From a virus (taxonomy: Duplodnaviria > Caudoviricetes), in the IMG/VR virus record IMGVR_UViG_3300030233_000116, positions 1-59,697 of that record: 59,697 nucleotides of DNA; one strand, 5' to 3'. Positions within the stretch are counted from its first letter, which is position 1, and the number at the start of each line of letters is the position of its first letter. The position numbers and the translations under genes are program-made. Below the pieces are notes generated by a model that was not told the DNA's origin, did no database searches, and was given only the letters and a program-made list of their open reading frames with translations. Below, piece after piece: positions 1-59,697 of the stretch.

Positions 1-27
1 GAGTTCAGACGTGTGCTCTTCCGATCT
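1..27 (+). other. Illumina TruSeq adapter remnant (artefact)
   Basis: GAGTTCAGACGTGTGCTCTTCCGATCT is the 3' part of the TruSeq read-2 adapter/primer. Confidence 0.97.
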
Positions 28-58
28 GGACATGGGTTCCCGGCACAAGAGACAACTC
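26..58 (+). repeat. Terminal direct repeat (assembly circular overlap), left copy
   Basis: CTGGACATGGGTTCCCGGCACAAGAGACAACTC is identical to 59665-59697; the minus-strand reading frame is continuous across the join. Confidence 0.95.
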
Positions 59-244
59 TGTTTGCCAGGCCGATTCTAGGGAATCGGCAAGCTCGAAAGT
101 TGTGCCGGCCTCGATGGCAAATGTTGAGCCGTCAAGGAACCGAATCTCCTCGCCGGAAGGAACCTCGATACCATCAGGCGTGGAGGTGACTTGCGCTTGG
201 GCGATGCCCGCAAGGAATAATAGGATTATGAGGAGGTTTTTCAT
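59..244 (-). CDS. 5' part of tail-fibre-like protein (continues at 59697-57361; joined ~840 aa) with N-terminal signal-peptide-like sequence
   Basis: MKNLLIILLFLAGIAQAQ...ESAWQTELSLVPGTHVQ overlaps the start of ORF 57361..59694; ATGA overlap with the upstream gene. Confidence 0.85.
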
Positions 245-645
245 TCAATCTCAGGTTCGGGAAGTAGGGCTTGAAGTTGCTCGGGTGTGAGGATTCCCGC
301 GCCTTCGATCTCGCCGGCAAGCACCGCATCGTATGCCGCCTGGCTCCAGCACATGGTGACGGCGAAGCGGCCATCGGTCAGTTTGACTGGCGAGCATGTT
401 CCAGCGCGTTCCTCTGGCCGAAATCCGGTTATCGCCTCAATGGCATCTGCCACTTCCGCTGTGATCGCCAGCCGTGCGCCGCAGACGTGATCCGGTCGCG
501 AGGCGTCGTTGCGCCAGCCGCCGAGAGCGCGGAATGTTTCGGCACCGTCGTGCGTGTCGACGCCGTAGGTTACGCGAATGGCTTCTGCCTGCGCCAGGAG
601 CGCGGCGGTGAAGGCGATGGTGTGAGGTTCAGAGGTGCAGTTCAT
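241..645 (-). CDS. Hypothetical tail-associated protein (134 aa, MNCTSEPH...), possible fibre chaperone
   Basis: ATGA overlaps at both ends (642-645, 241-244); position among fibre genes. Confidence 0.6.
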   Translation of the reverse strand: MNCTSEPHTIAFTAALLAQAEAIRVTYGVDTHDGAETFRALGGWRNDASRPDHVCGARLAITAEVADAIEAITGFRPEERAGTCSPVKLTDGRFAVTMCWSQAAYDAVLAGEIEGAGILTPEQLQALLPEPEIE

Positions 646-1385
646 GGCAATGTTAAGCCCACACCTAACGTCTGCTTGTACATCAAACGTACGGCTTCGG
701 CTTGGTGATCGGTCAATGACAAGGAGAGCGCCGCCTGAAATGCTACTCTCGCAGTAGCGGACGTCATGGCGGTGGTCATTACCGATGGGCTCATGTCCAG
801 ATTGCTTCCCCCAGAGCGGCAGATAATAACAGATGGCCACGTCGCGGCCACATTGCGAGCGGAGGCCCACACTCCACCATTGACGCTTGTTTCTGGTGTC
901 CAGCCTATCGGCGGCGCATTACTATTAGCATCGCGGCAATTAAGCTGCCATCCAATTCCAGCAGCCCGACGCAACTGAACCACAGTATCGTCCGCAGTGT
1001 TCTGAAGCAGGTACGATTGATTGCTGGATACGGCTTCGCTCACAACCACGGCGGAATATGCTGCGATCGAAATGGCTTCAGCGGTAAACGTCTGAGACGT
1101 CCCTAGCGAAATATAGTCAGCACTCCATGTCGGTCCATTAACCAGCGTCGCATTATCCCCCAGCCCCCCAAACGAGGCCACCGTCGTCGTCCCAGCATTC
1201 CGCCCCTGCTGCGCACTCCGCATCGGCCAGCAGACAAACTGACTCCACGGCACGATCTGCTTGATCCCCCGCGCAAAATCGCTCAACTGCCGCCGAGCCA
1301 CCGGATCGGTCACCCGGTTTTCATCGCAGAATAACCGGGCATCCGGGTCAAGCGAGTTCAGCAGGATGCGCGAGCTTGATCTCAT
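642..1385 (-). CDS. Putative virion protein (LDPDA...VTD N-terminus, beta-rich, lectin/LamG-like)
   Basis: Coupled ORF; LDPDARLF...VTDPVARRQLSDF and ATLVNGPTWS motifs are typical of phage fibre/lectin proteins. Confidence 0.55.
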   Translation of the reverse strand: MRSSSRILLNSLDPDARLFCDENRVTDPVARRQLSDFARGIKQIVPWSQFVCWPMRSAQQGRNAGTTTVASFGGLGDNATLVNGPTWSADYISLGTSQTFTAEAISIAAYSAVVVSEAVSSNQSYLLQNTADDTVVQLRRAAGIGWQLNCRDANSNAPPIGWTPETSVNGGVWASARNVAATWPSVIICRSGGSNLDMSPSVMTTAMTSATARVAFQAALSLSLTDHQAEAVRLMYKQTLGVGLTLP

Positions 1386-1912
1386 CAGAGCAACGATGCG
1401 TTCAAACGGACTTCATAAATCTCCCCGCTGGTCGGCGTGTAAGCCCCCACCGTCTCCAGCACACCAAAGAGCGAGGTTCCAACCAGCTTCAGCGTCCGCG
1501 CCAGATTCGTCGCCTGCGCGTAGAGATGCGCCCCACGCACCGCGATCGAAGGGATCTCGATCGAGCCCAGGTATTTCCCCCGGTCGGCCCAAGCCGTGGT
1601 AAAGGCTGCATTGTCCAAGATCGCCGTTGGCTCCTCCCCATAGAGATGCAAGCGATAGGTGCTCATCCCCGAGATTACCGCCGTCTCATCATTGAAGAGC
1701 AGCACCTCATTGAGCAACAAGGCAGCCGCTTCCGGGAACCCCGTGAACTCGTGGATTGCGCTGCCCGCATTCGCCGGAGTGCCCGAGTCCGCCACCCCGA
1801 TCGCATCGCCAGCCGTATAACCGCTGGTATTGGTGGGCCGGGTGATGGTGACGGCTTGGGAGTAAGACAGCGCCGACACCGGCTGGATAATTCTACTCTG
1901 TTGGATTTTCAT
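1385..1912 (-). CDS. Putative virion protein (TRPxNTxxYTAGD family)
   Basis: ITRPTNTSGYTAGDAIG ... YTPTSGE motifs, common in small phage structural proteins. Confidence 0.6.
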   Translation of the reverse strand: MKIQQSRIIQPVSALSYSQAVTITRPTNTSGYTAGDAIGVADSGTPANAGSAIHEFTGFPEAAALLLNEVLLFNDETAVISGMSTYRLHLYGEEPTAILDNAAFTTAWADRGKYLGSIEIPSIAVRGAHLYAQATNLARTLKLVGTSLFGVLETVGAYTPTSGEIYEVRLNASLL

Positions 1913-2316
1913 GCGTCGTCATTCAGGAATTGTTGGACGACATCAAAATTCACGTCGTCAGCATTTTTGATTTCAATAGCGATCCCCCGCTTTCCTCCGC
2001 TTTCGACTTCGGAAATGCGGGCGAAATCGCCGAGCAGTAATGGTAGAGGTTCCGCACCGGTATGATTGGCTCGAGCTTTGGCTGTAGTGTCGGCCGCCGC
2101 CTGAGCAGTCGACACCGGCTTGTCAGCATCGGACGTGTTATCCACGTTGCCGAGGCCGATGGCCGTTGGGGTCAACTCGTCATCCGCCCCGGCCGCATGC
2201 GACGCGGCATGATCGGATGGAGTGAAGGCCGACGGTTTCCCGGTCACATTCGACCAGGCTACCGTCGACGATCCGGCGCCGGCTTCAGCCGCAGGAACTC
2301 GTCCGTTCAGCGACAT
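1909..2316 (-). CDS. Short tail-fibre-repeat protein (135 aa)
   Basis: TAATG-coupled start; WSNVTGKP, HAASH, GLGNVDNTSDADKPVSTAQ and RANHTG fibre motifs. Confidence 0.7.
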   Translation of the reverse strand: MSLNGRVPAAEAGAGSSTVAWSNVTGKPSAFTPSDHAASHAAGADDELTPTAIGLGNVDNTSDADKPVSTAQAAADTTAKARANHTGAEPLPLLLGDFARISEVESGGKRGIAIEIKNADDVNFDVVQQFLNDDA

Positions 2317-2804
2317 TAGCTCAGATTGACGGCAGGTTGTGCGGAAGCGCCACCGATACCCACGATGCGCCAACCCGCGGTTGTCCATTCCAGATCGACG
2401 AAATCGCCAGCATCAGCCAGCACGATCGAAGCAAACCCGCTGGCAGTCGCCGGGGTGAGCGTGCCGTCGCCGCCTCCGTCCGTCACCAGATTAATGGAAA
2501 GCCGCTGGCCGAGATAGGCGCCATTCGCCAGGGTCAACGCCTCTCCATCCGCTCCGGTCGTCTTGTTGACGGAGCGATGAGTGATTGGGATGGCGAGGAT
2601 GTCGGCAGCCACCGCCGTGGCCGTATAGGTGATGGGATGCAGAATCGCGAGGATCTGCGCGAGGGTCGCCGGTAGCGTGCCCAGCAGCCCATTCTTGCCA
2701 TAAACATCGACAGAGCCGTCGAGCTGGGCGCGCAAATGGATGTGGCTGGGATGCACCGCTGGAGCGGTGCTCGTATTTTCCTTGAGGATGAGTTCGGATG
2801 TCAT
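2316..2804 (-). CDS. Putative virion/decoration beta-sandwich protein
   Basis: LTLANGAYLGQ...GDFVDLEW motif pattern; structural operon context. Confidence 0.55.
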   Translation of the reverse strand: MTSELILKENTSTAPAVHPSHIHLRAQLDGSVDVYGKNGLLGTLPATLAQILAILHPITYTATAVAADILAIPITHRSVNKTTGADGEALTLANGAYLGQRLSINLVTDGGGDGTLTPATASGFASIVLADAGDFVDLEWTTAGWRIVGIGGASAQPAVNLS

Positions 2805-2844
2805 GGCGTTAGCGTATCGTGGTTGTGGGTTTGTCGAAAGAAAA

Positions 2845-3234
2845 TTAGCAAGATCCAGCCGCCAAGCCTCCGGTCAGTTTAATCGTGAACGCAATCTGCA
2901 TTCCGATGTCTTCATACGAGACTTGATTTTGGGCGACGGCCTTTACCGTCGAGGTTCGCGTGTAACCCTGCTGAGTGCGCGTCGTGGTTTGAGTGGAAGG
3001 ATTCTCAACGCTCTCCGTCCGATTTGTAACGGCCGCGCGCACCTGACGATCGGTATGCGCCTTGCGGGTCTGCGTTGTTTTGCCGGAACTTGATCGAGTA
3101 GACGCATTGCCGCGCTGACTGTTGACTTGAGTCTGGCCGGTGGATTCTGATGAGCTTTGTCGCTCAGAACTGACCACCTGGCGGGTGACTGTTGCGCGAT
3201 CCGTTTCGACCCTGGTTTCGGTTTTGTTGGCCAT
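2845..3234 (-). CDS. Basic T/S/Q/R-rich extended-strand protein (second half of a split hairpin pair)
   Basis: 129 aa, TAATG-coupled to the upstream gene; C-terminal QIAFTIKL strand. Confidence 0.7.
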   Translation of the reverse strand: MANKTETRVETDRATVTRQVVSSERQSSSESTGQTQVNSQRGNASTRSSSGKTTQTRKAHTDRQVRAAVTNRTESVENPSTQTTTRTQQGYTRTSTVKAVAQNQVSYEDIGMQIAFTIKLTGGLAAGSC

Positions 3235-3719
3235 TATTCGTCAAAAGTGTTGGTAGTGGTCACGACGTCGCCGCCCTCGTTGGCGGTCTCCACATCTTGA
3301 TTCTGGGTTTGCTCTTCTGTCTGATTTTGCTCCTGCGACGTGATGGAGTTTTCGTTGACGTTTGCGTTTTCATTCGCGTTTTGCGACTCCGACGACTCGG
3401 TCACAGCGTCACCGCGATAGTCGTAGGTGGTCGCCTCACCGGCATGCTCTGTGCTGACGCTGGTGCGAGCCCCTTGGGAAACCTGTGATGTGTCGACGAT
3501 GTTTGGCGAAACCTCCACCGTCTCCTGATCGCCATCAGGAGATGAGGTAACCGTGCGCACCACCGCATTTTGACTGCGCACCACGGTGACCTGGAATTGC
3601 ACCTCGGTCGGTAATGCCGCCGCAATCCCCTGCTCGGTGATCGCATCCGATACGCCCTGGCGAATCCTTGCCAGAGTCTCCGTGATGAATGCGTCGAGTT
3701 CGTCGATTGGAACGATCAT
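3234..3719 (-). CDS. Acidic T/S/E/N-rich protein with Trypco2-like N-terminus (first half of a split hairpin pair)
   Basis: ELDAFITETLARIRQGVSDA...EVQFQVTVV resembles the Trypco2 helix+strand start. Confidence 0.65.
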   Translation of the reverse strand: MIVPIDELDAFITETLARIRQGVSDAITEQGIAAALPTEVQFQVTVVRSQNAVVRTVTSSPDGDQETVEVSPNIVDTSQVSQGARTSVSTEHAGEATTYDYRGDAVTESSESQNANENANVNENSITSQEQNQTEEQTQNQDVETANEGGDVVTTTNTFDE

Positions 3720-3722
3720 ATA

Positions 3723-4598
3723 TTACCATCCTGCAGGGGTATAGATTCGACCTTGGGCCGCATCAGGTTTGCGAGGCATCATTTCCAGCATCATTCGCGC
3801 GGATTGCGCTTTTTGTTGGGTGACCGATCTGGCGCTATCCTCAGACCAGAGTTCAGAATCGAGCATGCGTTGCAGGGCCAGCGGAACGAGTATCGCCGCG
3901 AAATGCCGATCCGGCCCGGGCAGAGATACCGGAGCCAACACTGAAGAGACAGCCAGCGAGACCGGTGCCACAATGGCGTCAAGCCGAATCCGGATGGCCG
4001 TGCTCGGCATTGGGTCGACCCGAAGATACTGCGCGATGGTGGCCCCGGCCGCCATGCCCACATCCTCCGTCCAATACCAAAGCGGGCTTCCGATGGTGCG
4101 AAAATCGGGATGCCGATAGCGATCGTTGTCCCGCCGGTCCCAATACTGCAGCACCTCTTCAGTCTCGATCACGCGAGGCTCAGAGGTGATGCGCTCCAGG
4201 GATAGCCCGATCTGGATGGCATCGGAGTAGATGGTGGCGCTCACCGTGCCGGACGGGCCGGTGTAGACATCGAGGAATTCCGTCACACCCACGATTTCGT
4301 TGTCGGCGGTATCCGTGCCGACCCTCACCGTTCGGCCAATGTCTTCCGTGGTGACAGAGCCGGAGACCACCGAGAACGATTCGGAACCCTCGGTGACAGA
4401 CAGAGAGACAGTCCGCGGTGCTGGCTGGTATCCCGAAAAAGTCGTGTTTTTGAGCCGGCTCGGCAGGAGCGACCAATACTCAGTGATCGCCGCGTTCATG
4501 GCGTCCACCACTTCGAGCAGATCGTTGCCGGCCAGCAATGAAGGATCCTTTACCTTCAGCCGTCGGCAGACACGATGGGCGAGTTGTACGCTATTCAT
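3723..4598 (-). CDS. Head-tail adaptor/neck protein
   Basis: N-terminal helices (LAHRVCRRL...DAMNAAI), GSPLWY and LRVDPMP motifs of podovirus-type adaptors. Confidence 0.65.
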   Translation of the reverse strand: MNSVQLAHRVCRRLKVKDPSLLAGNDLLEVVDAMNAAITEYWSLLPSRLKNTTFSGYQPAPRTVSLSVTEGSESFSVVSGSVTTEDIGRTVRVGTDTADNEIVGVTEFLDVYTGPSGTVSATIYSDAIQIGLSLERITSEPRVIETEEVLQYWDRRDNDRYRHPDFRTIGSPLWYWTEDVGMAAGATIAQYLRVDPMPSTAIRIRLDAIVAPVSLAVSSVLAPVSLPGPDRHFAAILVPLALQRMLDSELWSEDSARSVTQQKAQSARMMLEMMPRKPDAAQGRIYTPAGW

Positions 4599-5728
4599 CG
4601 TTCATCCGCCTCCTTCGGCAGTGGGTCGACAACGCCAAGCTCGGCCAGCGCCTCGGCGTAATCCTGTTTGATGTGTTCGCGCGCCTCAGGTGTGGCGAAA
4701 TACCGGCTTCGCATGGCCTGGTATCGGCAGAGAGGCAGCAAGATCAGCTCGACGTAGCGGTGCGGGATTTGCAATGGCCGATCGGTCTGGACGTCCTCCC
4801 ATTCGTAACGTCGCGGCTCGACCGAGACGTCCAGCAGGACAGACACCCCTGGATCCGGGACCGGCACCAGATACAGCCGGGTCAGCACGTTATCCGGTCG
4901 GCTCTGGTTGGTGCGTTCGATGTAGTAGGCCTCCGGCGTGCCTTGCGCCACTGCATTCGCCGCCTGCCCAAGAAACAGGTAACCGTATTGATCCAGCTGG
5001 GATCGGGAAGATAGCGCAATGAGCGGGATCAACGAACCGTCCAGCCTGGCCGGGCCTAATGCGTTTTGGACATCGCTTTCCAGCTCGACGTAAGCTTCGC
5101 CTGCATCAAATGCATAGGTGCGTGTGACGCGGGAAAAATAGTCATCTTCACGAAATCGAGCCCATACCTTCTGCATGGCCCAATTCAGAATGTTAACCGC
5201 CTGCAGTTTTGCATTCTCCAGCGAGCATGCCCCGCGCTCAAGACCCCAGAGATGAAAGATTTCCTGAATGACATCGTTCGCGCCCAGCCCCTCGCCGAGC
5301 AAGTCGCCCACGGCTGCAGCGGATGCCGAAAACAGCGCGGATCCCTGGCCCGCAAACGTGATGGTTTCTTCTGCATCGACGGATGCCGACACATCGATAG
5401 CCCCGCCGCCCGGATGCACGATGCCACCCAAGGCCGAAACCGCGGCGGATCCCGAGATGCTGGTCAACCCCCGATAAATCAGCGCCCCGGTGCCGCTGAT
5501 GGTGGCAGATGCATTCAAAGCGGCCGATGCCGGCCCTTTGATCCCGCCCACCGCCGCCACCGCGGCCGCAGCACTCAAGGCGCCCGCTCCCTGCATCGAC
5601 ATCGTCGCAGCAGGGGACACCGCGGCATTGGCATTCAAAGCCCCAGCCCCGGCAATGGTTACACTGCCGGCAGCCATTGAGACAGTTGCCGTTGCCTCGA
5701 TGTCTGCGGTGCCTTGGTGCGTCGGCAT
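4595..5728 (-). CDS. Adaptor/neck protein with N-terminal Ala/Gly/Ser repeat extension
   Basis: C-terminal GTPEAY...LYLVPVPD...LQIPHRY adaptor motifs; ~140-aa N-terminal A/G/S repeats. Confidence 0.6.
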   Translation of the reverse strand: MPTHQGTADIEATATVSMAAGSVTIAGAGALNANAAVSPAATMSMQGAGALSAAAAVAAVGGIKGPASAALNASATISGTGALIYRGLTSISGSAAVSALGGIVHPGGGAIDVSASVDAEETITFAGQGSALFSASAAAVGDLLGEGLGANDVIQEIFHLWGLERGACSLENAKLQAVNILNWAMQKVWARFREDDYFSRVTRTYAFDAGEAYVELESDVQNALGPARLDGSLIPLIALSSRSQLDQYGYLFLGQAANAVAQGTPEAYYIERTNQSRPDNVLTRLYLVPVPDPGVSVLLDVSVEPRRYEWEDVQTDRPLQIPHRYVELILLPLCRYQAMRSRYFATPEAREHIKQDYAEALAELGVVDPLPKEADER

Positions 5729-6135
5729 TACGCAAACGTGATGGTGAGAGCCCCGATAGCGAACTGGAAGGTATCGCCGTTCAGCACGGTGCGAGAGGCA
5801 GTCAAAGCGCCCCAGTAAAGCATGTTGCCGCCGGATGCCGCGTCGAAGATCGCAAAATGCGTAACGGTCCCCCAGTCCCCCGTGGCGGTTGTGAAGGTAA
5901 TGGCCGTCCCGTTCGACTTGACGCCAGTGCCAGAAGTGGCACCCGGCCAGTTCGTGGAGTTGTTGGTGACCGATGCTCGAGCATATGAGCCGCCCGTTGC
6001 TTCGGTGCCGCCACCGCTATCCGATGGGGCCGCAGTGAAAAGGGCAACATAGACCGTGCCCGGCCGGGTGTAATCACCCCCGCCAAGCACATGATCGTTG
6101 AGCGCCTTTTCGAGATAGTCAGACATTGCAGACAT
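5728..6135 (-). CDS. Phage tail-fibre/virion protein (MSDYLE...YVALFTAAP...GGSYAR family)
   Basis: Recognisable conserved family motifs YVALFTAAPSD, GGSYAR, WGTVTHFAIFDAASGGN. Confidence 0.8.
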   Translation of the reverse strand: MSAMSDYLEKALNDHVLGGGDYTRPGTVYVALFTAAPSDSGGGTEATGGSYARASVTNNSTNWPGATSGTGVKSNGTAITFTTATGDWGTVTHFAIFDAASGGNMLYWGALTASRTVLNGDTFQFAIGALTITFA

Positions 6136-6141
6136 GTGATG

Positions 6142-6525
6142 TTAGCCTTTCAGGTTGGAGAGAAAATTTTGGAGTGGTCCCTCAGACTCGACCGCGCCCA
6201 CCAATGCCGGCTCTTCAGCTTTTTCGAAGACTTCCGGTTTGAGGATTTCGGCCTCTACCTTGGGTTGCTTTGCTTTGGGCTTGGGCTTGGGTTTCGCTGG
6301 GGCTGGAGCGTCGACTTCGAGCAACACCACATGCACCCCAAGGGCTACGTTGGTTTGGCGTCGCTGCCATTCCGATGCCGCATTGACGGCCTCGACCAAC
6401 TGTTTCAGCGAGGTGCAGGTTTCTCCGCGCCAGACATGCGCGCGCAGGCTGTCGACTCGACGCCATTGCTCGATGCAGATCGGAGCATACCGACCGACTC
6501 CAGTGAGGGTGACGATGGCTTTCAT
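6142..6525 (-). CDS. Hypothetical protein after major capsid
   Basis: ORF in operon; P/K-rich linker. Confidence 0.55.
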   Translation of the reverse strand: MKAIVTLTGVGRYAPICIEQWRRVDSLRAHVWRGETCTSLKQLVEAVNAASEWQRRQTNVALGVHVVLLEVDAPAPAKPKPKPKAKQPKVEAEILKPEVFEKAEEPALVGAVESEGPLQNFLSNLKG

Positions 6526-6531
6526 AAAGGA

Positions 6532-6565
6532 TTCGCCCCGGAGCCATGGAAGACTCCGGGGCGAA
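6532..6565 (-). terminator. Stem-loop after major capsid gene (attenuator/mRNA stabiliser)
   Basis: TTCGCCCCGGAG / CTCCGGGGCGAA 12-bp inverted repeat right after the MCP stop; only a weak U-tract. Confidence 0.55.
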
Positions 6566-6569
6566 AAGG

Positions 6570-8048
6570 TTAGCTTACGACGTAGCTCGGGATTTTCAGC
6601 CCGGCATATTCGATTGCGTGACGGAGCCGGATGGCACCAGGCACACGATCCAGACGATCCTTGCGGAGCGCCTGGCCGAAGACGGACGTGATGAAGATGT
6701 CCTTCACGAATCCGCCTTCATGCGACTCTTCCGAGCGACGATTGCGGAATTTGCCGTATCCGCGTCGTGCCGCCATCCGACCCAGCATGACAGAATCGGC
6801 GAAAGGAACGCCGTTCTTCGTGCAGGGGATGATGAGCGACCCGATTGGATGGGTCTTGGTGTGTTTTCCGGACCAGATACCGGTGTTCCAGGTCACCCCG
6901 CCCAGAGTGGTCACGCCGGCACCGGTTTCGGTGTCGTTGAGACGCTGAGTGATGGTGATCTTGTTGCCGTTGTTGCCCGTGGTATAGGCATACATGTTCA
7001 TCTTGCCAGCATCCGCGCCGGTCATGTTGTAGATGAGCAGGTAATGGGTGTCACCATCTTGAGAGAGGGTGTCGCTGGGGCCGAACTTGTAGGCGTAGTT
7101 CGGGAAGTACTTGAAATACTTCTTCTTGGTCTTCGCCGCCGCAGTGGCGTTGCCGCCACCGAGGATGTCGAAGGTGCCAGTGCCGGCCACGATCGCACCG
7201 CCGAGGAACGCTTTCGGATTCCAAGGCGAACCAACCGCACCTTCCCCGTCGTGATCGATAGGGTTGTATTTGACGATGCAGTTGTTGCGCACGTCGGCGA
7301 ACTCATCGGTGAAGATGTAGTTCAGCCCCTCACCGCGCTTGCCGCCTTCAAGCAGGTATTGCTTGTAAGTCGGGTCGCTCTCAAGAGAGAAGAGCGAATC
7401 GGTCACGCCGATGACACAGCGCTTGCGCACTGCCTTGCGACCCATCGCCGCGACGCGGCCGGCCAACATGCCGACACGCTGCCCCTGCACGCCCATGGAC
7501 AGGATTTCATCCCAGTTGAGCACCTCGTGGCTCTGCAGATCATCCAGCCCGGAGGCTTCGCCAGCATAGACGATGTTGTCGGTTGGCAGCCGCTCCTTGA
7601 AAAGCATGAAGAGCCGTTCGGATTTGATCCGGCCCAGCCACTCGCCGAGTTGCATCGGGATCTGTGCGACGAGTTCGCCGCGCATACCCATTTTCTCCTC
7701 GGAACGCTCGGTGAAACGCACTGCGTGACGAAGCCAGTCGACCTCAAGCGAATTGCTGCCGAGAAGAATTTCCTCGAAGTCATCCGACGAATCGAAAAGC
7801 TCCTCACCTTCATGCGGCTCATCATAGAGACCGCTGCCGGTGGTGAAGTTGATTTTCTGCCCGCGACCCTTGGACGTGTCCGTCTTGGTCTGGACGATGG
7901 AATCCATTCCCATGCCCTCGAATGGGGCAAAGAAATCGTTGTTGTGCTCGAAGAGGTCGACCCCCTTCTGCCAAAGCTCGCGCACGGCATTGGGTGCCAA
8001 CGCTGCGAGAGAATCCCCGGTGTTTGGGGAAGTAAGTTCCCAACTCAT
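6570..8048 (-). CDS. Major capsid protein (N4-gp56/DUF4043-like)
   Basis: DTSKGRGQKINF, VDWLRHAV, LESDPTY and terminal FGQAL motifs; AGGAGG RBS; follows scaffold. Confidence 0.85.
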   Translation of the reverse strand: MSWELTSPNTGDSLAALAPNAVRELWQKGVDLFEHNNDFFAPFEGMGMDSIVQTKTDTSKGRGQKINFTTGSGLYDEPHEGEELFDSSDDFEEILLGSNSLEVDWLRHAVRFTERSEEKMGMRGELVAQIPMQLGEWLGRIKSERLFMLFKERLPTDNIVYAGEASGLDDLQSHEVLNWDEILSMGVQGQRVGMLAGRVAAMGRKAVRKRCVIGVTDSLFSLESDPTYKQYLLEGGKRGEGLNYIFTDEFADVRNNCIVKYNPIDHDGEGAVGSPWNPKAFLGGAIVAGTGTFDILGGGNATAAAKTKKKYFKYFPNYAYKFGPSDTLSQDGDTHYLLIYNMTGADAGKMNMYAYTTGNNGNKITITQRLNDTETGAGVTTLGGVTWNTGIWSGKHTKTHPIGSLIIPCTKNGVPFADSVMLGRMAARRGYGKFRNRRSEESHEGGFVKDIFITSVFGQALRKDRLDRVPGAIRLRHAIEYAGLKIPSYVVS

Positions 8049-8093
8049 TTGGTTGTCCTCCTATGGTTGAGGACAGCCGGTAGGGAGAGGTGC

Positions 8094-9158
8094 CTACGAG
8101 ACGAGCGATTCGACTACCGCCAGGTAGTCTTCCTCAGTCTTGATGTCGGCGATCCGCTTTCCACCCAACTGTCCTGATTGCTGTTGGGTTGTGCGAGCTG
8201 CCCCGCTCGCGATTTGCGGTTTTGCAGGAGGACGTTTGGCGGCCGGCGTTGCGGGCTTCGTGGCTTTTGCGGCGGTCCTTGGGGCAATCCCCAATTCCCG
8301 TGCTGCCATTTGAGCCAACTTCAGCGGCTTTTCGGGCGAATAAAAAAGGTCATCGCCGTTCTCTTTTAGAGCGGCATCGATCTCGTGCATCTTTTGCACG
8401 AGGGGAGAATCTTTCTGCGTGACATCGGGATAAAGCTCGACGGTTCGAGCCTTCGCGGATTCGAATTCCTCAAGCCGAGCCTGTTGCGCTTCCGCCTCTT
8501 TTGAGGTGGTAGAAACCTTCAGCTCGGCAATGTGCTCCCGGAGGTCTTCGATCTTGTCGTCGAGTTCAGCCACTTTCTCGAAGTCCATTTCCTTCGAGAG
8601 CGCTTCACGCCGCTCTTCGCGCATCTGCTTGAGCAGAGCCGTTGCATCTTCGACCGTGGAGGGCAATCCGTTTGCGGATCCTTCCTCCTCCGAGGTTTCC
8701 TTCTCGGGATTCAGGATTTGCTCGGCCTGAGCCAGAGCCTCCTTGAGCGGCATCGGCTTGCCGGCCTTGACGGCCCGCTTGCGGATGTCGAACGCGAGTT
8801 CTTCGACCTCGTTTTCCGGTCGGAAGCGATACTGCGGCGGTTTGGACTTGGGTTCATCCTCCTCGCCTTCGGCGGAATCATCGGCCTCGCCTGATTCTTC
8901 CTCCTCCTGCTCGGACTCTTCAGCCTGTTCTTCGGATTCCTCGGAAGCTTCCTCCGAGGCGTCGCCTTCGGATTCTTCTTCGGATTCGTCGCTCAGATCG
9001 GCTTCTGAGGTGTCTTCGTCCGCGATTTGCTGCAGCGCCTCGACTTCAGCCATGAAAGATTCAATGTCGCCATTGCCTCCATGCGTTTGTTCGTCAGCCG
9101 GATTGGGATCCGCTGCCGCCGTTTCCGAGGATTGGGCTTCTGCCTCAAGGTCACTCAT
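8094..9158 (-). CDS. Capsid scaffolding protein
   Basis: Very acidic N-terminus, coiled coil, P/A/K-rich tail, directly upstream of MCP. Confidence 0.8.
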   Translation of the reverse strand: MSDLEAEAQSSETAAADPNPADEQTHGGNGDIESFMAEVEALQQIADEDTSEADLSDESEEESEGDASEEASEESEEQAEESEQEEEESGEADDSAEGEEDEPKSKPPQYRFRPENEVEELAFDIRKRAVKAGKPMPLKEALAQAEQILNPEKETSEEEGSANGLPSTVEDATALLKQMREERREALSKEMDFEKVAELDDKIEDLREHIAELKVSTTSKEAEAQQARLEEFESAKARTVELYPDVTQKDSPLVQKMHEIDAALKENGDDLFYSPEKPLKLAQMAARELGIAPRTAAKATKPATPAAKRPPAKPQIASGAARTTQQQSGQLGGKRIADIKTEEDYLAVVESLVS

Positions 9159-9166
9159 TGATAGCA

Positions 9167-9216
9167 TCAATGCGTTCTCGTTGCGTGGTTGTCAACCCTG
9201 AAAGCCGTGGTATCAT
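9167..9216. promoter_or_regulatory. Overlapping divergent promoters sharing the -35 region
   Basis: Plus: TTGTCA(9189)-16-TATCAT(9211) with extended TG, ATG at 9224. Minus: TTGACA(9195-9190)-17-CATTGA toward the scaffold gene. Confidence 0.6.
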
Positions 9217-9223
9217 CGCCGGC

Positions 9224-9904
9224 ATGAGCGGATTGATCCCAGGCGCGGACTTCGATAATCCCTTCCCACCACCCGAAGACCTGACCACCACCCAGGACGC
9301 CATCCGCCGCTCTTCAGCCGATGCCGGCCATCTGGCGAAGCGGTTGCGGGATATGCTCGCCTCATACTCCGAGGAGCAGGTCGTGATCGGGGGAAAGACT
9401 TACACAATCCTCGCTCAGGACGACGGGGGCGCACTGCAATACGATCACCCCTGGCAGGTGCAAATCGTGCCGGTCACCACCGGAGGGTCGACCAAATATG
9501 AAATCCGGGTCAATCCAGATAGTCGATTGTATAAATGGGACGGCACCGAATACACGGTCACAATCAACGATCCAGTAAAGGACGACGCCGAGGATGGGGA
9601 CATTGTGTTCATTAAAGGTCTGTTTGAGGATGGCGTTCTGGATACGTTTAGCGTTTCCGCTGATCCTGACGAACTGGATCTTTCGCAAGCGTTTTGGGCT
9701 GAGAATTCTCGAGCCGAGAAAGAAGGTGCTACTGGTAGTGGGGAGGGGTATGAGCCCGGAGATCAAACGCTATTTCGATTCCCGCTGGCGCGCATCACTG
9801 GATCTTCTGGCGATTTCACCATCGAACATTTTGTCCAAAATGATCTAATGATGCAGGTTTTTCTGTATCAAGGGTTTCCCCTCCAATTTCCAGGCACGTT
9901 CTAA
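9224..9904 (+). CDS. Hypothetical acidic protein (HPWQV motif), possibly virion-associated
   Basis: 226-aa ORF from the ATG 7 nt after TATCAT; abuts the next gene. Confidence 0.7.
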   Translation: MSGLIPGADFDNPFPPPEDLTTTQDAIRRSSADAGHLAKRLRDMLASYSEEQVVIGGKTYTILAQDDGGALQYDHPWQVQIVPVTTGGSTKYEIRVNPDSRLYKWDGTEYTVTINDPVKDDAEDGDIVFIKGLFEDGVLDTFSVSADPDELDLSQAFWAENSRAEKEGATGSGEGYEPGDQTLFRFPLARITGSSGDFTIEHFVQNDLMMQVFLYQGFPLQFPGTF

Positions 9905-11116
9905 ATGAAGTCCAGTCATCGCGCGATTCAAAAAGCCAATCTAGGTGGTGCCCGAATCTTCCTTGAAGAGGATGATATTTTTTACCGCACCACGACAGGT
10001 CAGCACATCACCGTCGGTCCGGCCTCTTACGATCAAGACCCGGAAGACACAGTGCACGATCCTTATGATGAGGATGAGGACAGAACCTTTGATGACGCAA
10101 CCGACCCTCATGCGTTTGTTCCGGTCAGCACAATATTTTATTGGCTTTATCGAGCTAAAGAAATCCGGCTTCGGATCCGCAAAGAGTTTTCCGAAGAGAC
10201 AGATTCGGCAGAGCTTATTGTGGACGAAGAGGCTGAAGGAAATCCATTTAGCTGGGGCAGCATCAACGATCCCACCCTCGCCCCTCTTGCTGACGTCAAT
10301 GAAGGCCAAGAATCAATCGATAGCGATTGGGTGACTTTGAAGCGCGTTTACACCAACGATGGAACTGCAGATGATTATCCAGACTTGGCATTAAACGGAA
10401 GAAGAAACATGGTCTGGAAAGTGCCGGAATCCGCCTTTCAACATGGCGCCGGTTCATTTATGGTTCATCCGCAACCCGATTGGGATTCCAGCAACGCTGT
10501 TGACGATCCCGATAATTGGAAAAGAGAACTCATCGTTTCTATTAGCACAAGCGGGTCTCTTGTATTTCGCATTTACAACACAAATTACAAAGAAAAAGAC
10601 TCTAATGAGGAAGTGAAGATTGCGGAGTTTGATGATGTTGGGATGAAGCCGCTGGGAACCTTTGCAATCGATTCCTCGGATCTTGACTCTCCCCCTTCTT
10701 TGAATCGCAGGGTTTTGTTTGTCCCAAACAAAGCGGAATACGACGAAGAGGATGCAGCGGTCAGCGATTTGACCGATTTTTGGGGGGCGCAGGTGACGAG
10801 CAGGCCGTCTGGATACACTTACGCAACGGACGAAGCCATCGAGGGGTGGCACACAGCCTCATTTAATAAAAGTTTTTCAAAAGAATACTACCCAAAATTT
10901 GAATGGAATGCCGGGTATTATTGCGCCGGGTTTGCAACCACTGATTTTAACTGCACTGTGAGCGGGCCTGTTGATGGCATTACATCCACGGACACGCTGC
11001 CGTTTGATGGCGGGTTTTTATATAATTACGAACTTGCCGAGGCTTCAGTAAAATCATACTTCAAAGCAACTCGCACTTACACCCAAATCGATATTGAGGT
11101 GCTTGAAGAATTCTAA
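9905..11116 (+). CDS. Hypothetical acidic beta-rich protein, lower GC
   Basis: 403-aa ORF, D/T/S-rich, visibly more AT-rich than its flanks. Confidence 0.75.
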   Translation: MKSSHRAIQKANLGGARIFLEEDDIFYRTTTGQHITVGPASYDQDPEDTVHDPYDEDEDRTFDDATDPHAFVPVSTIFYWLYRAKEIRLRIRKEFSEETDSAELIVDEEAEGNPFSWGSINDPTLAPLADVNEGQESIDSDWVTLKRVYTNDGTADDYPDLALNGRRNMVWKVPESAFQHGAGSFMVHPQPDWDSSNAVDDPDNWKRELIVSISTSGSLVFRIYNTNYKEKDSNEEVKIAEFDDVGMKPLGTFAIDSSDLDSPPSLNRRVLFVPNKAEYDEEDAAVSDLTDFWGAQVTSRPSGYTYATDEAIEGWHTASFNKSFSKEYYPKFEWNAGYYCAGFATTDFNCTVSGPVDGITSTDTLPFDGGFLYNYELAEASVKSYFKATRTYTQIDIEVLEEF

Positions 11117-11382
11117 TCCCGGCTCGCCAAAATCCCTTCCAATTCCTGAAGTTTGGTCGGCTTCCCACAATCAATGGCAAACTTCAGCGCTTCGCGCCGA
11201 CAGAGTAACCGCTGATATTCATCGAAAGTAGAAACCCCGCGCAAAATCTCCTCGGCGATCCTGGCTCGCTCTTTCTCCAGTATGTCGAGGTAGCGGCTAA
11301 ACGCCTCGCGCGATTCACCCTGCAGTTCGCGAAGTCCCTTTATGTCTGCGAGAATTTGATCGATGGGAGTGTTTGTCGACAT
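11113..11382 (-). CDS. Small helical protein downstream of portal
   Basis: MSTNTPIDQIL...; position typical of small head-assembly proteins. Confidence 0.55.
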   Translation of the reverse strand: MSTNTPIDQILADIKGLRELQGESREAFSRYLDILEKERARIAEEILRGVSTFDEYQRLLCRREALKFAIDCGKPTKLQELEGILASRD

Positions 11383-11557
11383 AAGCTTGGAGCGATTCGC
11401 GCGCCTGTTCCGCGAGTTCGAGACTGTCAAAAGTAAATCGGCGGATGGGTAGCGGCTCCCCGCGTTCCAACCGGAAGCCGGCAGGGTTGAAGGATTCATC
11501 CGGAATCCCCTCCTCGCCGACATAAAGCACCCACTGCGGGCGAACGATTATCTTCAT
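11315..11557 (-). CDS. Hypothetical protein
   Basis: Start overlaps the portal stop (11554-11557). Confidence 0.45.
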   Translation of the reverse strand: MKIIVRPQWVLYVGEEGIPDESFNPAGFRLERGEPLPIRRFTFDSLELAEQARESLQAYVDKHSHRSNSRRHKGTSRTAG

Positions 11558-13800
11558 AACAACACCTCCGATTTACCTGGGGCCAATGGCGCTGCAGCAT
11601 CGGCGGGAGGGGCGCCGCTCGCCCCGGCAGGAGGTGCCTGGATGGGCATCGGCACGACCAATTCATCTGGATTCGGAATGTGCATCGCTTTCAGCTGATT
11701 GCGGTAGAGAGGAGCAACCACTTCCTGAATCTGCGGTAGCAGAGAGTAAAACCGCTCGACCAGATCGACCGCCGCGCTGTTCGACTGAAGCAGTTGCTCA
11801 TTTCGAAAGCGGGTCATGAGCAGTTCGATGTCGAACTCCATGTCAGACACGGAATTCGCATCGATCTCCATCAGGATTTGATTATCCCCTTCGAAAATGG
11901 AGAAGGTCTCGCGCTCCTGAATATTTGCCAACAAGACCATGAGCGCCCGTTTCGCCGCCGATCCAAGCCCGCGCTTCAGATCCGTCAGAAAGAGGGAAAA
12001 CATCTCCTGGCCACTGTTCTCCATGTTGCGGATGCCGGTGGCCAATTCCGACGAATCCAGGCCAGCCGTTTGCGCATCGTTGGTATTTGCGACACCCGAT
12101 TCGTTCATCAAGACCTGCATGAAGAACTCCATCATCTCGCGCACCATCTTGTATTCGACGCTGTAGAGTTCTTTCGTCTGAATGAAATCCTCGATCGTTT
12201 TGCCGGAAACCAACGTGAACGTGCCGCCGGCATTCATCTTCAGGTCACGCATGCGCTCGCCCTCGACCACGGCATCCCATTGCACGGTGGTGACCCGGCC
12301 TGACTCGCCCATCGATCGGTTCCACCGATTTATCATCAAATCGATGATGTCCTGCAGGGTCTCATACATCTCCATGGCGCCCAGACCGTGCCAACGTTTT
12401 TCGACCTTATTGACCCGCACGACGTCGAAAGGCCGTTGCCCGTCGGGCGTCATATTGGCCGCGAAATCGTAGTAAATCGGCAGCCCGGATTTCCGGTCCA
12501 TCACCAACATGATGTTTTCGAGGATTCCATCGCCGTTGGCATCGTATCGCAGCCAGAATTCCGCGATCTCTGCCATCGTGCCGGGCGCGGTGATCTGCGA
12601 GTTCTGCGCTCCTTCGCCTTCGTCCAGCTCGACGCGCGGCTCATGTTGCGCGGTGCTGTATTCATCACCTTGTTCGGACAACGTTCGAAGCAATCGGATG
12701 GCTGCCGCTGTTTGTTCGATGTCTTCTTCGCCGGTCTGCGGATCCTCGCCCATCAAGCCCTGGCGCCGATATTGGTCGACCAGTTGAGCCACCGGCATAT
12801 CCATCAGATGCACGATGCAATCCGCGGATTGGACGTCCTCGGCATTCAGCGGGCAGAGAAAATCGCGATAATAGACGAGAGATTCCTCCGGTCCTTGATA
12901 TTGGACGATGCGCCGCTTCACAATATCGCTCGCCCATTGGCCCGCGTATTCCACCTCATCACGCATGACGACCAATCCGTCTTCCAACGTTTCGGCCAGG
13001 ACGGTCTTGTGATCTTTCTTCAAATGCACGAAAGGCTCATCGTCGGACCCCACGCTTTCCACCCACCGATCGGACTGCAGGATGTAATCGCCCGATGAAT
13101 CAAGGATGGGGTTTCCTTCGCCGTCCTGCAGGAAAGTCGCCATCTCCGAATAGATGTCGTCGCGCGTCACGTAGACCGTTTTGATGATGCCTTCCCCGCG
13201 GACGAACGCAGAGACCACGGCGGATTCTTTCACGCTCAGCACGTCAGCCTCGAGGAACTTCACTTTGGCGTATTTCTCGACCTTGTCGGCTGTCTCACGG
13301 TCGCCTTCGCCGACAGGGAAGGCCGCCATCCAGGGATCCGTGCCGAAAAAGTAGTTGATGGCCCTGGCAATCATCTGTCGCACCACGCGCCGCACGATCG
13401 GCACGACCAGATTCGAAACTTGGAAGATGCCGCCCTTGATCCATTTCCGCCACTCGACCTTGTTGTGATAGACCATCTCGTAGAGATAGCGTTTGCCGAA
13501 GAACGTGCGCTCCGGATTGTCGCCGATGTCGCCGCTATGCTCGGCTTGCTGATACCAGTCGCCGGAGGTGACGGTGCGCCCGAGTTCATCCTCGAGATTC
13601 TGCAGCCGCTTCTTCGCGTGCTCAAGCAACCGGTTTTCCTGATCTCGCGTGAGTTGGTAGGCGGATTTGAAGGGGACCAACGGGGCATCCACATCGGAAT
13701 CGGTGGTGGCCGCATCCTCCATGGCATCGAGGAAGCCCTCGGGATTTGGTAGACGGCCGGCAGCGGCCTCGATGGATTCCTGCAGTGTGTCGTCTTGCAT
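11554..13800 (-). CDS. Portal protein
   Basis: ~750 aa; GEGIIK, IAEFW..YD, RPF, WHGLG and ELATGI motifs of P22/T7-like portals. Confidence 0.85.
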   Translation of the reverse strand: MQDDTLQESIEAAAGRLPNPEGFLDAMEDAATTDSDVDAPLVPFKSAYQLTRDQENRLLEHAKKRLQNLEDELGRTVTSGDWYQQAEHSGDIGDNPERTFFGKRYLYEMVYHNKVEWRKWIKGGIFQVSNLVVPIVRRVVRQMIARAINYFFGTDPWMAAFPVGEGDRETADKVEKYAKVKFLEADVLSVKESAVVSAFVRGEGIIKTVYVTRDDIYSEMATFLQDGEGNPILDSSGDYILQSDRWVESVGSDDEPFVHLKKDHKTVLAETLEDGLVVMRDEVEYAGQWASDIVKRRIVQYQGPEESLVYYRDFLCPLNAEDVQSADCIVHLMDMPVAQLVDQYRRQGLMGEDPQTGEEDIEQTAAAIRLLRTLSEQGDEYSTAQHEPRVELDEGEGAQNSQITAPGTMAEIAEFWLRYDANGDGILENIMLVMDRKSGLPIYYDFAANMTPDGQRPFDVVRVNKVEKRWHGLGAMEMYETLQDIIDLMINRWNRSMGESGRVTTVQWDAVVEGERMRDLKMNAGGTFTLVSGKTIEDFIQTKELYSVEYKMVREMMEFFMQVLMNESGVANTNDAQTAGLDSSELATGIRNMENSGQEMFSLFLTDLKRGLGSAAKRALMVLLANIQERETFSIFEGDNQILMEIDANSVSDMEFDIELLMTRFRNEQLLQSNSAAVDLVERFYSLLPQIQEVVAPLYRNQLKAMHIPNPDELVVPMPIQAPPAGASGAPPADAAAPLAPGKSEVLL

Positions 13801-13826
13801 GGTATGCGGATACGCTACGACAACTT

Positions 13827-16800
13827 TCAACGACGGCGAAGCAACATTTCACGCCGCGCCAATGCGCGACCCTGTTCAAATGCCTTCTTCACGCGCTCGA
13901 AGTCGTCTTCGGTTGGGTTGCGGGTGTTGAGAGAGTTCAGGACCGACCGGAGCCGGATCCCGGCATATTTGGCGGAAAGAGCGACCAATTCCTGGTATTC
14001 ATCGGCGTCGAGTTCGATCTGTTCGCCGTTGCGGCTGATCTTGTTGGATGGCCGGGGCGGAGCCCATGCCAGCGATGGGTTTTCGCGGTTCCAATTGCGC
14101 AACATAACGTCGACCTGTTCGCTTCCTTCCATTTCCCTGGTCCAGGGGATCAGGAGTCGGGAAGCCGCATTGCCATCCTTGCGCACCGGCTCGCCGGTCA
14201 CCTGATCGATGCGCGGGGCCGCAAACTGCGGGATCGGCAGCATGTCGTAATAGACCTGAGCGGTGCGATAATCGCGCTGGAATTCATCCATGTTCCGCAA
14301 GGGTTGCCGGATGATATTCGGCACCAGGCCGGAGAGGAAAGAGGAGCGGAAACGCGATGCCGCAAAGTCCGCGCGGTCCGGATCGCTGAAGTTCTGAATG
14401 GTCTCCATCAGCCCGCCAATGCCGGCCGTGAAGGTCTTATCCTGCGTCTGGCCGACCATGTAAGAGAAAAACTGACTGGTTTTCTCCTGCGAGCCGCCAC
14501 CGCTCTTCGTCATGCGTGCAGCGTCGACGACCGTGCCAAGGATGGTGGCGAACGGTTCCAACCGCCCGTAGGAAACCGTCACGCCGTTGCGCCCGCCGAT
14601 CCGGATCGAGTAGGGGCCGCCCGAGGTGCGCGCCTGCATGTCGGCAAGCGCTGAATTGCTCGGGCGACTGCCCGAAATCAGGATGAGCTTGTTATCATCA
14701 TCCTCATCACCCTCGGCCATCCCGAGCAACATCAAGGTGCCGACCCAGGCGATCGTCTGTTCCGCCATATCTCGCACAAGCTGCGGGTGCGAGGTGAGGA
14801 CCGGTTTGCCATCGCGGAATTTGAAGAACCCGGCCTGCAACAATCGATAGGTCATCGGGATGCTTCCCAGCGGAGTCTTCCGAATGCCGGTGGCGAAGAT
14901 ATTGTATGGGGTGCGCACGAACGGAATGATGAAGGAAAGGATCTTGGCTTTCCTCCTGAGATCCTGAGCGTTGCGAGCCAACTGCTCCATCACGTTTCCG
15001 CCTTCGTCGGCATTTTTCAGTGGCGTCTGGAATGTCATATCGACCGCTTTGTCGACCGCGTATTGCCACGACATCGAGCCCGGCGTGTTCACTTCGTCAG
15101 CGATGAACTCCTCGAGCTTCTTGCCTTCGAGCCCCTTCTGTTTCCCGATCCGGAATGCCATAGCGCCCGTCTCCATGCGTCCGATGGTGAATTTGAACAG
15201 GGAATCCATGAAGAGGAGGAGTCGGCCGGGGATGCGAACAATACGCCCGGTGCGCCCCTTGATGGCCGGCTGCACCCCGCCCGCCTTATCGAAATCTTCG
15301 AACAGCTCGACCTGGCCGCCGAGCACTTCGGACTCGAAGAAATCGGACTCGGCATCCCACGCCTTCACCGCCATCTTCCAACCCTTCGCGAGCCCCGGCC
15401 TCAGTCCGGCCAGCAGGTGCTTGAACTCCCCGAACTGCGCGCCCTTCTGGTCTTTCACCATCAAGTTCATAACGGCTTCCATGCCGCGCTGAACCGTCAT
15501 ATCCCAAGCGGTGTTCGCGAAGTTGCCGGCAATATTCACGATGTGGGTCTGCGGCCCCGAGAGAATCCCGTTGATCCAATACTCGATCGCCATGTCGAAC
15601 GGATTGCCGCTGGCAGCCTGCGCGGTCCGGGCGACCCGAACGACCTGTTGCGCGTCGTCGATCGGAAAGCGGACCATAATTTCGCGGTTCTCGTATTCAA
15701 GCGGGAGCTTCTGCTGAGGGCCGGCTTCGGGCGCCGCCGGAGCGTCAGACCGCGGCATGCGCGTCCGGTTGCGGGCGGCCTGATCTTCGTTGAGTTCGAG
15801 TCGAGTTTGATCCTCGGGATATGCGCCGGGTGTCGGACCGACTGGCGCATCACTGACCGGCGTTTGCGGGACTTGAAGCAATGGACGGCGCTTCGGGACG
15901 CGACGTCGGACGGTTTTCCGTTTGCCTTGCTCTGTCTTCGGGGCAATTCCCATGGCTTCGAGGACTTGCGCCATTGCCGCATCAACATCCGCGTCGGAAA
16001 CCTCCCGGTTGCCCAAGGCTGCCGCCCCCAGCGCAACGCCGGTCTGGTCGATGTATTTGGCAACCTCTCCTGGCGATACTCCGCGCTCAAGGAGCTTGCG
16101 CACGGTGTCGCGATAACGAGTGTTCACAGCATCGGCATATCGATCCCGGACCGCCTCCACCTCCTTCGCTGTGGCCCCCATTTCCTTGCCGATGACCTCG
16201 AATGATTTCGCCCCGCCCTGCAACGCCCGGACGATCTTCGAGTCCTGCGAGGTGAACCCGGACAGAATGTTCTTCACGATGGCGGAGCCCTTGAGGATCA
16301 GTTCGACCTCGCCGCCGAAGATCATATCGAAGGTGATGCCCATGGCGTTGAGCGCCTTCTCGATGGCTTTGATCCGGGCGCTTTCGGCATCGAGGAGCCG
16401 CTGTTTTTCCGCTTGATCGGCTTTCTCGATCTGTTTCCGGACTTTCGATGGCGGGGTGAAGATGGCTTTAGCCAGAAACTCCCGATGTCGTTCCGCCGGG
16501 GACATGAAGGGATCTTTCCTCGAGGCCAGTTGACGACCCGCTTCCGTGCCGGTCTGCCGGTAAGCCCACACGAGGCCGGTCAGGATTCGCCGGCGCTCCG
16601 GGGTGAGCGGTTTACTCATCTCCTCGGCGACTACCACTTGGACGGCCTTCGTCTCCTCCGGGTTGAGCGTGCCGCCAGCCATGCCGCGCTCAAGAGCCAT
16701 TTCGATGACGCCGCCGGGATTCTCAGCAGCCATGCGCCGACCGGCTTCATTCCAGTCGGCTTCTTTCTCGCGAACGAGCTTGCTGCCATAAACCTCATCG

Positions 16801-19800
16801 ACCCCCATCACCTCCGGGCCAAGCGCGGAAAACCCGCGATCCGGGTTACCAACGGTCCGTTGGCCGGATGTTTCGCCCTTGGCCTTTTCGACCATGGCAT
16901 TGACTTCCGGCTCGGAGATGGCCGCCATGATGCGTTCAAGGGCTTTATCGCCTTCAGGCGTGAGGGTGCGGGCGTAGAGAATCGAATCGCTCTGCGGGTT
17001 GAAGCGCTGGCTCAGTGGAATGACGTTGCCTTTGTCGTCGTAGGTTACAGGGTCGGCGGATTTTACCGCATTGGGGTCTGTGATACCGATCTCATGGCCG
17101 ACCTGTTCGGTTCCATAGGCGAGGTTAAACTTAAATGTTTGGTAGTCATCTTGCAAAGAAGCAAAATCCTGACCCAACAACATTTTGAGTAACTGACCAT
17201 CCACGGACCCCGCGTATCGTTCGATAGTCTCTCTGGTAATGGGGAGCCCCATGATCGTGCGGTTAGTCAGCCAACGAATGTCTTCCTCGGTTAAATTGGT
17301 TTGATCAAATACCTTTCCGGGCCGAATCCACGCATCAATGACTTGTGGCGTAGAACCTCTTTCAATTCTGGTCTGCGTCACAGGATCATAGAGCGCCAGC
17401 GTATCGTTAAAATCCTTCGGTTTACCCCGATACCGTTGTAAAAACCGCTCCGCTCCTTCTCTTGTGTCAGCAAACCAAACAACTCCCTTTTCTGCGTCAT
17501 CGGAAAGGAGGTTGAGGTTGAAGCGCTTAAATCCGCCGTTCAAAGTGCCGTGGTAGCCTTTGATTGTGTAACCAGCCGCTCGCGCCGCCTCATCCACCAT
17601 CCGCTGTGCGGTCTCCATGTCGCCACGCTCGACCGCTGCGAGATACTCGGCGTCCTCATCTGTGATGGTGCGGGTGCCAATCCAGTGCTTTTCGATGTAA
17701 TCATCGACAGCATTGTCGATGCTCTTGGGCGTGTATTTCGCACGCATCTCGATCACCTTGTCAATTTCCCTGTTTTGCTGCCTGATGTTATCGATGCTCT
17801 CAAAGTCAGTGTTCGGCTCGTAAAGCTCCTGATCCTCTTTTGAGAGCGCGTTGTATTCATCCAGCTCCTCTTGCATCATCTCGATGTCAGATTCGTTTTC
17901 ACGCTGGATTTTTCGAAGCTCCTTCAAGGAGTAATTATCAGGATGCAGAAGCTCGATGACGTCGTCGCCGGATCCCGTGTCGCCTTCGGCAACAGCCAGA
18001 ATTTCATCCTGAATAGCTTTTGGGCTGGCCTCGATCTTGCGGGTAGCGAGCGGAGTTCGATCATGCTCGATTTCCAACCCCTCTTCAATAGCCGCATCTT
18101 TCAATGCCTTGAGTTGAGTGCGGTTGGGAGCGCCTTGGTAATAAACCGTTTTGCCGTCCTTATAATCTTTCGCAATGCGAACGTATCCCAACGCCCCAGG
18201 ATTGCCCAAAATCAACCCATAACCATCACTGAAAAAGTGATGATGCTCACCCGTATCGACAAACCTTCCATCTGGAGACTGCCAGCCGGCAACCAATTTC
18301 CCTATGCCAACAGTCGGCTTCATTGCCTCAAAGCGTTCCCGAAAAACCTCTTTATTCTTCGCGGCTGTTGCAGCGTCGAAAGCGCCGTATTGCGGGGAGA
18401 TCGACCGGCTCCCAATCGCAAGCGTATCGGCTTCAGAAAAACCGCCATCACGAAGGCCGCGCAAAAATTCACCCTTTAGCCTCTTGTCCTCGGCTTCCAT
18501 TCTTTCTTCCGGTCGTGTCATAACCTCCGCCGCAAGAGCCTGCAGGTTTTTGCGCGCTGACTTCAAATCACCATAGAAAGCCTCATACATCCGCATTACT
18601 TGGGCGCGAACCTCATTCCAGGCTTTCGTCTGGTCTGCATTGAGGTTGCTGTCGGGTTGATTTTCTTCGATCTCAGTAAGACTGAGCCCGCCAACCTCGG
18701 CGAATTCTTTACTATCAAGCGCTTTTTCGACTTGTTTCCAAATGGCGTGCCCTTGAGTGGATTTAGGCCAGTCGTCAGGATCTTGAATGTCAGAATCCAA
18801 AATGCGCTTTATTGAGCGATACCGGCTTTTCTGATCTTTGGAGAGATTGGCGTTTTCAATCAGCGCCGCCATTGCTCCAAACATGGATTTGCCCTCCATC
18901 GCCGCCTCTATCTCCATTTCAATAGAGCGGGCGCCAAGCGCACCGGAGATAGGTGCCACCTCATCCGCCAACGCCCGCAAATCCTCCAAAGCTGACCGCC
19001 GTTTCCCCTCCCATTCCCGTTCCGACGCCCGAATTTCCTCCAAGGCTGCTTCACGCACGCGCTCCCGTTCTTCCCCGCTGAGATCATCAATCGTCGTCTC
19101 GGGATTCGCCCATTCCGGCCAGGCGTCCGGCACGTCGTCGACGTATTGCCGCCAGTCGAGTTCGGGCAGCGGACGGGCATCCATCGATGCCTCATCGCCC
19201 AGTCGATCATTGATAGCAAAAGCGCGGCGCCGGCTGTCGCCCTGCAAATCCTCAATCTCGCCGATTCGCCGCCACAAAACATCTTCGGTTTCCTGCGAAA
19301 GTTCTGGGGAAATCGCTCGAGCACCCAATGCGGCCCGAGCATCAATTCCTTGGCCTTCCAGGCGGGATCGGAGCACGCCCAATGCATTGCTCAGGATCTT
19401 CGAAACGTACTGCGGGGAAACCTCCAGTTCGCGCGCGGTCTCCGCTGCGGTCTTACCGGAAAGCAGATTCTCCACCATGGCGCGCGGTCGGTCCGGAAGT
19501 TTCTGGACAGCAGCCCGGAGAATCCCGCGGATGTCCCCTTGAGCGGCCGTCTCGCGAACGTTCTCATCCTCGCCGATGACTTCCGCCAGGGTTTCGCCGT
19601 CATCAGTGATCGGTTCGTCCAGACTGGCGGACATCCGCGGACGTCGGGATTGCCTGCGGTATTCGGAATTGAGAGCGTTGGAGATGGTCCGATTTGCATA
19701 GGCCGCAAACGGGCCGGACTCGGGGTTGTAACCTTCCGCCGCTTTCACCAACGCCAGGCGAGCGCTTTGAAGAATGTCGTCATATTCACCGAGGTTGCGG

Positions 19801-22800
19801 TAACGGTTCGCCCACCAGCCAGCCAGCCTGAGGTTGTCAGTAACGAGGTTTTGCACCTCTGCCGTACGATCGGAAAGGTCGAGGGTGAGTTGGTCGGGAT
19901 CGATTGTGCGCGCCCCCATCGCTTGCTCTTCTGCCCCCGCTGTTTCCTCCGGCCCCTGAAGATCGCGTTCCAACTGTAAAAACTCTGCCTGCTTGGCCGC
20001 GTATTCCTCTTCCTTCGGCCATTGCTGTTCGGATGCTTGTTGCAGAGGTGTGATTTGCTCTTGCTGCTTCTCAATGCGCGCACGAATCGAATTCACCTTT
20101 GCCTCGCCAGCACGCGCAGAACGCACGACTGAGTTGAGCAACCCTTCAGCCGTTTTAGGGGACCCATTATCCCACATCTCACCCGATGGCGTCTTGATTT
20201 CAGCCTCAAAAGTCACTCGCAACTCCTCAAACGATGCCAAGGCGCCGCGAGCAACCAGGGTGACAGGCACCTCATTTATGCGAAAGCTGATCTCTGCGGT
20301 ATTGTCTGCATTTGCAATCTGGACCGCCTTTTTGCGAAGCTGGTCCATGATATTGCCAAGCGCCTCGACGGCTTCCTTTCGATCCGTGAATACACCGTTT
20401 TCGCCGAAATCGTAAGTAACCGAGTCGCCCTCGAACTGAGCCGACATCTTATCCGAAATGGCTTCATACTGTTTCGCCAGCGCCGTATCCGAGCGGATAG
20501 AGGATTCCAAGTACCATAACCTTTTGCGAGACTCCGCAACCTCATTCAAAAATCCGCGCCGTTCGCCATCCAGCTCGGCGATCTCGCCTTCCAGGTCTGC
20601 CAAGCGCAAAACCCTGGTATCGCCGGAAAGCTGGGCGACCTGCTGGCGCATATTCATCACCACCTCGGACGCCGCATCGTCAAACTCGCGGCCTGAGACG
20701 TTGCCCTTCAATACCTGATGCACGAACGCCTGTTTGGCGGCCATCATATCGTAGATGGCAACGTCCATCGTGCTCTCCACGCCATAACGGATGTTGCGAA
20801 CCGCGAAATCGCTATCGTAATCCGGATTCGCCGAACCATCCTTCAGCTTGGCGCGCGTGAAGATATTCCCCTGCCGGATGATTCGACCATCGCGTTGCTC
20901 AAGCATGGCTGGCGTCATTGAGCGCGGCGGATCAAGATGATGTGCCGCCACCAACCGCTCCTGCATGTTCACTCCGACCCCGAGCTTTTCCGTGGATCCA
21001 AGTATCACCCGGACTTCGCCGCTGTTCACCTTCTCAAACAATGCTTCCCGGCGTTTGTCAGTATTGTGCTCGTGGATGATGGCGATTTGGTTTTCCGGGA
21101 TTCCTCGCTTGATGAGCTTGTCCCGAATGTCGCGATATAGATTGAATCCGCCGCCTGAAAATTCGGCATCCTCATCTGGACCTTCTTTTTCCTGCTTGTC
21201 GGGGTCGGTCTCACCGTCGGCTTCTTCCTCAATCGAAAGCGAGCCGCCAACAAAGGCATCAAGCGTATTAGTGTTGATCGGCCGAAACCGATCCAAGAAC
21301 ACGACCTGCGCGCCCCTCCGATATTCGTTCTCCTGATGAATCTTCGCAATTTCCTCAACCGCGCGATTAACCTTCGACCCTGGTTCATCCAGAGCATCCT
21401 GCCGCACGAGCCGCGGATCTACAGACGCCGCCATCCCAACCTGCATCGTTACGATTGGGACCGCGCGGGCAGCCTCTTTCTCATCGCTGCTACCGCTCTT
21501 CATCACCCGCTCAAACTCCGCGCCAATCTCCATGATCCAATCATTAATGCGGGACACCGCGGGAGTCTGGGGAACGACCTGTAAATCCGGCAGGTTGCGA
21601 CCATCAGAATTTCGCATCTTGGGAACCTTCAGCCCAAGTTCTTCATTCCCCATCTTCACGTCGAATCCTGAGCGGATCATGGCGACCAACTCGGCGCCGT
21701 TGGTGAATCGATTAAAGCGACTCACACGCTTCCATGCGCCCGACCAAGTGCGCTCCAGCTTCGTGTTTAATCGTCCGAAGGTGTGAGCAAATTCATCGAA
21801 AGTGTTAATACCAAAATCTTCCAGCACCGATGGCGTGGCCAGTTTCAACATGATGTATGCTTCGGCCACACTATTGGTAATCGGGGTCCCGGTGGCCAGG
21901 ATCACATTGCGCCCATTGTTGCGGTCCTGAATGTATTTCGTCTTCATCTCCAGACCCATCGCGCGTTGGCTTTCGTCGTTCGGAATGCCCTTGATGCGCT
22001 GCATGTTGGTGATGATCGACGCCTTCTTGTAAGCGTGCGCCTCATCAATGAAAAGGGCGTCTACGCCGGTCGATTCAAAGTCGATCACGTCATCCCCTCG
22101 CTTTTCGAGACCGTCCATCATCCGGCGAAGCTTGCCTTCCATCCGCTTTTTCGCCTTTTGCAACTGCTTGGTGGTCGGCGAATCTTTCCCCTCACTCAAG
22201 CGCATGCGATTGATGGCCTCGCTCAATTCCGCAAGCTTATCGCTGAAAAAGCGCCGAATGGTTTCCTTCGATGGCAAAATCCGATCGAACTGCGGTTGCG
22301 TGACGATCACCATGTCGTAATCGCCCGTGGCAATCTGCGAGATAAACCGAGCGCGACTCTTGGCGTTGAACGTTTTTTCCGTGGCGACCAAAACCTTTGC
22401 TGCCGGGTAAGCCTGCATGACGGATGCCGCAAACTGGCCGATGGTCGCCTTTTGCACCACGATCATTGGCTTTCGCGCCAAGCCGAGCCGCTTCATTTCC
22501 ATCGCTGCGACGATTTGCGAGAATGTTTTGCCAGAACCAACCCCATGCGCCATGACCGCCTTACCCTCCTGCAAAATTCGGGCAATCGCGGATCGGCGAT
22601 GCCCATTCATCCAGACGACATTAGAAAGCCCTGGAATATTGTGGCGCGATTGATCGCCGTCCCTCACCAGATAGTCGCCACTGTAAACAGGGGCGACCAC
22701 GCTGTTCATGACGTCGTTATATTCCTGCTCGACCACTTCTTGCACGGACACCCCCTCGACCTGAACGGCAGTGGTCTTGATCCAACTTTCGAAACGCCGC

Positions 22801-25800
22801 TCCATGTCGGCCATCTTCGCTTTCGCGGCCTGCGTGGCAGGAAAATCCGTCTCTGTCTTCGTTTTGCCGCCGCCAAGACTGACAGTGGTCGTGATTTGTG
22901 GCGAAGTGCCCTTCAACGCATGGGTGAGAAGTTCCGCCCCGCTCAGTTTTCCGCTTTTCCAATCGACGGAATTTCCGCTGGCTAGCGGATTGCTCACAGT
23001 CACAACGTGCGTGTTGGCAGCCGCCACGTAGGAAACCTTAGTTTTGGAGCCGAGGAGATCGGTTGCAAACGCGGAAAGGACGCGCTCAGGAATCCAGCGT
23101 GACGCCAGGGAAAAGTAAATATCCTTTAATGGGACCGTCGGAGGAATCACCCCCTCCAACGCAGCAATATTCGCCCGGTATCGAGAATCTGTTTCCGCCG
23201 CCGCACGAGCGGCCCGAAGACGTTTGCGAACATTTGAACTGAGGTATCGCTCGGCGATTTCCAAACGTCCCGTTGCGGGATCGAGATAGGCGCGCCCGGT
23301 TTCGACAATGCGGTCTTCCGCTTCGCGTTTCGAAATTCCCAGCATATTGGCCACGGAATCAGCATCGACTGATCCCTCAAAGGCCATCAAGATGTTGATG
23401 GCATCGTTGATATTCTCCGCTTTCTCCGGCTTCGAGACCGGTTCCCGGACTCGTTTCGAGAAAATATCCGCCTTGCGCCACGCTTTTTTGACCTTCTTCG
23501 TTCGCTGGTCATAGCGGTCAAACTCTTCTTCGAGCGATTGAAGCAGCGGATATTCCGGATCGTCCTCGAGGAATGCCGCTTTTTCGAGGTGCCGATATTT
23601 CTTTGTAAGGGTGCCGTTGCGCGCGATGAAGCGGTCATAAGCCGCGTTGAGCCGTCGACGCATGGCGTCTAAATCGGCGATGGAAATATCCTGATCGACT
23701 TCACCCGCGATCAGCTCGCGGGCCGCGTCCCGAACCATCATCCAATCATCGGCAATCACCTCCCGATCGCGCCGTTCCTTGTCGGTGATTGGCTCGGTAT
23801 GTTTGTCGCCGTAGTTCTTTTGCGTCAGCCAACTCGCTGGCTCCAATCGACCTTCAACGACTTGAAAAAACTGGCCATCCTTTTGGACGTAACTTCCAGG
23901 CTTGTCGCCGGACGCCGCAACCTGGCTTCGCTGCACCGGCCGGGCGTCGCCTCGCTTAAAAATGTCTTTCGGGAATCGCTCGACGACCGCCGTCAACTCT
24001 GCCCCCGTGTCCTGCCCCGGCTTTGCCACCAAGGCATAATCGCCAGCGGAATACATGGTGCCTTCGAGGGAGTGGCGCCCAAGCGCCATCTCCGGGTTGG
24101 CCGCATAGTATTCGTTGACGAAAATGTCCGCCATCTGCCCTTCGACCTCGGCCTCCCCGACTTTATCCCGGCTGATCCACGAAGCGCCCTCAAACGGTTT
24201 TCCGTCTTTCTTGCGCATCACGATAATGTCCGTGGTGACTTCTGTGCCTGCATTGGCCGCAAATGCGTTGTTTGGCAGCCGGACGGCCCCCACGAGATCG
24301 GCTTTTTCCGCCAGCAACCGACGCACCTTAGCATCGCTCTTGTCCATCGTGCCGTCAGAGGTGATGAAGATCACCAACCCCCCAGGTCGCGTCATGTCCA
24401 GGCCGCGGGCAAAAAAGTAGTCGTGAATGAGCAAGTCGGGGTAATCCTTCGCACCTGGCACCCGGTAGTCACCAAAAGGCACATTTGAAACCACAAGATC
24501 CATGGAAGCCGGAGGGATCGCCGCCCGCTCAAACCCAGTGACTTGAACCTCGGCTTGCGGGTAGAGCTTCGCAAAGATGCGGCCCGAAAGGTTGTCCAGC
24601 TCAACACCAGTCAATGCGCTTTGCTCGGCGATAGACTCAGGCATGCGCCCGAAGAAATGACCGACACCACCGGCCGGTTCAAGCACATCACCCCCACGGA
24701 AGCCCAACCGCTCCGCAATCGACCAGACACCATCAATGACGCGCGGATCGGTGAAGTGCGCGTTGAGTGTGGACGCCGCTGCAGACTCGTATTCTTCCTC
24801 CGAAAGCAATTCGCGAAGCCGAGCGTTCTGCTTTGCGTAGGCAGGTTTTTTCTCGTTGAAATACTCTCCAGCCCACCCCCATCCGGTGTATCTGGCAAGA
24901 ATGTCCTTTTCCGCTGGCCCCGGATTACGATTCTCGGATTCCAAGCGCCGAAGCAATTCGATTGCCTCAATATTGGCGTCGAGCTTGGCCGCATTGCCTC
25001 GAGGTGCAATTTGCACCCCGGCAGGAATCCGGTGATTACGATCGGCTGGCTTTAACTCAGCCGATCGGTCGGGTCTTCCGGTTCCTTGAGGCGGCGCTGA
25101 ATCTCCTCGCTCGCCATCTTTCTCAACTCCTTCTCGCTGGCCGCCGGGAATTGTGTTCGGAAGAACTCTACCAGTTTTTGCATTGGCGTTTTGTCCTTCT
25201 TCATTTGATTTGATATTACTCTCTGCTGTTGCAAAAGTAAACAGATCCTCTTGGACTGCCGCGGGAGCCTTGCGCAACTCCTGCTTGATTTTGGCCCGAA
25301 CCTTTGGCTTCGAAGCCTTTACTGCGGGTGGAAGTGTCTCCACCCAGTCGAACATGTCGGGCGTATTCGGATCTAGCCGCCGGGCGCCAAGGCTCTGAAC
25401 TTGGCCCGTGCCTCGGCTTCGACTTCCGCCGCGCGGGGATTCTGGTTTCCGAACCGCAGTTTCCCGATCGCCCGCTCGACCGCCGCTTCCTCGGCCGGGT
25501 CGATTTTCGGGGGTTCCCAATAATTCCCTTGGCTTTTCTGGTTGTTTGGCTCGCTCATCTACCAGATTATACGTCGCGCGGTCTTTAACATCAACCGATT
25601 CCCCGTCCTTTTGCGCAACCAATTTGGGGCCTTCGGTATTGTCGTAGAGCGCGCCTGTATCAGCCAATGCCAACAGGTTTTTGGCTCCGGCATTAAAGCT
25701 GGAATGCGCGGTGAAAAGCGCCTCATACGGCACCCATCGCCCCTTGCCTTTTGCTCGCAAAACAGCTCGCGTGATGGATTCGGCGGGATCAATCGTGACC

Positions 25801-28800
25801 CCTAGGAACTCAACGGCAAACCCGGCATTCTGCCACTGCTTGATCTTGCTGGCGGACTTTTCAAAGTTCGCCATCGTGCCATCGAAGATGATGTTATATC
25901 GCTCCCGGCGATTCTTATCGACCAATTTCAGTTCGAGCTTTTTCGCAATCCAACTCGATTCTTCATGCACCACGGCGGCCGCCCGGCTGTCTCCGGCTTG
26001 CACGATACGGTCATACTCCGGAATCAACTCCTTGATCTCATCGGCATTGATCTCGACTGGCTGTTGCTTAAATGGAGTCTTGCCCGCTTTGATGCGCGCC
26101 TTGAGCGTAGTGGTTTTCCCAGCGCCACCCCCGCCACCCATGGCCAGAACAACAGGCTTTTGCCCTTCCGGCACCGGCTTCCCACGGCTGATGAAATATT
26201 GGATGACGGCCTCGCGGAATTCATTCCGACTCACTTTTCCCTCGGGAAGCAGACCGGCAGCAACCAAGGGATGCTCGGCATCAACTTCAGCCTCATTGAG
26301 ATCCAAGGTCTCCTGCAACAGGGGGGCGCCGTCCTGCAGCGTGCGCGGCGGAACAGGCAACCCATTTTCAAACTCCCATCCTTCAGACTCGGGAAACGCC
26401 TCGCGGATCCGTGGATCCACAGGACCGGCCAATCGCCGGGTGGCCAGCGTGTGAACAGCCCTCGTGAACAACGCACCAGCATATTGCGAATCTTCCACCA
26501 CCGACCGGAGCAACCCTTCCAGCGCCCTCACCCCATTAACAGACCCCAAAGCCCGTCCGATCCGCTCGACCATCTCAGGCACCTCGCCCTCGAACAAATC
26601 TTGCTGGCCGATGAACTCCTGGAAGGAACCCTTCCCGCCGTCCCGCTTCCATCGCACATATTGCGACACCGCAGGAGCAATCGCCGAATCGATGAAGTCA
26701 GGTTGCGTCTCTCGGATTTGCGCCAGCAGTCCGGATTGGCGAACGAGTCCCTTCGTGAAATTCACCAGCCCGGAATCCTGCGCGTCCTCGATCAGTTGCG
26801 TGAGCGTGATCCCGCGCCCGGCCTGGCGACCTTCCGCGGTATCAGCACCGAGCACATAGGCGAGCATCGCCCGCCGGACATCCTCGTAAAGGTCCGGTGT
26901 GGCCGATCCGTCCCGGGTAAGCCGGTTGCGCAGACCCATGGAGTCAATCACCTCCAGAATCGCTTCCCCGCTCGGACCGTCCTCGAGGAAATTGCCGTCC
27001 TCATCGAACTCGATGGCTGCCAGCACGCCGGGATTCTGCCGGAGCACCCCGGCCCGCTTGATGGCCTCTTCCGGCCGGCTCATCTCATCGGGATTCGCAT
27101 CCCGAACATAGGCCAGCAGTGGATCGGGCTCGGATGCGTAATCGCCGAAATCGACGATTTCAGCGCCCAAAGCCGGCATTTCCATCGCTTCAGCCTGTTG
27201 CGCGGCATCCTCCATGCCGAGGTGTCGGAGGTATCGAGCCACGAACGAGCGCTGCGCGCTCCGGGCCGCAGGCGTGCCGGCCGCACCGTAGATGACGCCC
27301 AACGCCGCCTCGCGACCGTGCCCGGACCGAATGACATCCTTCCCGCCCTCCGAAGTGACCACGATCGGGCCATGCTCGATGCTGGTGGCCGGTATTGATT
27401 TCTCAGGCTTCCACCGCTGGGCGAGATCGAGAATTTGCGCCCGGGATTGCACTCGGTCGCGTTCGCGGGGTTGGTATTTAGTCCCCTTGGAATTTTTGAC
27501 GGTCGCCAGGTCGATCGGCTTCAAGCGAAGCTTCACCTTCTTCGTCCTCGCACTGTTCTCGCTCCAATAGGTGCCGTCCTTTGCCACAGTCCCGAGCGGC
27601 TGGAACGCGGGGGCGGAATCTTCCGCGCCCCGCTGTTCGCTTACTTCCGTTTCCCGCCGCATCCCTTCTTTTTGTGACCTTTGCCTTTCATTGGACTCAC
27701 CTCCTTTCTGAGTGGTGGCAGGATCGGGATTCGAACCCGAGTCTTCAGGGTATGGGCCTGACGTGGTGACCTCTCCACCATCCTGCGTCAAAATTTCTTC
27801 CATCCGGGCGATCATCGCCTGGATCTCCGGCACATCCCCCGCAGCCCGGAGCGATGCAATCACGCTCTCGATCCATCGGTTGATCGCCTCGATGATCCGG
27901 CGGAACCCGGTCTCAGTGATCTCGCCGTCGGCACGCGCCTGCACCAACTGCCGCTTGAACTCGCCCAAAAGGTTCTCAAGCGGCATGCGAACATTGTTCA
28001 CCTGGAGATCGCCCCTGGCCGCCATGTCGAGAAGCGCAAGCGCTTTCTCCTGCATGGTCTCACCGGGAATCGCCTCGATCGCGGCATCAATGTCGGCCTG
28101 CAATCGGTCGCCAGCGAAGTAACTTGCCGCCGAATTGACCAATGCACGTGACACTTTCGCGCCATTGGCACCATTGATGGCCTGCCGGATGCCGCCCGAC
28201 TCTTTTGCACGCTTCCCGGCAACGAAATCCTCAAACGAGCCTTCCCGCCCGCCGCTTTCCCATTCCTCGCGAAAAGCAACCTGTTCGGCCGCATGAGCGA
28301 TCTCCTCGCTCACCACACCCTCGAACCACTGGTCTGCGGCATCCTCACCCAATGCCTGAGCCACAATCCCGCGTTGCCGATCGATTTGCCCCTCATCGAC
28401 ATGAATCCGGGGGCCGTCCTCTCCAAAGGCCACGCCCATGGCATTGCCTGCACCGCCAGGAACGGGCCCCTCGACGACCTGAACGCCCGCGCTCAGTCGA
28501 TTCCGAGAATTGATGTCGGCAACCGCTTCTGTAACGCGCGATAGTCGGCCAGCAGGCGTTCGAATGTCGGCTCCGGATCGCCCTCGGCGAAAGGTCGCGG
28601 TCCCATCGGTAGCCGATCCAGCAGCGACGGATCCCGAATCCGCTCGAGATCCTGGATCCGATTGCGAAGCTCCTGCACCGCTTGCCACCGATCCGGGTGC
28701 GCTCGCAGCTTCTCCGCGCTCATTTGACTGACTTCCATCAGCATCACCATACGCATCTTCCGCCATCCGGTAAACCCCGCGGACCATTCCGATATTCTGC

Positions 28801-31800
28801 CGGGTGACCTGCTGGCGTGCGGTCTCCTCGTCCTTTGCGCGGACCTGCACCGGCTCGCGTCCGTCGACATCGACCTCGAACAGCGCCAGATTTTCCGATC
28901 CTGGCGCTGGGGGAGGGGAATCAACTTCCGTTGATGCTTCTTCAACGAAAGTTGATGGGTCGGGCCGCAAAGGAATCCGAAGCGCCTTCTCGCGCGCTTC
29001 GCTCTCACTCATGCGAATGAGGCGACCGGAAGCTGGAGCGATCTCGCGCAACCGGTCGAGCTGGCCCTCGGTGAGAATCGTCATGCCCTCGACCACTTCC
29101 ATGCGCGGTGTGCCATCGGGTAATGGCGCCGATACCGCCGCGCGCTCCCGGGCATCCAGTCGCTCCAATGGAGTGCCGGCAAGAATCTTCAGTGCCCCCC
29201 TGGCCGCCAATCGATCGGCCTCGGCCTGCGCGGGGTCCATCTCAGGTGGTGGCGCCCATTTTGCCGCTTGGGCGTTGGCAGCCGCCACGAATTCGGGTGG
29301 CGCCGAGGATACCGGACGACCACCCTTTGCTTGAATCTGCTGGTCCAAAGCAACCGCCGCGCCATCCAAGCGAGCCAGTGTTGCATCCTCCATCCCGCGT
29401 TCCGCGGCCTGCTCCTGCATCCGGGAGATTTCCGATCGTTTCGCCATCAAGGCATCGACCGAATCGTCTGGAGCGATTCGCATGGACTCAATTCGACCGC
29501 GAAGGCTTTGATTCTGGTAGCCTTCGACGCCACCCTGCGCCCCTCCGACAACGCCCCCAGCCAAACCACCCAAGGCAGCGGATTGCGCCAACCGCTCCCA
29601 CGCCCCCTCGAACGCCGCCGCCTGATCTCGGAATCCGGCCTCCAGAAGCATGGAAGTTAATTCCTGACCCATTTCCGGCAACGCTTCGCTCCCGGCCCCC
29701 AAGGAAGCACGTCGCACGAACTGCGAAAGCACTCCGCGCCCACCAGGATTGCGCGTCAAAAATTGACCACCCGGAATTTTGTCCATCGCCCCGCCAATGA
29801 CCCCCATCAGCACGCCCTCGGATGTCGCCAAAGCCTTGGCCTCCAATTCCGACGCACCCGCTTCCCGGTGGTATTCCATGGCGTCATTGTATTGGTTGCC
29901 GGCCATCTTCGAGCCGGTCAACGCCATGAAGGTGACCGGAGCGGCCGGGCCGGTCAGTGACGCCAAGCCAAGGTCGATTCCCATCTCGATCATGACCGGA
30001 GCACCCTCAGCCAACAACCAACGAGTCAGGCGACCCGCATCCCAGGAATCGGCATCGGTAAGCTTGAAATTCTGCAATTCCGCGCTGGCTTGATTCCCGG
30101 CCTGCAGGTCGTTCGCCATCTGGCGCACCGCCTGATTCTGCGCCTCCGCTGATGTCCGCCCAAAAATGATGCGTTCGCCGAAATTTTGCGCCCATTGCCC
30201 GGGGTTCAAATTCGACGCCATCTCATTGGCGCCAGCCACACCGCTGGCAATCCGAGGCAGCATCCGGCCAAACACGGAGCGATCCACTTCCTCCCACAGT
30301 CCAATGTTCTCGTTTTTCTCCCGCCATTTCTGAAGCTTGCCATCCTTCCATGCCCGCTCCATCTCAAGGAATGTCTCGCGTTGCGCCTTCGGTAGCTGCC
30401 GCAGCACCTCCCGCCGCTCATCGCCTTTGAGTTCGTAATTCAGGAGTCGTGCCCGGTCCTGCAGCCCCGAGAACTCCTCATTCACCTCCGCCTGGCGTTG
30501 CTCGATCTCTTTCTGCAGCGCCGACTGAGCAGCCATGCGCGCCTCAAGATCCTCGATCGCCTCGATCTCCGCCATGCGCGCCTCAGCATCCGCATCAATC
30601 GCGTCCAGCTTCTCCGCAATCGGTCGGGTCGCCTCATTACCCCGCAACTCCTCCCGAGCCTGCTTCGCCCGCTCTTCGGCCAGGCGTCGACTTTCTTCCG
30701 CTACGGCATTTGCCTGAGCCTGCCCCTGGTCAAACGCCGCCGCGCGTTCCCGTAATGCCTCGACCTCAGCATTGTGGTTCGCCCGCTCCTCCGCGGTCAT
30801 CCCCTGTGTGGCCCGCTCGGCCAATCGCGCGGCCTCGGCCTCGATGGCTTCCACCTCGGCGACCGTCTGTTGCGCGTTCTCGACCTGGCGCTGACTCTGC
30901 TCCTCTGGAGATTCCTCCAATCGAGCCTGAGCCTGCTCCGCGATCCGCCGTCGCATATACCCGCCGGGCCCCTCCTTCTCCAGAGCAAGCAACTCCTGCT
31001 CGAGCCGGTAATCTTCTTCTTCCAACGCCCGTCGCGCTTCATCCCCTGCAAATCGCGCATCGATCTCTTCCAGCCGCGCCTTGCGGATCCTCTCATCCTC
31101 CTGCCATGCAGCCATGGCCGCCGCGTCTTCCTGCGGCTTCGAACCACCGAACAATCCGCGTTTCGGCTCAGGCTTAGGCTTCGGGGTCGCCCAATTTTCC
31201 CGCTCCATGGTCAGCTCTTCGCGTTCCTGGTCAGAAAGCACCTTCGGAGCGTCGGGTGCGCCTTTCGCCACCCTAATCTCCTTACGCCGCATCTCGCGAT
31301 CCCGCTTCTCGCGTGCATGCAGGAACTTCGCGCTCGCAATCCGACGCTGCGGATTGCCGGAGGTCAATGCGACTTCCGGATCAATGACTTCCCATTCCGA
31401 ATTCTTGTTCTGTTTATAAAGATTGCGGTCGTTCGGGTCGTTCGGGTTCGGCCCAATCTTCGCGTTGCGATCGGGATCCACCCGTTTCACATCACCGGTG
31501 GCCGTGCGATCCATCCGGAACGCCCCTTTTTCGTCCCATTTCAGTTCACCCTTGCGCTCTTCGTACAAAGGATTCCCCTCGACATCCCGCTCGATCAGGA
31601 TGTTCCCCAAAGCATCTTTCCGATACCGCACCCCTTGTTCCTGTAGCCCGGCCTCGTGTTGCGCCTTCTCAAGCTTCGCGCGCTCCGCTTCGTATCGCTG
31701 GGATTCCCGCTGAAATTGCTCCTGTTGCCGCTGGACGCCTTCGTTGATGTCCTGCTTGGCCTCCATGAAGCGTCCGGCATCCTGCTGGATGGCCTGCAGC

Positions 31801-32012
31801 CGATCTTTCCGGTTTCGAGCCGTCAGAAGCCCGGATTGCATCATGACAGCCCGATTTGCCTCGGACTGCTGCTGTTCCCGCACCTGATTCCAATCCGGTT
31901 CCGCCGGGCGTTCCGGCATCTCAATGTCGGCAACGAAATCCCGCGGCTCTTCAGGAGCAGGGGAAACCGGCACGCCTTGCGCCGGGCGCACCCCGTGTGC
32001 TTGGCGCTTCAT
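13827..32012 (-). CDS. Giant polyvalent DarB-like virion/ejection protein (6061 aa): coiled-coil/Gly-rich N-term, degenerate zincin, ParB-like, Zeta-toxin P-loop kinase, N6-adenine MTase, SNF2 helicase, sigma70, ART-like, LPD38-like C-term
   Basis: Motifs: YQPRER/SGHGR (~27300-27480); GGGGGAGKT/INADEIKE/HEESS/IFDGT (~25650-26150); LEPAGGVG/NVPFG (~24470-24690); AHGVGSGKT/DEAH/TGTP/QRDGRIIRQGN (~20860-22560); NLRL/DDILQ/LVKA and region-4 HTH (~19370-19850); YHGT (~17550). Confidence 0.9.
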   Translation of the reverse strand: MKRQAHGVRPAQGVPVSPAPEEPRDFVADIEMPERPAEPDWNQVREQQQSEANRAVMMQSGLLTARNRKDRLQAIQQDAGRFMEAKQDINEGVQRQQEQFQRESQRYEAERAKLEKAQHEAGLQEQGVRYRKDALGNILIERDVEGNPLYEERKGELKWDEKGAFRMDRTATGDVKRVDPDRNAKIGPNPNDPNDRNLYKQNKNSEWEVIDPEVALTSGNPQRRIASAKFLHAREKRDREMRRKEIRVAKGAPDAPKVLSDQEREELTMERENWATPKPKPEPKRGLFGGSKPQEDAAAMAAWQEDERIRKARLEEIDARFAGDEARRALEEEDYRLEQELLALEKEGPGGYMRRRIAEQAQARLEESPEEQSQRQVENAQQTVAEVEAIEAEAARLAERATQGMTAEERANHNAEVEALRERAAAFDQGQAQANAVAEESRRLAEERAKQAREELRGNEATRPIAEKLDAIDADAEARMAEIEAIEDLEARMAAQSALQKEIEQRQAEVNEEFSGLQDRARLLNYELKGDERREVLRQLPKAQRETFLEMERAWKDGKLQKWREKNENIGLWEEVDRSVFGRMLPRIASGVAGANEMASNLNPGQWAQNFGERIIFGRTSAEAQNQAVRQMANDLQAGNQASAELQNFKLTDADSWDAGRLTRWLLAEGAPVMIEMGIDLGLASLTGPAAPVTFMALTGSKMAGNQYNDAMEYHREAGASELEAKALATSEGVLMGVIGGAMDKIPGGQFLTRNPGGRGVLSQFVRRASLGAGSEALPEMGQELTSMLLEAGFRDQAAAFEGAWERLAQSAALGGLAGGVVGGAQGGVEGYQNQSLRGRIESMRIAPDDSVDALMAKRSEISRMQEQAAERGMEDATLARLDGAAVALDQQIQAKGGRPVSSAPPEFVAAANAQAAKWAPPPEMDPAQAEADRLAARGALKILAGTPLERLDARERAAVSAPLPDGTPRMEVVEGMTILTEGQLDRLREIAPASGRLIRMSESEAREKALRIPLRPDPSTFVEEASTEVDSPPPAPGSENLALFEVDVDGREPVQVRAKDEETARQQVTRQNIGMVRGVYRMAEDAYGDADGSQSNERGEAASAPGSVASGAGASQSDPGSRADSGSVAAGSATDGTATFRRGRSGADIRTPAGRLSRVTEAVADINSRNRLSAGVQVVEGPVPGGAGNAMGVAFGEDGPRIHVDEGQIDRQRGIVAQALGEDAADQWFEGVVSEEIAHAAEQVAFREEWESGGREGSFEDFVAGKRAKESGGIRQAINGANGAKVSRALVNSAASYFAGDRLQADIDAAIEAIPGETMQEKALALLDMAARGDLQVNNVRMPLENLLGEFKRQLVQARADGEITETGFRRIIEAINRWIESVIASLRAAGDVPEIQAMIARMEEILTQDGGEVTTSGPYPEDSGSNPDPATTQKGGESNERQRSQKEGMRRETEVSEQRGAEDSAPAFQPLGTVAKDGTYWSENSARTKKVKLRLKPIDLATVKNSKGTKYQPRERDRVQSRAQILDLAQRWKPEKSIPATSIEHGPIVVTSEGGKDVIRSGHGREAALGVIYGAAGTPAARSAQRSFVARYLRHLGMEDAAQQAEAMEMPALGAEIVDFGDYASEPDPLLAYVRDANPDEMSRPEEAIKRAGVLRQNPGVLAAIEFDEDGNFLEDGPSGEAILEVIDSMGLRNRLTRDGSATPDLYEDVRRAMLAYVLGADTAEGRQAGRGITLTQLIEDAQDSGLVNFTKGLVRQSGLLAQIRETQPDFIDSAIAPAVSQYVRWKRDGGKGSFQEFIGQQDLFEGEVPEMVERIGRALGSVNGVRALEGLLRSVVEDSQYAGALFTRAVHTLATRRLAGPVDPRIREAFPESEGWEFENGLPVPPRTLQDGAPLLQETLDLNEAEVDAEHPLVAAGLLPEGKVSRNEFREAVIQYFISRGKPVPEGQKPVVLAMGGGGGAGKTTTLKARIKAGKTPFKQQPVEINADEIKELIPEYDRIVQAGDSRAAAVVHEESSWIAKKLELKLVDKNRRERYNIIFDGTMANFEKSASKIKQWQNAGFAVEFLGVTIDPAESITRAVLRAKGKGRWVPYEALFTAHSSFNAGAKNLLALADTGALYDNTEGPKLVAQKDGESVDVKDRATYNLVDERAKQPEKPRELLGTPENRPGRGSGGRAGDRETAVRKPESPRGGSRSRGTGQVQSLGARRLDPNTPDMFDWVETLPPAVKASKPKVRAKIKQELRKAPAAVQEDLFTFATAESNIKSNEEGQNANAKTGRVLPNTIPGGQREGVEKDGERGDSAPPQGTGRPDRSAELKPADRNHRIPAGVQIAPRGNAAKLDANIEAIELLRRLESENRNPGPAEKDILARYTGWGWAGEYFNEKKPAYAKQNARLRELLSEEEYESAAASTLNAHFTDPRVIDGVWSIAERLGFRGGDVLEPAGGVGHFFGRMPESIAEQSALTGVELDNLSGRIFAKLYPQAEVQVTGFERAAIPPASMDLVVSNVPFGDYRVPGAKDYPDLLIHDYFFARGLDMTRPGGLVIFITSDGTMDKSDAKVRRLLAEKADLVGAVRLPNNAFAANAGTEVTTDIIVMRKKDGKPFEGASWISRDKVGEAEVEGQMADIFVNEYYAANPEMALGRHSLEGTMYSAGDYALVAKPGQDTGAELTAVVERFPKDIFKRGDARPVQRSQVAASGDKPGSYVQKDGQFFQVVEGRLEPASWLTQKNYGDKHTEPITDKERRDREVIADDWMMVRDAARELIAGEVDQDISIADLDAMRRRLNAAYDRFIARNGTLTKKYRHLEKAAFLEDDPEYPLLQSLEEEFDRYDQRTKKVKKAWRKADIFSKRVREPVSKPEKAENINDAINILMAFEGSVDADSVANMLGISKREAEDRIVETGRAYLDPATGRLEIAERYLSSNVRKRLRAARAAAETDSRYRANIAALEGVIPPTVPLKDIYFSLASRWIPERVLSAFATDLLGSKTKVSYVAAANTHVVTVSNPLASGNSVDWKSGKLSGAELLTHALKGTSPQITTTVSLGGGKTKTETDFPATQAAKAKMADMERRFESWIKTTAVQVEGVSVQEVVEQEYNDVMNSVVAPVYSGDYLVRDGDQSRHNIPGLSNVVWMNGHRRSAIARILQEGKAVMAHGVGSGKTFSQIVAAMEMKRLGLARKPMIVVQKATIGQFAASVMQAYPAAKVLVATEKTFNAKSRARFISQIATGDYDMVIVTQPQFDRILPSKETIRRFFSDKLAELSEAINRMRLSEGKDSPTTKQLQKAKKRMEGKLRRMMDGLEKRGDDVIDFESTGVDALFIDEAHAYKKASIITNMQRIKGIPNDESQRAMGLEMKTKYIQDRNNGRNVILATGTPITNSVAEAYIMLKLATPSVLEDFGINTFDEFAHTFGRLNTKLERTWSGAWKRVSRFNRFTNGAELVAMIRSGFDVKMGNEELGLKVPKMRNSDGRNLPDLQVVPQTPAVSRINDWIMEIGAEFERVMKSGSSDEKEAARAVPIVTMQVGMAASVDPRLVRQDALDEPGSKVNRAVEEIAKIHQENEYRRGAQVVFLDRFRPINTNTLDAFVGGSLSIEEEADGETDPDKQEKEGPDEDAEFSGGGFNLYRDIRDKLIKRGIPENQIAIIHEHNTDKRREALFEKVNSGEVRVILGSTEKLGVGVNMQERLVAAHHLDPPRSMTPAMLEQRDGRIIRQGNIFTRAKLKDGSANPDYDSDFAVRNIRYGVESTMDVAIYDMMAAKQAFVHQVLKGNVSGREFDDAASEVVMNMRQQVAQLSGDTRVLRLADLEGEIAELDGERRGFLNEVAESRKRLWYLESSIRSDTALAKQYEAISDKMSAQFEGDSVTYDFGENGVFTDRKEAVEALGNIMDQLRKKAVQIANADNTAEISFRINEVPVTLVARGALASFEELRVTFEAEIKTPSGEMWDNGSPKTAEGLLNSVVRSARAGEAKVNSIRARIEKQQEQITPLQQASEQQWPKEEEYAAKQAEFLQLERDLQGPEETAGAEEQAMGARTIDPDQLTLDLSDRTAEVQNLVTDNLRLAGWWANRYRNLGEYDDILQSARLALVKAAEGYNPESGPFAAYANRTISNALNSEYRRQSRRPRMSASLDEPITDDGETLAEVIGEDENVRETAAQGDIRGILRAAVQKLPDRPRAMVENLLSGKTAAETARELEVSPQYVSKILSNALGVLRSRLEGQGIDARAALGARAISPELSQETEDVLWRRIGEIEDLQGDSRRRAFAINDRLGDEASMDARPLPELDWRQYVDDVPDAWPEWANPETTIDDLSGEERERVREAALEEIRASEREWEGKRRSALEDLRALADEVAPISGALGARSIEMEIEAAMEGKSMFGAMAALIENANLSKDQKSRYRSIKRILDSDIQDPDDWPKSTQGHAIWKQVEKALDSKEFAEVGGLSLTEIEENQPDSNLNADQTKAWNEVRAQVMRMYEAFYGDLKSARKNLQALAAEVMTRPEERMEAEDKRLKGEFLRGLRDGGFSEADTLAIGSRSISPQYGAFDAATAAKNKEVFRERFEAMKPTVGIGKLVAGWQSPDGRFVDTGEHHHFFSDGYGLILGNPGALGYVRIAKDYKDGKTVYYQGAPNRTQLKALKDAAIEEGLEIEHDRTPLATRKIEASPKAIQDEILAVAEGDTGSGDDVIELLHPDNYSLKELRKIQRENESDIEMMQEELDEYNALSKEDQELYEPNTDFESIDNIRQQNREIDKVIEMRAKYTPKSIDNAVDDYIEKHWIGTRTITDEDAEYLAAVERGDMETAQRMVDEAARAAGYTIKGYHGTLNGGFKRFNLNLLSDDAEKGVVWFADTREGAERFLQRYRGKPKDFNDTLALYDPVTQTRIERGSTPQVIDAWIRPGKVFDQTNLTEEDIRWLTNRTIMGLPITRETIERYAGSVDGQLLKMLLGQDFASLQDDYQTFKFNLAYGTEQVGHEIGITDPNAVKSADPVTYDDKGNVIPLSQRFNPQSDSILYARTLTPEGDKALERIMAAISEPEVNAMVEKAKGETSGQRTVGNPDRGFSALGPEVMGVDEVYGSKLVREKEADWNEAGRRMAAENPGGVIEMALERGMAGGTLNPEETKAVQVVVAEEMSKPLTPERRRILTGLVWAYRQTGTEAGRQLASRKDPFMSPAERHREFLAKAIFTPPSKVRKQIEKADQAEKQRLLDAESARIKAIEKALNAMGITFDMIFGGEVELILKGSAIVKNILSGFTSQDSKIVRALQGGAKSFEVIGKEMGATAKEVEAVRDRYADAVNTRYRDTVRKLLERGVSPGEVAKYIDQTGVALGAAALGNREVSDADVDAAMAQVLEAMGIAPKTEQGKRKTVRRRVPKRRPLLQVPQTPVSDAPVGPTPGAYPEDQTRLELNEDQAARNRTRMPRSDAPAAPEAGPQQKLPLEYENREIMVRFPIDDAQQVVRVARTAQAASGNPFDMAIEYWINGILSGPQTHIVNIAGNFANTAWDMTVQRGMEAVMNLMVKDQKGAQFGEFKHLLAGLRPGLAKGWKMAVKAWDAESDFFESEVLGGQVELFEDFDKAGGVQPAIKGRTGRIVRIPGRLLLFMDSLFKFTIGRMETGAMAFRIGKQKGLEGKKLEEFIADEVNTPGSMSWQYAVDKAVDMTFQTPLKNADEGGNVMEQLARNAQDLRRKAKILSFIIPFVRTPYNIFATGIRKTPLGSIPMTYRLLQAGFFKFRDGKPVLTSHPQLVRDMAEQTIAWVGTLMLLGMAEGDEDDDNKLILISGSRPSNSALADMQARTSGGPYSIRIGGRNGVTVSYGRLEPFATILGTVVDAARMTKSGGGSQEKTSQFFSYMVGQTQDKTFTAGIGGLMETIQNFSDPDRADFAASRFRSSFLSGLVPNIIRQPLRNMDEFQRDYRTAQVYYDMLPIPQFAAPRIDQVTGEPVRKDGNAASRLLIPWTREMEGSEQVDVMLRNWNRENPSLAWAPPRPSNKISRNGEQIELDADEYQELVALSAKYAGIRLRSVLNSLNTRNPTEDDFERVKKAFEQGRALARREMLLRRR
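25052..25204 (-). CDS. Nested +1-frame small protein (50 aa, MKKDKTPMQKLVEFF...)
   Basis: TTTACT(25241-36)-17-TAATAT(25218-13), 8 nt before the ATG; amphipathic helical product. Confidence 0.6.
   Translation of the reverse strand: MKKDKTPMQKLVEFFRTQFPAASEKELRKMASEEIQRRLKEPEDPTDRLS
25373..25558 (-). CDS. Nested +1-frame small protein (61 aa) directly after the Zeta domain; candidate antitoxin
   Basis: TTGATG(25594-89)-17-TATAAT(25571-66), 7 nt before the ATG. Confidence 0.65.
   Translation of the reverse strand: MSEPNNQKSQGNYWEPPKIDPAEEAAVERAIGKLRFGNQNPRAAEVEAEARAKFRALAPGG
25566..25594 (-). promoter_or_regulatory. Internal sigma70 promoter inside the giant gene
   Basis: TTGATG-17-TATAAT. 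Confidence 0.7.
27641..27691 (-). CDS. Nested 16-aa basic peptide MKGKGHKKKGCGGKRK
   Basis: GAAAGGAGGTGA Shine-Dalgarno (27708-27697), 5 nt before the ATG; immediately 3' of the nested tRNA. Confidence 0.65.
   Translation of the reverse strand: MKGKGHKKKGCGGKRK
27713..27787 (-). tRNA. tRNA-Met(CAT), initiator-like, embedded on the sense strand of the giant CDS
   Basis: CGCAGGA TG GTGG AGAGGTCA CCAC G TCAGG CCCATAC CCTGA AGAC TCGGG TTCGAAT CCCGA TCCTGCC A CCA; D, anticodon and T stems fully paired, C1xC72 mismatch, encoded CCA. Confidence 0.85.
28493..28738 (-). CDS. Nested +1-frame protein (81 aa, MEVSQMSAEKLRAHPDRW...)
   Basis: TTTACC(28774-69)-17-TATGGT(28751-46), 7 nt before the ATG; product looks helical while the host frame there is low-complexity. 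Confidence 0.6.
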   Translation of the reverse strand: MEVSQMSAEKLRAHPDRWQAVQELRNRIQDLERIRDPSLLDRLPMGPRPFAEGDPEPTFERLLADYRALQKRLPTSILGID

Positions 32013-32662
32013 CCGGTGGGTTTGCGTCGGCGAGGCTTCTTGCCGGCAATCATCTCATCCGGGCGGGTGTCCTGGCCCATGGCAGACATCTTAATCGATT
32101 TTTCCGCAGGTCGACCGTTGATCAACGCGGGTTGCGGCGATCGGAAATTGGTCCCCGCCACCACGCCTTGGCCGGTGCCTCCCCCGTATTTCTCCGGGAT
32201 CGCCATCTGCCGAACCCGCGTGCCGTCATTGCCGGTTCGATCGATCATGCCGGGACCAGGGCCAGCATAAGCAGGAGGAGCAGATGCAGCTTTCGCCGCA
32301 TTCCCCTCAGCCACGATCGAGCGCCGCCTCGCCTCCCGAACCGCCTGATTGTCGGCGAACTGCTGCGCGCTTTGAGCCGCCCGCGTGCTCCGATCCCCAA
32401 ACCGCCGGTCAAACGCAGCGTCGCGTTCCGCCTCGTATTCCTCCCGCGTTTTCGGCCCCTTCGGACGAGTGCTTTGCTTCAGCGCCTCGGCGTAGGCTGT
32501 CTCGAGGTCCGGCCCCTGATAATCCCCACCCCTATTGATGGCCCGCTGCGAACTCGCTTCCGCCGCCTGAGTCACGCTCGCCGCGCGCTCACGCGCCTTG
32601 GCAAAATCATCGTCAAACTCCGAGAAGTCCAACGCCGGCAAAGGAAGTGGAGATCGAGGCAT
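32009..32662 (-). CDS. Putative ejection/internal virion protein (A/R/Q-rich)
   Basis: Coupled (ATGA) to the giant gene; helical low-complexity composition. Confidence 0.55.
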   Translation of the reverse strand: MPRSPLPLPALDFSEFDDDFAKARERAASVTQAAEASSQRAINRGGDYQGPDLETAYAEALKQSTRPKGPKTREEYEAERDAAFDRRFGDRSTRAAQSAQQFADNQAVREARRRSIVAEGNAAKAASAPPAYAGPGPGMIDRTGNDGTRVRQMAIPEKYGGGTGQGVVAGTNFRSPQPALINGRPAEKSIKMSAMGQDTRPDEMIAGKKPRRRKPTG

Positions 32663-32668
32663 GCAACA

Positions 32669-32697
32669 TGCATGCCCGCTTTTCACGGGGTTGTCAA
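32669..32697 (-). promoter_or_regulatory. Putative promoter for the ejection/portal operon
   Basis: TTGACA-17-CATGCA, 6 nt before the ATG; same TTGACAACC...CATnnAT form as upstream of the scaffold gene. Confidence 0.5.
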
Positions 32698-32708
32698 CGC
32701 CGCAACGG

Positions 32709-33014
32709 CTACGTCACATGCTCAAAACGCCCATCCTCCATTTCAGAAGCGGGGCGCACCCATGTGGGATGCTTCCCGGATTCAACAGACATGTAGGCGT
32801 AAGCTGGTTTATTGGTCGCCTCAATCCGAAGCTTGTCCCCTAGGTCGCTCACAATCACATAAACGCCCCCGGTTTTCTTGTGGCGCACCAACCGGCCGCG
32901 CAAAAACATTGAGCCAGAAGCGGCAATCTCACATTGCTCACATCTCACATTCCCCACAGACGGCCTACCACAATAAGGGCATCGGTTTGTTCCAAGTCGA
33001 TTCGTCGTATTCAT
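32709..33014 (-). CDS. DUF1653-like protein with N-terminal CxxC..CxxC
   Basis: VRHKKTGGVYVIV...WVRPASEMEDGRF. Confidence 0.6.
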   Translation of the reverse strand: MNTTNRLGTNRCPYCGRPSVGNVRCEQCEIAASGSMFLRGRLVRHKKTGGVYVIVSDLGDKLRIEATNKPAYAYMSVESGKHPTWVRPASEMEDGRFEHVT

Positions 33015-33036
33015 CTTTCTCCTCGCTCGATCTGTC

Positions 33037-33252
33037 TCACCCGTCTCGCCACTCATCTCCATCGTTATCGTTATCTTCATCGTCGAATGCTCGTATTTGC
33101 CGATCATATACCTCCATCACTTTGAGTTGCAGCACTCCAACGATGGTCGCGGCGCTGACATCATACTCGCATGACCATTGTCGAAGCAGTTCCTCAAGCT
33201 GTTCGTGCATTTGTTGCACATTATCGCTTTCTGGCGGCGTTCGCTCACTCAT
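33037..33252 (-). CDS. Small acidic hypothetical protein
   Basis: ORF in small-gene cluster. Confidence 0.45.
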   Translation of the reverse strand: MSERTPPESDNVQQMHEQLEELLRQWSCEYDVSAATIVGVLQLKVMEVYDRQIRAFDDEDNDNDGDEWRDG

Positions 33253-33506
33253 TCTTATTCACCAAAAATATTTCCAAACAATGATTTACCTTTAATCTCC
33301 AAATCCCGCGACGCCCGACCATTCCTCACCCCTTGCTCGTGCGCGAGGTCCCATGTCTGTTCAAACAGTTTTCGCAGGCCAGCCCGCGACATTGTTACAC
33401 TTCCCGTTCCCTCAAACTGAGGGTTTCGCTCCGTGTAAATCTTCCAGAGTTCTTCCTTTTTTATATTCAGCTTCCACGATCAATCGATGGTTTTCATTCT
33501 TTCAGG

Positions 33507-33767
33507 TTATCTCTGATATTTCTCACACGCATCGAAGCCGTCCTGCATCGAGGCAAAGAAGCCGTGCGCCCAATGGTCAATAAACCCGCAACAGGTGCAT
33601 TTCGTATCGGCTTCATAGATGATATGTTCCTCTTCATCGATCTCTGTTAGTTCATTCAGGCTCCCACAGTTGTTGCACGTTTCTTTTCGATGGTAATCAA
33701 TCACCTTTCGAAAGGGGCTGACAAATCGCTGGACATCAACGCCAGATCCTATTGAGTCTGTATTCAT
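33507..33767 (-). CDS. Small zinc-ribbon protein
   Basis: CNNCG...CTCCG...WAHGF. Confidence 0.55.
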   Translation of the reverse strand: MNTDSIGSGVDVQRFVSPFRKVIDYHRKETCNNCGSLNELTEIDEEEHIIYEADTKCTCCGFIDHWAHGFFASMQDGFDACEKYQR

Positions 33768-33785
33768 TCACACTTCAGTTTTTAT

Positions 33786-35627
33786 TCAGCTAAAAGTCGC
33801 ATCTCTTCCCATGCCCTCCTCCAGCCCTCGCAGATCCCGAGGCAGGTAATTCGGGCGGTTCTCATGCACAAACACCGTCGCATGCTCGATGTTCGCCAAC
33901 CCAATCCCCAGGCTCATCACCTGGTCATCGTGCTTGCCTTGCGCGGCCTCGATCTTCCCGTTCGTATTTACTACCATCGTTCCCAGTTCTTTTCGCAACC
34001 ACGGACAAGGCACGTCAATCCCGCTGCCAATCACATCCCATTCCCGGATCGCCTTCTCAATCGCCGAAATCACAATCGGTCGTGTCGCAACCGAGGTTCG
34101 CCATCCCAACTGATCGGTGAAACGCTCTTCCTTCCGATCGAACACTCTGCGCATCGCCACATTGCCGCCAGCATCCTTCAAGTAATTCACCACCGACAAC
34201 CCGGGCCCGTCCATCTCCACATAGATGATGCATCGCCCATAGTATTCGCTCATCATCAATACCTGCTCAGCCAATACATCATGCTCCCATCGGCATGCAG
34301 GTTCGCCCCGTATCGTTTGAGCCAAACGACACACCACTCGAGGACGCACCCATTCCCCGCGTTCATCAAAGTATCCTGCCCGCAAAACCAAAGGACCGTG
34401 ATGGTCGGGATCTTTCCCGCTGGTCTGGCTCGAACCGGTCATCACGTCCAGCGGAATCAGATACCGGCATCCATGCCTTGGCTTCTCCCACATCCACACG
34501 AACGCCTCTGTCTCAAGCCCAACCTTCACAAACCCCGCTCCATCAGTCGGGCGCGCCTTCGAAAAATTTCCATAGTCCGGTGTCGCGTTATCCCTCGCCA
34601 ATATCTTCAGCCCAGCCCGATTGAATGCCTGCCGACCTGACCGCCGAAACGCCCGCTCCCATGTCGAAGGATAATCCTCCTCGAACACATCCGGATCCCG
34701 CTGGCATTCCTCCGCGATCGCCCATCGCCGCCATGCCAACTGTTCCCACACGTCAAAATCCTCAACCGCCTTGCCCAACCGCAACCCCTGCGGCCCTTCA
34801 TTCCCAAAGTCATCGATCAAATCCTGTTCCCCAAAATACCACGGTTGCGCATCGATCGATTCCTGTATCTCCATCTTCTCGTTGGCCGACAACCGAAATG
34901 CCGAATCCGAAAACTCATACCACGCGCTGAAAAGCCGGACGGCCGGCAACCCCTTTGTTTTCCCAGCCAATACCAACCGCTGAAATTCATCAGCATCAAT
35001 CGCCCCACACCATCTTTCGTAATAGTCACCGGCAGCTCCCCTGGCAGTCGACTCCAGAATAATAATGGATCCCGCAACCGGTGGACACGTCTTCAATGCC
35101 CCCGACAGAATGTCCGCAGCATTCGCAACCCCTTCTTCCGCCCACCTCGCAACCTCTGTCCCGATAATAATCTGATACGTCCCCGCACGCCCAGCTTCCC
35201 CATTCTTCGCCGTTGCCTGATCGACCATCGATCCATTCGGAAACCTCGCGAACTTCATCAGCACTTCCGCGCGCTCGCCCCCAGGCGGCATGCTGTCTTC
35301 CTTCGCGTAAACCTTCATCATCCGCATAAGCTTGTCCCCTTGCGAATGGTCGCCCCCGATAACAAGGCCCACCTTCTCGCCCTGCATGCACTTGTCATAC
35401 GTCAGCCAGACCGAAAAGGTCGAAGATCCCTTCTGCCGAGGCTTCAGGTTCAAGATGAAACACGGAACCCCATGCTCCTCGCAGAATGCCACATGATCCC
35501 GCATTCGCCGTTGCATGATGTTCAGTCGCGGGCGTATCAAATTCCGCTTCTTATCGTAAATCTTAGCCCGCGTCTCAAAAGTGACGCCAGGGTCAGTAAG
35601 AATCTTCTTTATTCTGGATTGGGTCAT
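33786..35627 (-). CDS. terL: Terminase large subunit
   Basis: LKPRQKGSST Walker A, TEVARW, ILESTARG coupling motif, nuclease DVMTG and HDDQVMS. Confidence 0.92.
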   Translation of the reverse strand: MTQSRIKKILTDPGVTFETRAKIYDKKRNLIRPRLNIMQRRMRDHVAFCEEHGVPCFILNLKPRQKGSSTFSVWLTYDKCMQGEKVGLVIGGDHSQGDKLMRMMKVYAKEDSMPPGGERAEVLMKFARFPNGSMVDQATAKNGEAGRAGTYQIIIGTEVARWAEEGVANAADILSGALKTCPPVAGSIIILESTARGAAGDYYERWCGAIDADEFQRLVLAGKTKGLPAVRLFSAWYEFSDSAFRLSANEKMEIQESIDAQPWYFGEQDLIDDFGNEGPQGLRLGKAVEDFDVWEQLAWRRWAIAEECQRDPDVFEEDYPSTWERAFRRSGRQAFNRAGLKILARDNATPDYGNFSKARPTDGAGFVKVGLETEAFVWMWEKPRHGCRYLIPLDVMTGSSQTSGKDPDHHGPLVLRAGYFDERGEWVRPRVVCRLAQTIRGEPACRWEHDVLAEQVLMMSEYYGRCIIYVEMDGPGLSVVNYLKDAGGNVAMRRVFDRKEERFTDQLGWRTSVATRPIVISAIEKAIREWDVIGSGIDVPCPWLRKELGTMVVNTNGKIEAAQGKHDDQVMSLGIGLANIEHATVFVHENRPNYLPRDLRGLEEGMGRDATFS

Positions 35628-35662
35628 GGTTTAAGGCGTTCCTCTCCGTCGGTCATCGCTCT

Positions 35663-35899
35663 TTAGGATTCATTTTCGGAATCTTTCCATTGCTCCCTCA
35701 CCTCGGTGATGGTGAATCCGGCTCTGCGTAGAGCGGTGGCGTAGCCGGTGGCGCCGATGTGGTGTGCGGCGAGGGGGCCGCGGGCGCCGGCGTGATGGCG
35801 GGCGACATGGATGGCTCGCTTGGTATCTACTGCGTAGGCGTGGCAGAGGAAGGTGGGGTTGCCTTTGCGTGGGGTGCGGTAGATGGCATAGTATTTCAT
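35663..35899 (-). CDS. Hypothetical protein
   Basis: ATGA-coupled ORF MKYYAIYRT... Confidence 0.45.
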   Translation of the reverse strand: MKYYAIYRTPRKGNPTFLCHAYAVDTKRAIHVARHHAGARGPLAAHHIGATGYATALRRAGFTITEVREQWKDSENES

Positions 35900-36102
35900 T
35901 TCGTCTCTCTCAATGCCGACAAGGTGACGAACCGGACCCCGGCCCGCGAACCCAGTTTCTTCAATCGCTTCCATACCGCAATGCGCGACATATCCGCTCT
36001 CTTCGCAATCTCAAGCGCCGGCATGCCGGCGACCGCGTCCTTCAGTATCTGCCGGTCTTTTTCATCCCGGCAGGCTTGTTTCATGGCCTGCAGCTTACTC
36101 AT
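35896..36102 (-). CDS. Small HTH protein
   Basis: GMPALEIAKRADMSRIAVWKRLKKLG helix-turn-helix pattern. Confidence 0.6.
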   Translation of the reverse strand: MSKLQAMKQACRDEKDRQILKDAVAGMPALEIAKRADMSRIAVWKRLKKLGSRAGVRFVTLSALRETK

Positions 36103-36287
36103 TTCTCGTGCATGCCCTTCATTAACTTCAGCATCTCTTCCTGATTGATCACCGATAATCGCGTCAGGCGGATGTGCTCCTCCAGCGCATTAGCGATGCG
36201 CTCCAGCGCCGGCAGCGCTAGCGTTTCATCCCATTCGTCCGGCAGCCTGAATCGCCGCCCTGTCTTTAGCGCTTCTTCAAGTGTCAT
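36099..36287 (-). CDS. Hypothetical protein
   Basis: Coupled ORF; LERIANALE coiled segment. Confidence 0.45.
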   Translation of the reverse strand: MTLEEALKTGRRFRLPDEWDETLALPALERIANALEEHIRLTRLSVINQEEMLKLMKGMHEK

Positions 36288-36635
36288 AAATCCATCTCCT
36301 CAAGCTCATACCAATCCGGCTCCAATACCCGAACACATGGATATACCTGGGCTTCCTCCCCTTCTTCCAGCTCTTCCGGGCATGGCAGTTCATTCGGTTC
36401 CTTCATTTCCTTCGCTTCTAATGCCGCCCCCCAGCTCGAGGACGAGCGGGAAACCCTTTCAACCCTGACGGCCGGGGATCCACGTCGCCGACAAGGAAAT
36501 CTATTCCTTGGGCCCGGTCGTGGTTTATCGCGTCCTGCATCAAGTCCATGCAGGCCGGCAAGATGATTTCCCGGGTGGATTGCCCTTCCATCACGGCGCC
36601 TAGCAGTAGGACGCACCCTGTCGCCGAATATTCGC

Positions 36636-36995
36636 TCATTGTGCCCTCCTTCCCGGACCAATTACGCTTGCCAACGTCCACCAAAGCCGGAACGAAGTCC
36701 GTAGCCAACTCTTCCGGATCTCGCCCAGCTCAGAAATCGCAGCGATCCCGGGGCCGGTAAGCTCGATCATCCTTCCGCCCTGGAACGCCGTCACCGGGAA
36801 CCGGTGCCCAAACTCCCGGATTTGATGCGGGTGCAATTGGACGCGTTCCGCAGACCGGACCTTCGTCAGCCATGCCTGTTCCTGGCTCTCAGGAGCCGCT
36901 GACGCCTTTGGAGGGGCCGGAATAGGACCAAGGAGCGCGGAAAGCCCACGGCCCATCCGTGGAGCCCGAGGAAGTGGTGATCGCATGCGGTTCAT
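36636..36995 (-). CDS. Hypothetical protein carrying a ParB N-terminal-like GRGLSALL motif
   Basis: RMGRGLSALLG at 36959-36927; ATGA-coupled start. Confidence 0.55.
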   Translation of the reverse strand: MNRMRSPLPRAPRMGRGLSALLGPIPAPPKASAAPESQEQAWLTKVRSAERVQLHPHQIREFGHRFPVTAFQGGRMIELTGPGIAAISELGEIRKSWLRTSFRLWWTLASVIGPGRRAQ

Positions 36996-37174
36996 CGGGC
37001 GAAATATTGAGCGTCCGGCATAGTGCGGACTGCGTTGCGCGACCCCGAAGGGGTGATCTCCTTCAGTTCGCCATGCAGGCGAGCAATCCGGACCATAACG
37101 CGATGGCCAAGCCAATCGCGCAGATACCGCTGACCGGGCTGAAGCCGGTCGTGGGGGGTGGGTGTCTCACTCAT
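36992..37174 (-). CDS. Hypothetical protein, probably leaderless
   Basis: TTGCCG-17-TACGGT lies 7 nt upstream of the ATG. Confidence 0.45.
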   Translation of the reverse strand: MSETPTPHDRLQPGQRYLRDWLGHRVMVRIARLHGELKEITPSGSRNAVRTMPDAQYFAR

Positions 37175-37247
37175 CGGCACAACCGTAGGTTGCCGACCCG
37201 GAAACGGCAACCCCAAAAGTTAACATCCAGCCACTTTTTGTTAACCG

Positions 37248-37277
37248 GTCTCAATTTGTCTCATGGCTCGCTGAGAC
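37248..37277. repeat. GTCTCA/TGAGAC repeat cluster 1
   Basis: Three copies; AATTTGTCTCATGG (37253-37266) is identical to 38426-38439. Confidence 0.75.
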
Positions 37278-37451
37278 AAAAACCGGTCAAATCCTCTCAA
37301 GATTGCGATTCTCTGAATTGCGAAACTTGCGTTTGAACACATTTTCCGGCATCTCATTTTCGCGAAACAACCTCGATCGGCTTCCGGATTCGCAAATTTG
37401 GAAAGGCGTTCAGAGTCACAACCTTACACAATGACTCTAATGCGGACTTTG

Positions 37452-37952
37452 TTAACTGCCCTCCAGGGCCGGTTTCTCTGCCGCATCGAGCATCCGCCGG
37501 AGTTGTTCCCGCGCCTCAGGCGAGGCCAACATGGTTTCCACAACCTTCTCCGGTGTCGCGTCCGCGTTCTGCGTGATATGCAATGACCGCTCGACAGGTT
37601 TCCCGATTTCGTAATGCGCGGCCATCTCCGCAGCCTTCAACCTGGCTTGCCAGTCCGGCACCTCGATGAAATCTTTCACCTGCGCGCTCCAGACTCGTTT
37701 TGTGGCCTGCAATGCTTTATCGATCACCCGCTTCGCCTCGATAAACTGCTCGGTAAACTGCCCCCTAGTGTCCAAGTCTTCATTGTTTGAATTCTGAACA
37801 CGGGTAAGCGCCGATGAGTGAGAATCGCGCGCACGCGGCTCGGTTTGCATTTTCTTACCCCTCACCCGCCCTTTACCCTGCCCATTTTTGACTCCGGGAG
37901 GTCGTCCTAATCGCTTTTTCTCCGTAGGAGCAGGAGCAAATTCACCATCCAT
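37452..37952 (-). CDS. Putative terminase small subunit
   Basis: GRPPGVKN N-terminus; PDWQARLKAAEMAAHYEIGKP helical motif; upstream of terL. Confidence 0.6.
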   Translation of the reverse strand: MDGEFAPAPTEKKRLGRPPGVKNGQGKGRVRGKKMQTEPRARDSHSSALTRVQNSNNEDLDTRGQFTEQFIEAKRVIDKALQATKRVWSAQVKDFIEVPDWQARLKAAEMAAHYEIGKPVERSLHITQNADATPEKVVETMLASPEAREQLRRMLDAAEKPALEGS

Positions 37953-38358
37953 GACGCATCTCCCTACCGGTTTGCACTTTTGTCCTGCCAACCATGGCGG
38001 ACGCGATGACGGTAAGCGCATCGGCAACCTCATCCAGGGTGACAGCGATCGCCTCGAGCCGACCCTCGACAGCATCCATGTGGCAAGCAAGCCTCTCCGG
38101 AATCTCCCCACAACCCCCTTCGTTAACCACCCCTGCACTCTCCATATCCTCCACCCCATTAAAACCCCCGGAACCCACCCCTTCGCTACAGCAACCCGTC
38201 TCACAGCCATGCTCAACATCACCCATGGAGGGTGCATCATCAAACCGGTCGGCGAGATCAGAGAGGAATTTCGAGTTGTCGGTGTCGGCGCCGAGCAAGC
38301 CCCTGTGGTAATGGGCCAGGGCGATCAAATTGGCTTTAATGCGTTGGTTCTCAGTCAT
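37942..38358 (-). CDS. Hypothetical protein
   Basis: ORF MTENQRIK...; C-terminal coiled coil. Confidence 0.45.
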   Translation of the reverse strand: MTENQRIKANLIALAHYHRGLLGADTDNSKFLSDLADRFDDAPSMGDVEHGCETGCCSEGVGSGGFNGVEDMESAGVVNEGGCGEIPERLACHMDAVEGRLEAIAVTLDEVADALTVIASAMVGRTKVQTGREMRHGW

Positions 38359-38413
38359 CGGCTGTAAACCAACCACACGACGACAACCTGGTCGAGCGGA
38401 AACCTGCCAATTG

Positions 38414-38578
38414 GTCTCATGGCTGAATTTGTCTCATGGGCGGATGAGATCCCCGAAAGATTGTCTACCGAAGGTTGGTCTCACGGCGCGGTATATATGC
38501 GGAGCATATACCGCCGTGAGACCATGAGACAATCGGGTCTCATGGACCGTGAGACAAGCTGAGACAAAGCCGTGAGAC
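38414..38578. repeat. GTCTCA/TGAGAC repeat cluster 2 with large hairpin (candidate origin or pac region)
   Basis: Nine exact copies; TGGTCTCACGGCG(38476-88)/CGCCGTGAGACCA(38512-24) arms enclosing TATATGC-GGA-GCATATA. Confidence 0.8.
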
Positions 38579-38605
38579 TTTTTCAAAAAAATCTTTCTCC
38601 ACCCC

Positions 38606-38634
38606 TTGACAGTCTACGCACCAGTGCGTATTGT
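38606..38634 (+). promoter_or_regulatory. Sigma70 promoter with palindromic operator
   Basis: TTGACA-17-TATTGT; TACGCAC-ca-GTGCGTA (38615-38630) covers the spacer and -10. Confidence 0.8.
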
Positions 38635-38643
38635 TATTGCGTC

Positions 38644-38850
38644 ATGGATAACAAATACAGCGAACAAGATTGCGATTACCAGGTCATCTACACGCCTATG
38701 GGCGACAAGGCCTACGACTTGATTGGGAGTAAAGGGGTGTGGCGCGTCTGGGACGAGGACGACGTGCGGCGTTCGCCGTACGCCAACACCTTTACCGCAA
38801 CAGCGGTAATGGAAGCCATGGAAGAGGAAGCCATGGAAGACGAAGAATAA
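38644..38850 (+). CDS. Small acidic early protein
   Basis: First ATG after the promoter; acidic tail EEEAMEDEE. Confidence 0.65.
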   Translation: MDNKYSEQDCDYQVIYTPMGDKAYDLIGSKGVWRVWDEDDVRRSPYANTFTATAVMEAMEEEAMEDEE

Positions 38851-38881
38851 CCCCACCGCCAACCCAACACCACCCACCAAT

Positions 38882-39374
38882 ATGGAAATGCAAAATCTCA
38901 CCCCTCATCCTCTGGCCCTCCACGGGCCGGAGGGGATAACTCAGCTCCCGGTTTCCGGGCCAGCCCCTCGGTTGGTCCCGAGCCGGGAAAACCTTGGGAG
39001 CCTTGCCGGGCTCCCCGTGGTCCGCACGACCCTCGGCGCTCCCGAGGGGCTTCCAGCCCCCCAAGAGGGGGTCATCTTGGTCGTCTCGGCCCTCGTGGCC
39101 GAGCATCCGTCCCTCTCGCCGGTGGCGGACCATCAACACTGTTTCCTGGCGCGCCCGCGCTGCCAGGAACGGCGGGCGCTGCGGATTTCATCCTGACGCG
39201 CTGGCTCTGCTAGATCGCATCGAGGCCGCGCAGGAGAAGGCTGAGAAACTTCGAGCCTCCCGCGAGGAGAACGAGCGCCGAGCAGCCGCCGAGAAGAAGG
39301 CGGAGGAGGACAATAAATTCTCCGGTCTCGGCAACGCATTTGATCAAAACCAAAAATTGTCTGAGATATTATGA
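38882..39374 (+). pseudogene. NLTPH-family gene apparently truncated and joined out of frame to the 3' end of another gene
   Basis: NLTPH...GLPAPQEGVILVVSALVA then loses family character near 39120; a second frame carries a coiled-coil tail ending FSGLGNAF. Confidence 0.45.
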
Positions 39375-39964
39375 CTGAACTCAAAGAAGCATACCTGGCC
39401 ATGCATAAAGCGTCAGGAATCAAAGTCGGCGACCGCGTGCGGGTGCTGAGAGGATTCGGGAAAGGCGAAATGGGCTGTGCTATAAGTGATGCAAAGGAGC
39501 AACAAATCAAATCAATCGGGAACACTTATCTGGTTGAAAGCGATCGTTGCGAGTATGGTTTTGGATTGGACAATCATTATAGATACCCTTTCTTCGTCCT
39601 CGAAAAGCTCGCCCCGCAGCACAAAGCCGTGCGCTTCGGCGAATACGAAGCCAAGGTAACGGCGGATACCGTGACAATCCCTCGCGAGCAAGTCGAAGCC
39701 GTGATCTCAGCCATGAATGAGTTGTGTGGCAACACGGAGCCTGAAAAGCCGAAGCGCAAACCGCTGCCGGACCTGCCGCCGCTGCCGTCTGGCGCGGTTT
39801 ATTTAGGGAGATGTGGCGAGTTTCAGACCTCTGGTTTTTTTGAAGGATGGGGTTGCCATTACGGTGAAGAGTGGAAATGGGATAAATGGAGCGGCGACTG
39901 TGAGTTGTTTTTCTACGCCGCACCCGCCGATTCCAAAATTGCAAAACTCAACGGGCTTGCCTGA
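39371..39964 (+). CDS. Hypothetical protein (KVGDRVRV SH3-like N-terminus)
   Basis: ATGA-coupled; 197 aa. Confidence 0.6.
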   Translation: MTELKEAYLAMHKASGIKVGDRVRVLRGFGKGEMGCAISDAKEQQIKSIGNTYLVESDRCEYGFGLDNHYRYPFFVLEKLAPQHKAVRFGEYEAKVTADTVTIPREQVEAVISAMNELCGNTEPEKPKRKPLPDLPPLPSGAVYLGRCGEFQTSGFFEGWGCHYGEEWKWDKWSGDCELFFYAAPADSKIAKLNGLA

Positions 39965-40002
39965 TATGCAAACACGAAACGGCAAAAAGAGGTGCCTGGA
40001 TC

Positions 40003-40257
40003 ATGAAAATCACCATCAATCACCCCTCCAGCTCCTACGGAATGCCGGTCATCCTCGACGATACCGGCCAGCCCATGGACTACGCCGATGGCGTCCGGGA
40101 GATCCGGGCGCGTTACAAGCTGAACACTCAGCAATTCGGGGTCATCTGCGGAGTCTCCGGGCGCACTGTGGAGGGCTGGGAGCAAGGGAGGCCGCCCAGC
40201 GCTCAAGCATTGCTCTCAATAGCGCAGCTTATTAACAAACCCAAACGCAAGTCATGA
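40003..40257 (+). CDS. XRE-family HTH regulator
   Basis: IRARYKLNTQQFGVICGVSGRTVEGWEQGR. Confidence 0.85.
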   Translation: MKITINHPSSSYGMPVILDDTGQPMDYADGVREIRARYKLNTQQFGVICGVSGRTVEGWEQGRPPSAQALLSIAQLINKPKRKS

Positions 40258-40285
40258 GCACCAAGAATCCCACGAATCAACCAAC

Positions 40286-42382
40286 TCACTGAATCCACTC
40301 CTTCGATTCCTGTAAAAAGCGAACCTTCCGTTGATCTTTGATCGACGTCCAAAGCCGGTAAAACGTCGCCTTGGATGCGCCCAACTCTTCGTTTGCCTGT
40401 CTCTGGAGGTCTGCCGCCCTCCAGGGACACCCAACCCCCATCAATGTCAGGATGTCCTGCTCTGACACCTGTCGCTTGAACTGCCCCGAGTTCGCCCGAG
40501 GCCGTTTCCGTTCCGATAACGACTCCTCGAACGCCTCCTGATCAAAATCATCCTCGACGCAGTAGGTGCCATCCTGGCCGAGCGTCACCGCCATCGCCGG
40601 GAACTTCTTGCCGTCATTATTCTTCCCGCAGGCCACCAACAGCTCCGAATCATCGTCAGGATTCCTTGGAGCAATGTTGATTTGGCTTCGGCAGAATGCA
40701 TAAAGCGCCTTCGAACCACGCCCGAACGAAGCCGCATCCCACCCGAGCGCCTTTTTCGCCCCTTCCTTGCCGGTGATCGAGTGATGCAGGATGATCGGGA
40801 CTCGAGTCGGCGCCCCCTTGAGAACCACCTCGGCAATATGCGTGCAGAGCGCCCGCATGTCTTGGTCTGAATTTGGGTCGCCGGCGGTGAAAGTGTTTAA
40901 AGGGTCGAACACCACGAACTTCGGATTGAGATCCCCGATGAGCTTTTTGATCTCCGTTTTGTCCTCTGGATTGTCCAGAAACATGAACCGGTCTCGATCA
41001 TCCTCAAGCGTGTGAATCATCAGGCACCGGTTCACCATTTCGATTTCCGAGGCTGTCAGTTTCAAGGCCTTGATCATCGCCATCAGATCCTTCTGCAACC
41101 GCCGATTCGAGTTTTCCGTCTGAATGAAAAGCCACCTTTTCCCGGCCGCCCGGGTCGTCATCTGCAGGAAATCCTTGCCGGTGATTGCGCATAACGCCAA
41201 TTGCATCACCAATCGTGATTTTCCGACGCCACCCGGCCCAAGGAAGCTCACGGGAGCGCCATCTTGAATGACTCGATCACCCCAGATGCAATCATTGTCC
41301 GAAAACTCCATGGACAACAGTTCCTCGACCGTGCGCGTCGAAAGCCTCGAGGTAGACGACGGCCCGGCATGCGACAGCAATTTGTAGAGCGCATCTGCCG
41401 TCATGCCTTCCTTTGCCCAATCGTTCCAATCTTTCAGATGTCTCGGCGGATCGATTCGCCTGATGAGCACCCCGGTCCGAGCGGCCGCATCCCGCGCATC
41501 CTTCTCGAAGACCTCGGCCCCCGTTGGTTTGCCGTCTTTGCGAGGCGGATCGTTTTGTTGCGCCAAGTAAATCTGCGGATCCTCGGAGAGTTGTTTTAAC
41601 CGCCGAAAAATGGGCGCGAACTCCTTCGCGTTATTGGCGCCGCGGGAACAATAGACCGAGCAATGATCGAGCCCTCCTTTATGCAGGCCAAGACCTTCGA
41701 TGAAGGCAAATGCATCCCACTGAGATTCAAAAAATGCATGTAAGGTATGCTGGCTCTGGTTGTCGCCAGCGATCTCGATCGGGGTGTGCGGAGAATCATC
41801 CGTGTAACGCCAGCCTTTATCAGTCTTGAAATGCGCACCGCGAATAAACCCCTCTTCATCTCGAACAGAAATCGCAGGGGAATCCCGATAGACCCCAAGG
41901 TAATCGTTCGCGTGCAGCCATCGAGTGAATTCCAGAGAGTAACCACGCCACTCCGCGATGGCCGTTAGATGTTTTTCGGTGGCGGCTTGCTTACAATCCT
42001 CCCATTCGCTGAATGGATAAATTGGTTTTTTCTCTTCCGTTTCCTTCGGAGTCTTCTGGGGTCTGGTACCGTTCTTCGATTCGCTTTTTGCATCAGAGGG
42101 TTTGCTGATGCCGGCCCATTCGATGAACTGCCGGCATGCTTCAGAGTTGTCGGCGATGTCTTTGGCTTGAGCGAAAAAATCGACCTGGTCACCACCCTCG
42201 CCAGTGGCGTGATCCTTCCACCTCCATTCACCTTCCTTTTCATAAACGCCCCAGGATGGCGAGCGCTCTTCCCGAAATGGAGATTTACAGCACTTCTTGA
42301 AAAAATCGCCATAGCCCAGCTCTTGCATGGTGCGCTCCAGCGAAAATCGGCTTTTTGCGATGGAAAGGAGCGGGTTATTCAT
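40286..42382 (-). CDS. Primase-helicase (Zn-finger-like/TOPRIM + AAA_25 RepA-type helicase + C-terminal wHTH)
   Basis: SPFREERSPS..WKDHATGEGGD, FESQWDA, KDWND, GPGGVGKS, VFDPL, ILHH. Confidence 0.85.
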   Translation of the reverse strand: MNNPLLSIAKSRFSLERTMQELGYGDFFKKCCKSPFREERSPSWGVYEKEGEWRWKDHATGEGGDQVDFFAQAKDIADNSEACRQFIEWAGISKPSDAKSESKNGTRPQKTPKETEEKKPIYPFSEWEDCKQAATEKHLTAIAEWRGYSLEFTRWLHANDYLGVYRDSPAISVRDEEGFIRGAHFKTDKGWRYTDDSPHTPIEIAGDNQSQHTLHAFFESQWDAFAFIEGLGLHKGGLDHCSVYCSRGANNAKEFAPIFRRLKQLSEDPQIYLAQQNDPPRKDGKPTGAEVFEKDARDAAARTGVLIRRIDPPRHLKDWNDWAKEGMTADALYKLLSHAGPSSTSRLSTRTVEELLSMEFSDNDCIWGDRVIQDGAPVSFLGPGGVGKSRLVMQLALCAITGKDFLQMTTRAAGKRWLFIQTENSNRRLQKDLMAMIKALKLTASEIEMVNRCLMIHTLEDDRDRFMFLDNPEDKTEIKKLIGDLNPKFVVFDPLNTFTAGDPNSDQDMRALCTHIAEVVLKGAPTRVPIILHHSITGKEGAKKALGWDAASFGRGSKALYAFCRSQINIAPRNPDDDSELLVACGKNNDGKKFPAMAVTLGQDGTYCVEDDFDQEAFEESLSERKRPRANSGQFKRQVSEQDILTLMGVGCPWRAADLQRQANEELGASKATFYRLWTSIKDQRKVRFLQESKEWIQ

Positions 42383-43509
42383 GTCACCCCCTCCACGACA
42401 GAATATCCCAACCGCCGATAAAGAGCCCGCCGCGCATCGGACTGGCGCTTCAACATCGGATGCGTGAGATCACGAAAATCAACAATGATTCCGCTCTGCT
42501 TGCCTTTGTAAGCCCGCAAAACTCGCCCGGTCCGTTGCTCCAATTTCGCAGGGGATCGACCGGCGTTAATCAAAACCAAGGCGTCCGCGCACGGGACATC
42601 CAGCCCCTCATCTGCCAATGAGGTTGCAAACAGACATTTCAGATCCCCGGCCCGAAACGCCTCGATCATCTCGCGTCGCCGTTTCTTCCCAAGCTTCGCG
42701 TAACAGAGTGCAGCTTCCACACCAGCGACCCCAAGCCGTTCACAAAGCATCTGGCCGTGCTCGATCGTATTGACCAGAGACAGGACATTACGACCCCGCA
42801 ACAGCAACCCCTCGACAGCATTTACCGCCGCCAGATTGCGCGCTCCATTCTCCACGATCCCAAGCTGCACCGAGAACTGCCACCGACACCGAGAAAGCGT
42901 CTCCTTCGGATCCAGCATCATCCGCCATTTCCGCAGACGCTTCGCGCATTCTTCCTGGGCGGCGCCCTCGATGGTTTCGCCAAGCGCCGGGTCCTCGATT
43001 GTGATCCACTCGACCTCAGCCGGAGCCAGATGGCCATCGGCCACCAGTTCGTGACGCCCGATCGTGCAAACCTTGCCGGCAAACAACGCCCGAAGCCGGT
43101 CATCTCGCATTTTGTCGCCGGTCCACGGAGTTGCAGAGAAGCCCCAGCGAGCGCCAGGACATGCCGAGATCAGCTTTGACCACCCTGGCGCTGTTCCATG
43201 GTGGCATTCATCGACCACCAAGACGTCAAATGTGGCCGTTGGCAGGTTGCCGGCCGCGCAACCGATGATGACGTCGGCCTGCTCCCGGATGGGGAACCGC
43301 TCGATGGCCGCTTCTGCTTGCTGGTATTGATCGATTGAGTTCGCCATCCAGCCGATACGAGGTCTGCAATCCCGCGGGAGAGCGAGCACTTTTGTGAGTG
43401 CCGCCGCCGCGATAATGGTCTTCCCGCTGCCGGCCGGAGCCTGCACGATACCCCGCCGCGTCCGTGAAAGCCAGGTCACGGCATCCTGTTGGTAGTGACG
43501 CAGATTCAA
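42379..43509 (-). CDS. SF2 (ResIII/DEAD-like) helicase
   Basis: LRHYQ, APAGSGKT, DECHH, SATP, EGLDVP, QRTGRVLR. Confidence 0.9.
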   Translation of the reverse strand: MNLRHYQQDAVTWLSRTRRGIVQAPAGSGKTIIAAAALTKVLALPRDCRPRIGWMANSIDQYQQAEAAIERFPIREQADVIIGCAAGNLPTATFDVLVVDECHHGTAPGWSKLISACPGARWGFSATPWTGDKMRDDRLRALFAGKVCTIGRHELVADGHLAPAEVEWITIEDPALGETIEGAAQEECAKRLRKWRMMLDPKETLSRCRWQFSVQLGIVENGARNLAAVNAVEGLLLRGRNVLSLVNTIEHGQMLCERLGVAGVEAALCYAKLGKKRRREMIEAFRAGDLKCLFATSLADEGLDVPCADALVLINAGRSPAKLEQRTGRVLRAYKGKQSGIIVDFRDLTHPMLKRQSDARRALYRRLGYSVVEGVT

Positions 43510-43688
43510 TTCTGTTCCTCCATCGAATGCTCTCTCACCTCGATGACCTCCCATTCGCTTTCACCGATGATGAATCCACACTCGCAGAAGTGCACATACG
43601 ACCAGAAAGGATAGGTGTGTTCAACTTCTGCCTTTTGCGCCTTCTGACACTCAGGACACTTGATCCATTCTTCGTGGGATTCAGCCAT
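43506..43688 (-). CDS. Small zinc-ribbon protein
   Basis: IKCPEC...HFCECG; TAATG-coupled. Confidence 0.6.
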   Translation of the reverse strand: MAESHEEWIKCPECQKAQKAEVEHTYPFWSYVHFCECGFIIGESEWEVIEVREHSMEEQN

Positions 43689-44737
43689 TACAACCACCTC
43701 CTCACCATCTGAGCCACATACCCGGGCGCGATCTGTGCGAGCGCCGTGCAATACCCGGACTTGGCGCACGGACCGTGCTCCGGAAACGGCGTTCCTCGAG
43801 GATGATGCGAACACGGAGAGCACTTCCATCGCCCTTGAATAATAGTTCCGCGCTGCCCGACCATGTAAGACTCTCCATGGAAAGGCCCGAACAATCCCAC
43901 CACTGGAATATCCAGAGCCGCGCCGACATGCACAAACACACTGTCGGCCCCAAGTATGACATCGCATTGCGACGCCATCGCGATCGATTGCCGGATTGTG
44001 AATTGCCGCTGAGTGCAATCGAAAACGCCTTCGGGTTGCGCCTCCTTGTTTTGGCGAGCATCGCCCACAATCACAATTTCATGCCCCCATTTATAAAGAA
44101 GCCCCATTACCTTCAGCATCCCTGATTCCACCAATCGACCGCCGACGCGAACCAAATATTCTTTATTTCCGGTTGATGGCGACATTTGCACGCACACACG
44201 CTTTTTCTTTGTCCGCGGAAATTGAGCCTGAGCCCATTCCGTTTCATCCTGTCGCAAATCATAAACTGATTTTTGCGGGAGAGGATCCAACCCGAACCGC
44301 CGAGCAATTCGGTCGCATGGATGCTCAGTCACGCATGGCTCGCCCTCGATGATGTTTTCCAGCCAATGAACCTGCAACCCTTTAGTGTCCAAAATGGACA
44401 GAGGATAATTCAACCTGCTATCAATAAACCCTTCCATGACCGGCAAGTAATGGGCGAACGCGCAGTGATGTATTTTAATGCCGGGGTGCTTTTCTCGTAA
44501 TGCGCGATAGACCGCGTTCAGCCAAAGGAGATCGCCGAACCCGCCTACGCGAACAACGATTATTTCATCGGCAATTTTGCTTGGCTTGGGAAAGCAATCA
44601 TGACGCAGCCTAACATTGCCGAAGCAACCTCCCGCCCAAAGCAGCTGTGCGGCGTTATGGTCTTCGAGATAATATTCACCTGCCTCCATCGTCAGGTGTT
44701 TCCACTGCATTTGGGATCTGATTTGGGCTATGTGCAT
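43688..44737 (-). CDS. Glycosyltransferase family 9 (heptosyltransferase-like)
   Basis: RVGGFGDLL, GADSVFVHVGAALDIPVVGLFGP, CSPC. Confidence 0.85.
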   Translation of the reverse strand: MHIAQIRSQMQWKHLTMEAGEYYLEDHNAAQLLWAGGCFGNVRLRHDCFPKPSKIADEIIVVRVGGFGDLLWLNAVYRALREKHPGIKIHHCAFAHYLPVMEGFIDSRLNYPLSILDTKGLQVHWLENIIEGEPCVTEHPCDRIARRFGLDPLPQKSVYDLRQDETEWAQAQFPRTKKKRVCVQMSPSTGNKEYLVRVGGRLVESGMLKVMGLLYKWGHEIVIVGDARQNKEAQPEGVFDCTQRQFTIRQSIAMASQCDVILGADSVFVHVGAALDIPVVGLFGPFHGESYMVGQRGTIIQGRWKCSPCSHHPRGTPFPEHGPCAKSGYCTALAQIAPGYVAQMVRRWL

Positions 44738-44955
44738 TATTCTAACCGAAAGTTCATTGTTTCTTTTGGAAGGGCAAACAGCCCCGGCTTTACGCGAATT
44801 ATCATCTTACGCTTCACCATGTTAGATAAGACATTGCCGACATGAAACCTGGCATTGGCGTAAACATCCTTTCCGATCAAGTCGACAGCTTGATTCAATG
44901 TAAGTTCATGGTTTTCTCGCAGGAACCTTATGACCGCGTTCTGTTTTGGGCTCAT
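44737..44955 (-). CDS. Small winged-helix protein
   Basis: VLSNMVKRKMIIRVKPGLF wing motif. Confidence 0.55.
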   Translation of the reverse strand: MSPKQNAVIRFLRENHELTLNQAVDLIGKDVYANARFHVGNVLSNMVKRKMIIRVKPGLFALPKETMNFRLE

Positions 44956-45215
44956 TCCGCCAAAATCTCTAAGTTGTCGACCCCCACAAGCCGCACCTTC
45001 AGCCCCATCAATTCCATCTCCCCTGCAGCTTCGTTCACCAGTTCTGGCCAAGTCTTTTTCAGTTCGTCGAGCTGCGCTTTCCCACGCTCCCCCATCAGCA
45101 GATGGGTCGGCCTGGCGGTTGCGTGCTCTTTGGTCCACATCGCAAGACCGGTCGCGATAACACGGATCAACGGCCAATGATGCGGCCACTCTTCATCATC
45201 TTGAATGATAATCAT
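44952..45215 (-). CDS. Hypothetical protein
   Basis: Coupled ORF. Confidence 0.45.
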   Translation of the reverse strand: MIIIQDDEEWPHHWPLIRVIATGLAMWTKEHATARPTHLLMGERGKAQLDELKKTWPELVNEAAGEMELMGLKVRLVGVDNLEILAE

Positions 45216-45217
45216 TG

Positions 45218-46483
45218 TCAGTAGCAGTTCAGTTCAAACGCATGTTTGATTGCCGAGATCGCCTCACAATCCTTTGCCGCCATCAGAAGCCCGCGATTGG
45301 TTCGCTCACCCGGTCTGTCGAGGTTATCCACCACGCAACGCCAACCCTCGGCCACAAGTTTTTCGTGCATGTATCGAGGCCCCTCGCATCCCGGATAACC
45401 CACCGCCGTTGAGCAGACGTCGTGCAGGATCACGCACCGCGGATTCTTGGCTAAGACCAGCTCGATTTCCTGCTTGCCGGTCTCCAACGAGTGATCGCCA
45501 TCAAGGAAAATCACATCCCATTGATGCCGTTCATCAGCCAGACACTCGACCGAAGCCTTTTGATGCAAGCAGACCTCCCGATTGCCGATGACGTCGAAAA
45601 ACTGCTTTTGAAGCCCGACGTCGCAAGCGTGATACCGGTCAATTACGCGGTGATCCAGAGCCGCGCAAAACGCCGCCGCAGATGCTCCGGTCCACACCCC
45701 CACCTCAAGAGCCTTGGAGAACAGCCCCGACATCAGCAAATCTCGGATGGCAGCGATATGGCGGATGTCCGCGCACATCGACGGCTCATGCCATTCCGGC
45801 AGGTCAGGCACCAAACTCTTAATGCCGGCCATCACGTATTCGGGCAAAAGTTGCTCGCGCTCATCCATCGAGATGAAAGTGAGATGGGCGAGAAAATCAC
45901 CAGGCTGCCACGGCTCCGGGCCGGACGTCGACGGAAGGGCCGGCACGGCATTGAATGTCCGGCGAGGATGAATCGCAAACAATGAGCGAGCATCCTCATC
46001 CTCGACATAAAGCTCCTGCATGGCCTGCTGTTCCCAAAGGGGCGCGTTCTTCCATTGCGTTTTCTGCTGCGCTTTTCGAAACAGCCCCTCGACGGCCGCA
46101 CGCTTGCCCTTTGTCGACAAATCCAAAATGAAATTGCCAAAACTGAAGTGCTGAATCTTTTCAGGCTCACAATCAGTCCAATCCCGGCTCACATGGATGG
46201 CGGCTTGTCGATGTTTGCAAAAGTCCAGCGACTGATCCGGACGTGTGATCACCACGTCAGCATCGAACCACGCGATACGGTCAGGCATCCCAAGCCGGTC
46301 ATCATTGATTCGGTCGATTACGATCTGCAGTTTGTGCCACGATGGATGGCAGTCACCCGGGTATTCAGAGATGCGCTCGAAGTCATAGCCGTGACGTCTT
46401 GCGTAAGCGTGGATATTCGGCGCCGAAATGTCGCCGACTCGTTTCATGGCCGCATCGCAGCCGGTCAGGATCAGGGTTTTCAT
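45218..46483 (-). CDS. GT34-like glycosyltransferase fused to class I SAM methyltransferase (Methyltransf_24-like)
   Basis: YARRHGY, SWHKL, WFDAD, WEQQAM, GDFLAH; then LEVGVWTGAS, FLDGDHS, LHD. Confidence 0.85.
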   Translation of the reverse strand: MKTLILTGCDAAMKRVGDISAPNIHAYARRHGYDFERISEYPGDCHPSWHKLQIVIDRINDDRLGMPDRIAWFDADVVITRPDQSLDFCKHRQAAIHVSRDWTDCEPEKIQHFSFGNFILDLSTKGKRAAVEGLFRKAQQKTQWKNAPLWEQQAMQELYVEDEDARSLFAIHPRRTFNAVPALPSTSGPEPWQPGDFLAHLTFISMDEREQLLPEYVMAGIKSLVPDLPEWHEPSMCADIRHIAAIRDLLMSGLFSKALEVGVWTGASAAAFCAALDHRVIDRYHACDVGLQKQFFDVIGNREVCLHQKASVECLADERHQWDVIFLDGDHSLETGKQEIELVLAKNPRCVILHDVCSTAVGYPGCEGPRYMHEKLVAEGWRCVVDNLDRPGERTNRGLLMAAKDCEAISAIKHAFELNCY

Positions 46484-46815
46484 TTTTTCAAATCGCGAAG
46501 CGCCAAAGCGCGCATGTCTTCCAAGTGTTTCTGAGTGGCGGCCAACTGTCCTGCACTGCCAGTTCCTTCAGTGGGCCGAATTCCGCATTGCCAAAGCTCA
46601 TCCATCAAAACCTGAGCTTCTTCCGGCTGCAGCCGCATAAGCGGATCATGCTCAGCCATCAATTCATCAGGCGATTTCTGAGTCAGAACCAACGGGGCCG
46701 CGATTGCGACCGACGTGCTTCCCTCGTTGTTCGTGGAGTAAGCCGCCAAATGAATGGCGATTTGGTCCATGAAGTATGGCTCTCGCCATGCTTTGATTTT
46801 GATTCGGGTTTTCAT
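46480..46815 (-). CDS. Hypothetical phage protein
   Basis: AQVLMDELWQCGIRP...HLEDMR motif; starts right next to the attP arm sites. Confidence 0.6.
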   Translation of the reverse strand: MKTRIKIKAWREPYFMDQIAIHLAAYSTNNEGSTSVAIAAPLVLTQKSPDELMAEHDPLMRLQPEEAQVLMDELWQCGIRPTEGTGSAGQLAATQKHLEDMRALALRDLKK

Positions 46816-46819
46816 AAAG

Positions 46820-46979
46820 TGGCACACTTCAGATGGCACACGCCAGATGCGAGCGTCTGACTACGGATCAGAAGGTTTGGGGTTCGAGTCCCTACGGGTG
46901 CAAGCTTTTTACTCTGGATCGACGTTGATCCGCTCTGATTTGGGATTGAATTTGGCACAGTCTGATTGGCACAGTCTGA
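46820..46979 (+). mobile_element. attP: core = 3' portion of tRNA-Arg(ACG), flanked by tandem arm-type repeats
   Basis: 46851-46902 GAGCGTCTGACTACGGATCAGAAGGTTTGGGGTTCGAGTCCCTACGGGTGCA; TGGCACAC..CAGA x2 (46820-47) and TTGGCACAGTCTGA x2 (46952-79). Confidence 0.88.
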
Positions 46980-46982
46980 GCC

Positions 46983-47975
46983 ATGAAGATCACAGGGCTT
47001 TGGAAGCGAGGGAACGTCTACTGGTACCGAGTGATGCGCCATGGGGAACGAAGAGTCTTCAATCTTCGCACATCCGATCTCAGTGAAGCGATTCAAAAGG
47101 CGGCCGCCATCAAGAGTTCCGCCCAGGTCGAACCCGCCGATCTGGTTTCCCGGGAACTCTTCAAGGCCCTGCAGGTCAAGGTCGATCGCAAGGTGATCCG
47201 GGAAAAGACGCGCCGGAACATGGCGAGCGTGATCGATCAGTTCGTGGCGTTCGCCGGCCCGGTCTCGCTGGCGACGATCACTCAGGATTGCGCCAATCGG
47301 TTCCTGGCACACCTGCGAGAGAAAAACATGTCCGAGCACTCGGTGCAGGCTTACGCCAGGCAGCTTCGCTCGCTCTGGACGCTGATCGTTCACACCCGGC
47401 CGGAACTTTCGAATCCCTTTGCCGGCCTCTCCTTTCCCCGATTGCCGCGGAGCCCGCGCCGAGATTTTTGCACGGTCGAACAGCGGGACCGATTGATCGA
47501 TGCTGCCGATGGCGATCTTCGGCTGATCTTGATGCTTGGCTTTCTGGCCGGGCTTCGGCGCCGGGAGATTTCCGAGGCCCGCCCCGATTGGATCGATCTC
47601 GGGCAGAAGGTCATTCATGTTTCCCGCACAGCCACCTACGTTCCGAAGGACTCGGACGACCGAACGATTCCGTTGGCCGGCAGGTTGGTGGATCATTTTC
47701 GAGAGCATGGGGTTCGATCTCCGTTTCTGGTGGAGCCAGGGGTGAAGCACAGGAAGAGCGAGTATCGCTACAACTTTCGGATGCCGTTTGAAAAATTGGT
47801 TCGGGGGGAAGGGCTGGCCTGGGTCACACCACACACGATGCGCAGGACGTTCGCTTCATTGTTGGTCCAGCGGGGTGTGTCCATTTTCAAGGTGGCGCGA
47901 TGGTTGGGGGACGATGTTCGAGTGGTGCAAGAATCGTATGGTCACCTCATGGCCTATGATGAGGAGATTGGATGA
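46983..47975 (+). CDS. int: Tyrosine integrase
   Basis: AGLRRREI, PK, HTMRRTFAS, LGD..YGH; N-terminal arm-binding beta domain; adjacent to attP. Confidence 0.93.
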   Translation: MKITGLWKRGNVYWYRVMRHGERRVFNLRTSDLSEAIQKAAAIKSSAQVEPADLVSRELFKALQVKVDRKVIREKTRRNMASVIDQFVAFAGPVSLATITQDCANRFLAHLREKNMSEHSVQAYARQLRSLWTLIVHTRPELSNPFAGLSFPRLPRSPRRDFCTVEQRDRLIDAADGDLRLILMLGFLAGLRRREISEARPDWIDLGQKVIHVSRTATYVPKDSDDRTIPLAGRLVDHFREHGVRSPFLVEPGVKHRKSEYRYNFRMPFEKLVRGEGLAWVTPHTMRRTFASLLVQRGVSIFKVARWLGDDVRVVQESYGHLMAYDEEIG

Positions 47976-48184
47976 CTTCTCTCCGGCCACCCATCCAGTT
48001 TCACACGATCAATCGCAAGATCGAGATCCCGCACGTCGTATTCCATGCCCTTGGGTTTTCCGCCCAAAGGTTTCACCCAACTGTTTGCAGTGAGCCGGAG
48101 AAGATTATCTTTTCCGCCCACGTAATCAGCCGCGTCTGCAGCCGACAAGACCCGCACTGGCTTGATATTGATTTGCGCAATCAT
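47954..48184 (-). CDS. Excisionase-like HTH protein
   Basis: LSAADAADYVG...YDVRDLD; convergent with int. Confidence 0.7.
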   Translation of the reverse strand: MIAQINIKPVRVLSAADAADYVGGKDNLLRLTANSWVKPLGGKPKGMEYDVRDLDLAIDRVKLDGWPERSHPISSS

Positions 48185-48311
48185 CTGAGCCACCAAGCGC
48201 GATTAGGTTTCCGGGAAGGGCGGATCGACGTCCGAAGACCAGCGATAGCCATGTGAAGGAAAAAACCAATGGCGACCGCGGGGCCGATGCTCCAGGCTGG
48301 GATTTGGTCGA

Positions 48312-48776
48312 TCATAGCTTCTTGATTTCCACCTCGATCCGCGGTGCGCCGTTTTTCTCGTGCCAAACCTTATTGACTACAGATCGGGCAATTTGACTAT
48401 CATCACGCCAGAATCCGCACCGGCTCAGGGCGTCTTGTGAGCCCTTTGCAATATTATCCCAATCCGGCCGAGTCGTTGCCCATACCGTGCCGTCCGGATC
48501 GGATTTGCGCATCCTTGACTTCGGGCGGGGTAGAGCAAATGTGAGGGTCATCTCTAAAGCGCATTCCCATGGTGAGGGCGGGCGGAACTCGACAGCCAGC
48601 AAGGAAATAATGGACTGATACGACTCCTTCTTGGCGTCGTTGAAAAAGACAGGCTTGCCTCCGCGGATCATGACTCGTTTTCCAAACTGAGTCGACTTCG
48701 GGGCGATCGGGAGGATGAAGGCGATTCGGTCATCGGATTTCCATCCCTGGATCCCGTTTTCTGCGGTGTATTTCAT
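48312..48776 (-). CDS. rusA: RusA-family Holliday junction resolvase
   Basis: RPDWDNIAKGSQDAL...WRDDSQI. Confidence 0.9.
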   Translation of the reverse strand: MKYTAENGIQGWKSDDRIAFILPIAPKSTQFGKRVMIRGGKPVFFNDAKKESYQSIISLLAVEFRPPSPWECALEMTLTFALPRPKSRMRKSDPDGTVWATTRPDWDNIAKGSQDALSRCGFWRDDSQIARSVVNKVWHEKNGAPRIEVEIKKL

Positions 48777-48898
48777 GATGTTAAAAGGGCATGAGCAATA
48801 CCTTCGGCCTGCCGTGGCCTCGACCCGTGGCGCGCGCCCGTTGCTGGCGCTTTAGTCCGTTTTGCTGCACGGCGCTCATGATGTGATTTTCAAAAAGT

Positions 48899-49056
48899 TG
48901 AGGCGGGCCGGAGTCGAACCGGCTATCGTCAGTTTATCGATCGTGCGGCGATACTGGCGCGGGGACCTCTCGGCACTCCCCAGCTCTTAGGTGATCTCTC
49001 AAACAAGTGCATAGGCCTTCTCGCAAGCTGCGTGTCACCGTCCACGCCGCCGCCTC
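48899..49056 (-). ncRNA. tRNA-like RNA with greatly expanded central region
   Basis: Acceptor GAGGCGG/CCGCCTC-A, D-like GCGTG/CACGC, T-arm GCCGG-TTCGACT-CCGGC; ~105 nt replace the anticodon/variable arms. Confidence 0.7.
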
Positions 49057-49065
49057 AAATTCAGA

Positions 49066-49608
49066 TCAAAAAGGAATATTATCCTCCTCTTCGCCACCAT
49101 CCAGATTGGGATCCGCCGGACGCTCCCGGCGTTGTGGAGCGGTCTCACGTTTGCGCCCTCCGCTATCCCGAACCGCCTTGGCCAGTGCCTTACTCTTCCG
49201 CCCCATCGACCGAAGCAGCGTGTTCAGCTTCGCCTCTTCAAGCGCTTTTCCGCCACCGCCAGAAATCGGATTCAGCCATTTCACCCGATACCGGGTCTTG
49301 CCCTCCCACTCCTCCGACTCGACCACGATCCGGCAAAGCAGGTCCACGAACGGCACGTAACCCTGTGACATCTCTTCCAGATCGCCATCCCAATCAAAAG
49401 CCTCAGCCAAGGTTTCCACCGTCCGATCAAAGGCGGCCTCGGTGAGCCAACCTTGCCAGACAATTTCCCTCCCAGCCTGCGGACCTTCCTCGACGATCAG
49501 CGGCACCCGAATGAATGGCGTCCCCTTTTCCCCCGATTCGCCGAACCAGGTATTGCCCGGCGCTTTCACCCGGGCCACAAACGTTCCTGCAGCATCGACG
49601 TATTCCAT
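49066..49608 (-). CDS. Phage ssDNA-binding protein (DUF669-like)
   Basis: OB-like strands, acidic DNIPF C-terminus, downstream of Sak4. Confidence 0.8.
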   Translation of the reverse strand: MEYVDAAGTFVARVKAPGNTWFGESGEKGTPFIRVPLIVEEGPQAGREIVWQGWLTEAAFDRTVETLAEAFDWDGDLEEMSQGYVPFVDLLCRIVVESEEWEGKTRYRVKWLNPISGGGGKALEEAKLNTLLRSMGRKSKALAKAVRDSGGRKRETAPQRRERPADPNLDGGEEEDNIPF

Positions 49609-50444
49609 TAGAGATTGCCCTCCAGAATCATGATCTTGGTGCTTTCGGCGACCTTGGCGATCGCGTCACGGGCAGCGGCCTCGATAATTTCGTGTGGTCG
49701 CACGAGTTCATACCGGAAGCTCAGCTTGCCGCTGTGCAGCCGGAATTGAAGACGTGCCTCCACCTTGTAGGCAGGACCACCCAGGAATGGAGCGATGCCG
49801 ATGGTAAATTTCTCGGGAATCGTCAGCTCACCTTTCTTGCCGGCTTTCGCCTCGATGTTTTCAGCGTAACGAAATGACCGCTGGCCGTTGTCGAGCCGCA
49901 CCGCACTGCCGAATTCGGCTGTTGTCGTCGCCTCCATAGTCATCGCCAGTTCCAGCATATCGGCCGCGGTTGGAGTCTGAAATTCCGGAGCGTGCTCCTC
50001 GATGAACAAAGCAAACTCTTCCTGAGTCTGATTATGCCCATTGGAGGCAACCCATTTCGTCCATTCTGGCGTCTGCGGGAAATTGTAGCGAGCGCCAAAC
50101 TGACAGCGACCGATCGCGCCGATTCCGTTTTGCGTCCCGTGCCAATCCAGCAGCCCGAGGAGGCTTGCGGCATGCAGTCCGATCGATGCAAAAATGATCT
50201 TTCGGTTGTGCTGCAAAGGAGGCTTCATTGAGTTCATGTAATCGATGAAGGATGCAATGGTGTTGCAGGTCACGACCTGCTTCATTGTCGCCGGGTAATC
50301 GTCGAATTCGGCGAGCGATTGCAGCCGGTAACCTTCGGGAATTTTGACGAAGGCCGTTCGTCCATCCGAATGAATGGGCTCTCCGGCGGCCTCAAGGATG
50401 TCGCGCAGAGCGATAGTTTCAGAGATTTCTTGCATGGTATTCAC
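49608..50444 (-). CDS. DUF2303 (YfdQ-like) protein
   Basis: SFIDY, WH, EWTKW, QEEFALFIEE, IPEKFTIGIAPF. Confidence 0.85.
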   Translation of the reverse strand: MNTMQEISETIALRDILEAAGEPIHSDGRTAFVKIPEGYRLQSLAEFDDYPATMKQVVTCNTIASFIDYMNSMKPPLQHNRKIIFASIGLHAASLLGLLDWHGTQNGIGAIGRCQFGARYNFPQTPEWTKWVASNGHNQTQEEFALFIEEHAPEFQTPTAADMLELAMTMEATTTAEFGSAVRLDNGQRSFRYAENIEAKAGKKGELTIPEKFTIGIAPFLGGPAYKVEARLQFRLHSGKLSFRYELVRPHEIIEAAARDAIAKVAESTKIMILEGNL

Positions 50445-50461
50445 GTAGCGTGGTGGTGGCT

Positions 50462-50800
50462 TTATTGTTGCGCGGCTTCCCGCAGGGGTTGAGTGGGTTT
50501 CTCGACCTCACGGAGATCGAGCATTTTCTGATTGGGATCATCACGCTGCAGAAGATTTTCTTCCGTGGTGAAAAGCATGGTGCCCGGTTTGATGCCTTCC
50601 GGCACCTTGGCTTTGATCAAGTCGGATACAACCACTTGGTCGCTGTTGCCGTCGATCGGTTTGACCGTCAGCTTGATGGTGAGTTCGCCGGCTTTATTAT
50701 GCTCGCGCACGGCAGCGACCAGCTTAGCAAGCTCTTCGCTCGCATCGATCAGAGCGTTACCTTTCCGCAGTTCGCGGAATGTGATTTCAAAGGAGTTCAT
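50462..50800 (-). CDS. YfdP-like partner of DUF2303
   Basis: AVREHNKAGELTIKLTVKP...LQRDDPNQ. Confidence 0.75.
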   Translation of the reverse strand: MNSFEITFRELRKGNALIDASEELAKLVAAVREHNKAGELTIKLTVKPIDGNSDQVVVSDLIKAKVPEGIKPGTMLFTTEENLLQRDDPNQKMLDLREVEKPTQPLREAAQQ

Positions 50801-50801
50801 T

Positions 50802-50999
50802 TTACCAAATCCCGTCGGGATGTTCTTGTTTCAATGCGTTGATATTTTCGCGGATATAAGCCGCCACGGGGCAACTCTTGTCCGACTGCTTACCATTACT
50901 CCACAACCAGTGCAGATAGCTTGCAGGCACATCCTGCATGGGCTCTCCCTTGTGCTTCCCAAACGGCATGGGACATAGGTCGCTCAATGGCTCAGGCAT
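50802..50999 (-). CDS. DUF3820-like small protein
   Basis: MPFGKHKG...VPASYLHWL. Confidence 0.8.
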   Translation of the reverse strand: MPEPLSDLCPMPFGKHKGEPMQDVPASYLHWLWSNGKQSDKSCPVAAYIRENINALKQEHPDGIW

Positions 51000-51403
51000 T
51001 ACTTTGTATGGGTGCCTTCCACCCCGCGAGCCATGCGCTTCAGCGTGCGAAACTGAAGCCAGTGTTGAGCTTCTTTCACAGCCTTTAATGCCCGCCCGTT
51101 TTCCTCGCAGGCAAAAGGGCCGGCTTGAAAACATTCGAGACGATCCTGGACAATGGCGAGCAGGACCTCCTGAGTGAGTCCATTCACCCCCGCTTCAGGG
51201 ATTGGGCCATTCTGGAAATGAATGGTAATGGCCGTGTCGTCAGGGTTGTCGATGGGGTCGCGTGATGGGTTGTCGGGCAAAAAATACCCGGTGACCCGAT
51301 AGCAGTGTGATGCGCCGCCAGCACCAGGATTATCGCGGACTTCGATGTTCAGCCGGTCGTTCGGCGGGTTGACTTTATGAGTGTGGATTTCTCGAGCAAT
51401 CAT
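50999..51403 (-). CDS. tad1: Tad1-family anti-defence nucleotide sponge
   Basis: GAGGASHCY, IHFQNGP, DRLECFQAGPFACEEN, W..RT..R..RGVEGT match the Tad1 signature as I recall it. Confidence 0.8.
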   Translation of the reverse strand: MIAREIHTHKVNPPNDRLNIEVRDNPGAGGASHCYRVTGYFLPDNPSRDPIDNPDDTAITIHFQNGPIPEAGVNGLTQEVLLAIVQDRLECFQAGPFACEENGRALKAVKEAQHWLQFRTLKRMARGVEGTHTK

Positions 51404-52299
51404 TTCTGCAGTTTCTCCAGTTTGTTTATTCCGGCACGCACACGGTGCGCCGGGAGTTTTTCGATGTCGACAGCTTCCCACTTCGCGCGGGCTTCGTCGG
51501 TGAGCTTCGCGGTTTTCAATAGAGCCGCGAACCGTTTGCGGATTTCAGCCGGTCGGTTGCGATCGACTTCATCCGCAAAAATCTTGTATCCGTCTTCTTC
51601 CGGCATCTCTAATTCAGGTGGCAGAGACAGGCGATTTTTTGCATCCCATCCTGGACTCCATTCGGTTTTAATGACCCGCCCGCCATCAACTGCCTTCTTC
51701 TTCCCACTGTCTTTATCTTTGACTTTCAGAACATCGTAGACGGCGAAAAGACAGGCATCGGGCCACTCACGCAGCATCCCAGTGAAGTGTTTTTGGCCCT
51801 TCATTTGATACCGATCCCATGTTTCCCCAGACGGATCGTTGAAGGGTTTGATCTCGACATGAGATGTGATGATGATGCCCATCGAATGCTTTTCGCGCAG
51901 CCGATCGAGTTGCACTAAAAGCGTTTTGAGTTCGATCGGGGCAATCGTTTGAAACCCCTTACCATACCCATACTCCTCGATGTTAGTTTTGCCGTCACGC
52001 GCGCAAACAAAGTCATGGATCAATCGCTCCAACCAATCAGCAGTATCAATGACGAGCGTGTCATAAATGGACTTTTCTTCAGCAATCAATTCCTCGAGCA
52101 GAGCAAGCACGTCTCGGAACGTGTCCGGCTCCAGATGCGGAATTCCATCCAGCCCGGTCAGGCCGTTTTCCGCGCAGATGAATAGCGGATTGGGCGCATT
52201 CGCGGCCCACGTGGTTTTTCCGATCCCTTCCGGGCCGGCAAGAACAATTCGCGGGGGAAGGACCGCGACAGTAGGTTTAATTCGTTGCAAAACAGACAT
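51400..52299 (-). CDS. Sak4-like AAA_24 ATPase recombinase
   Basis: GPEGIGKTT, VIDTADWLE, GYGKG, SH, AKNR. Confidence 0.9.
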   Translation of the reverse strand: MSVLQRIKPTVAVLPPRIVLAGPEGIGKTTWAANAPNPLFICAENGLTGLDGIPHLEPDTFRDVLALLEELIAEEKSIYDTLVIDTADWLERLIHDFVCARDGKTNIEEYGYGKGFQTIAPIELKTLLVQLDRLREKHSMGIIITSHVEIKPFNDPSGETWDRYQMKGQKHFTGMLREWPDACLFAVYDVLKVKDKDSGKKKAVDGGRVIKTEWSPGWDAKNRLSLPPELEMPEEDGYKIFADEVDRNRPAEIRKRFAALLKTAKLTDEARAKWEAVDIEKLPAHRVRAGINKLEKLQK

Positions 52300-52375
52300 G
52301 ATGTAATATGTTTTGCGCGTCATCTCTCTCATCATGGCCCGGTAGCTGACGCGCAGTTGGCTTCCGGGCCAATTT

Positions 52376-53524
52376 TTAGAATAATCCGAGGGCTGGATCT
52401 GGATCGGGAGATGGACGGGGATTGGAGCCGCCTAAATGGCTGGCTTTCTCAGCCACGGCTGTTTCTCTCCACAGACTTCGAAGATACGTCTCGACGCACT
52501 CGTGGAACAAAGATCCGACGCGCAGCGGCTCGCCCTTATCTTCCGTGCTCTCGACGCAATCCTCGTATCGGAGCGCATGGAGCCGAGCACATTTCCGCAG
52601 AGCGCCAAGCCGCGAGTTGGTGAGCAACTGCATCCCGGCCACTTCCTGCGCGCCGTCGATCTCGGAATGACGTTTTTCCTTCGCCCGATACCGGACGCCA
52701 TCGACCGACGCCCGTCCGGTACACAGTTCGAAAAACTCACACGAGCCGAAGGCATGGCATGCCGATGGATTCCGAGGCCAGAGAGCCTGTCGCCGCCAAT
52801 AAAGAATCTGTTGGCTTTGCGCCCAGGCGTCCTGCATGTATTCGAGCAGATCGGTGTCGAGCCGGGGCACTTCCTTGATGGCGAAATAACCACTCAAGTT
52901 TTCCATCAGTTTTTCGTGTAGCCGCTCTCCATGCTCTTCCGGTGTCTCCATACGAGTTTGCAGGACGTAGCCTCGTTCCGCATCGGCCGATTGCCGCCAA
53001 TCCTTCTTTCCGGTCGTGTTGCGAACGCGATTCCCGCTCTGGTCGAGCACGATTTTCTTGCCTCGCTCATCAAGCAGGGGAATCTGCGCGACCCGGATTG
53101 CTGGCTTTTTCGCGACGTCGTAAACGACCGTGTCGACCTGCATCCCCATATTCATGAGCGCGAGAATGTATTTTGAAATCTGCGTGTCCATCTGAAGCCG
53201 TTGCCAGTAGATGGAGCCCGGCTCGATGTCTTCCGAGCTGGTTTTGTGCTCCATCACCTTGATCCGCCCGGTTGCCTTCTCCCGCAAAACCGCATCGATC
53301 TTGCCGGCTTCCACGAAAGACTTGCTGGCCGCTTTGGTTTCCGGATTGAGCAGCGGAAAGGAAAACTCTCGCTCGACATCGATCACATCATGTTGAGCGA
53401 GCACCGGCTCGATCTTGACGCACCACGCACGGAAAAGGGCTTCCGCCTTTGCGGCATCGTAGTCTTCGCCCGAAGGGGCGGACCGACGCGACCGCATCAC
53501 CTGGATGGATTGCTCGGGGGTCAT
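52376..53524 (-). CDS. Cas4-like/AddB-type PD-(D/E)XK exonuclease, apparently circularly permuted
   Basis: VEREF, GKIDA, EHKT, Q..Y, C-x5-C-x5-C, then TNSRL..CAR..Y..G..FH..E at the C-terminus. Confidence 0.85.
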   Translation of the reverse strand: MTPEQSIQVMRSRRSAPSGEDYDAAKAEALFRAWCVKIEPVLAQHDVIDVEREFSFPLLNPETKAASKSFVEAGKIDAVLREKATGRIKVMEHKTSSEDIEPGSIYWQRLQMDTQISKYILALMNMGMQVDTVVYDVAKKPAIRVAQIPLLDERGKKIVLDQSGNRVRNTTGKKDWRQSADAERGYVLQTRMETPEEHGERLHEKLMENLSGYFAIKEVPRLDTDLLEYMQDAWAQSQQILYWRRQALWPRNPSACHAFGSCEFFELCTGRASVDGVRYRAKEKRHSEIDGAQEVAGMQLLTNSRLGALRKCARLHALRYEDCVESTEDKGEPLRVGSLFHECVETYLRSLWRETAVAEKASHLGGSNPRPSPDPDPALGLF

Positions 53525-53709
53525 TTCAGCTCCCTTTCGTAAAGATGGGCAGTGCCCCTCTTGAGGCTGATCTCCTTGACCAACAGGCGCTGAATCATCT
53601 CGCTCAGAGACATCCCGCGCTCCTTTGCGACGCGCATTGCCTCCAATTTCACTTTGGTTGAGAGATAGATGGTCGCCGGGCCACCGTCTCGTAAAGTCTT
53701 CTCGCTCAT
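53521..53709 (-). CDS. Ribbon-helix-helix regulator (Cro-like position)
   Basis: ATIYLS..VK..A...AKERGMSLSEMIQRLL. Confidence 0.75.
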   Translation of the reverse strand: MSEKTLRDGGPATIYLSTKVKLEAMRVAKERGMSLSEMIQRLLVKEISLKRGTAHLYERELK

Positions 53710-53795
53710 GCTTGGACGTATATTTATGCGCATATTTGGGCGTATCAATAAGAAAGTTGATGATGCGCCCCGTTATACGTATAGATAAAAGAGAA
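53710..53795. promoter_or_regulatory. Divergent switch region
   Basis: AT-rich, repeated CG(T/C)AT boxes and the palindrome TATACGTATA; TTGATG-17-TATAGA on plus, TTGATA on minus. Confidence 0.55.
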
Positions 53796-53996
53796 ATGGG
53801 GCGGGAAAAAACAAACATTACTCTTCATCCGGTAGTGAAATCGGGAGCTATTGAGCTTGCGAAATCGCAGGGCCGCAGTCTGTCGGAGTTGATCGAGCGC
53901 TTGCTTGAGGACGAAATCCGAGAATCTGAACCAAGGGTTGCGGAACCCGCACCGAGTTACGATGCGGCAAAGCCAAATCGGAAGAAAGATAAGTAG
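53796..53996 (+). CDS. Ribbon-helix-helix regulator (repressor position, DUF6364-like)
   Basis: KTNITL..V...A..LAKSQGRSLSELIERLL. Confidence 0.75.
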   Translation: MGREKTNITLHPVVKSGAIELAKSQGRSLSELIERLLEDEIRESEPRVAEPAPSYDAAKPNRKKDK

Positions 53997-54100
53997 TGGT
54001 TTCATCGCCAAAAATCATGCAATGCGTTCGCCTGATCGTAAACCGTGCGCAGAGGTGCCCAAAGGTGCAGGCTGCGCAGCCCCCCTTGTGAATAAGAATT

Positions 54101-54460
54101 ATGCCCAGAGTATATGCCACCATGTCGGAGCCTCTGTTTGAGGCTTTCCGCCTCCTTCGTCGGGATCTCCACTACCGGACTGATTCCGAAATGATCTGCG
54201 GGTTCACCCGCTACCAGGGAATAAGCCAGCAGCCCCACAAGCTGACTGAAGATTGGGCCAATATGACCGGGTATGAGCGTGATCAGCTCGATGCCGGCAT
54301 CCTGGAATTGGTTCAGACCAAGGCCGCAACCAAAGGTTCGTGGTTAAAAGCACTGATCTACGAGTGTATTATGGAAGTGAATGGGGAAGGAGCAAAATCA
54401 CCACGAGTCAACGAGGTGATGGACATGCTTCCCAAAAAAATCTCGGAGAAACTAAAATGA
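54101..54460 (+). CDS. Hypothetical protein, RHH-like N-terminus
   Basis: MPRVYATMSEPLFEAF...TDSEMI. Confidence 0.5.
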   Translation: MPRVYATMSEPLFEAFRLLRRDLHYRTDSEMICGFTRYQGISQQPHKLTEDWANMTGYERDQLDAGILELVQTKAATKGSWLKALIYECIMEVNGEGAKSPRVNEVMDMLPKKISEKLK

Positions 54461-54720
54461 AATATCTGGCGATTACATGTTTTGCCATTCTGCATGTTTA
54501 TTCCACTATGCTGGCATGGCTTGCCAATAGCGAATCGGGATTACTTACTCAGATTCTTGTTACCTTTTTCACCTTCACCCTGCCGTTTATCGCTGAAGTC
54601 TTCTGGTTTGTTTATGCGATGGCGTCAGGCATTTGGCTTTACGTGGGGTTCGCTTGTGTGACCGGTCTTTTTGTCATGTTTTCCGGTCTCTCTATTGGAG
54701 AGAAAGCCGCCAAACCATGA
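54457..54720 (+). CDS. Small membrane protein (~3 TM), superinfection-exclusion candidate
   Basis: Hydrophobic 87 aa, low GC, in the lysogenic-direction operon. Confidence 0.6.
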   Translation: MKYLAITCFAILHVYSTMLAWLANSESGLLTQILVTFFTFTLPFIAEVFWFVYAMASGIWLYVGFACVTGLFVMFSGLSIGEKAAKP

Positions 54721-55157
54721 CCCCCTCACCCCTCAGCCTCAGGCTAAAAGAAGAGCGCATGAAGCGCGGTCTCACGTTCGAGGCCGTGGCCGATCGAGCG
54801 AGGGAATCCGGATTTCCGCAAATCGTGAAAGCCGTGCCGTGGAATGTCGAGCATGGCAAACGATTTCCCGAGCCTGCATCCCTGCGCGCATTGCTGGCCG
54901 GTATCGGCATCCCGCCGAACTCTCGCGATTATCGCGAAATCCTGGATCTCTACGTGCGCGAGATCGTTCGTGACGCTCTGCCGGTGAAACCCTTGCCGGA
55001 CGACCTCGAGGATTACGTTCACAGCCCATCGCAACAGCAGTTGATCCAGAAGATCGTGGAACTCGAGCCGGACCAACAACAGGAGATCCTGTTGGCAATC
55101 CAACGCCCGGAGGTGCTGGACGCCTTAGCGACCCTCAACAGGCTTTACGAAGCCTGA
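54717..55157 (+). CDS. XRE-family HTH protein
   Basis: LRLKEERMKRGLTFEAVA...VEHGKRFP. Confidence 0.75.
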   Translation: MTPSPLSLRLKEERMKRGLTFEAVADRARESGFPQIVKAVPWNVEHGKRFPEPASLRALLAGIGIPPNSRDYREILDLYVREIVRDALPVKPLPDDLEDYVHSPSQQQLIQKIVELEPDQQQEILLAIQRPEVLDALATLNRLYEA

Positions 55158-55158
55158 A

Positions 55159-55830
55159 CTACAAATCGGCGAACTGCCAATGCATCCAGTCGTAGTCGCG
55201 TGCGCGCCCCAGGCTGGTGGCTCCGTAGCTTTCGATGATGCGCCACATCGGCAGATACTCGGGCCGTGCGAAACGGGCCGTGCGGTGAGTCTCATGCAGT
55301 CGGTTGCGGTCGCCATCGAGATCGACCGCGATGCCCCAGGCATGCATTGACCATGAGGAGCCGCCGCGCATTTTGCGGACGTTGAGGCAGCCGGAAAACT
55401 CGTTGATCCCAAGTTCAACGATTCGATCCTCCCCGTATTCGCTCAGGATCTCACCAAAGATTTTTTCGAGCGTTGCCGCAACCTTTTCGTGGCAGGTAAA
55501 CCATGACAGCCGCTTGGATTTATCCCAGTCGAGGACCAATTCGAACGGCATGTTGCAGCGCCCTTGGTTGCTACCTACGGCGCCATATACCTTGACCAAC
55601 TCATCGTATTTCTGTGCGGGCCAGTCTGGAACCGTAAACCCCGGCAACGGTTGCTCGATCGTGTCGGCAGGCCGCACTGATGGATCATCGAGAGGCAAAG
55701 CTTTTACCCACGCAGTCAGAGCAGCAGAAGTTAGAGGGCCGATGTCCCCGTCGATTTTGCCATGGTAAAGGCCAGCATCACGCAGGCGACGCTGCAGTTC
55801 ATATCGGTCGTCAGGTAGAGATTCAGTCAT
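55159..55830 (-). CDS. Endolysin: PG-binding + M15 peptidase
   Basis: LQRRL..AG..GKIDGDIGPLT; R..RGG...SMHAWGIAVD; DWMHWQ. Confidence 0.9.
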   Translation of the reverse strand: MTESLPDDRYELQRRLRDAGLYHGKIDGDIGPLTSAALTAWVKALPLDDPSVRPADTIEQPLPGFTVPDWPAQKYDELVKVYGAVGSNQGRCNMPFELVLDWDKSKRLSWFTCHEKVAATLEKIFGEILSEYGEDRIVELGINEFSGCLNVRKMRGGSSWSMHAWGIAVDLDGDRNRLHETHRTARFARPEYLPMWRIIESYGATSLGRARDYDWMHWQFADL

Positions 55831-56480
55831 TGTTTGTAGGTGTGTTTGTAGGTGTGTTTGTAGGTGTGTTTGCAGATCATGTCGAAAGTAAGATAGTAAT
55901 CTCCGTTTTGAAACCATCCGCCATGCCCGAGATCGTTTCGCGTCACATAGTGAATGTGGGAAGCAAACCGGTCGGGAACTCCGATAAAGCCCGCGCGGCC
56001 CAAGATGCCGTAACCAAGATGCCCCATGCCAACCCACCGAGAAGCACGAGCCACCCGATGCAGCACCATATCGCTCGCGCTGCGGTAGACGTAAATGCGT
56101 TCGACGCGGCCCGCCTCAATATGCGCCTGCCATTGTGCCCGATCCCAGCGCTCTTCACTTGCTGCGGCAATGAGGTGGACTTCCGTGACGCCCTCTCCCA
56201 TCGCGAGCGCTTGCTCGATGATTGCGCAACCGTTTGAATGCCCGACCAGGATGATGTCTTCGCGTCCATAGTAGCTGGCGGTTTTGATCTCGTTGGCAAC
56301 ACGCTTGGCGTGCCTCGTTCGGCGGAAAAGAGCGGCAACCGGCGAATCGAGGTAGCGGTATTCCACGCCCCCCATATGATGTTTGAGCTGCACGTCGCGC
56401 GCCATCTTGACCGGCCACGAGCGCCAGTCATCAGTGCTGGAGAGAATGCCAGGAACGAAAATGTAATATGGCGTGGTCAT
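55827..56480 (-). CDS. Alpha/beta hydrolase in lysis cassette
   Basis: VPGI, VGHSNG nucleophile elbow, D, GHG. Confidence 0.8.
   Translation of the reverse strand: MTTPYYIFVPGILSSTDDWRSWPVKMARDVQLKHHMGGVEYRYLDSPVAALFRRTRHAKRVANEIKTASYYGREDIILVGHSNGCAIIEQALAMGEGVTEVHLIAAASEERWDRAQWQAHIEAGRVERIYVYRSASDMVLHRVARASRWVGMGHLGYGILGRAGFIGVPDRFASHIHYVTRNDLGHGGWFQNGDYYLTFDMICKHTYKHTYKHTYKQ
55831..55875. repeat. 12-bp tandem repeat TGTTTGTAGGTG x3.5
   Basis: Encodes (KHTY)n at the hydrolase C-terminus, immediately before the endolysin ATG. Confidence 0.9.
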
Positions 56481-56481
56481 T

Positions 56482-56784
56482 TTATGGATTGCGCTCGGAT
56501 TCGATTTTGAGAATTTCCCAAAACTCCGGCCAATGTCCGTTAGATTGATAATATTCCAACCCGATCTTGTAGTGATGAGCGGTGAAGCGATCGCGCTTGG
56601 AGATGACAACCAGCTCCAGCGTGGCGATTGTTGCCTCTAACTTGGTTACTCGGCTAAGCAAGTTCGTCACCCACACACCTGCAGCAAATGCCACAAGCGC
56701 AATGCTTGCAATGATTCCCACACCCCACCGGAAAAGAAGGGCTTGGATATCGCGGATGACGTTTTGTGCCTCTGTATCACTCAT
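56482..56784 (-). CDS. Holin-like single-TM + coiled-coil protein
   Basis: WGVGIIASIALVAFAAGVWV followed by a coiled coil. Confidence 0.55.
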   Translation of the reverse strand: MSDTEAQNVIRDIQALLFRWGVGIIASIALVAFAAGVWVTNLLSRVTKLEATIATLELVVISKRDRFTAHHYKIGLEYYQSNGHWPEFWEILKIESERNP

Positions 56785-56855
56785 GCGGTCTTGCTGCGGC
56801 TACCGGGTTGGCACGTGCCGCGTTTGGGTTTGGGCTTTGGTGCTGGTTTGTTCAT
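56781..56855 (-). CDS. 24-aa basic peptide MNKPAPKPKPKRGTCQPGSRSKTA
   Basis: ATGA overlaps with both neighbours. Confidence 0.5.
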   Translation of the reverse strand: MNKPAPKPKPKRGTCQPGSRSKTA

Positions 56856-57364
56856 TCGGGTGTGGACGTTGGCGTTGCAGTTGGTTCGGGCGTGGGAGTC
56901 GGGGTCGGGATCGGAGTTGGCGTCGGAGTTGGCTCAACAAGCTGCCCGTCTTCGTAGGTCCAGCCCGGAGGAATCAGGGTGACTGAGCCGTTCTCGTGCT
57001 TGACGTAAGACCACCGAATCGCAGCAATCTCAGCCAATCGAGCAAGTCCATCCGCATCACCGAACCTCGTAAACTCAGCCGCGAGGTAGGCTGCTTTGCG
57101 CTCCGAGAGTTCCAGCAAGGCCACGCCCTGGTCACCATACAAATTGATCGTCCCTTGCGGGTCGGCGCTCAGGTAGAGGATTTCCGCAGCCGTCGCTAGC
57201 GAGCGCAGCTCTCGGTCGCGGGTTTCGCGGAGGTGATCGTCGAGGCGTTCCTTGACTCGCTGGGTTTCCGACAGCGCGGGCGGAGCAAATAGGTTGGTTT
57301 GTTGTGCGTCAGCGATGACGGCAATTACTGCAATGGTGATGAGTAGGGATGCTAGGGTTTTCAT
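56852..57364 (-). CDS. Signal-peptide protein with C-terminal (PT)n tail
   Basis: MKTLASLLITIAVIAVIADAQ; EPTPTPTPIPTPTPTPE. Confidence 0.7.
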   Translation of the reverse strand: MKTLASLLITIAVIAVIADAQQTNLFAPPALSETQRVKERLDDHLRETRDRELRSLATAAEILYLSADPQGTINLYGDQGVALLELSERKAAYLAAEFTRFGDADGLARLAEIAAIRWSYVKHENGSVTLIPPGWTYEDGQLVEPTPTPTPIPTPTPTPEPTATPTSTPE

Positions 57365-59697
57365 GGTTTGAGGTATTCGATGGTTATGAGGCCAGAAAAT
57401 GCGCTGTAATCTGCCGCTGTTGTAATCTCGATGTTTGTCTCTTTGACCTGCACCTGCACAATGTTAGACGCTGTTGTATCAGCATAAGGCAGCGGGATTG
57501 CGACTGGGGTGCTTGATGTTCGCGATGCTGACCCATACACCATCCTCACGTCAGTCACATCCAGATCGACGCCATCGGTCACAATGCCATGGGCATCAGT
57601 GGTGGTTGTTGCGTTTGGCAACGCCCCCACGTTGATCGTTTTGCGGTAGCGCGGCACCCCCCCGTCCTCCCCAATCAACGTCTCGGTCGTGCTCCATTCA
57701 CTCGCAGCAATCGGGGCAAAACGATCATCGAGCGTCCCGACGTTGGCGATGTCGTTGGAGCTGGTGCCTGTGGCGTTGGCTGCTGTGACCGTGCCAGCTT
57801 TAATCGTGAGAGAGTCGCCGGATGCGTCGCCGAGGGTGGTGTTGGCGTTGACGTCGAGATCAGTCAGCAGATCAAACTTATTTACCGCGGTTCCGGTGCG
57901 ATAGACTTGAAAAACAGATGCGCCTGATGAGTTGGCATCGTTGCGAGTCGTGAGCCGCAGTTGATCGAGTCCGCCGAATTCCGTAACGATAAAACGCCAC
58001 GTCTTTTCATTAGAGCCTGCTCCTGTATCCGACAGGTAAAGATTTGCACCAACTGAGTCTTCAACATAAAAATCAGCATTTGAAACTGTTGCATCAGCAT
58101 TGAAGGTCGATGTAGCGTCTACGGTCAAGGAATCCCCAGAGGCGTCGCCGAGGGTGACGTCGCCATTTGCCGTCAAGTCACCATCAATATCTGTATCAAC
58201 ATCTAGGTCGATGCCAGATGTATCAAACTCCGCAATTTGCGTTGCGCCTATTCCTGCTGCCGTTGCATTCGTGGCGACAATCACCTTTTGCGCTGATCTG
58301 CCAGAGCCACCAACGCGACCTCCCAAATATAACAGGCCGCTATTGTCGATAGTCTGCGAGTCCCACGAAAGAGCCTCGGTGTGCGCATGAGCAGACGCAT
58401 AACGCGGGAATAACACTGCGGCGAGCTTGCGATTGTTGGTGGATAGCGTGGTCACTCCAACATCTGCCCCTAGCACAATGGCCCCGGACGTAAGGCCACT
58501 TTGGAATCTATTTACGGAGGTATAAGCGTTATCGGCATCCAACAGCGGCACATTACTGCTCAACATCGAATCCGGCACCTCGGCCAGTTCCTCCACCGCC
58601 CCCGTGCTGGCAGTAGTTCGCCCGAGCAGGCGATCCGTGGACATCGTGAGACCGGAAGCTGTGATGTCGCCGTTGCTCGCTGCGTCAGTGATGCCGTAGC
58701 CGCTCAGCGTCGTCGGTGTGCTGCCGATCTGGCTCCAGGTCAGGCCGGTCACCTGGTCCCCGTCCGCTGCACCTAAATCCCACGACCCTGATAAAACCCG
58801 CGCATCCACATCAATCGCCAGAGTGTCAGTCGAGTCATAGAGCAGTCGGTCGACAAAATCGAACGCGAAGTTTCCATCCGTGCCACCCAGCATTCCGCCT
58901 CCAAGATCCAGGTAGGCGCTGCCACTATTGCTGAGCCACACAGCCGCGCCATCCATGGTCTGGTTTGCGCTCCAGGTATTTGCACCATTCAGCAGCGGGA
59001 CAGCGGTCCCGCTTGTGCCGGTGTTCGCCGTCGCCGCAGTGCCCAGCCCCAGCGAGACCCGCGCAGTGCTGCCCGATTCACCCACCAGCCCGCTTCCATT
59101 CCCCACGATGAAGACCCCGTCATCCGGCGTGATCCCCGTCACATCCTGGAGCCGGTCCGAATATCCCTGCGTCCAGGTTCCCGGCTCCAATTGCAATGTC
59201 TGCTGGACCGTTGCTAGATCCACATCATCCAAGATTGTTCGAGCAAAAGACGTTAGCGTTGTCGTCCCTAATGCGTCTGTGCCAGTCCAATAAAATAGCA
59301 CGTCGGCCCCGGTCGATCCGCCTGCGAGTGCCGTCAATGTTGCATCAAGCGGCTGCCCCTCGGAATCAGTCAAGATTGTCTCGTCTAAATACACCGCATC
59401 GATCGCCGTCCCCTGCCACACCCCCGTCCCGATCGTGCCGAGAGTCGTGATGTTGGCAGACCCGGCCCACGTCGAAAGCGCGGTGTTTTCGACGTTGGCA
59501 AAGCCAAGGGTCGCCATCACCGCATCACCATCAGCATCGTCAAGGATTGTGCGAGCAAACGCCGATAGCGAGAATGTTGCGTAGGTGTCCGAGCCGGTCG
59601 TGTAAATCCCTTGATTGGCCGATGTGGATAACCCCGCAATCGATGCAAGCCCCGCGTCGTAAGCCTGGACATGGGTTCCCGGCACAAGAGACAACTC
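57361..59697 (-). CDS. 3' part of tail-fibre protein (starts at 244)
   Basis: QAYDAGL/QPLDATL..FARTILDD repeats, ANTW, PTTLSGYGITDA, TLGDASGDSLT x2, C-terminal YRK...HGI...IEYLK module. Confidence 0.85.
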   Translation of the reverse strand, partial: ELSLVPGTHVQAYDAGLASIAGLSTSANQGIYTTGSDTYATFSLSAFARTILDDADGDAVMATLGFANVENTALSTWAGSANITTLGTIGTGVWQGTAIDAVYLDETILTDSEGQPLDATLTALAGGSTGADVLFYWTGTDALGTTTLTSFARTILDDVDLATVQQTLQLEPGTWTQGYSDRLQDVTGITPDDGVFIVGNGSGLVGESGSTARVSLGLGTAATANTGTSGTAVPLLNGANTWSANQTMDGAAVWLSNSGSAYLDLGGGMLGGTDGNFAFDFVDRLLYDSTDTLAIDVDARVLSGSWDLGAADGDQVTGLTWSQIGSTPTTLSGYGITDAASNGDITASGLTMSTDRLLGRTTASTGAVEELAEVPDSMLSSNVPLLDADNAYTSVNRFQSGLTSGAIVLGADVGVTTLSTNNRKLAAVLFPRYASAHAHTEALSWDSQTIDNSGLLYLGGRVGGSGRSAQKVIVATNATAAGIGATQIAEFDTSGIDLDVDTDIDGDLTANGDVTLGDASGDSLTVDATSTFNADATVSNADFYVEDSVGANLYLSDTGAGSNEKTWRFIVTEFGGLDQLRLTTRNDANSSGASVFQVYRTGTAVNKFDLLTDLDVNANTTLGDASGDSLTIKAGTVTAANATGTSSNDIANVGTLDDRFAPIAASEWSTTETLIGEDGGVPRYRKTINVGALPNATTTTDAHGIVTDGVDLDVTDVRMVYGSASRTSSTPVAIPLPYADTTASNIVQVQVKETNIEITTAADYSAFSGLITIEYLKP
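59665..59697 (+). repeat. Terminal direct repeat, right copy
   Basis: Identical to 26-58. Confidence 0.95.

Follow-up and report, generated by a model that had tools for sequence, protein, structure and literature searches.

Long beta-barrels built from polar hairpins are familiar from the pore-forming toxins anthrax protective antigen and alpha-haemolysin, in which Ser/Thr-rich hairpins of several subunits make up one long barrel that is partly exposed to water on both faces. In bacterial defence, Pepco and Trypco2 (PF19631) are protease-activated beta-barrel pore effectors. The portions of the published accounts drawn on here describe a trypsin-like or caspase-like peptidase gene as the neighbour of Trypco2 or Pepco (eLife 2020), and report that Pepco, which also goes by the names Trypco1 and Trypco2, forms 9-10-mer beta-barrels that withstand heat and detergent and have amphipathic helices at their base (preprint 10.1101/2025.11.14.688446). 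In podophage tails, the parts of the A1002 paper that concern ropes give a rope domain of ~300 Å, which binds 11 dimers via augmented beta-sheets, and a separately encoded rope protein in GP4.

The window considered here is the whole 59,697-nucleotide stretch of IMG/VR virus record IMGVR_UViG_3300030233_000116, a 59.7 kb virus that is nearly complete (98%) and whose late genes all lie on the minus strand. Two small genes of this window, A and B, are the subject of this report, and our analysis indicates that their products are thread-like, sugar-free, polar proteins that zip side by side into one long tail structure, of a kind not described before. A literature search covering main texts did not find a description of such a gene pair. 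The features of the locus, in late-gene order, are as follows.

33786-35627, minus strand: large terminase, first in late-gene order
13827-32012, minus strand: 6061-aa protein, between terminase and portal
11554-13830, minus strand: SU10-type portal
6570-8048, minus strand: major capsid protein (MCP)
5728-6135, minus strand: Gp80-like fibre protein (PF23140 E 3.5e-48; PDB 8jou chain E 8e-15)
4595-5728, minus strand: 377-aa protein, its C-terminal part paralogous to the 291-aa protein
3723-4598, minus strand: 291-aa adaptor-fold protein, directly upstream of gene A
3234-3719, minus strand: gene A, 161 aa
3573-3719, minus strand: gene A residues 1-49, conserved base domain, helix 5-30 and then an LP-x-E-V-x-F-x-V-x-V-V strand (alignments, AlphaFold2)
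3237-3572, minus strand: gene A residues 50-161, acidic T/S/N/Q/E-rich arm (composition, charge), with the stop TAA at 3234-3236
3232-3236, minus strand: TAATG overlap of A stop and B start, translational coupling (sequence)
2845-3234, minus strand: gene B, 129 aa
2905-3234, minus strand: gene B residues 1-110, T/S/R/Q-rich arm, net +6, with an MA- start and a short hydrophobic tip motif
2848-2904, minus strand: gene B residues 111-129, closing strand G-M-Q-I-A-F-T-I-K-L and a short Cys-ending tail (alignment), with the stop at 2845-2847
beyond gene B in late-gene order, minus strand: several small fibre-like proteins

The initial annotation of this DNA, made from the letters alone, had placed A and B at 2845-3719 and had called them coupled. 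Both genes are indeed found exactly there, on the minus strand, and the TAA of A and the ATG of B do share the letters TAATG. Its residue counts are also exact (22 acidic and 3 basic in the 112 residues 50-161 of A; 10 acidic and 16 basic in residues 1-110 of B), as are the proline and glycine positions that it listed (61, 72, 83 and 94 in A; 79, 90 and 111 in B), to which A 63, 103, 149 and 150 and B 33, 42, 51, 122, 123 and 127 can be added. The 11-residue spacing that it read into these breaks held up in A, where the run of four has P = 0.008, and did not in B (P = 0.20; 20,000 random placements, periods 7-15). P/G-punctuated 11-residue units lie at the base-proximal end of both arms in the window, and general autocorrelation of these arms gave no strong period.

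Searches with the two proteins against Pfam and PHROGs gave zero matches even at permissive thresholds, the needle, tube, nozzle and tape-measure families of both collections included, and tblastn against 50,697 phage records also gave none. The same was true of word-index protein searches with A and B, of scans of viral contigs with single proteins (A, B, the 291-aa protein, P0002 and P0003) and of a scan of metagenome contigs with P0003; ESM Atlas searches yielded no usable lead, and a PDB sequence search covered the proteins neighbouring A and B. Relatives were reached stepwise. Run exhaustively against 1.84 billion representative proteins, phmmer returned ten homologues of A, of 97-187 aa, that have in common the first ~50 residues and a short C-terminal GG...Y/F-acidic motif, with a low-complexity middle of very variable length. 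Genome and metagenome contigs were then searched with one of these homologues, P0007, which identified two MAG contigs whose gene order is shared (capsid, Gp80-like, long adaptor-like, a 287-aa protein, A of 156 aa, B of 124 aa, fibres), and a two-row alignment of MCPs retrieved 40 related IMG/VR loci.

An HMM of the A N-domain matches 27 of the 45 sources searched: the window, 22 of the 40 MCP-related IMG/VR loci and 4 contigs from MAGs or metagenomes. In each locus that extends beyond A, the next gene is B-like, with a Met-Ala start, a T/S-rich composition and a conserved end strand with an invariant Phe. A and B are a conserved pair of an uncultured podophage clade, and this conservation in many related viruses establishes them as real genes. 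Among bacterial genomes, G001, the MAG that carries locus L004, was the sole positive of 401, with no A homologue in 400 further genomes of its phylum. Verrucomicrobiota such as Luteolibacter are the candidate lead for a cultivable host.

The division into two genes is also real and old, since B starts anywhere from 0 to 21 nt beyond the end of A in the relatives and all three relative reading frames (0, 1 and 2) occur. A conserved frameshift or readthrough fusion was considered and rejected because the A-to-B frame offset differs in this way between loci. Neither the loci nor the phmmer hits include a fused single-gene form, and a search for longer proteins, which covered 560-2000 aa, gave no match; the range of 282-560 aa was covered by the length-free phmmer search alone.

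Conserved regions are limited to the N-terminal helix and strand of A (~50 aa) and the last strand of B. Within them, F42 of A is near-invariant in 11 phmmer-derived A homologues, and F116 of B is invariant in 15 B proteins. These are the two residues that the initial annotation had proposed to touch. The A arm ends in a conserved tip motif, GG-D-x-V-x-T-x-x-x-[YF]-[DE], in alignments of the A homologues. At the start of B, M1 is invariant and A2 is present in at least 90% of the 15 proteins, and 6 of these 15 type-1 B proteins have a terminal or near-terminal Cys. The arms themselves evolve faster than the end domains, capsid and adaptors; in L023 and L026, for example, the arms are 70/68% identical, the ends 93/95% and the MCP 88%.

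The initial annotation had held that a split hairpin should have arms that co-vary in length, and in the homologues the co-variation is almost perfect: across 15 type-1 pairs r = 0.996, with A = 1.01 x B + 29.7, and r = 0.98 when the longest pair is left out (six loci of lengths identical to listed relatives were excluded from the fit as duplicates). The A/B protein lengths run from 103/75 to 319/287 aa, the shortest pairs being those of L038 (103/75 aa) and L035 (104/72 aa). The arms, taken as the protein minus the base domain of A or the closing strand of B, span 55/50 to 273/268 aa and differ on average by 4.5 +/- 4.3 residues. This five-fold range would be unusual for an axial DNA channel. 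In comparisons of sister loci, the length changes in A and B respectively are +67 and +63 aa (L016 vs L034), -28 and -24 aa (L011 vs L004), -24 and -28 aa (L035 vs L011), +20 and +17 aa (window vs L012), +212 and +200 aa (L010 vs L013) and, as an imperfect match, +10 and 0 aa (L023 vs L034).

Repeat structure agrees between the partners as well. Both arms of L010 have a period of 18 (z 13.7 and 15.3) with ~12 units each, those of L016 have periods of 33 and 32 with 3 units each, and those of L012 have periods of 9 and 9. Since blastn finds no DNA similarity between the A and B arms, gene conversion between them was rejected, and it is selection rather than sequence homogenisation that appears to keep the arms matched.

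In a second subtype (L042, L044, L047 and L048) the partners number three: A1, which is acidic, B, which is neutral, and A2, which is basic and also has the A-type N-domain. The arms of this subtype are close to dipeptide repeats. The A1/B/A2 lengths are 236/164/231 aa in L042, 234/164/234 aa in L044, 165/96/160 aa in L047 and 246/176/246 aa in L048. L044 and L048, whose MCPs are 95% identical, differ by exactly one 12-aa indel in each of the three proteins. All three indels are close to the base: in A1 and A2 they lie 13-27 residues past its strand, and in B 21-32 residues ahead of the closing strand. Such register-matched indels place the N-terminal domain of A and the C-terminal strand of B at the same end, and equal indels at mirror positions, as an in-register bundle would predict, are compatible only with in-register antiparallel pairing, the A arms heading away from the base and the B arm coming back to it. 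Charge gives a more mixed picture: of the complementarity first proposed, the acidic half stands, with A arms net acidic in 19 of 19 pairs, and the basic half does not generalise, as B arms are net basic in only 7 of the 19. Charge complementarity is better in the antiparallel than in the parallel arrangement in 10 of 12 pairs (Stouffer sums -5.6 vs -1.2, or -4.4 vs 0.0 without L010). The proposal that one hairpin was split at its tip into A and B is thus strongly supported by the co-variation of the arms, the match in repeat period and number, and the register-matched indels.

What conformation the arms adopt is suggested by their composition, with T at 18-23%, S, V and G abundant, P scarce (1.4-1.8%) and large hydrophobics almost absent. 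Pooled residue identity in the A arms is higher at lags 2, 4 and 6 (0.114, 0.103 and 0.104) than at lags 3 and 5 (0.073 and 0.078), an even-over-odd pattern that is less clear in the B arms; in single sequences the lag-2 periodicity does not reach significance (Stouffer 1.4 for A arms and -0.7 for B arms). AlphaFold2, given 29 aligned homologues of A, predicts a helix at 5-30 and an extended chain to ~48 with pLDDT >90, and draws low-confidence strands in the arm at pLDDT ~40. An ESM Atlas model has pLDDT 0.42, and a 1:1 complex prediction of A and B with a 15-row alignment for each gave ipSAE 0.01-0.02, a value that speaks neither for nor against pairing. We infer that the arms are beta structure, polar on both faces.

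The low model confidence for the arms, together with their low-complexity polar composition and the lack of significant beta periodicity per sequence, would also be expected if A and B were unpaired, intrinsically disordered virion or ejected proteins whose similar lengths come from some other shared constraint. Such an account would leave unexplained the slope-1 co-variation of length over a five-fold range, the equal repeat periods without DNA similarity and the three same-size indels at mirror positions, and the scarce proline and abundant Thr and Val are unlike typical disordered linkers. We consider it very improbable.

We suggest instead that A and B would assemble side by side, in register and with opposite strand directions, into a single very long beta-hairpin whose tip was severed in evolution. 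At its base would be a small domain made of the N-terminal helix and first strand of A and the last strand of B, with F42 of A and F116 of B in its core. From there the A arm would run outward and the B arm back, the C-terminal aromatic motif of A meeting the N-terminal motif of B at the far tip, and translational coupling would deliver the two tip pieces one after another. As the faces are polar and hydrophobics nearly absent, several copies would most likely join as a closed beta-barrel or needle, long and exposed to water, closure being suggested by the need to satisfy the sheet edges. [quoted passage not shown] Arm length would determine how far this accessory tail extension reaches, for the window ~37 nm at full extension and a shorter distance with tilted strands, and the whole would resemble a stretched-out Pepco/Trypco barrel. 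We put the probability that A and B form an axial polar barrel or needle of paired split hairpins at about 0.45. The sequence comparisons show that the pair is conserved, that lengths and repeats match and, through the indels, that A and B pair with antiparallel topology; from these we infer the beta conformation, barrel closure, copy number, adaptor attachment, virion location and any passage of DNA that this reading involves. A more specific form of it, which we hold as tentative and somewhat doubtful, has twelve or so A:B hairpins making a single-walled polar barrel tube of tens of nm on the adaptor ring, with its length tuned by concerted gain and loss of repeats and with a kinship to Pepco/Trypco that would be architectural and perhaps evolutionary. 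This would be a tail tube made of two or three low-complexity chains in place of globular tube proteins. By barrel geometry, a wall of 24 strands would have a C-alpha diameter of ~4.4 nm, which leaves room for double-stranded DNA.

The distribution of the genes bears on what such a structure could do. Eighteen of the 40 related loci have no A match: 10 stop short of the expected place and 8 extend past the homologue of the 291-aa protein, L015 and L019 by only 0.5-0.9 kb. These eight form one clade (SH-aLRT 100), nested among A/B-bearing lineages in a quick, midpoint-rooted capsid tree. All five whole records of this clade, three of them 98-100% complete, lack the A domain, which all five control records contain. 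As the loci without A/B form a single nested clade and the profile finds no A in its whole records, the pair was most plausibly lost or replaced once, and it would be dispensable or replaceable for this virion design. The role as DNA conduit that the initial annotation had put forward for A and B thus appears weakened.

This loss in one clade, like the five-fold length range, would suit an accessory fibre better than a DNA channel. A:B or A1:B:A2 could then be a free-standing two- or three-stranded single-layer ribbon, that is, a lateral whisker or tether that spaces distal fibre proteins from the neck. All of the evidence for A:B pairing applies equally to such a ribbon, the fast evolution of the arms is what exposed parts that face the host typically show, the relatives have tail-fibre genes after B, and the three-chain version would suit a flat three-stranded sheet. 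Polar single-layer sheet rods occur in staphylococcal SasG. Against this, there is no known precedent for a polar ribbon of two strands that exceeds 100 residues and leaves its edges free, such a ribbon would tend to aggregate, neither A nor B carries a receptor-binding domain, and these data give no sign of a lateral position. We judge the free ribbon unlikely, with a chance that is nevertheless appreciable.

The 291-aa protein upstream of A has a confident predicted fold (AlphaFold2 pLDDT 87), and Foldseek against the PDB identifies this as the adaptor fold: podophage adaptor chains match best, namely 8jov_G (1.4e-5) and 8jov_2 (2.7e-5), two chains of the GP4 portal-tail complex, with further matches to adaptor or neck chains of A4, VP1, Pa223, DEV, N4 and SU10. 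This protein and the C-terminal part of the 377-aa protein are paralogues (hhalign 99.3%). Gene A immediately follows the homologue of the 291-aa protein in 22 of the 24 A/B loci with a complete MCP-to-A interval; the exceptions are L038 and L012, and in L012 the pair is placed between the capsid block and the adaptors. The 291-aa protein is the presumed docking ring for A/B. As for other tail parts, the initial annotation had seen no nozzle, tail-tube, sheath or tape-measure gene, and profile scans agree with it within the limits of profile sensitivity, detecting none of these families in the scanned window proteins or in the large downstream proteins of relatives. The latter are fibre-like, and the tail-fibre genes come after B.

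The adaptor fold, and in part the Gp80 fibre protein too, are common to this clade and GP4. A and B could accordingly be twin rope threads of a chain-like fibre such as those of GP4 and A1002, running antiparallel through stacked small dimers without binding each other, with each dimer docking by beta-sheet augmentation, so that arm length sets the number of beads. The dimer-binding rope domain and the separate GP4 rope protein reported in the A1002 paper, in its parts cited above, would fit such an arrangement. The repeat units of 18 and 32-33 aa are near the ~20 residues per dimer derived from numbers in those same parts, and a two-fold symmetric dimer naturally accepts two antiparallel strands. 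The bead protein itself is mostly missing, as a Gp80-like gene was found among plus-strand ORFs of the fetched stretches in 4 of the 24 A/B loci with a complete MCP-to-A interval (the window, L004, L011 and L035) and not in the other 20. A role of A/B as the rope of the Gp80 fibre was rejected on this count. In all four Gp80 loci the first adaptor paralogue has an N-terminal repeat extension (323-503 aa, vs 226-265 aa elsewhere), which is the likelier rope. The A/B arms do not have the hydrophobic positions of that extension, those of the three-gene type being near-pure dipeptide repeats, and a conserved A/B-specific bead gene was not found downstream. The twin-rope arrangement is, we think, quite improbable.

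If A and B do form a hetero-oligomeric beta structure of matched arm lengths, a virus would have a new way to build a long, length-adjustable appendage. It would be made from polar sequence with next to no features, kept in register by nothing more than a small base domain and the tip, and its length would be tuned in evolution by paired repeat expansions in separate genes. The compensatory indels between the genes would be a rare, purely genomic read-out of protein-protein register, and a function would be provided for low-complexity 'orphan' genes, which usually receive no attention in phage genomes. Such an assembly could also connect the tails of phages with bacterial immunity, through its barrel effectors Pepco/Trypco, and would offer protein engineering a natural scaffold of programmable length.

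Comparison with known systems begins with Trypco2, to which the initial annotation had likened the N-terminal part of A and the closing strand of B. Kinship in sequence did not bear out: A and B have no match to PF19631, and hhalign of 15 A N-domains against three Trypco2 sequences, a small and poorly aligned set, gave a probability of 4.3% over 34 columns. In hmmscan at E up to 10, A, B, residues 1-60 of A and the C-terminus of B had no Trypco2 match, nor did the PF19631 profile match any of the six frames of the whole record at E up to 10. As read from the sequences, the order of elements is alike in the three Trypco2 sequences and in A+B, namely an amphipathic N-terminal helix, an alternating-hydrophobic strand, a hairpin and an h-x-h-x-h closing strand. 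Unlike in Pepco/Trypco2, the A/B hairpin has 100-270 residues per arm and is split over two genes, which lie in a phage tail module rather than a defence locus and have no neighbouring peptidase; Pfam scans of the neighbours and of further window proteins detected no peptidase family. With both A/B faces polar, a membrane-inserting barrel would not be expected, again unlike Pepco/Trypco2. The analogy gains interest from the oligomeric beta-barrels that the cited portions of the preprint report for Pepco/Trypco, and the resemblance to Trypco2 may be taken as a lead on architecture rather than as evidence of family membership.

The pore-forming toxins offer a similar principle, several Ser/Thr-rich hairpins in one barrel, yet their stem hairpins are single-chain, much shorter and membrane-inserting, and A/B have no toxin-like domain. 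With the ropes, that is, the GP4 rope protein and the fibre-dock domain of the A1002 nozzle-rope gp39, A and B have in common an extended, repeat-bearing, non-globular character in podophage tails with related adaptors. Their tandem repeats and five-fold range make them extended chains whose length scales, and rope length sets appendage size in GP4 and A1002 according to the parts of that paper used here. A/B differ from ropes in being two or three length-matched chains that are far more polar, have no sequence similarity to them and mostly occur without Gp80-like bead genes. Finally, the position of A/B just after the adaptor genes, and their putative role as an accessory extension of a short tail, recall the needle of P22 (gp26) and the tail tubes of N4 (gp54), DEV (gp75) and A1002 (gp37), which, unlike A/B, are single-gene coiled coils or globular tube domains.

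Cysteines recur at the ends of the proteins of the proposed split beta-hairpin pair. In 6 of the 15 type-1 (two-gene, A/B) pairs, namely those of the window, L011, L012, L013, L035 and L038, a Cys lies at or adjoining the very C-terminus of B. In the related three-gene loci (A1/B/A2; L042-L048) both A1 and A2 have a Cys at or adjoining the C-terminus, and B has a conserved one close to its N-terminus. These recurring positions suggest that disulfides may lock the assembly at its base or tip. The gene next after A2 in the three-gene type encodes a protein of about 126 aa whose N-terminus is lipobox-like and which has a hydrophobic segment towards its C-terminus; by its sequence this protein resembles a unimolecular spanin.

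The gene next after A2, by locus:
L042, 14903-15283
L044, 15225-15605
L047, 14943-15332
L048, 15824-16207

Window features discussed here:
2848-2850, minus: C-terminal Cys codon of B
3723-4598, minus: second adaptor paralogue (adaptor fold, Foldseek)
4595-5728, minus: first adaptor paralogue, 377 aa
4595-5278, minus: paralogous, adaptor-fold part of the first paralogue (hhalign)
5728-6135, minus: Gp80-like fibre gene
9905-11116, plus: 403-aa ORF within the head gene block, on the opposite strand to it
13827-32012, minus: single 6061-aa ORF between terminase and portal
57361-59697, minus: ORF of at least 778 aa, cut by the record end

The N-terminal part of the ORF at the record end matches tail-fibre PHROGs, and if the genome is circularly permuted, this ORF would continue the block of fibre genes beginning after B. 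The 403-aa ORF had no match in Pfam or PHROG scans. As to the host, L004 and L005, the two closest relatives in cellular databases, are found on contigs from MAGs that bear the labels Luteolibacter and Verrucomicrobiaceae, which offers a clue to the phylum of the host; none of 400 further genomes from the phylum of the MAG holding L004 had an A homologue.

The two adaptor-fold proteins adjoin in tandem and are paralogous (hhalign, 99.3%), an arrangement that parallels the GP4 portal-tail complex, which likewise has two adaptor-like chains. Only four loci (the window, L004, L011 and L035) have the Gp80-like fibre gene, double length in L011 (270 aa) and in two copies in L035, and exactly these four have a Gly/Ala-rich N-terminal repeat extension on the first paralogue (377, 503, 345 and 323 aa, respectively, versus 226-265 aa elsewhere). 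The podophages A1002 and GP4 have chain-like fibres with a rope; by analogy, the extension is the candidate counterpart here, and is probably an adaptor-fused rope. Giant polyvalent, virion-packaged proteins are a feature of Bcep22-type phages, and the 6061-aa protein, with Zeta_toxin (E 1.7e-31), ddrB-ParB, SNF2 helicase and sigma-70 region 2 domains in a Pfam scan, looks like a similar giant polyvalent protein and is probably packaged in the virion.

Follow-up and report, generated by a model that had tools for sequence, protein, structure and literature searches.

A DarB-like giant phage gene with predicted small +1-frame genes in its linkers, one of them antitoxin-like

Results

The window, which is the whole 59,697-nucleotide stretch of DNA analysed here, is a single metagenome-derived record of a phage with a genome of about 60 kb. 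On its minus strand lies a giant ORF (13827..32012) for a DarB-like polyvalent virion protein of 6061 aa, and frame 0 runs from 32012 through 13827 without any stop. The protein contains ddrB-ParB, a Zeta-toxin kinase, an N6-methylase-like domain, an SNF2 helicase and sigma-70 r2/r4. As is typical of polyvalent DarB-like proteins, many unrelated conflict domains and a methylase-helicase core are found in one polypeptide, and the relatives are annotated as 'DarB-like antirestriction'. The Zeta-toxin kinase domain (25677..26180, minus strand; giant residues 1945-2112) was recognised by PF06414 (E 1.7e-31; 109.7 bits against the curated cut-off of 22.3) and has the P-loop GGGGGAGKT. The gene is located in the head module, with the terminase large subunit (33786-35627) upstream and the portal (11554-13830) downstream. 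No integrase or repressor was found among the 20 ORFs scanned. Given this and the position in the head module, the proposal of an earlier note that genes inside the giant gene are on in the lysogen found no support.

The same note had placed four same-strand ORFs in the +1 frame of the giant gene, and this was borne out. For the ATGs at 28738, 27691, 25558 and 25204, (32012-x) mod 3 is 1 in each case and all four are therefore in +1. The ORFs of 81, 16, 61 and 50 codons lie wholly within 13827..32012, on the same strand and in a different frame. ORF1 (P0001, 81 aa) occupies 28493..28738 on the minus strand, stop included, over giant residues 1092-1173; its start is ambiguous, with candidate ATGs at 28756, 28750, 28744, 28738 and 28723. 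When P0001 was modelled alone, a pLDDT of 59.6 was obtained. ORF3 (P0002, 61 aa; 25373..25558, minus strand, stop included) lies over residues 2152-2213, and a +1-frame TAG stands immediately 5' of its ATG. ORF4 (P0003, 50 aa; 25052..25204, minus strand, stop included) covers residues 2270-2320 and adjoins the methylase module on its upstream side, where 66 of 80 relatives have a different nested +1 gene. The 16-codon ORF is described below together with a tRNA.

ORFs of 50-100 codons in alternative frames abound in this GC-rich DNA, so the presence of an ORF alone is uninformative. All 6061 codons of the giant ORF were scanned for codon usage in windows of 40 codons. The +1 frame outscored frame 0 by 0.2-16.6 at residues 1081-1141, 2151-2171 and 2271-2301, with peak margins of 14.0 at ORF1, 16.6 at ORF3 and 6.3 at ORF4. 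Frame 0 was also outscored marginally (0.7-1.7) at residues 2891-2911, and a clear loss to another frame occurred only at the three ORFs. Per codon, their +1 score (-3.82 to -3.88) is better than that of the average gene of the phage (-3.96), whereas frame 0 in the same regions scores worse (-4.07 to -4.13). When the frame-0 codons were permuted so that the frame-0 content was preserved, the observed +1 score lay 3.0-3.2 SD above the shuffles (P 0.0005 for ORF1, z 3.22; P 0.0001 for ORF3; P 0.0004 for ORF4, z 3.03). The coding constraint is seen by conservation and selection for ORF3, and by codon usage and shuffles only for ORF1 and ORF4.

The host frame in these regions is rich in G, S, A, R and P (fractions of 0.66 at ORF1, 0.61 at ORF3 and 0.49 at ORF4, corresponding to percentiles 99.5, 99.0 and 89.2) compared with 0.385 for the whole protein. 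The low-complexity linkers reported earlier were thus confirmed for three ORFs, whereas the linker with the tRNA reaches just 0.43. Codons of such linkers might by chance read well in +1 without the ORFs being genes. Frame scans of 79 relatives returned 98 +1 segments and 5 +2 segments, and this one-sidedness indicates that G/S/R-rich linkers may favour +1 by their composition, so the scan alone is no proof. The +1 frame also stayed open in 13-29% of the shuffles, and neither P0001 nor P0003 had a homologue in any search, 85 related loci included. However, no more than 0.05% of the shuffles that keep the composition matched the +1 score. With the evidence on promoter geometry, conservation and folding given below, we regard such a compositional artefact as very unlikely.

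The promoter-like motifs noted before three of the ATGs are present, all on the minus strand. TTTACC-17-TATGGT (28746..28774; 8/12 matches) ends 7 nt before ATG 28738, TTGATG-17-TATAAT (25566..25594; 10/12) ends 7 nt before ATG 25558, and TTTACT-17-TAATAT (25213..25241; 8/12) ends 8 nt before ATG 25204. A sigma-70 scan with a threshold of at least 9/12 hexamer matches and a spacer of 16-18 was passed only by the second motif, the other two being weak. Between 13800 and 32300, 1 site was found compared with 6.1 expected, showing that promoter-like sites are not enriched overall. The arrangement with both hexamers at 4/6 or better, a spacer of 16-18 and an end 6-8 nt before an ATG occurred at 11 of the 2108 ATGs of the window. 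Three of these 11 are exactly the starts at 28738, 25558 and 25204, which argues against the compositional artefact. This leaderless geometry is not conserved: it is absent from the homologue of ORF3 in the distant relative L016 and was observed at only 1 of 63 starts of the nested family of the relatives. Another of the 11 geometry-bearing ATGs heads a 226-aa ORF at 9224 on the plus strand.

P0002 has one homologue, in L016 (11025-11135, E 6.8e-6). The match is likewise in the +1 frame, lies in a 6469-codon ORF, comes directly after the Zeta domain as ORF3 does, and has a corresponding ATG and stop. In L082 and L004, the +1 ORFs that follow Zeta showed no significant similarity to P0002. Between the source phage and L016, 43% of the amino acids are identical in +1, compared with 25% in frame 0 and 21% in +2, and the flanking Zeta domains are 44% identical. 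The three +1 codon positions have nucleotide identities of 0.59/0.55/0.38, and pN/pS is 0.42/0.73 in +1 compared with 0.50/0.50 in frame 0. Each frame was also aligned separately and compared with 2000 composition-preserving shuffles, which gave a z of 8.8 for +1 (0 of 2000 reached the observed value), 2.85 for frame 0 and 0.85 for +2. Conservation this far beyond composition, together with the pN/pS values, again speaks against a compositional artefact. By this sequence comparison with one distant relative, ORF 25558 is under purifying selection and is an old gene, common to the source phage and L016. The expected conservation of +1 ORFs in homologous giant genes held for ORF 25558 in L016; P0001 and P0003 are orphans.

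P0002 matched none of the Pfam or PHROG families at E<=1 and no known antitoxin family. A complex model of the Zeta segment with P0002 scored 0.64, compared with 0.01 for the best of 3 controls, although the predictor may have drawn on remembered solved epsilon-zeta complexes. Among solved complexes, 58 of 80 attained this score, as did 2 of 110 mismatched pairs; these counts hold only roughly because our own alignments were used. Three runs gave 0.64, 0.64 and 0.00, with contacts that agree in at least 1% and a P0002 pLDDT of at least 41. The fold of P0002 is uncertain. The modelled interface comprises the Walker-A region, the ADEIK motif and segment residues 182-187. On the basis of the model, we regard P0002 as a candidate antitoxin-like partner that probably counteracts the Zeta toxin domain of the very protein whose gene it is nested in. 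The immunity role that had been suggested for the linker genes thus has in silico support for ORF 25558 only, whose product was modelled over the adjacent Zeta active site.

In the related phages a jackhmmer search revealed a small-protein family, different from the ORFs of the window, in 66 of 80 loci. It is always in +1 relative to the longest ORF, lies within that ORF in 65 and is not separately annotated in its 21 isolate-phage records. Frame 0 is open across the family gene; at that offset, only 343 of 7032 windows of 100 codons are open. Median pN/pS values are 0.48 for +1 and 1.13 for frame 0, and +1 has the lower value in 98 of 102 pairs, which are not independent. AlphaFold, given 60 +1 translations, produced a model with a pLDDT of 88.8 and a pTM of 0.73, and a +1 family that folds at this confidence is another point against the artefact. 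P0001-P0003 scored 1.2, 0.6 and -0.3 bits against the family profile (E 0.09-0.28 in a 3-sequence search), and none of the window ORFs belongs to this family. Its occurrence in 66 of 80 relatives indicates that the phenomenon is real and general: as a rule, members of this phage group seem to nest a small gene, presumably a partner gene, in +1 within a linker.

The +1 segments could also be C-terminal extensions, reached by programmed +1 frameshifting and giving truncated isoforms of the giant protein. In the Sinorhizobium phage PBC5 (L055), the small domain of the relatives indeed forms the in-frame C-terminal end of an annotated CDS of 2180 aa, and this domain matches positions ~2081-2173 of the 2185-position phrog_938 profile, its C-terminal end. 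In the window, +1 has no stop in the 90 codons that precede ATG 28738. However, a +1-frame TAG stands immediately before ATG 25558, and no slippery site was identified. Start signals are conserved in the relatives: 63 of 66 have an ATG close to where the profile begins, and 38 of 57 distinct upstream sequences contain an SD-like 4-mer, compared with 1641 of 9401 control ATGs. Frameshifted isoforms therefore seem highly improbable.

The fourth ORF had been described as following a full tRNA and a Shine-Dalgarno sequence, and both were recovered. The tRNA-Met(CAU) gene (27713-27787, minus strand), detected by ARAGORN and Rfam, encodes its CCA and lies wholly inside the giant ORF at residues ~1409-1433, where frame 0 reads through it without a stop. 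It scored 57.3 bits with RF00005 (gathering score 29; E 8.9e-10) and has a full cloverleaf. U33 is near-universal in tRNAs and elongators pair 1:72, whereas the bacterial initiator has C1xA72 and three G-C pairs in the anticodon stem. The tRNA here has C33, a C1.C72 mismatch and an anticodon stem with two G-C pairs at its bottom, features that correspond to neither type. No tRNA occurs inside the long ORFs of any of 85 related loci, and the 22-nt 3' part of the tRNA-Met(CAU) had no exact match in genome_contigs or viral_contigs. The Shine-Dalgarno sequence AAAGGAGGTGA (27697-27707, minus strand) ends 5 nt before ATG 27691, the start of a 16-codon +1 mini-ORF, MKGKGHKKKGCGGKRK (27641..27691, minus strand, stop included). 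Its coding signal was not significant (codon shuffle P 0.059). For the other three ORFs, the idea of separate small +1 coding units in the linkers is upheld by codon usage, shuffles and geometry.

The mini-ORF overlaps the in-frame ATG 27662 (M1451), where the source gene caller starts a protein of 4611 aa (P0004). The giant gene might accordingly be split functionally at the tRNA into an upstream gene and a 4611-aa gene from ATG 27662, the open frame being incidental. The source record's own protein and the strong SD and short ORF overlapping this ATG directly after the tRNA favour such a split. Against it, frame 0 is stop-free between 32012 and 13827, and in the relatives P0005-P0008 a single protein carries the domains on both sides, with no tRNA between them. 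We consider two genes unlikely.

The tRNA-SD-mini-ORF cassette accounts for most of its 61-aa linker and, with no tRNA inside the long ORFs of the 85 related loci, it fits the earlier alternative that whole units were captured and read through; ORF 25558, old enough to be common to L016, does not. ORF1, ORF4 and the cassette might all be recent captures or morons that are now mere linker and unexpressed, with only ORF3 functional. P0001 and P0003 are without relatives even in the 85 related loci, the tRNA is unique to the source phage and has its odd C33 and C.C 1:72 pair, and ORF4 is half as big as the nested gene of the relatives at the same spot. On the other hand, the three ORFs keep frames from ATG to stop, gene-like codon usage and the promoter geometry, and the tRNA retains its 57 bits, full cloverleaf and CCA. 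Relics are a rather unlikely explanation.

Discussion

Taken together, our results favour, with a probability of about 0.6, dual-coding linkers: three linkers of a DarB-like gene would serve as spacer in frame 0 and encode predicted small proteins in +1, one of them antitoxin-like. Frame 0 would be kept open to yield a spacer rich in G, S, A, R and P, and +1 would yield proteins of 81, 61 and 50 aa. The sigma-70-like hexamers would place the start of transcription at or beside the ATG, and we infer that this would yield leaderless messages whose production need not depend on the giant late message. The product of ORF 25558 may cover the active site of Zeta and so protect the cell that makes the giant protein from its toxin domain, in the mode of the epsilon and PezA antitoxins, to which it is unrelated in sequence and gene order. 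The fourth linker would consist mostly of an inserted tRNA-Met(CAU), followed by the strong SD and the 16-codon ORF, an insertion that would be tolerated because its length and frame leave the giant ORF open. We speculate that the tRNA might be excised from the message and that the SD might restart translation of the downstream 4611-aa part.

A broader reading, which we put forward tentatively and think less likely than likely, is that polyvalent genes are operons in disguise, built from cassettes with +1 partners and here including a working tRNA with excision and SD restart. The partner of a domain, be it an immunity factor, a chaperone or a regulator, would lie in the adjoining disordered linker. 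Domain and partner would consequently be inherited, shuffled and expressed as one unit. If this were true, a partner could be made before, or without, the giant protein; excision of the tRNA would sever the giant message, and translation of the downstream 4611-aa part would resume from the strong SD that follows.

The giant protein resembles the polyvalent proteins known from phages and conjugative elements (Iyer et al. 2017, PMC5512222) and the P1 DarB-like antirestriction proteins in its ParB, Zeta kinase, methylase and SNF2 helicase domains, and a DarB-like protein is present in virions of phage JC1 (PMC9144972). In the main text of Iyer et al. 2017 (PMC5512222), as far as covered by a term search, the words 'overlapping', 'frameshift' and 'linker' are absent and no partner is named for the zeta-like kinase; to that extent, its account includes neither a second coding layer nor an in-frame tRNA. 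Like other phage-encoded tRNAs, the tRNA has a canonical cloverleaf, an encoded CCA and a score well over the Rfam threshold, but it lies inside a protein-coding frame, is read through and has C33 and C.C at 1:72.

In epsilon/zeta, the antitoxin gene precedes the toxin gene within an operon of two genes. The likeness to epsilon-zeta and PezA-PezT lies in a Walker A Zeta-type kinase (PF06414) and a small protein modelled over its active site, which Epsilon and PezA are described as covering (PMC10532202). In contrast, P0002 is outside the known antitoxin families, ORF3 is downstream of the toxin domain in another frame of the same gene, and the toxin forms a single domain within a polyvalent protein.

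Embedded phage genes such as lambda Rz1 in Rz are likewise small genes inside a larger one, on the same strand, in another frame and with their own start signals. In phiX174, B within A and E within D are embedded out of frame. Here, the host is a 6061-aa multidomain virion protein with several nested genes in one gene, the nested genes lie in disordered linkers where frame 0 is seemingly constrained only to stay open, and one nested gene appears functionally tied to the neighbouring domain.

The giant ORF and its relatives

The viral record, which is covered as a whole (59,697 bases), has a completeness rating of 98%. Its giant ORF (13827..32012, minus strand; 6061 aa) is directly flanked by the gene for the terminase large subunit (33786-35627) and, on the other side, by the portal gene (11554-13830), which places it in the head module. 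The stop codon of the giant ORF overlaps the first possible start of the portal ORF (TTG 13830; 13827-13830), an arrangement compatible with translational coupling. Pfam searches identified a ddrB-ParB domain at residues 1489-1613, a Zeta toxin at residues 1945-2112 (E 1.7e-31), SNF2 and Helicase_C domains, and sigma-70 regions 2 and 4 at residues ~4056-4210 (window 19300-19900). Region 2 was recognised with an E-value of 3.8e-9 and region 4 was sub-threshold (E 0.0056, 16.7 bits versus a cut-off of 25.7). A packaged sigma factor could steer the host RNA polymerase upon entry. Relatives of 5137-6261 aa were found, and related genes in isolate phages carry the annotation 'DarB-like antirestriction'. 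We conclude that the giant protein is a virion protein of the polyvalent type described by Iyer et al. 2017. The virions of phage JC1 contain its DarB-like protein, according to PMC9144972.

Close relatives of the giant gene for a codon-level comparison were not found in viral, metagenome or genome contigs or in isolate phages. The viral contigs gave 2 loci with 30% identity, the metagenome contigs 3 loci with 27-39% identity and the genome contigs none, and tblastn against isolate phages returned 8 records, each covering 10-13% of the query. The methylase-helicase core, used as a profile, retrieved 80 distant relatives.

Coding signal of the nested +1 ORFs

An earlier note had placed four ATGs in the +1 frame of the giant ORF, at 28738 (ORF1), 27691 (a mini-ORF), 25558 (ORF3) and 25204 (ORF4). 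This was borne out, the ORFs having 81, 16, 61 and 50 codons, respectively. Since ORFs of comparable size are common in the other frames of the window DNA, the coding signal was tested instead of the presence of an ORF. When the entire giant gene was scanned for codon usage in windows of 40 codons, frame 0, the frame of the giant ORF, was out-scored only at residues 1081-1141, 2151-2171 and 2271-2301, each time by the +1 frame, and marginally at 2891-2911. The first three regions are the locations of ORF1, ORF3 and ORF4. As a control, the frame-0 codons were permuted in 20,000 trials that preserved the linker composition. The observed +1 score was matched in at most 0.05% of the shuffles for each of the three ORFs, and in 5.9% for the 16-codon mini-ORF.

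The same note had described promoter-like motifs with a spacing of 17 nt that end 7-8 nt ahead of three of the ATGs, and this geometry was found as claimed. Counted with a spacer of 16-18 nt, at least 4/6 matches in both hexamers and an end 6-8 nt before the ATG, it occurs at 11 of the 2108 ATGs in the window, and 3 of these 11 are starts of nested ORFs. In a generic 9/12 promoter scan TTGATG-17-TATAAT (25594-25566) was the only one of the three motifs to pass, and no overall enrichment of promoters was seen (1 site versus 6.1 expected). A fourth site with this geometry, TTGTCA-16-TATCAT (10/12; 9181-9224, plus strand), stops 7 nt short of the ATG at 9224, where a plus-strand ORF of 226 aa begins. 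It is the best leaderless-type promoter outside the giant gene and suggests that the phage does employ leaderless starts. An obvious Shine-Dalgarno sequence (SD) is missing from many genes of this phage.

The giant frame had been described as low in complexity at these linkers. Across ORF1 and ORF3 the G+S+A+R+P content of frame 0 is among the highest 1% within the protein; across ORF4 it stands at the 89th percentile. Expression of the nested genes in a lysogen was not borne out: nothing points to lysogeny, and no integrase or repressor was present among the 20 ORFs covered by a partial scan of the window.

Conservation of ORF3

The products of ORF1, ORF3 and ORF4 (P0001, P0002 and P0003) were searched for homologues. 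Against P0005, a relative of the giant protein, the best E-values were 0.46, 1.0 and 1.2, respectively, and none of the three had a match near any cut-off in Pfam or PHROGs. P0001 gave 3 matches among 1.84 billion representatives (E 4e-4 to 1e-3). These were judged spurious, being translated repeat arrays that share just 'MGPRPF..G.' and are inflated by 5-6 such stretches. The P0001 peptide MGPRPFAEGD (28590-28625, minus strand, within ORF1) resembles the repeated MGPRPFSRGN of these three database 'proteins', possibly CRISPR repeats, and the likeness was judged to be chance. In the ESM Atlas the best score of P0001 was 0.76 and P0003 had no usable match; modelled alone, P0001 reached an uninformative pLDDT of 59.6. 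When 5.8 billion proteins were searched, neither P0003 nor an alignment of P0002 with its counterpart in the related locus L016 gave any match.

This counterpart was the only match of P0002 in the 80 relatives (E 6.8e-6). It likewise lies in the +1 frame of a giant ORF directly after a Zeta domain, and its ATG and stop codon align with those of ORF3. The amino-acid identity between the window and L016 was 43% in the +1 frame, 25% in frame 0 and 21% in the +2 frame, and the nucleotide differences were concentrated at +1 third positions. The pN/pS values were 0.42/0.73 for the +1 frame and 0.50/0.50 for frame 0. When the frames were aligned separately and compared with residue shuffles, the z-scores were 8.8 (+1), 2.85 (frame 0) and 0.85 (+2). 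The Zeta domains of the two loci are 44% identical, and P0002 is thus as conserved as the domain it adjoins. The linker under ORF3 looks constrained chiefly to remain open. Because a TAG precedes ATG 25558 immediately in the +1 frame, P0002 must start at its own ATG.

L082 and L004, the other Zeta-bearing loci that extend far enough downstream, each have a +1 ORF (72 and 62 aa, respectively) with an SD and an ATG directly after Zeta. Neither showed significant similarity to the profile of the window and L016, and they are positional analogues only of P0002.

Taken together, the earlier observation is confirmed and its core interpretation is partly supported. For ORF3 the evidence for a nested gene is good and includes conservation in a homologous giant gene, whereas ORF1 and ORF4 are candidate genes on the strength of their intrinsic signals.

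A nested family in the relatives

In a frame scan of 79 related giant ORFs, 98 segments were won by the +1 frame and 5 by the +2 frame, with at least one +1 segment in 69 of the 79. Such a bias could be compositional, and the sequences themselves were therefore examined. Jackhmmer recovered a conserved small protein of ~70-130 aa in 66 of 80 loci, directly upstream of the methylase module. It was in the +1 frame of the longest ORF in every case and within that ORF in 65. An ATG was close to the profile start in 63 of the 66, and an SD-like 4-mer at -16 to -4 was present in 38 of 57 distinct upstream sequences, compared with 17.5% of all +1 ATGs. Frame 0 is open across the nested gene, a state seen in just 4.9% of 100-codon windows at the same offset. 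In 98 of 102 pairs the +1 frame had a lower pN/pS than frame 0 (medians 0.48 versus 1.13); these pairs are non-independent and were selected by +1 identity.

The model from the +1 alignment was a four-helix domain (pLDDT 88.8). Foldseek found no match in the PDB at E<=0.001, and the best hit of a wide VIA-align search (2apl_A, Z 7.2, rmsd 2.6, 73 residues aligned) was below the level meaningful for helical proteins. Pfam gave only sub-threshold TnpV matches, in 3 of 6 members. None of ORF1, ORF3 and ORF4 belongs to this family, and ORF4 occupies the equivalent place in the window. The family-wide pattern supports the principle of nested genes. In L082 two nested +1 ORFs are consecutive (10839-11426), the 72-aa post-Zeta ORF being followed one codon past its stop by a member of the family.

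The family was present in 21 isolate-phage records from 12 phages (PBC5, Atu_ph08, Mwe-JY07, VvAW1, POI1126, Itty13, Pavtok, PEp14, Stean, LASTA, SJM3 and SopranoGao). In every one of the 21 records the match was covered by a single annotated CDS, mostly the giant gene; in LASTA it is the +1 frame of a 4433-aa CDS. The nested coding layer is invisible to standard annotation. In Pseudomonas phage Itty13 (NC_070969.1, 5605-8823) the RefSeq CDSs over the match are hypothetical and on the opposite strand, which suggests that the giant gene is mis-annotated. In Sinorhizobium phage PBC5 the match forms the in-frame end of a 2180-aa CDS, the same form being captured by phrog_938, and so the giant gene is split there into two overlapping ORFs (2904-9494 and 8921-18700), the upstream one carrying the small domain in frame at its end. 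The split may be genuine, may come from a frameshift error in an old sequence, or may hint at expression by frameshifting.

A tRNA in frame within the giant ORF

A full tRNA inside the giant ORF, as the earlier note had reported, was recovered by ARAGORN as tRNA-Met(CAU) at 27713-27787 (minus strand) and by Rfam, where its 57.3 bits exceed the gathering score of 29. It is the only tRNA and the only Rfam match of the window, and the giant ORF reads through it without a break. The claimed perfect SD, AAAGGAGGTGA, follows the tRNA and lies 5 nt ahead of ATG 27691. Most of the 61-aa linker is made up of the tRNA, the SD and the mini-ORF; by our reading, the equivalent linker of P0005 has an in-frame helix-turn-helix-like segment in the tRNA's stead. 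The source's gene caller predicted a 4611-aa protein starting at ATG 27662, within the mini-ORF.

The CCA end of the tRNA is encoded, position 33 is a C, and positions 1 and 72 form a C.C pair. No tRNA was found inside the long ORFs of 85 related loci; the only other tRNA adjoining a giant gene among the loci was a tRNA-Tyr 55 nt past the end of the giant ORF of L014 (17660-17744). An origin from an island or attachment site was rejected, since no second copy of the 3' end was found in the window at <=3 mismatches, no direct repeats flank the tRNA, and its 3' part (22-mer) was not matched exactly in any of 185,579 species genomes or in IMG/VR. The tRNA looks like an insertion that was retained because it leaves the frame intact.

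Speculatively, RNase P would cut the giant message at the tRNA and the SD would act as a restart. The mini-ORF includes CAC AAA AAG (27655-27675, minus strand). As pure speculation, a -1 slip on AAA AAG would let ribosomes that initiated from the strong SD enter the giant frame immediately ahead of M1451. The tRNA would be a rare instance of DNA doubling as a structural RNA gene and protein-coding sequence.

Predicted interaction of P0002 with Zeta

When the Zeta segment was modelled in complex with P0002, the score was 0.64, compared with 0.01 for the best of three controls. Of 80 solved complexes 58 attained this mark, as did 2 of 110 mismatched pairs; these counts apply only approximately here, since the alignments used were our own. 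Three runs gave 0.64, 0.64 and 0.00 with at least 1% of contacts in common, and the pLDDT of the partner was at least 41. The score may partly stem from the model's memory of solved epsilon-zeta complexes. The modelled interface of P0002 overlies the Walker-A region and the ADEIK motif of Zeta.

Comparison with known systems

Embedded genes in phages are already known. Searches of open-access papers and preprints found no description of genes nested in those for polyvalent or DarB-like proteins or of a conserved second coding layer in linkers, and term searches in the founding polyvalent-protein paper (PMC5512222) and in the JC1 phage paper (PMC9144972) were likewise negative. If true, the arrangement shows how a toxin domain in a packaged protein stays harmless within the producing cell, provides a mechanism tying domains to their partners through cassette shuffling, and adds an extra class of small phage proteins to seek in every giant gene.

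P0002 matches no antitoxin family by sequence and differs from Epsilon and PezA in its gene position, and is therefore called antitoxin-like, not classed as an antitoxin. Epsilon and PezA occlude the active site of the toxin, according to PMC10532202, and the modelled interface of P0002 would produce the same occlusion. The model thus suggests that P0002 may work like an antitoxin of the Zeta domain.

Follow-up and report, generated by a model that had tools for sequence, protein, structure and literature searches.

Does the linker DNA behind a Zeta-type kinase module in a giant phage gene encode a second protein in another frame, and could that protein be an antitoxin? The window (the whole stretch of DNA analysed here, 59,697 nucleotides) is a nearly complete phage genome of ~60 kb that contains a giant ORF of 6061 aa, identified by ORF call and Pfam domains as a polyvalent protein gene (13827..32012, minus strand) and flanked by genes for the terminase (33786-35627) and, on the other side, the portal (11554-13830). 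The encoded protein contains ddrB-ParB (aa 1489-1613), Zeta kinase, SNF2/Helicase_C and sigma-70 r2/r4 domains, and thus several effector domains are joined in one phage polypeptide located among virion genes, the trait that marks a polyvalent protein. The preliminary description placed a toxin-antitoxin pair inside a structural gene; the Zeta domain does lie in a gene between terminase and portal, but it is better viewed as one module of a polyvalent protein. Fifty-six giant homologues of the 6061-aa protein also have the Zeta domain, and the consulted portions of PMC5512222 already describe Zeta-like kinases as part of the polyvalent-protein repertoire.

The kinase domain itself (aa 1945-2112; 25677..26180, minus strand) is assigned from Pfam, a PezT alignment and invariant catalytic columns. 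The Pfam Zeta_toxin match (PF06414) has an E-value of 1.7e-31 and scores 109.7 bits against a gathering cut-off of 22.3, and PezT (2p5t) aligns with an E-value of 3e-6, such that GGGGGAGKT and INADEIK fall opposite GGQSGAGKT and IIDGDSF of PezT. All of the Zeta motifs previously reported as intact, i.e., GGGGGAGKT, INADEIK, HEES, FDGT and LYDN, are found; the first is the Walker A motif (26112..26138, minus strand), identified by motif, the PezT alignment and a 64-sequence alignment. In the latter, the invariant positions include the Walker A glycine and lysine, the Asp residues of both NADE and FDGT, HEES His and Ser, and two arginines, and the domain is judged catalytically intact. The arginine of the GTxR-type motif functions in UDP-GlcNAc binding. 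PezT EGTLR lies opposite DGTMA here, with DGTG the consensus of the phage set, and since this Arg is replaced by Ala, the substrate is uncertain and, on alignment grounds, need not be UDP-GlcNAc. None of the 57 window ORFs matches the epsilon/PezA family in Pfam, in keeping with the earlier statement that no epsilon-type gene is present.

Immediately behind the kinase, the main frame encodes a low-complexity G/S/R/P/E linker (about aa 2152-2213; 25373..25560, minus strand) that separates the Zeta domain from the following modules. The same stretch read in the +1 frame contains an ORF of 61 codons plus TAG (MSEPNNQ...RALAPGG; 25373..25558, minus strand), with its ATG at 25558, its TAG at 25375-25373 and a +1 stop immediately 5' of the ATG, and its product is a predicted helix-loop-helix of the 'AVEKAVDxLPYGKFNPKAxEVEA' family. 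A candidate promoter-like sequence, TTGATG-17-TATAAT (25566..25594, minus strand), ends 7 nt 5' of this ATG, and the arrangement first noticed on the minus strand, motif, 7-nt spacer and 61-codon +1 ORF, is reproduced in full. The promoter reading is not upheld. Such matches are expected by chance in the giant gene (1 site vs 5.5±2.3 in shuffles), as are promoter-like sites scoring at least 10/12 across the window (3 vs 2.5±1.8 simulated), and the equivalent sites in relatives, spaced differently from the ATG, score only 6/12 to 9/12, with the motif not kept.

An open frame here is uninformative by itself, as G/S/R/P linkers lack +1 stops by composition: they are poor in codons with T in the second position and cannot yield +1 stops. 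Indeed, the +1 frame of the giant gene harbors 19 ATG-initiated ORFs of at least 61 aa, so the length of this one is not beyond chance. GC content at main-frame positions 1/2/3 is 0.75/0.67/0.49 in the linker vs 0.57/0.43/0.64 in the Zeta domain, and thus tracks the +1 frame, and the same flip in periodicity occurs in two other linkers of the giant gene. Phase counts over the whole ORF and three-frame alignment scores give no decision either way, and of four nested copies found, that of the window has diverged most. Apart from the GC pattern, these observations would fit an open frame that arose by chance in a low-complexity linker, its conservation a by-product of main-frame homology, or a decaying relic that is not expressed, but we consider this reading improbable given the comparisons that follow, and given that the ATG and the full length are intact.

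A tblastn search with the peptide returns a match at locus L007 (E 4e-5), in the +1 frame and behind the L007 Zeta domain. Over 37 gapless codons, the two sequences are identical at 19/37 positions in the +1 frame vs 11/37 in the main frame, with nucleotide differences distributed 11/13/22 over the +1 codon positions. A recoding simulation shows that main-frame constraint would give 6.2±2.2 identities where 18/37 are observed, and 0 of 5000 simulations reach this value. Other pairs behave similarly (L005-L007, P=0.0008; L007-L108, P=0.003; L005-L108, P=0.01), P values for Zeta-domain controls span 0.017-0.91, and the window paired with L005 (P 0.21) or L108 (P 0.57) is not significant. Where the +1 frame encodes LPYGK, the main frame uses TTA, ATA and CTA for Leu/Ile and then CGG, and variation is confined to +1 third positions. 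CTA accounts for 1-5% of Leu codons and ATA for 1-4% of Ile codons in these genes, and the fixation of such rare xTA codons here argues against a chance frame or a relic. A puzzling 'conserved' motif of the main-frame linker, PLREVQ, is explained as the shadow of +1 LPYGKF. The alternative frame is therefore conserved beyond the constraint imposed by the host frame, one property of an embedded overlapping gene.

We find that a family profile built from 20 relatives, with the window excluded, has a single match in the window, which corresponds exactly to the nested ORF (25391..25510, minus strand; E 8e-15) and spans both predicted helices and the KLRFGNQNP loop. Among 14,758 ORF segments from 146 loci, the same profile matches only L007, L108, the window and L005, each time in the +1 frame and starting +82 to +100 nt past the end of the Zeta domain, so that all three relatives for which DNA is available carry the peptide in the same +1 position. 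This specificity is difficult to reconcile with chance, as is a core common to 17 independent small-protein clusters. The window core, LRFGNQ, departs from the family LPYGKF, and its variants recur, LRFGKF in P0079 and GNQN in P0068, P0072 and P0073. AlphaFold2 models the 61-aa peptide as a helix-loop-helix with a mean pLDDT of 80.2; its two helices, residues 21-32 and 43-57, fall in blocks where pLDDT is about 90, and this confident hairpin also speaks against a chance frame. We conclude that the linker DNA behind the Zeta module is dual-coding, specifying a main-frame linker and a 61-aa peptide in +1. The earlier proposal that the nested ORF is coding is borne out by the recoding simulation and the window-free profile, both of which place conservation of the +1 peptide far beyond chance, and comparative sequence evidence of this kind makes a real, expressed overlapping gene very probable.

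HMMER, run exhaustively against 1.84 billion proteins with a profile to which the window peptide contributed, yields 21 matches. Of these, 17 are short proteins (48-97 aa) that share the core and have 15-47% identity to the window peptide; these 17 derive mostly from 1-6 kb contigs that lack context (10 looked up). Judged by sequence, the peptide is part of a conserved family with at least 21 members, and it has no Pfam, PHROG or PDB-sequence match. One of the 21 matches, P0075 (209 aa), holds a Zeta tail and the family peptide in one frame. Every member with known upstream context (window, L005, L007, L108 and P0075; 5/5) lies directly behind a Zeta domain, which ties the family by position to such domains.

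Initiation signals differ among the nested genes behind Zeta domains. Of 31 nested ATGs, 13 have a Shine-Dalgarno-like motif ahead of them, compared with 126 of 1683 control ATGs (P 1e-7), and other clades have a clear Shine-Dalgarno sequence and ATG at the nested gene. No such motif is found before the nested ATG in the window clade, and this phage rarely uses one, with only 9 of 38 window genes positive even by a lax test. Ribosomal frameshifting or an in-frame variant might then produce a shorter protein in which the hairpin forms a cis-acting tail of Zeta, with no independent +1 product, a possibility consistent with the missing motif in the window clade, with the single frame of P0075, and with L078, where a different small protein (Family 1, below) is fused in frame after Zeta. 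We regard this as very improbable, since all four nested copies begin with ATG, a +1 stop lies 0-4 codons 5' of the ATG in the window, L005 and L108 (the L007 +1 frame stays open for about 39 codons before the ATG chosen there), the other clades have their own initiation signals, and P0075, from a 1.9-kb contig, may hold an indel. Internal initiation on late mRNA is the most likely route.

What might the peptide do? Its position directly behind the kinase recalls small ORFs that follow MuF toxin genes and have been proposed as immunity genes (PMC5576092, consulted in part), and from position and this analogy only, a Zeta-neutralising (antitoxin or immunity-like) role can be suggested, which we put forward tentatively, as a real possibility of somewhat under even odds. 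Other phage proteins have two further small-gene families that lie, nested or adjacent, after their Zeta domains. Family 1 occurs as a free-standing gene beside a C-terminal Zeta domain in 38/83 terminal loci, as a nested +1 gene in L031 and L052, and as an in-frame fusion in L078; in its loci, Zeta is fused to MuF or to a portal protein. Family 2 has nested +1 copies in 11 loci, and its PVxFPV motif is kept in +1 against a variable main frame (nucleotide differences 115/112/201). The three families have no detectable homology to each other, so that only their position suggests a shared function.

It is unlikely, to a degree that still warrants attention, that the gene is real and expressed with a product that does not neutralise Zeta, the linkers being general hiding places for small genes whose products help in assembly or packaging, act against the host or serve as regulators. 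In L005 and L108, a later linker contains another nested +1 gene, about 113 aa long and unrelated to the first (+1 identity 25/44 vs 9.3±2.6 expected; GGAG upstream), further +1 ORFs occur in the two other GC-flipped linkers of the window gene, and adjacency to Zeta may therefore not be specific. In some cases, an XkdF-like prohead protease carries Family 1 at its N-terminus, which points to capsid assembly. On the other hand, three mutually dissimilar families occupy the same slot directly after the Zeta domain, the slot is kept in MuF, portal and giant-protein carriers alike, and Family 1 also accompanies a Zeta domain that precedes MuF (L052) or has an internal location (L031). On balance, a dual-coding linker whose conserved peptide neutralises its cognate kinase module is the explanation as a whole that we modestly favor. 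The peptide would be made alongside the giant protein and would silence the kinase in the producing cell or lysogen. Such an arrangement could have originated as a cassette of a Zeta domain and a small downstream gene, whose stop codon would have been lost upon fusion of further modules, the small gene surviving overprinted in the linker.

The layout differs from those of known systems. Relative to epsilon/zeta and PezA/PezT, the kinase fold, the Walker A motif, the Asp of NADE/DxD, the HEES region and two arginines are shared, as is a small helical protein encoded beside the kinase; in those systems, however, the toxin is a free protein of about 250-290 aa rather than internal to a 6061-aa protein, and the antitoxin gene is upstream and co-transcribed, whereas the partner here is downstream, overprinted in +1 and without detected similarity to epsilon or PezA, and the EGTLR Arg is Ala. 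EzeT of E. coli is a Zeta toxin with a cis-acting N-terminal antitoxin domain in the same frame; it likewise places a Zeta kinase and an inhibitor within the span of one gene, with L078 and P0075 as in-frame versions, but its inhibitor is N-terminal and in frame while the window candidate is downstream in a different frame. Lambda Rz1 is a short gene wholly inside Rz, in the +1 frame and conserved among relatives, and thus resembles the nested gene; here the host region is instead a disordered polyprotein linker, and the proposed target of the nested product is the adjacent domain of the host protein.

For polymorphic toxin-immunity modules of the MuF type (Jamet et al. 2017, PMC5576092), the parts consulted describe a phage virion-associated carrier with a toxin domain and, directly after it, a small putative immunity ORF, a layout shared by the Family 1 loci, but there the toxin is C-terminal and the small ORF separate, whereas the window domain is internal and its ORF overlaps the host linker; 'Zeta' appears nowhere in that paper. 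The account of polyvalent proteins (Iyer et al. 2017, PMC5512222) offers a giant multi-effector polypeptide among virion genes with ddrB-ParB, SNF2 helicase, methylase-type and zeta-toxin-like kinase modules, as here, but the terms 'overlapping', 'frameshift', 'autoinhib' and 'self-intoxication' are absent from its text, and the portions consulted describe no nested inhibitor genes. Within the literature searched, including these portions of the two papers, no description of such a nested inhibitor gene is found. If the peptide neutralises the kinase, an inhibitor gene overprinted inside the toxin's own polyprotein gene is a new layout, one that escapes gene callers and TA-finding software, and it would explain how phages make large amounts of a potentially self-damaging virion effector. 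Regardless of function, the sequences group at least 21 unannotated small phage proteins into one conserved family, and polyvalent-protein linkers could be mined for further small genes.

A broader proposal, speculative and rather doubtful at present, is that effector modules of giant polyvalent proteins carry their own inhibitor genes overprinted in +1 in the linker that follows, such linkers being former toxin-immunity cassettes; one 18-kb gene would then hide several small regulatory genes overlooked by gene callers, with the Zeta module and its 61-aa hairpin as the first worked example and at least three non-homologous inhibitor families in the slot. Separately, signs of further hidden small genes are seen, at least two in the giant gene and one in relatives.

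The giant ORF of the window (13827..32012, minus strand, 6061 codons) lies between the terminase (33786-35627) and portal (11554-13830) genes. The 59,697-bp window is one virus record with a completeness rating of 98%, and its minus strand carries almost all genes. The major capsid protein is encoded at 6570-8048, and other genes specify a podophage fibre protein (Gp80 family), a tail fibre, an endolysin and replication proteins. In the protein collection the giant gene appears as a 4611-aa product (P0003), compared with 6061 codons when read from the ATG at 32012. Pfam places a ddrB-ParB domain at aa 1489-1613 and a Zeta_toxin domain at aa 1945-2112 (E 1.7e-31), and recognizes SNF2, Helicase_C and sigma-70 regions 2 and 4 in the same ORF; a database search finds 56 giant proteins (3.3-7 kb of residues) that share a related Zeta module. 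The product fits the polyvalent-protein concept of Iyer et al. 2017, and passages of PMC5512222 name a zeta-toxin-like kinase among the domains of polyvalent proteins and MuF fusions. The sigma-70 matches (region 2, E 2e-9; region 4, weak) map to 18.6-19.9 kb (minus strand) and are also listed among the domains of some homologues (P0038, P0042, P0058); this sigma-like module may be delivered together with the giant protein.

Judged from its sequence, the Zeta kinase looks active. Both its Walker A motif and the INADEIK Asp have aligned counterparts in PezT, and the P-loop Gly and Lys, the INADEIK Asp, the HEES His and Ser, the FDGT Asp and two Arg residues are invariant in a 64-sequence alignment. 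Classical Zeta toxins are specific for UDP-GlcNAc, a specificity not to be assumed here because the window module has an Ala opposite the Arg of the PezT motif EGTLR. The preliminary description had reported the Zeta motifs, a promoter-like TTGATG-17-TATAAT, a nested 61-codon ORF in the +1 frame directly behind the domain (25373..25558, minus strand) and the absence of an epsilon-type gene; we find all of these elements as described, and none of the 57 window ORFs matches the epsilon or PezA family.

Taken alone, neither the nested ORF nor the promoter motif stands out. The +1 frame of the giant gene contains 19 ATG-initiated ORFs of at least 61 aa, a linker with few codons that have T in second position cannot give rise to +1 stop codons, and ORF length does not discriminate between the nested ORF and control positions, since +1 ORFs are common in these genes. 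The earlier proposal that the ORF has its own sigma-70 promoter is not supported: the motif occurs at chance level (one site in the giant gene vs 5.5±2.3 in shuffles; three sites scoring at least 10/12 in the window vs 2.5±1.8 simulated) and is not retained in relatives. Three-frame local alignment scores and whole-region phase counts are dominated by low-complexity composition and by bias from the aligning frame. GC periodicity flips to a +1 pattern in the nested region, which in this respect ranks among the top 1.8% of the giant gene's windows, and the same flip is present in two other linkers.

Conservation of the +1 frame is more informative. A tblastn search of about 100 related loci with the 61-aa peptide gives a single match (E 4e-5), located 150 nt past the L007 Zeta module in the +1 frame; the Zeta domain of this locus is 48% identical to that of the window. 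Over 37 gapless codons the two sequences share 19 identities in the +1 frame, 11 in the main frame (the reading frame of the giant ORF) and 10 in the +2 frame, with nucleotide differences at +1 codon positions 1, 2 and 3 of 11, 13 and 22. We then scored +1 identity in simulations in which synonymous codons were redrawn while each main-frame protein was kept. The window-L007 pair gives 18/37 identities against 6.2±2.2 expected, a value reached in 0 of 5000 simulations; excess identity is also found over 18 codons for L005-L007 (8 vs 2.8±1.4, P 0.0008), L007-L108 (9 vs 3.3±1.6, P 0.003) and L005-L108 (7 vs 2.9±1.4, P 0.01), with 4/18 vs 2.5±1.3 for window-L005 (P 0.21), 3/18 vs 2.8±1.4 for window-L108 (P 0.57), and P values of 0.017-0.91 for Zeta-domain control blocks. 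At the core motif, the main frame of L005, L007 and L108 uses TTA, ATA or CTA followed by CGG. In these genes CTA accounts for 1-5% of the Leu codons and ATA for 1-4% of the Ile codons. Only the first base of TTA/ATA/CTA varies, and this base is read as position 3 of a +1 Pro codon that precedes an invariant +1 TAC-GGN-AAR. The main-frame linker motif PLREVQ, found in many homologues, is thus a shadow of +1 LPYGKF. At the level of sequence comparison, these data establish that the linker DNA is dual-coding and that its +1 product is itself conserved.

A compensated frameshift in the window, in which the +1 peptide would correspond to the main frame of the homologues, is excluded, because the peptide matches the main frame in 0/55 giant homologues, and the window's main-frame linker does align with the G/S/R/P/E-rich linkers that follow their Zeta modules. 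Judged by this alignment, the overlap DNA is read in the main frame as linker.

The peptide belongs to a family of small proteins. A word-indexed search with four nested peptides finds two of these, and when all 1.84 billion representatives are searched exhaustively with HMMER, using a profile in which the window peptide was included, 21 proteins are retrieved at E<=1e-3. Seventeen are small, 48-97 aa long, share 15-47% identity with the window peptide and have the common core ..P.P....RAVEKAVDxLPYGKFNPKAxEVEAxAxAxFR; the ten that were looked up come mostly from contigs of 1.2-6.2 kb, and one from a contig of 26.7 kb. Residues in which the window deviates recur in the family (LRFG in P0079; GNQNP in P0068, P0072 and P0073), and another match, P0075 (209 aa), joins the end of a Zeta domain and the peptide in a single frame. 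The giant matches P0065, P0074 and P0077 are repeat proteins with a chance LLPYG motif, each stretch scoring <10 bits, and were rejected. A profile of 20 family members, with the window left out, has a single match in the window (E 8e-15), which lies in the 61-codon frame at 25391-25510. In a scan of 14,758 six-frame segments taken from 146 Zeta loci, it matches only L007, L108, the window and L005, in all four cases in the +1 frame and starting +82 to +100 nt after the Zeta end; L006 gives 0.26 at the same place. The position of the +1 product behind the Zeta module is fixed. Among 401 genomes of its phylum, the family occurs only in G001 itself, nested behind a Zeta module, and a search from the peptide side with a closer subset of the family returns only L007's own contig. 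AlphaFold2, run on a 21-row alignment, gives a mean pLDDT of 80.2 and predicts helices at residues 21-32 and 43-57, blocks scoring about 90 that flank a KLRFGNQNP loop. The small proteins have no meaningful match in Pfam, PHROGs or PDB sequences, and a RecA match of one of their alignments (A4) stems from tandem-fused chains and is regarded as spurious.

Other small-gene families occupy the same slot. We sorted 146 distinct related-Zeta loci into 83 "terminal" loci, in which the protein ends within 120 codons of the domain, and 58 "embedded" loci, in which it continues. Family 1, a 55-75-aa protein ending in ...G..vEIPfExP (e.g., L013:3106-3303, L022:3064-3240 and L026:3109-3297) with no Pfam or PHROG match, adjoins the Zeta domain in 38/83 terminal loci. 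Its start is usually at or overlapping the stop codon; the gene is sometimes convergent, and sometimes fused to the N-terminus of the following XkdF-type prohead protease. The carriers scanned comprise three MuF-Zeta and three portal-Zeta fusions, the others having no Pfam carrier domain, and tblastn of two members against cultured phages gives no match. Family 1 is also found in 6/58 embedded loci; in L031 and L052, whose Zeta domain is followed by further domains, it is +1-nested, and in L078 it is fused in frame. Family 2 (11 loci, three nearly identical; e.g., L009:3021-3194, L112:3009-3167 and L117:3012-3161) is +1-nested after embedded Zeta domains, starting at a main-frame INE(K/Q)A motif and ending in LPhPVxFPVx(D/E)-stop. 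Here the +1 residues P-V-x-F-P-V are kept where the main frame is variable G/S/P/R, and nucleotide differences by +1 position are 115/112/201. By hhalign, Family 2 has no detected homology to the window family or to either subfamily of Family 1, and these two subfamilies match each other (96.6%). Embedded Zeta domains are followed by further +1-nested ORFs, 55-84 aa long, in L116:3006-3245, L008:3009-3260, L123:3003-3194 and L097/L098/L100 (+97 after the Zeta end); preceded by Shine-Dalgarno motifs and helical and protein-like in sequence, these ORFs fall outside all three families, and a C-terminal ..KAFKdGxxLxxxxTP-stop is common to L097, L098, L100 and L103.

AAGGAG-like motifs precede most nested ATGs of Families 1 and 2, with strong motifs in Family 2, as well as those of nine unclassified nested ORFs, and relative to the main frame they occupy two different phases. 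An automatic count finds a Shine-Dalgarno motif before 13/31 nested ATGs vs 126/1683 control +1 ATGs (P 1e-7), a count that is too low because the first ATG was picked. The nested ATG of the window clade has no such motif, and a lax test finds one before only 9/38 of the window phage's own genes. Two relatives of the giant gene are in MAGs titled Verrucomicrobia and Acidobacteriales, and these titles, together with the rarity of the motif in the window phage, hint at a host that makes little use of Shine-Dalgarno sequences.

By analogy, we infer that the window peptide may neutralise the Zeta kinase, because in polymorphic toxins a small immunity gene follows the toxin domain and because three unrelated small-gene families share this slot, whatever the carrier. 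Complex prediction for the Zeta module and the peptide, run without controls, gives scores of 0.00 and 0.00 and counts neither way. Plausibly, a [Zeta]-[small gene] cassette would have been fused by read-through to further modules, the small gene staying in its old frame. Zeta-like kinases in polyvalent proteins, toxin-immunity pairs and embedded phage genes are already known; in the portions of the literature covered by our search, we find no description of an inhibitor-like gene overprinted in the linker of a toxin-bearing polyprotein.

The position behind Zeta may be less specific than it appears, because nested +1 genes occur in other linkers too. A second nested gene, encoding a CPxC protein of ~113 aa (MRDPDQLP...CPxC...), begins +691 (L005) and +397 (L108) after the Zeta end and is absent from the window; its +1 identity between the two loci is 25/44 vs 9.3±2.6 expected, and a GGAG 10-12 nt upstream is supplied by a conserved main-frame LDLFG motif. 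In the window, the next linker contains a 50-aa +1 ORF (MKKDKTPMQKLVEFF...) at 25052-25204 (minus strand), which starts at a main-frame N-E pair, as Family 2 genes do, and lies within the strongest +1-type GC periodicity of the giant gene (24999-25181). A 125-aa +1 ORF at 28493-28870 (minus strand) overlaps the low-complexity linker at 28578-28760 upstream of the ddrB-ParB module; in that linker, too, GC periodicity flips towards the +1 frame.

Follow-up and report, generated by a model that had tools for sequence, protein, structure and literature searches.

A Shine-Dalgarno sequence and a 16-codon reading frame behind a tRNA nested in a giant phage gene: a candidate ribosome-binding site carried by a probable foreign cassette

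The window analyzed here is the whole stretch of 59,697 nucleotides (positions 1 to 59,697) of the IMG/VR virus record IMGVR_UViG_3300030233_000116 (Duplodnaviria; Caudoviricetes). A giant ORF lies on its minus strand, with the terminase (33789-35627) and the portal (11557-13830) as neighbors, and it encloses a tRNA, a Shine-Dalgarno sequence (SD), a micro-ORF, and a hairpin (Table 1). On the part of the giant protein downstream of 27662, Pfam identified ddrB-ParB, Zeta_toxin, SNF2-rel_dom, Helicase_C, and Sigma70_r2. It thus combines many unrelated enzymatic modules, ddrB-ParB among them, which is the hallmark we used for this protein kind.

Table 1. Features at the nested tRNA locus, in positions of the window
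Feature	Positions	Strand	Description
Giant ORF	13827..32012	minus	6,061-codon open frame; polyvalent / DarB-like protein; contains the tRNA, SD, micro-ORF, and hairpin
tRNA-Met (CAT)	27713..27787	minus	ARAGORN; CCA encoded; 75 nt, exactly 25 giant-frame codons
SD	27708-27697	minus	GAAAGGAGGTGA; extended by 1 nt, AGAAAGGAGGTGA (27709-27697); begins 4-5 nt past the CCA
Micro-ORF	27641..27691	minus	16 codons, MKGKGHKKKGCGGKRK, and TAA; +1 frame relative to the giant frame
C-AAA-AAG	27668..27674	minus	in register with the micro-ORF; a -1 slip there would lead into the giant frame
ATG 27662	27660..27662	minus	in the giant frame, 19 nt ahead of the TAA of the micro-ORF; start of the database 4,611-aa call (P0002)
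GC-rich hairpin	27600..27640	minus	directly past TAA; dG -26.9, z -5.19, 0/200 shuffles

The tRNA is the only one of the window and takes up codons 1409-1433 of the giant ORF, as a complete same-strand tRNA in an uninterrupted frame. Rfam RF00005 matched it with 57.3 bits over 27787-27716 (72 nt, without the CCA). Its alignment displays a C1.C72 mismatch and a C at position 33, and the tRNA may therefore be poorly processed or inactive. By blastn against phage records, 53 nt of the tRNA matched tRNA-Met in four Streptomyces-phage records at 88.7% identity, and the SD and the micro-ORF had no match in these records. As a pattern, the 3' half of the tRNA gave no matches in viral contigs. Among species genomes, the sole match of this half was in Faecalibacter; it was not a tRNA and therefore gives no clue to a donor or host.

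Read on the minus strand, the tRNA is followed by CTCA (27712-27709), the SD, GTCCA (27696-27692), the ATG (27691-27689), 15 more codons, and TAA (27643-27641). The original prediction, made from the letters alone, had described an SD, 5 nt, and an ATG within 27641-27708, and these positions proved exact. GGAGGTGA stands 5 nt and GGAGG 8 nt before the ATG, inside the 5-9 nt usual for an SD-led start, and the GGAGG core belongs to a 12-13-nt purine run. The frame of the micro-ORF has stops at 27790 and 27643. Not part of that prediction were the +1 position of the micro-ORF in an uninterrupted giant frame, the presence of ATG 27662 and C-AAA-AAG inside it, and the hairpin past its stop.

At the level of binding strength, the SD is complementary to the CCUCC-containing 3' tail of 16S rRNA and ranked first among the 5,765 ATG, GTG, and TTG codons of both strands, with a duplex energy of -15.9 kcal/mol when computed against a generic 10-nt anti-SD motif, which may differ from the host's own 16S tail. 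It had been singled out as the strongest SD noticed, and on this scale it is. In a crude set of 56 ORFs, the best first start reached -12.5 kcal/mol, and 38 of these 56 starts were weaker than -4 kcal/mol, so this phage is sparing with SDs. Coupled starts, said beforehand to be common, are indeed so: overlaps of 1 or 4 nt are present at 12 or more junctions between same-strand ORFs.

AAGGAGGTGA occurs a single time in the window. With one mismatch permitted there were six matches against 3.1 expected, and six were reached in 8 of 100 shuffles. The second-ranked site (-15.1 kcal/mol; plus strand, 17518) precedes a TTG with 12 codons antisense to the giant ORF and is surely a product of chance. 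Thus, the strength of the SD does not by itself make it an outlier, and its position is the non-random part. Two start codons lie within 40 nt past the sole tRNA and two of the 5,765 starts reach -15 kcal/mol, so that a site of this strength directly behind the tRNA has a chance of about 7e-4 (post hoc arithmetic).

The giant gene has relatives coding for proteins of 3,113-6,062 aa. One of them (P0003, 5,561 aa) matches the N-terminal part, with our aa 120-541 aligned to its 88-448 (E 4e-22), and also our ParB-like region, with 54% identity at its residue 1999. Its DNA (L002) presents one open frame with no tRNA at the locus, nor is there any tRNA in the whole 57-kb record. The ParB-like match begins more than 200 residues into the protein in 17 of the 21 non-self representatives. 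At the junction, the linkers of the five relatives inspected (P0003-P0007) are continuous and variable, and neither a tRNA nor an SD-led internal ORF occurs in the linker of any of the five, one of them inspected with its DNA (L002). Judged from these sequences, the ancestral giant gene is continuous.

Across 27790-27596, frame 0 alone is open. Since a given frame stays open in 10.9% of shuffles (189 nt), we argue that read-through has been selected. The codon signal of the giant frame and GC3 drop over about 27780-27633 and recover from about 27662, a collapse consistent with foreign composition. As the relatives are continuous, lack a tRNA here, and carry a hypervariable linker, we take the tRNA, SD, micro-ORF, and hairpin together as a foreign cassette of about 190 nt, whose insertion keeps the giant frame open. 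The SD and the 16-codon frame probably came in together with the tRNA. Given the open giant frame, the phage does not rely on the start at 27691 for the downstream part. As for insertion scars, the flanking repeats are short and likely due to chance; among them is a 12-nt inverted pair (27797-27786 / 27501-27490) with its second arm inside the conserved ParB-like coding sequence.

It is highly unlikely that we are dealing with a mere coincidence of SD, ATG, and short ORF in a coding linker, or with a 1-nt assembly error that hides an in-frame start. SD-like sequences with a start codon and a short ORF do occur at 29 sites at or below -11 kcal/mol, mostly inside ORFs, the antisense site mentioned above is as strong as -15.1 kcal/mol, and in the giant frame the SD reads QKGGES, a plausible Gly-rich linker. 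Against coincidence stands the location behind the sole tRNA. An indel that would bring the ATG at 27691 in frame was rejected: it would disrupt the 6,061-codon frame, whose counterpart in relatives is continuous, and the present assembly is more coherent.

The original prediction proposed an abundant protamine-like peptide from the micro-ORF, and suggested searching homologous loci for an SD and a K/G-rich micro-ORF. Our results do not support such a peptide as the purpose of the locus, and the prediction's alternative, a ribosome roadblock that would adjust how much giant protein is made, gained no direct support. L002, the sole related DNA locus, lacks the peptide, the SD, and the hairpin (peptide conservation 0 of 1). 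A back-translated pattern of SD plus peptide had no match in 2.9 million viral contigs –the window itself was matched as a control– and neither had the peptide alone, although 16 aa is below the length minimum of protein searches and the absence of the peptide is thus weakly tested. In the frame of the micro-ORF, codon usage gave log-likelihood ratios of -0.3 and -4.7 in two 20-codon windows over the 16 codons; no coding signal is evident, although so few codons do not allow a firm verdict. Its Lys/Gly richness arises because the tract is rich in purines, and the tract is equally charged as giant-frame linker.

A functional 16-aa Lys/Gly peptide –nucleic-acid-binding or condensing, or ribosome-binding– made from a stable mini-mRNA is therefore very unlikely in our judgment. 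In its favor, the locus has the parts of a full mini-cistron: a perfect SD, an ideally spaced ATG, a stop, and a hairpin immediately after it. By stability, this hairpin ranks in the top five of the genome's 41-nt hairpins, and the others are found at gene boundaries. It is unique in the window and had no match in a pattern scan of viral contigs. The extended structure (27664-27596) is likewise more stable than its shuffles (dG -35.5, z -3.09, 0/200).

In another scenario, ribosomes recruited by the SD would cross into the giant frame and produce a ParB-led protein of about 4,610-4,620 aa, independently of the 1,408-aa N-terminal part. One route would be a -1 slip at C-AAA-AAG (27674-27668), with a product that starts MKGKGHKK-EGMRRE...; the other would be termination and reinitiation at ATG 27662. 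Several features of the layout speak for it. Relative to the micro-ORF, the giant frame is in exactly the -1 register and offers about 4,610 more open codons with Pfam domains, as in a frameshift cassette, and AAA-AAG is aligned to the micro-ORF frame. A 70-nt structure, an extended irregular stem, starts 4 nt past the slip site (dG -38.6, z -2.08, 5/200 shuffles), compared with the 5-9 nt of a frameshift cassette. ATG 27662 is part of this stem's 5' arm, so translation of the micro-ORF would expose it; the database call begins there, and the coding signal resumes at about this position.

Nevertheless, such a restart is improbable. C-AAA-AAG is not a canonical X-XXY-YYZ heptamer and holds the AAA-AAG hexamer alone, which falls in frame in 7.3% of shuffles of the micro-ORF body, and AAAAAG occurs 10 times in the giant ORF. 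The strong hairpin core starts 28 nt past the slip site, and ATG 27662 lacks a usable SD (-3.4 kcal/mol). Moreover, the internal position of the ParB-like domain in most relatives and the open frame argue for expression from upstream, and the comparison with relatives lends no support. A split ribosome-binding site, with a hairpin bringing the SD near ATG 27662, was dropped because the spacer folds into a 3-bp hairpin only. Between 26500 and 29000 we found no sigma-70-type promoter and no canonical terminator, except for a terminator-like site at 29000-28979 (1.8 expected).

Searches for the cassette elsewhere retrieved no relative that carries it. A single-protein scan of viral contigs found none, an alignment scan of the same contigs returned L002 as the only locus, without a tRNA, and an alignment scan of metagenomes for relatives found none. 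By contrast, a pattern of a tRNA, up to 10 nt, and the identical 10-nt SD, controlled on the window, was found in three other IMG/VR contigs (L004, L005, and L006). These units sit within tRNA arrays, and each heads a real ORF of 80-97 aa, one of them HNH-like; in L004, a 4-codon mini-ORF stands ahead of a second SD. Possible donors therefore exist.

With such donors at hand, the SD and the opening codons of some small gene may simply have moved with the tRNA out of a donor array, as an inert passenger with no selected role and with the peptide as noise. We regard this as a possible but rather unlikely account. In its favor, the ATG does not share the frame of the giant ORF, and no codon-usage signal is evident over the short micro-ORF; the SD, peptide, and hairpin are not conserved in L002 or in the viral-contig scans; tRNA-SD-small-gene units are present in phage tRNA arrays, and segB of T4 is described between tRNA genes (PMC2988022). 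The open frame 0 would fit read-through as the sole thing of importance. On the other hand, the micro-ORF is not obviously truncated, and its perfect SD and the hairpin directly past the stop give it the look of a complete mini-cistron. Besides, if the tRNA is processed, the 12-13-nt anti-SD complement then found at the 5' end would attract ribosomes with or without selection.

Our preferred reading, held tentatively and at somewhat less than even chances, is that the cassette brought its own ribosome-binding site, which would act as a STAB-SD-like 5' stabilizer or ribosome-reloading site, with the peptide as a by-product. A foreign tRNA cassette of about 190 nt would have replaced a hypervariable inter-domain linker of this giant virion-protein gene. 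The giant protein would come mainly from frame-0 read-through, with the tRNA translated as 25 linker residues. Excision of the tRNA from the 18-kb transcript would leave a 14-kb 3' fragment that starts about 4 nt before the 12-13-nt anti-SD complement. Ribosomes would load at this new 5' end, translate the 16-codon ORF, and terminate. Their repeated occupancy would shield the 3' fragment from 5'-end-dependent decay, and ribosomes further downstream would finish about 4,600 codons.

That tRNA processing would leave an mRNA beginning at the SD had already been suggested by the original prediction. The suggestion is plausible with a small shift, as the predicted end falls about 4 nt ahead of the SD; with the ATG ideally spaced, ribosome loading there is plausible too. 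The sparing use of SDs by this phage, a start codon unlike STAB-SD, the chance site at 17518, the possible defects of the tRNA, the open giant frame, and the failure to find a sigma-70-type promoter or canonical terminator close by weigh against the reloading reading.

A more elaborate version adds re-entry: maturation of a working tRNA would cut the mRNA of the 18-kb gene, the 13-nt anti-SD complement would recapture ribosomes on the 3' fragment, and some of them would regain the giant frame, either by slipping at C-AAA-AAG or from ATG 27662. We consider this combination quite improbable. Were it true, one locus would supply the full 6,061-aa protein as well as a tRNA, a basic peptide of 16 aa, and a separate ParB-led isoform of about 4,600 aa, in ratios set by the race of translation against tRNA processing.

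In the literature on nested tRNAs, the bacterial precedent that we found for a tRNA in an ORF is selB-selC only, which in the published account is purely bioinformatic and has the tRNA at the gene end (PMC8124441). Here, the tRNA lies mid-way in a phage gene of one of the longest kinds, accompanied by a ribosome-binding site, mini-ORF, and hairpin of its own, and it does not close the 6,061-codon frame. Provided that the tRNA is processed, the locus would be a natural experiment on translation and RNA maturation competing on a single transcript. It would show how a non-stop 5' half is handled and how a 14-kb 3' half survives, and that structured-RNA cassettes are able to colonize the disordered linkers of polyvalent proteins. 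Even if the SD and micro-ORF are inert, annotation is affected: pipelines cut the gene at the tRNA, and the ATG of the 4,611-aa call is probably not a real start.

Among known systems, the host gene resembles the 'massive DarB-like protein' named for Bcep22-like phages (PMC9144972), as it shares with DarB-like giants a length of thousands of residues, a phage of about 60 kb, ParB-like, zeta-kinase, SNF2-helicase, and sigma-like modules, and variable linkers. For the tRNA within the gene, the closest layout is selB-selC of Alphaproteobacteria, where processing is predicted to split the message into a non-stop upstream part and a new mRNA downstream (Mukai 2021, PMC8124441). In both cases a protein ORF encloses a whole same-strand tRNA, whose sequence is read as amino acids and whose length is a multiple of three (96 or 93 nt in selC as reported there; here 75 nt with the CCA and 72 nt without). 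As described in that paper, the tRNA of selB-selC forms a C-terminal extension, the selB stop overlaps the start of the next ORF, and the arrangement is conserved across many taxa. In contrast, our tRNA is mid-gene with about 4,650 codons left, it is followed by an SD, an out-of-frame ORF, and a hairpin, and it is known from a single phage genome.

For the unit of tRNA, SD, and ORF, the phage arrays of L004-L006 likewise place an SD and a start codon within 10 nt of the tRNA 3' end. They are intergenic, belong to AT-richer genomes, and head ORFs of 80-97 aa, whereas our unit lies in frame within a giant gene and its ORF has 16 codons. The tpr locus is also alike in layout, with a small basic ORF downstream of a tRNA on one transcript; it is a chromosomal tRNA operon, and our unit is nested in a gene. 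Programmed -1 frameshift cassettes of the dnaX or IS type combine a Lys-codon run that ends in AAG with a stem-loop further on and a -1 frame that stays open over a long distance. Our locus resembles them in these respects, but with C for A at the first heptamer position, the site 7 codons from the start, the core hairpin 28 nt away, and no conservation.

Finally, the reloading reading draws on the STAB-SD of cry3A and the strong SD of B. subtilis hbs, described as ribosome-bound 5' stabilizers of mRNA (PMC4113751; PMC5737220). A 30S subunit on an SD-like sequence at a processed 5' end is reported to block RNase J1 (PMC4113751), and in these systems ribosome binding stops 5'-to-3' decay and can protect kilobases downstream irrespective of frame, as the two sources present it (PMC4113751; PMC5737220). 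They have in common with our locus an extended SD-like sequence near a processing-generated 5' end, here a predicted one 4 nt from the CCA. The STAB-SD, in its published description, has no initiation of its own, whereas at our site an ideally spaced ATG follows and opens the 16-codon ORF. A closer fit is the hbs-type variant, where, according to the account of PMC5737220, protection of the mRNA comes from initiating ribosomes.

The window spans an entire IMG/VR virus record (59,697 bp, completeness estimate of 98%). The cassette of tRNA-Met, Shine-Dalgarno sequence (SD), micro-ORF, and hairpin lies with all its parts within a single 6,061-codon open frame at 32012-13827 (-). The original prediction had placed the SD and the micro-ORF correctly, and its coordinates and sequence letters were both exact. 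The tRNA-Met is 75 nt long, which is exactly 25 codons of the giant ORF, and it is nested in frame; none of the species genomes scanned shared its 3' half. Its Rfam alignment flagged a C1.C72 mismatch and presented C instead of U at position 33. At 27697-27717 (-), the minimum-energy fold has a weak hairpin in which CACC, the 3' tail of the tRNA, is base-paired to the SD's GGUG, so tRNA 3' maturation would also free the SD. The whole 241-nt fold was not significant (z -1.27).

Features of the cassette and positions of the Glu-Glu-x-x-His motif in the giant protein and its relatives
Feature	Position	Strand	Details
tRNA-Met(CAT)	27787-27713	minus	Encoded CCA; ARAGORN; Rfam tRNA model 57.3 bits
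CTCA spacer, 4 nt	between tRNA-Met 3' end and SD	minus	
SD GAAAGGAGGTGA	27708-27697	minus	
GTCCA spacer	between SD GAAAGGAGGTGA and ATG	minus	
Micro-ORF start ATG	27691	minus	ATG + 15 codons = MKGKGHKKKGCGGKRK
Micro-ORF stop TAA	27643-27641	minus	
Glu-Glu-x-x-His motif, giant protein	about aa 1232-1241		Encoded in 27789-32012 (-)
Glu-Glu-x-x-His motif, P0003	about 1751-1758		
Glu-Glu-x-x-His motif, P0004	about 1449-1454 and 2089-2096		
Glu-Glu-x-x-His motif, P0005	about 80-86		
Glu-Glu-x-x-His motif, P0007	about 1493-1500		

The gene order at 11557-35627 (-) is terminase, a 225-aa ORF, the giant polyvalent gene, and portal. The giant gene represents 30% of the genome and overlaps each neighbour by 4 nt (32009-32012 and 13827-13830); the coupled starts remarked on earlier for this genome are borne out by at least 12 same-strand junctions with 1- or 4-nt overlap. 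The gene product is a polyvalent, DarB-like virion protein, with ddrB-ParB, Zeta_toxin, SNF2, Helicase_C, and Sigma70_r2 Pfam domains downstream of the cassette and no Pfam match in the 1,408 residues upstream. A short module with a Glu-Glu-x-x-His motif, located just upstream of the ParB-like domain and without Pfam match, is common to the giant protein and its relatives.

The database entry for this product, P0002 (4,611 aa, 13830-27662 (-)), starts at the giant-frame ATG 27662. The same protein search also returned two relatives, P0003 (5,561 aa, 54% identity) and P0004 (3,113 aa, 40%), whose ParB-like regions begin at residues 1999 and 1613, respectively. The upstream part of the giant protein (aa 120-541) matches P0003 88-448 (E 4e-22), and the 13,176 nt retrieved of L002, the DNA of P0003, form one uninterrupted frame; no tRNA was found in that stretch nor in its whole 57-kb record (63% complete). 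An exhaustive HMMER search with the ParB-like region matched 22 proteins, 21 of them non-self; over 200 residues precede the match in 17 of these 21, and at least two of the other four are fragments. Across relatives P0003-P0007, the segment before the ParB-like domain is continuous and variable in length and composition (about 110 residues in P0003). Thus, judging from sequence comparison, the giant gene is ancestrally continuous, and the cassette has here taken the place of a hypervariable linker with 63 codons (tRNA, SD, micro-ORF, hairpin). The simplest and probable explanation of the 4,611-aa gene call is that annotation cut the gene at the tRNA.

In its composition and layout the cassette resembles foreign, intergenic sequence, although it is in frame. 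As far as 27783, giant-frame codon-usage log-odds were 12.6-18 per 20 codons; they dropped to between 7.3 and -1.9 across 27782-27633 and recovered from about 27662, while GC3 passed from 0.8-0.9 to 0.40-0.50 and then to 0.70-0.85. The micro-ORF frame scored -0.3 and -4.7. Directly after the TAA, and inside the giant ORF, there is a hairpin at 27640-27600 (-) (dG -26.9, z -5.19, 0/200 shuffles), with an extended structure at 27664-27596 (-) (dG -35.5, z -3.09, 0/200 shuffles); the equivalent L002 stretch was unremarkable (z 0.16). In stability it belongs to the top five of the genome's 41-nt hairpins, and the other top ones (6527-6567, 38947-38987, and 52333-52373) are at gene boundaries when read against ORF tables. 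It is single-copy in the window, and its sequence was not found in viral contigs. A cassette that is an inert passenger would account equally for the out-of-frame ATG and the absence of conservation, and we regard this as possible, if somewhat unlikely.

The giant frame (frame 0) is stop-free across 27791-27596, with stops at 27790 and 27643 in frame 1 and at 27747, 27699, and 27690 in frame 2; the micro-ORF frame is +1 relative to it. A given frame stayed open in 10.9% of the shuffles of the cassette's 189 nt and in 25.2% of those of its non-tRNA 114 nt, and the giant-gene part downstream is still in the same frame. Frame 0 is open in spite of the mini-cistron layout, and the tRNA measures exactly 25 codons; in our reading, read-through has been selected for. 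To express the downstream 4,600 codons, the phage does not rely on the cassette's own start.

This SD had been singled out as the strongest noticed in the genome, and the energies agree: the 17 nt upstream of ATG 27691 reached -15.9 kcal/mol with a generic anti-SD motif, which may differ from that of the host, and ranked first among 5,765 ATG/GTG/TTG on both strands, 29 of which reach -11. When 56 ORFs without overlap were chosen crudely, their top first start was -12.5, and 38 were weaker than -4. As an exact 10-mer, AAGGAGGTGA has a single occurrence in the window; allowing one mismatch, there were 6 matches vs. 3.1 expected (8/100 shuffles reach 6). The runner-up SD-like site at 17505-17520 (+) (-15.1 kcal/mol, TTG, 12 codons), antisense to the giant gene, is certainly due to chance and serves as chance control. 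Thus, SD strength by itself is within chance reach. The genome has a single tRNA with only two start codons in the next 40 nt, and the position directly behind it goes beyond chance (roughly 7e-4, post-hoc arithmetic). We consider chance or an assembly error highly improbable.

Ribosomes from the SD could re-enter the giant frame, which is exactly -1 to the micro-ORF: AAA-AAG is in register with the micro-ORF, a structure starts 4 nt past it (z -2.08, 5/200 shuffles), and ATG 27662 is within that stem, 19 nt upstream of the micro-ORF stop. However, the heptamer is non-canonical under the usual frameshift rules, in-frame AAA-AAG appeared in 7.3% of shuffles, the giant ORF contains AAAAAG 10 times, and 28 nt separate the slip site from the strong core hairpin; re-entry seems quite unlikely. 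As for the peptide itself, the abundant protamine-like product of the original prediction was not supported: no conservation was found in L002 or in viral contigs, and K/G richness is expected of any frame of the purine tract (frame 0 reads QKGGESNERQRSQKEGMRRETE). A functional basic peptide, which we find very unlikely, has two points in its favour: the neat order of SD, ORF, and hairpin, and the precedent of tpr, carried on the tyrT transcript (PMC3141248).

Scanning 2.9 million viral contigs for a tRNA T-arm, CCA, at most 10 nt, and the same 10-nt SD (a pattern that recovers the window too) retrieved three loci, all in phage tRNA arrays. There, genuine ORFs of 80-97 aa follow the SD, and one looks HNH-like from motifs judged by eye. 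In contig L004, at 583-660 (+), a tRNA-Gln precedes this 10-nt SD and its mini-ORF of 4 codons (MLTI), whose stop overlaps a second SD leading a 91-aa ORF, giving tandem starts behind a tRNA. Thus, tRNA-SD-small-gene units exist as possible donors; the actual donor was not found in phage records, viral contigs, or species genomes.

Our preferred, though tentative, reading is that the SD may be a ribosome-reloading or 5'-stabilising site on a processed 3' fragment; the anatomy alone is observed, and we infer all the mechanistic steps. No sigma-70-type promoter was found near the cassette, so the tRNA, if functional, must be cut from a long transcript. Excision of the tRNA-Met would leave a new 3' fragment beginning a few bases before the 12-13-nt anti-SD complement, where ribosomes would load, translate 16 codons, and terminate. 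In Bacillus, when a 30S subunit or an initiating ribosome occupies a strong SD at a 5' end made by processing, RNase J1 is blocked and kilobases of RNA further downstream are protected (PMC4113751 and PMC5737220). Protection of this type would give an unusually long SD at that spot a frame-independent purpose. The 14-kb fragment could thereby survive long enough for ribosomes that have passed the tRNA to finish, a timing argument that we infer.

In our text searches on nested tRNAs, no printed case was found of a tRNA nested in the middle of a gene and followed by a mini-ORF with an SD of its own, and selB-selC was the sole relevant precedent returned for a tRNA nested in a protein ORF (PMC8124441). 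In that source, processing of the tRNA-Sec nested in selB is proposed to split the message into an upstream mRNA that lacks a stop codon and a new mRNA downstream. By analogy, the same transcript-cutting logic may apply to the tRNA-Met nested here.
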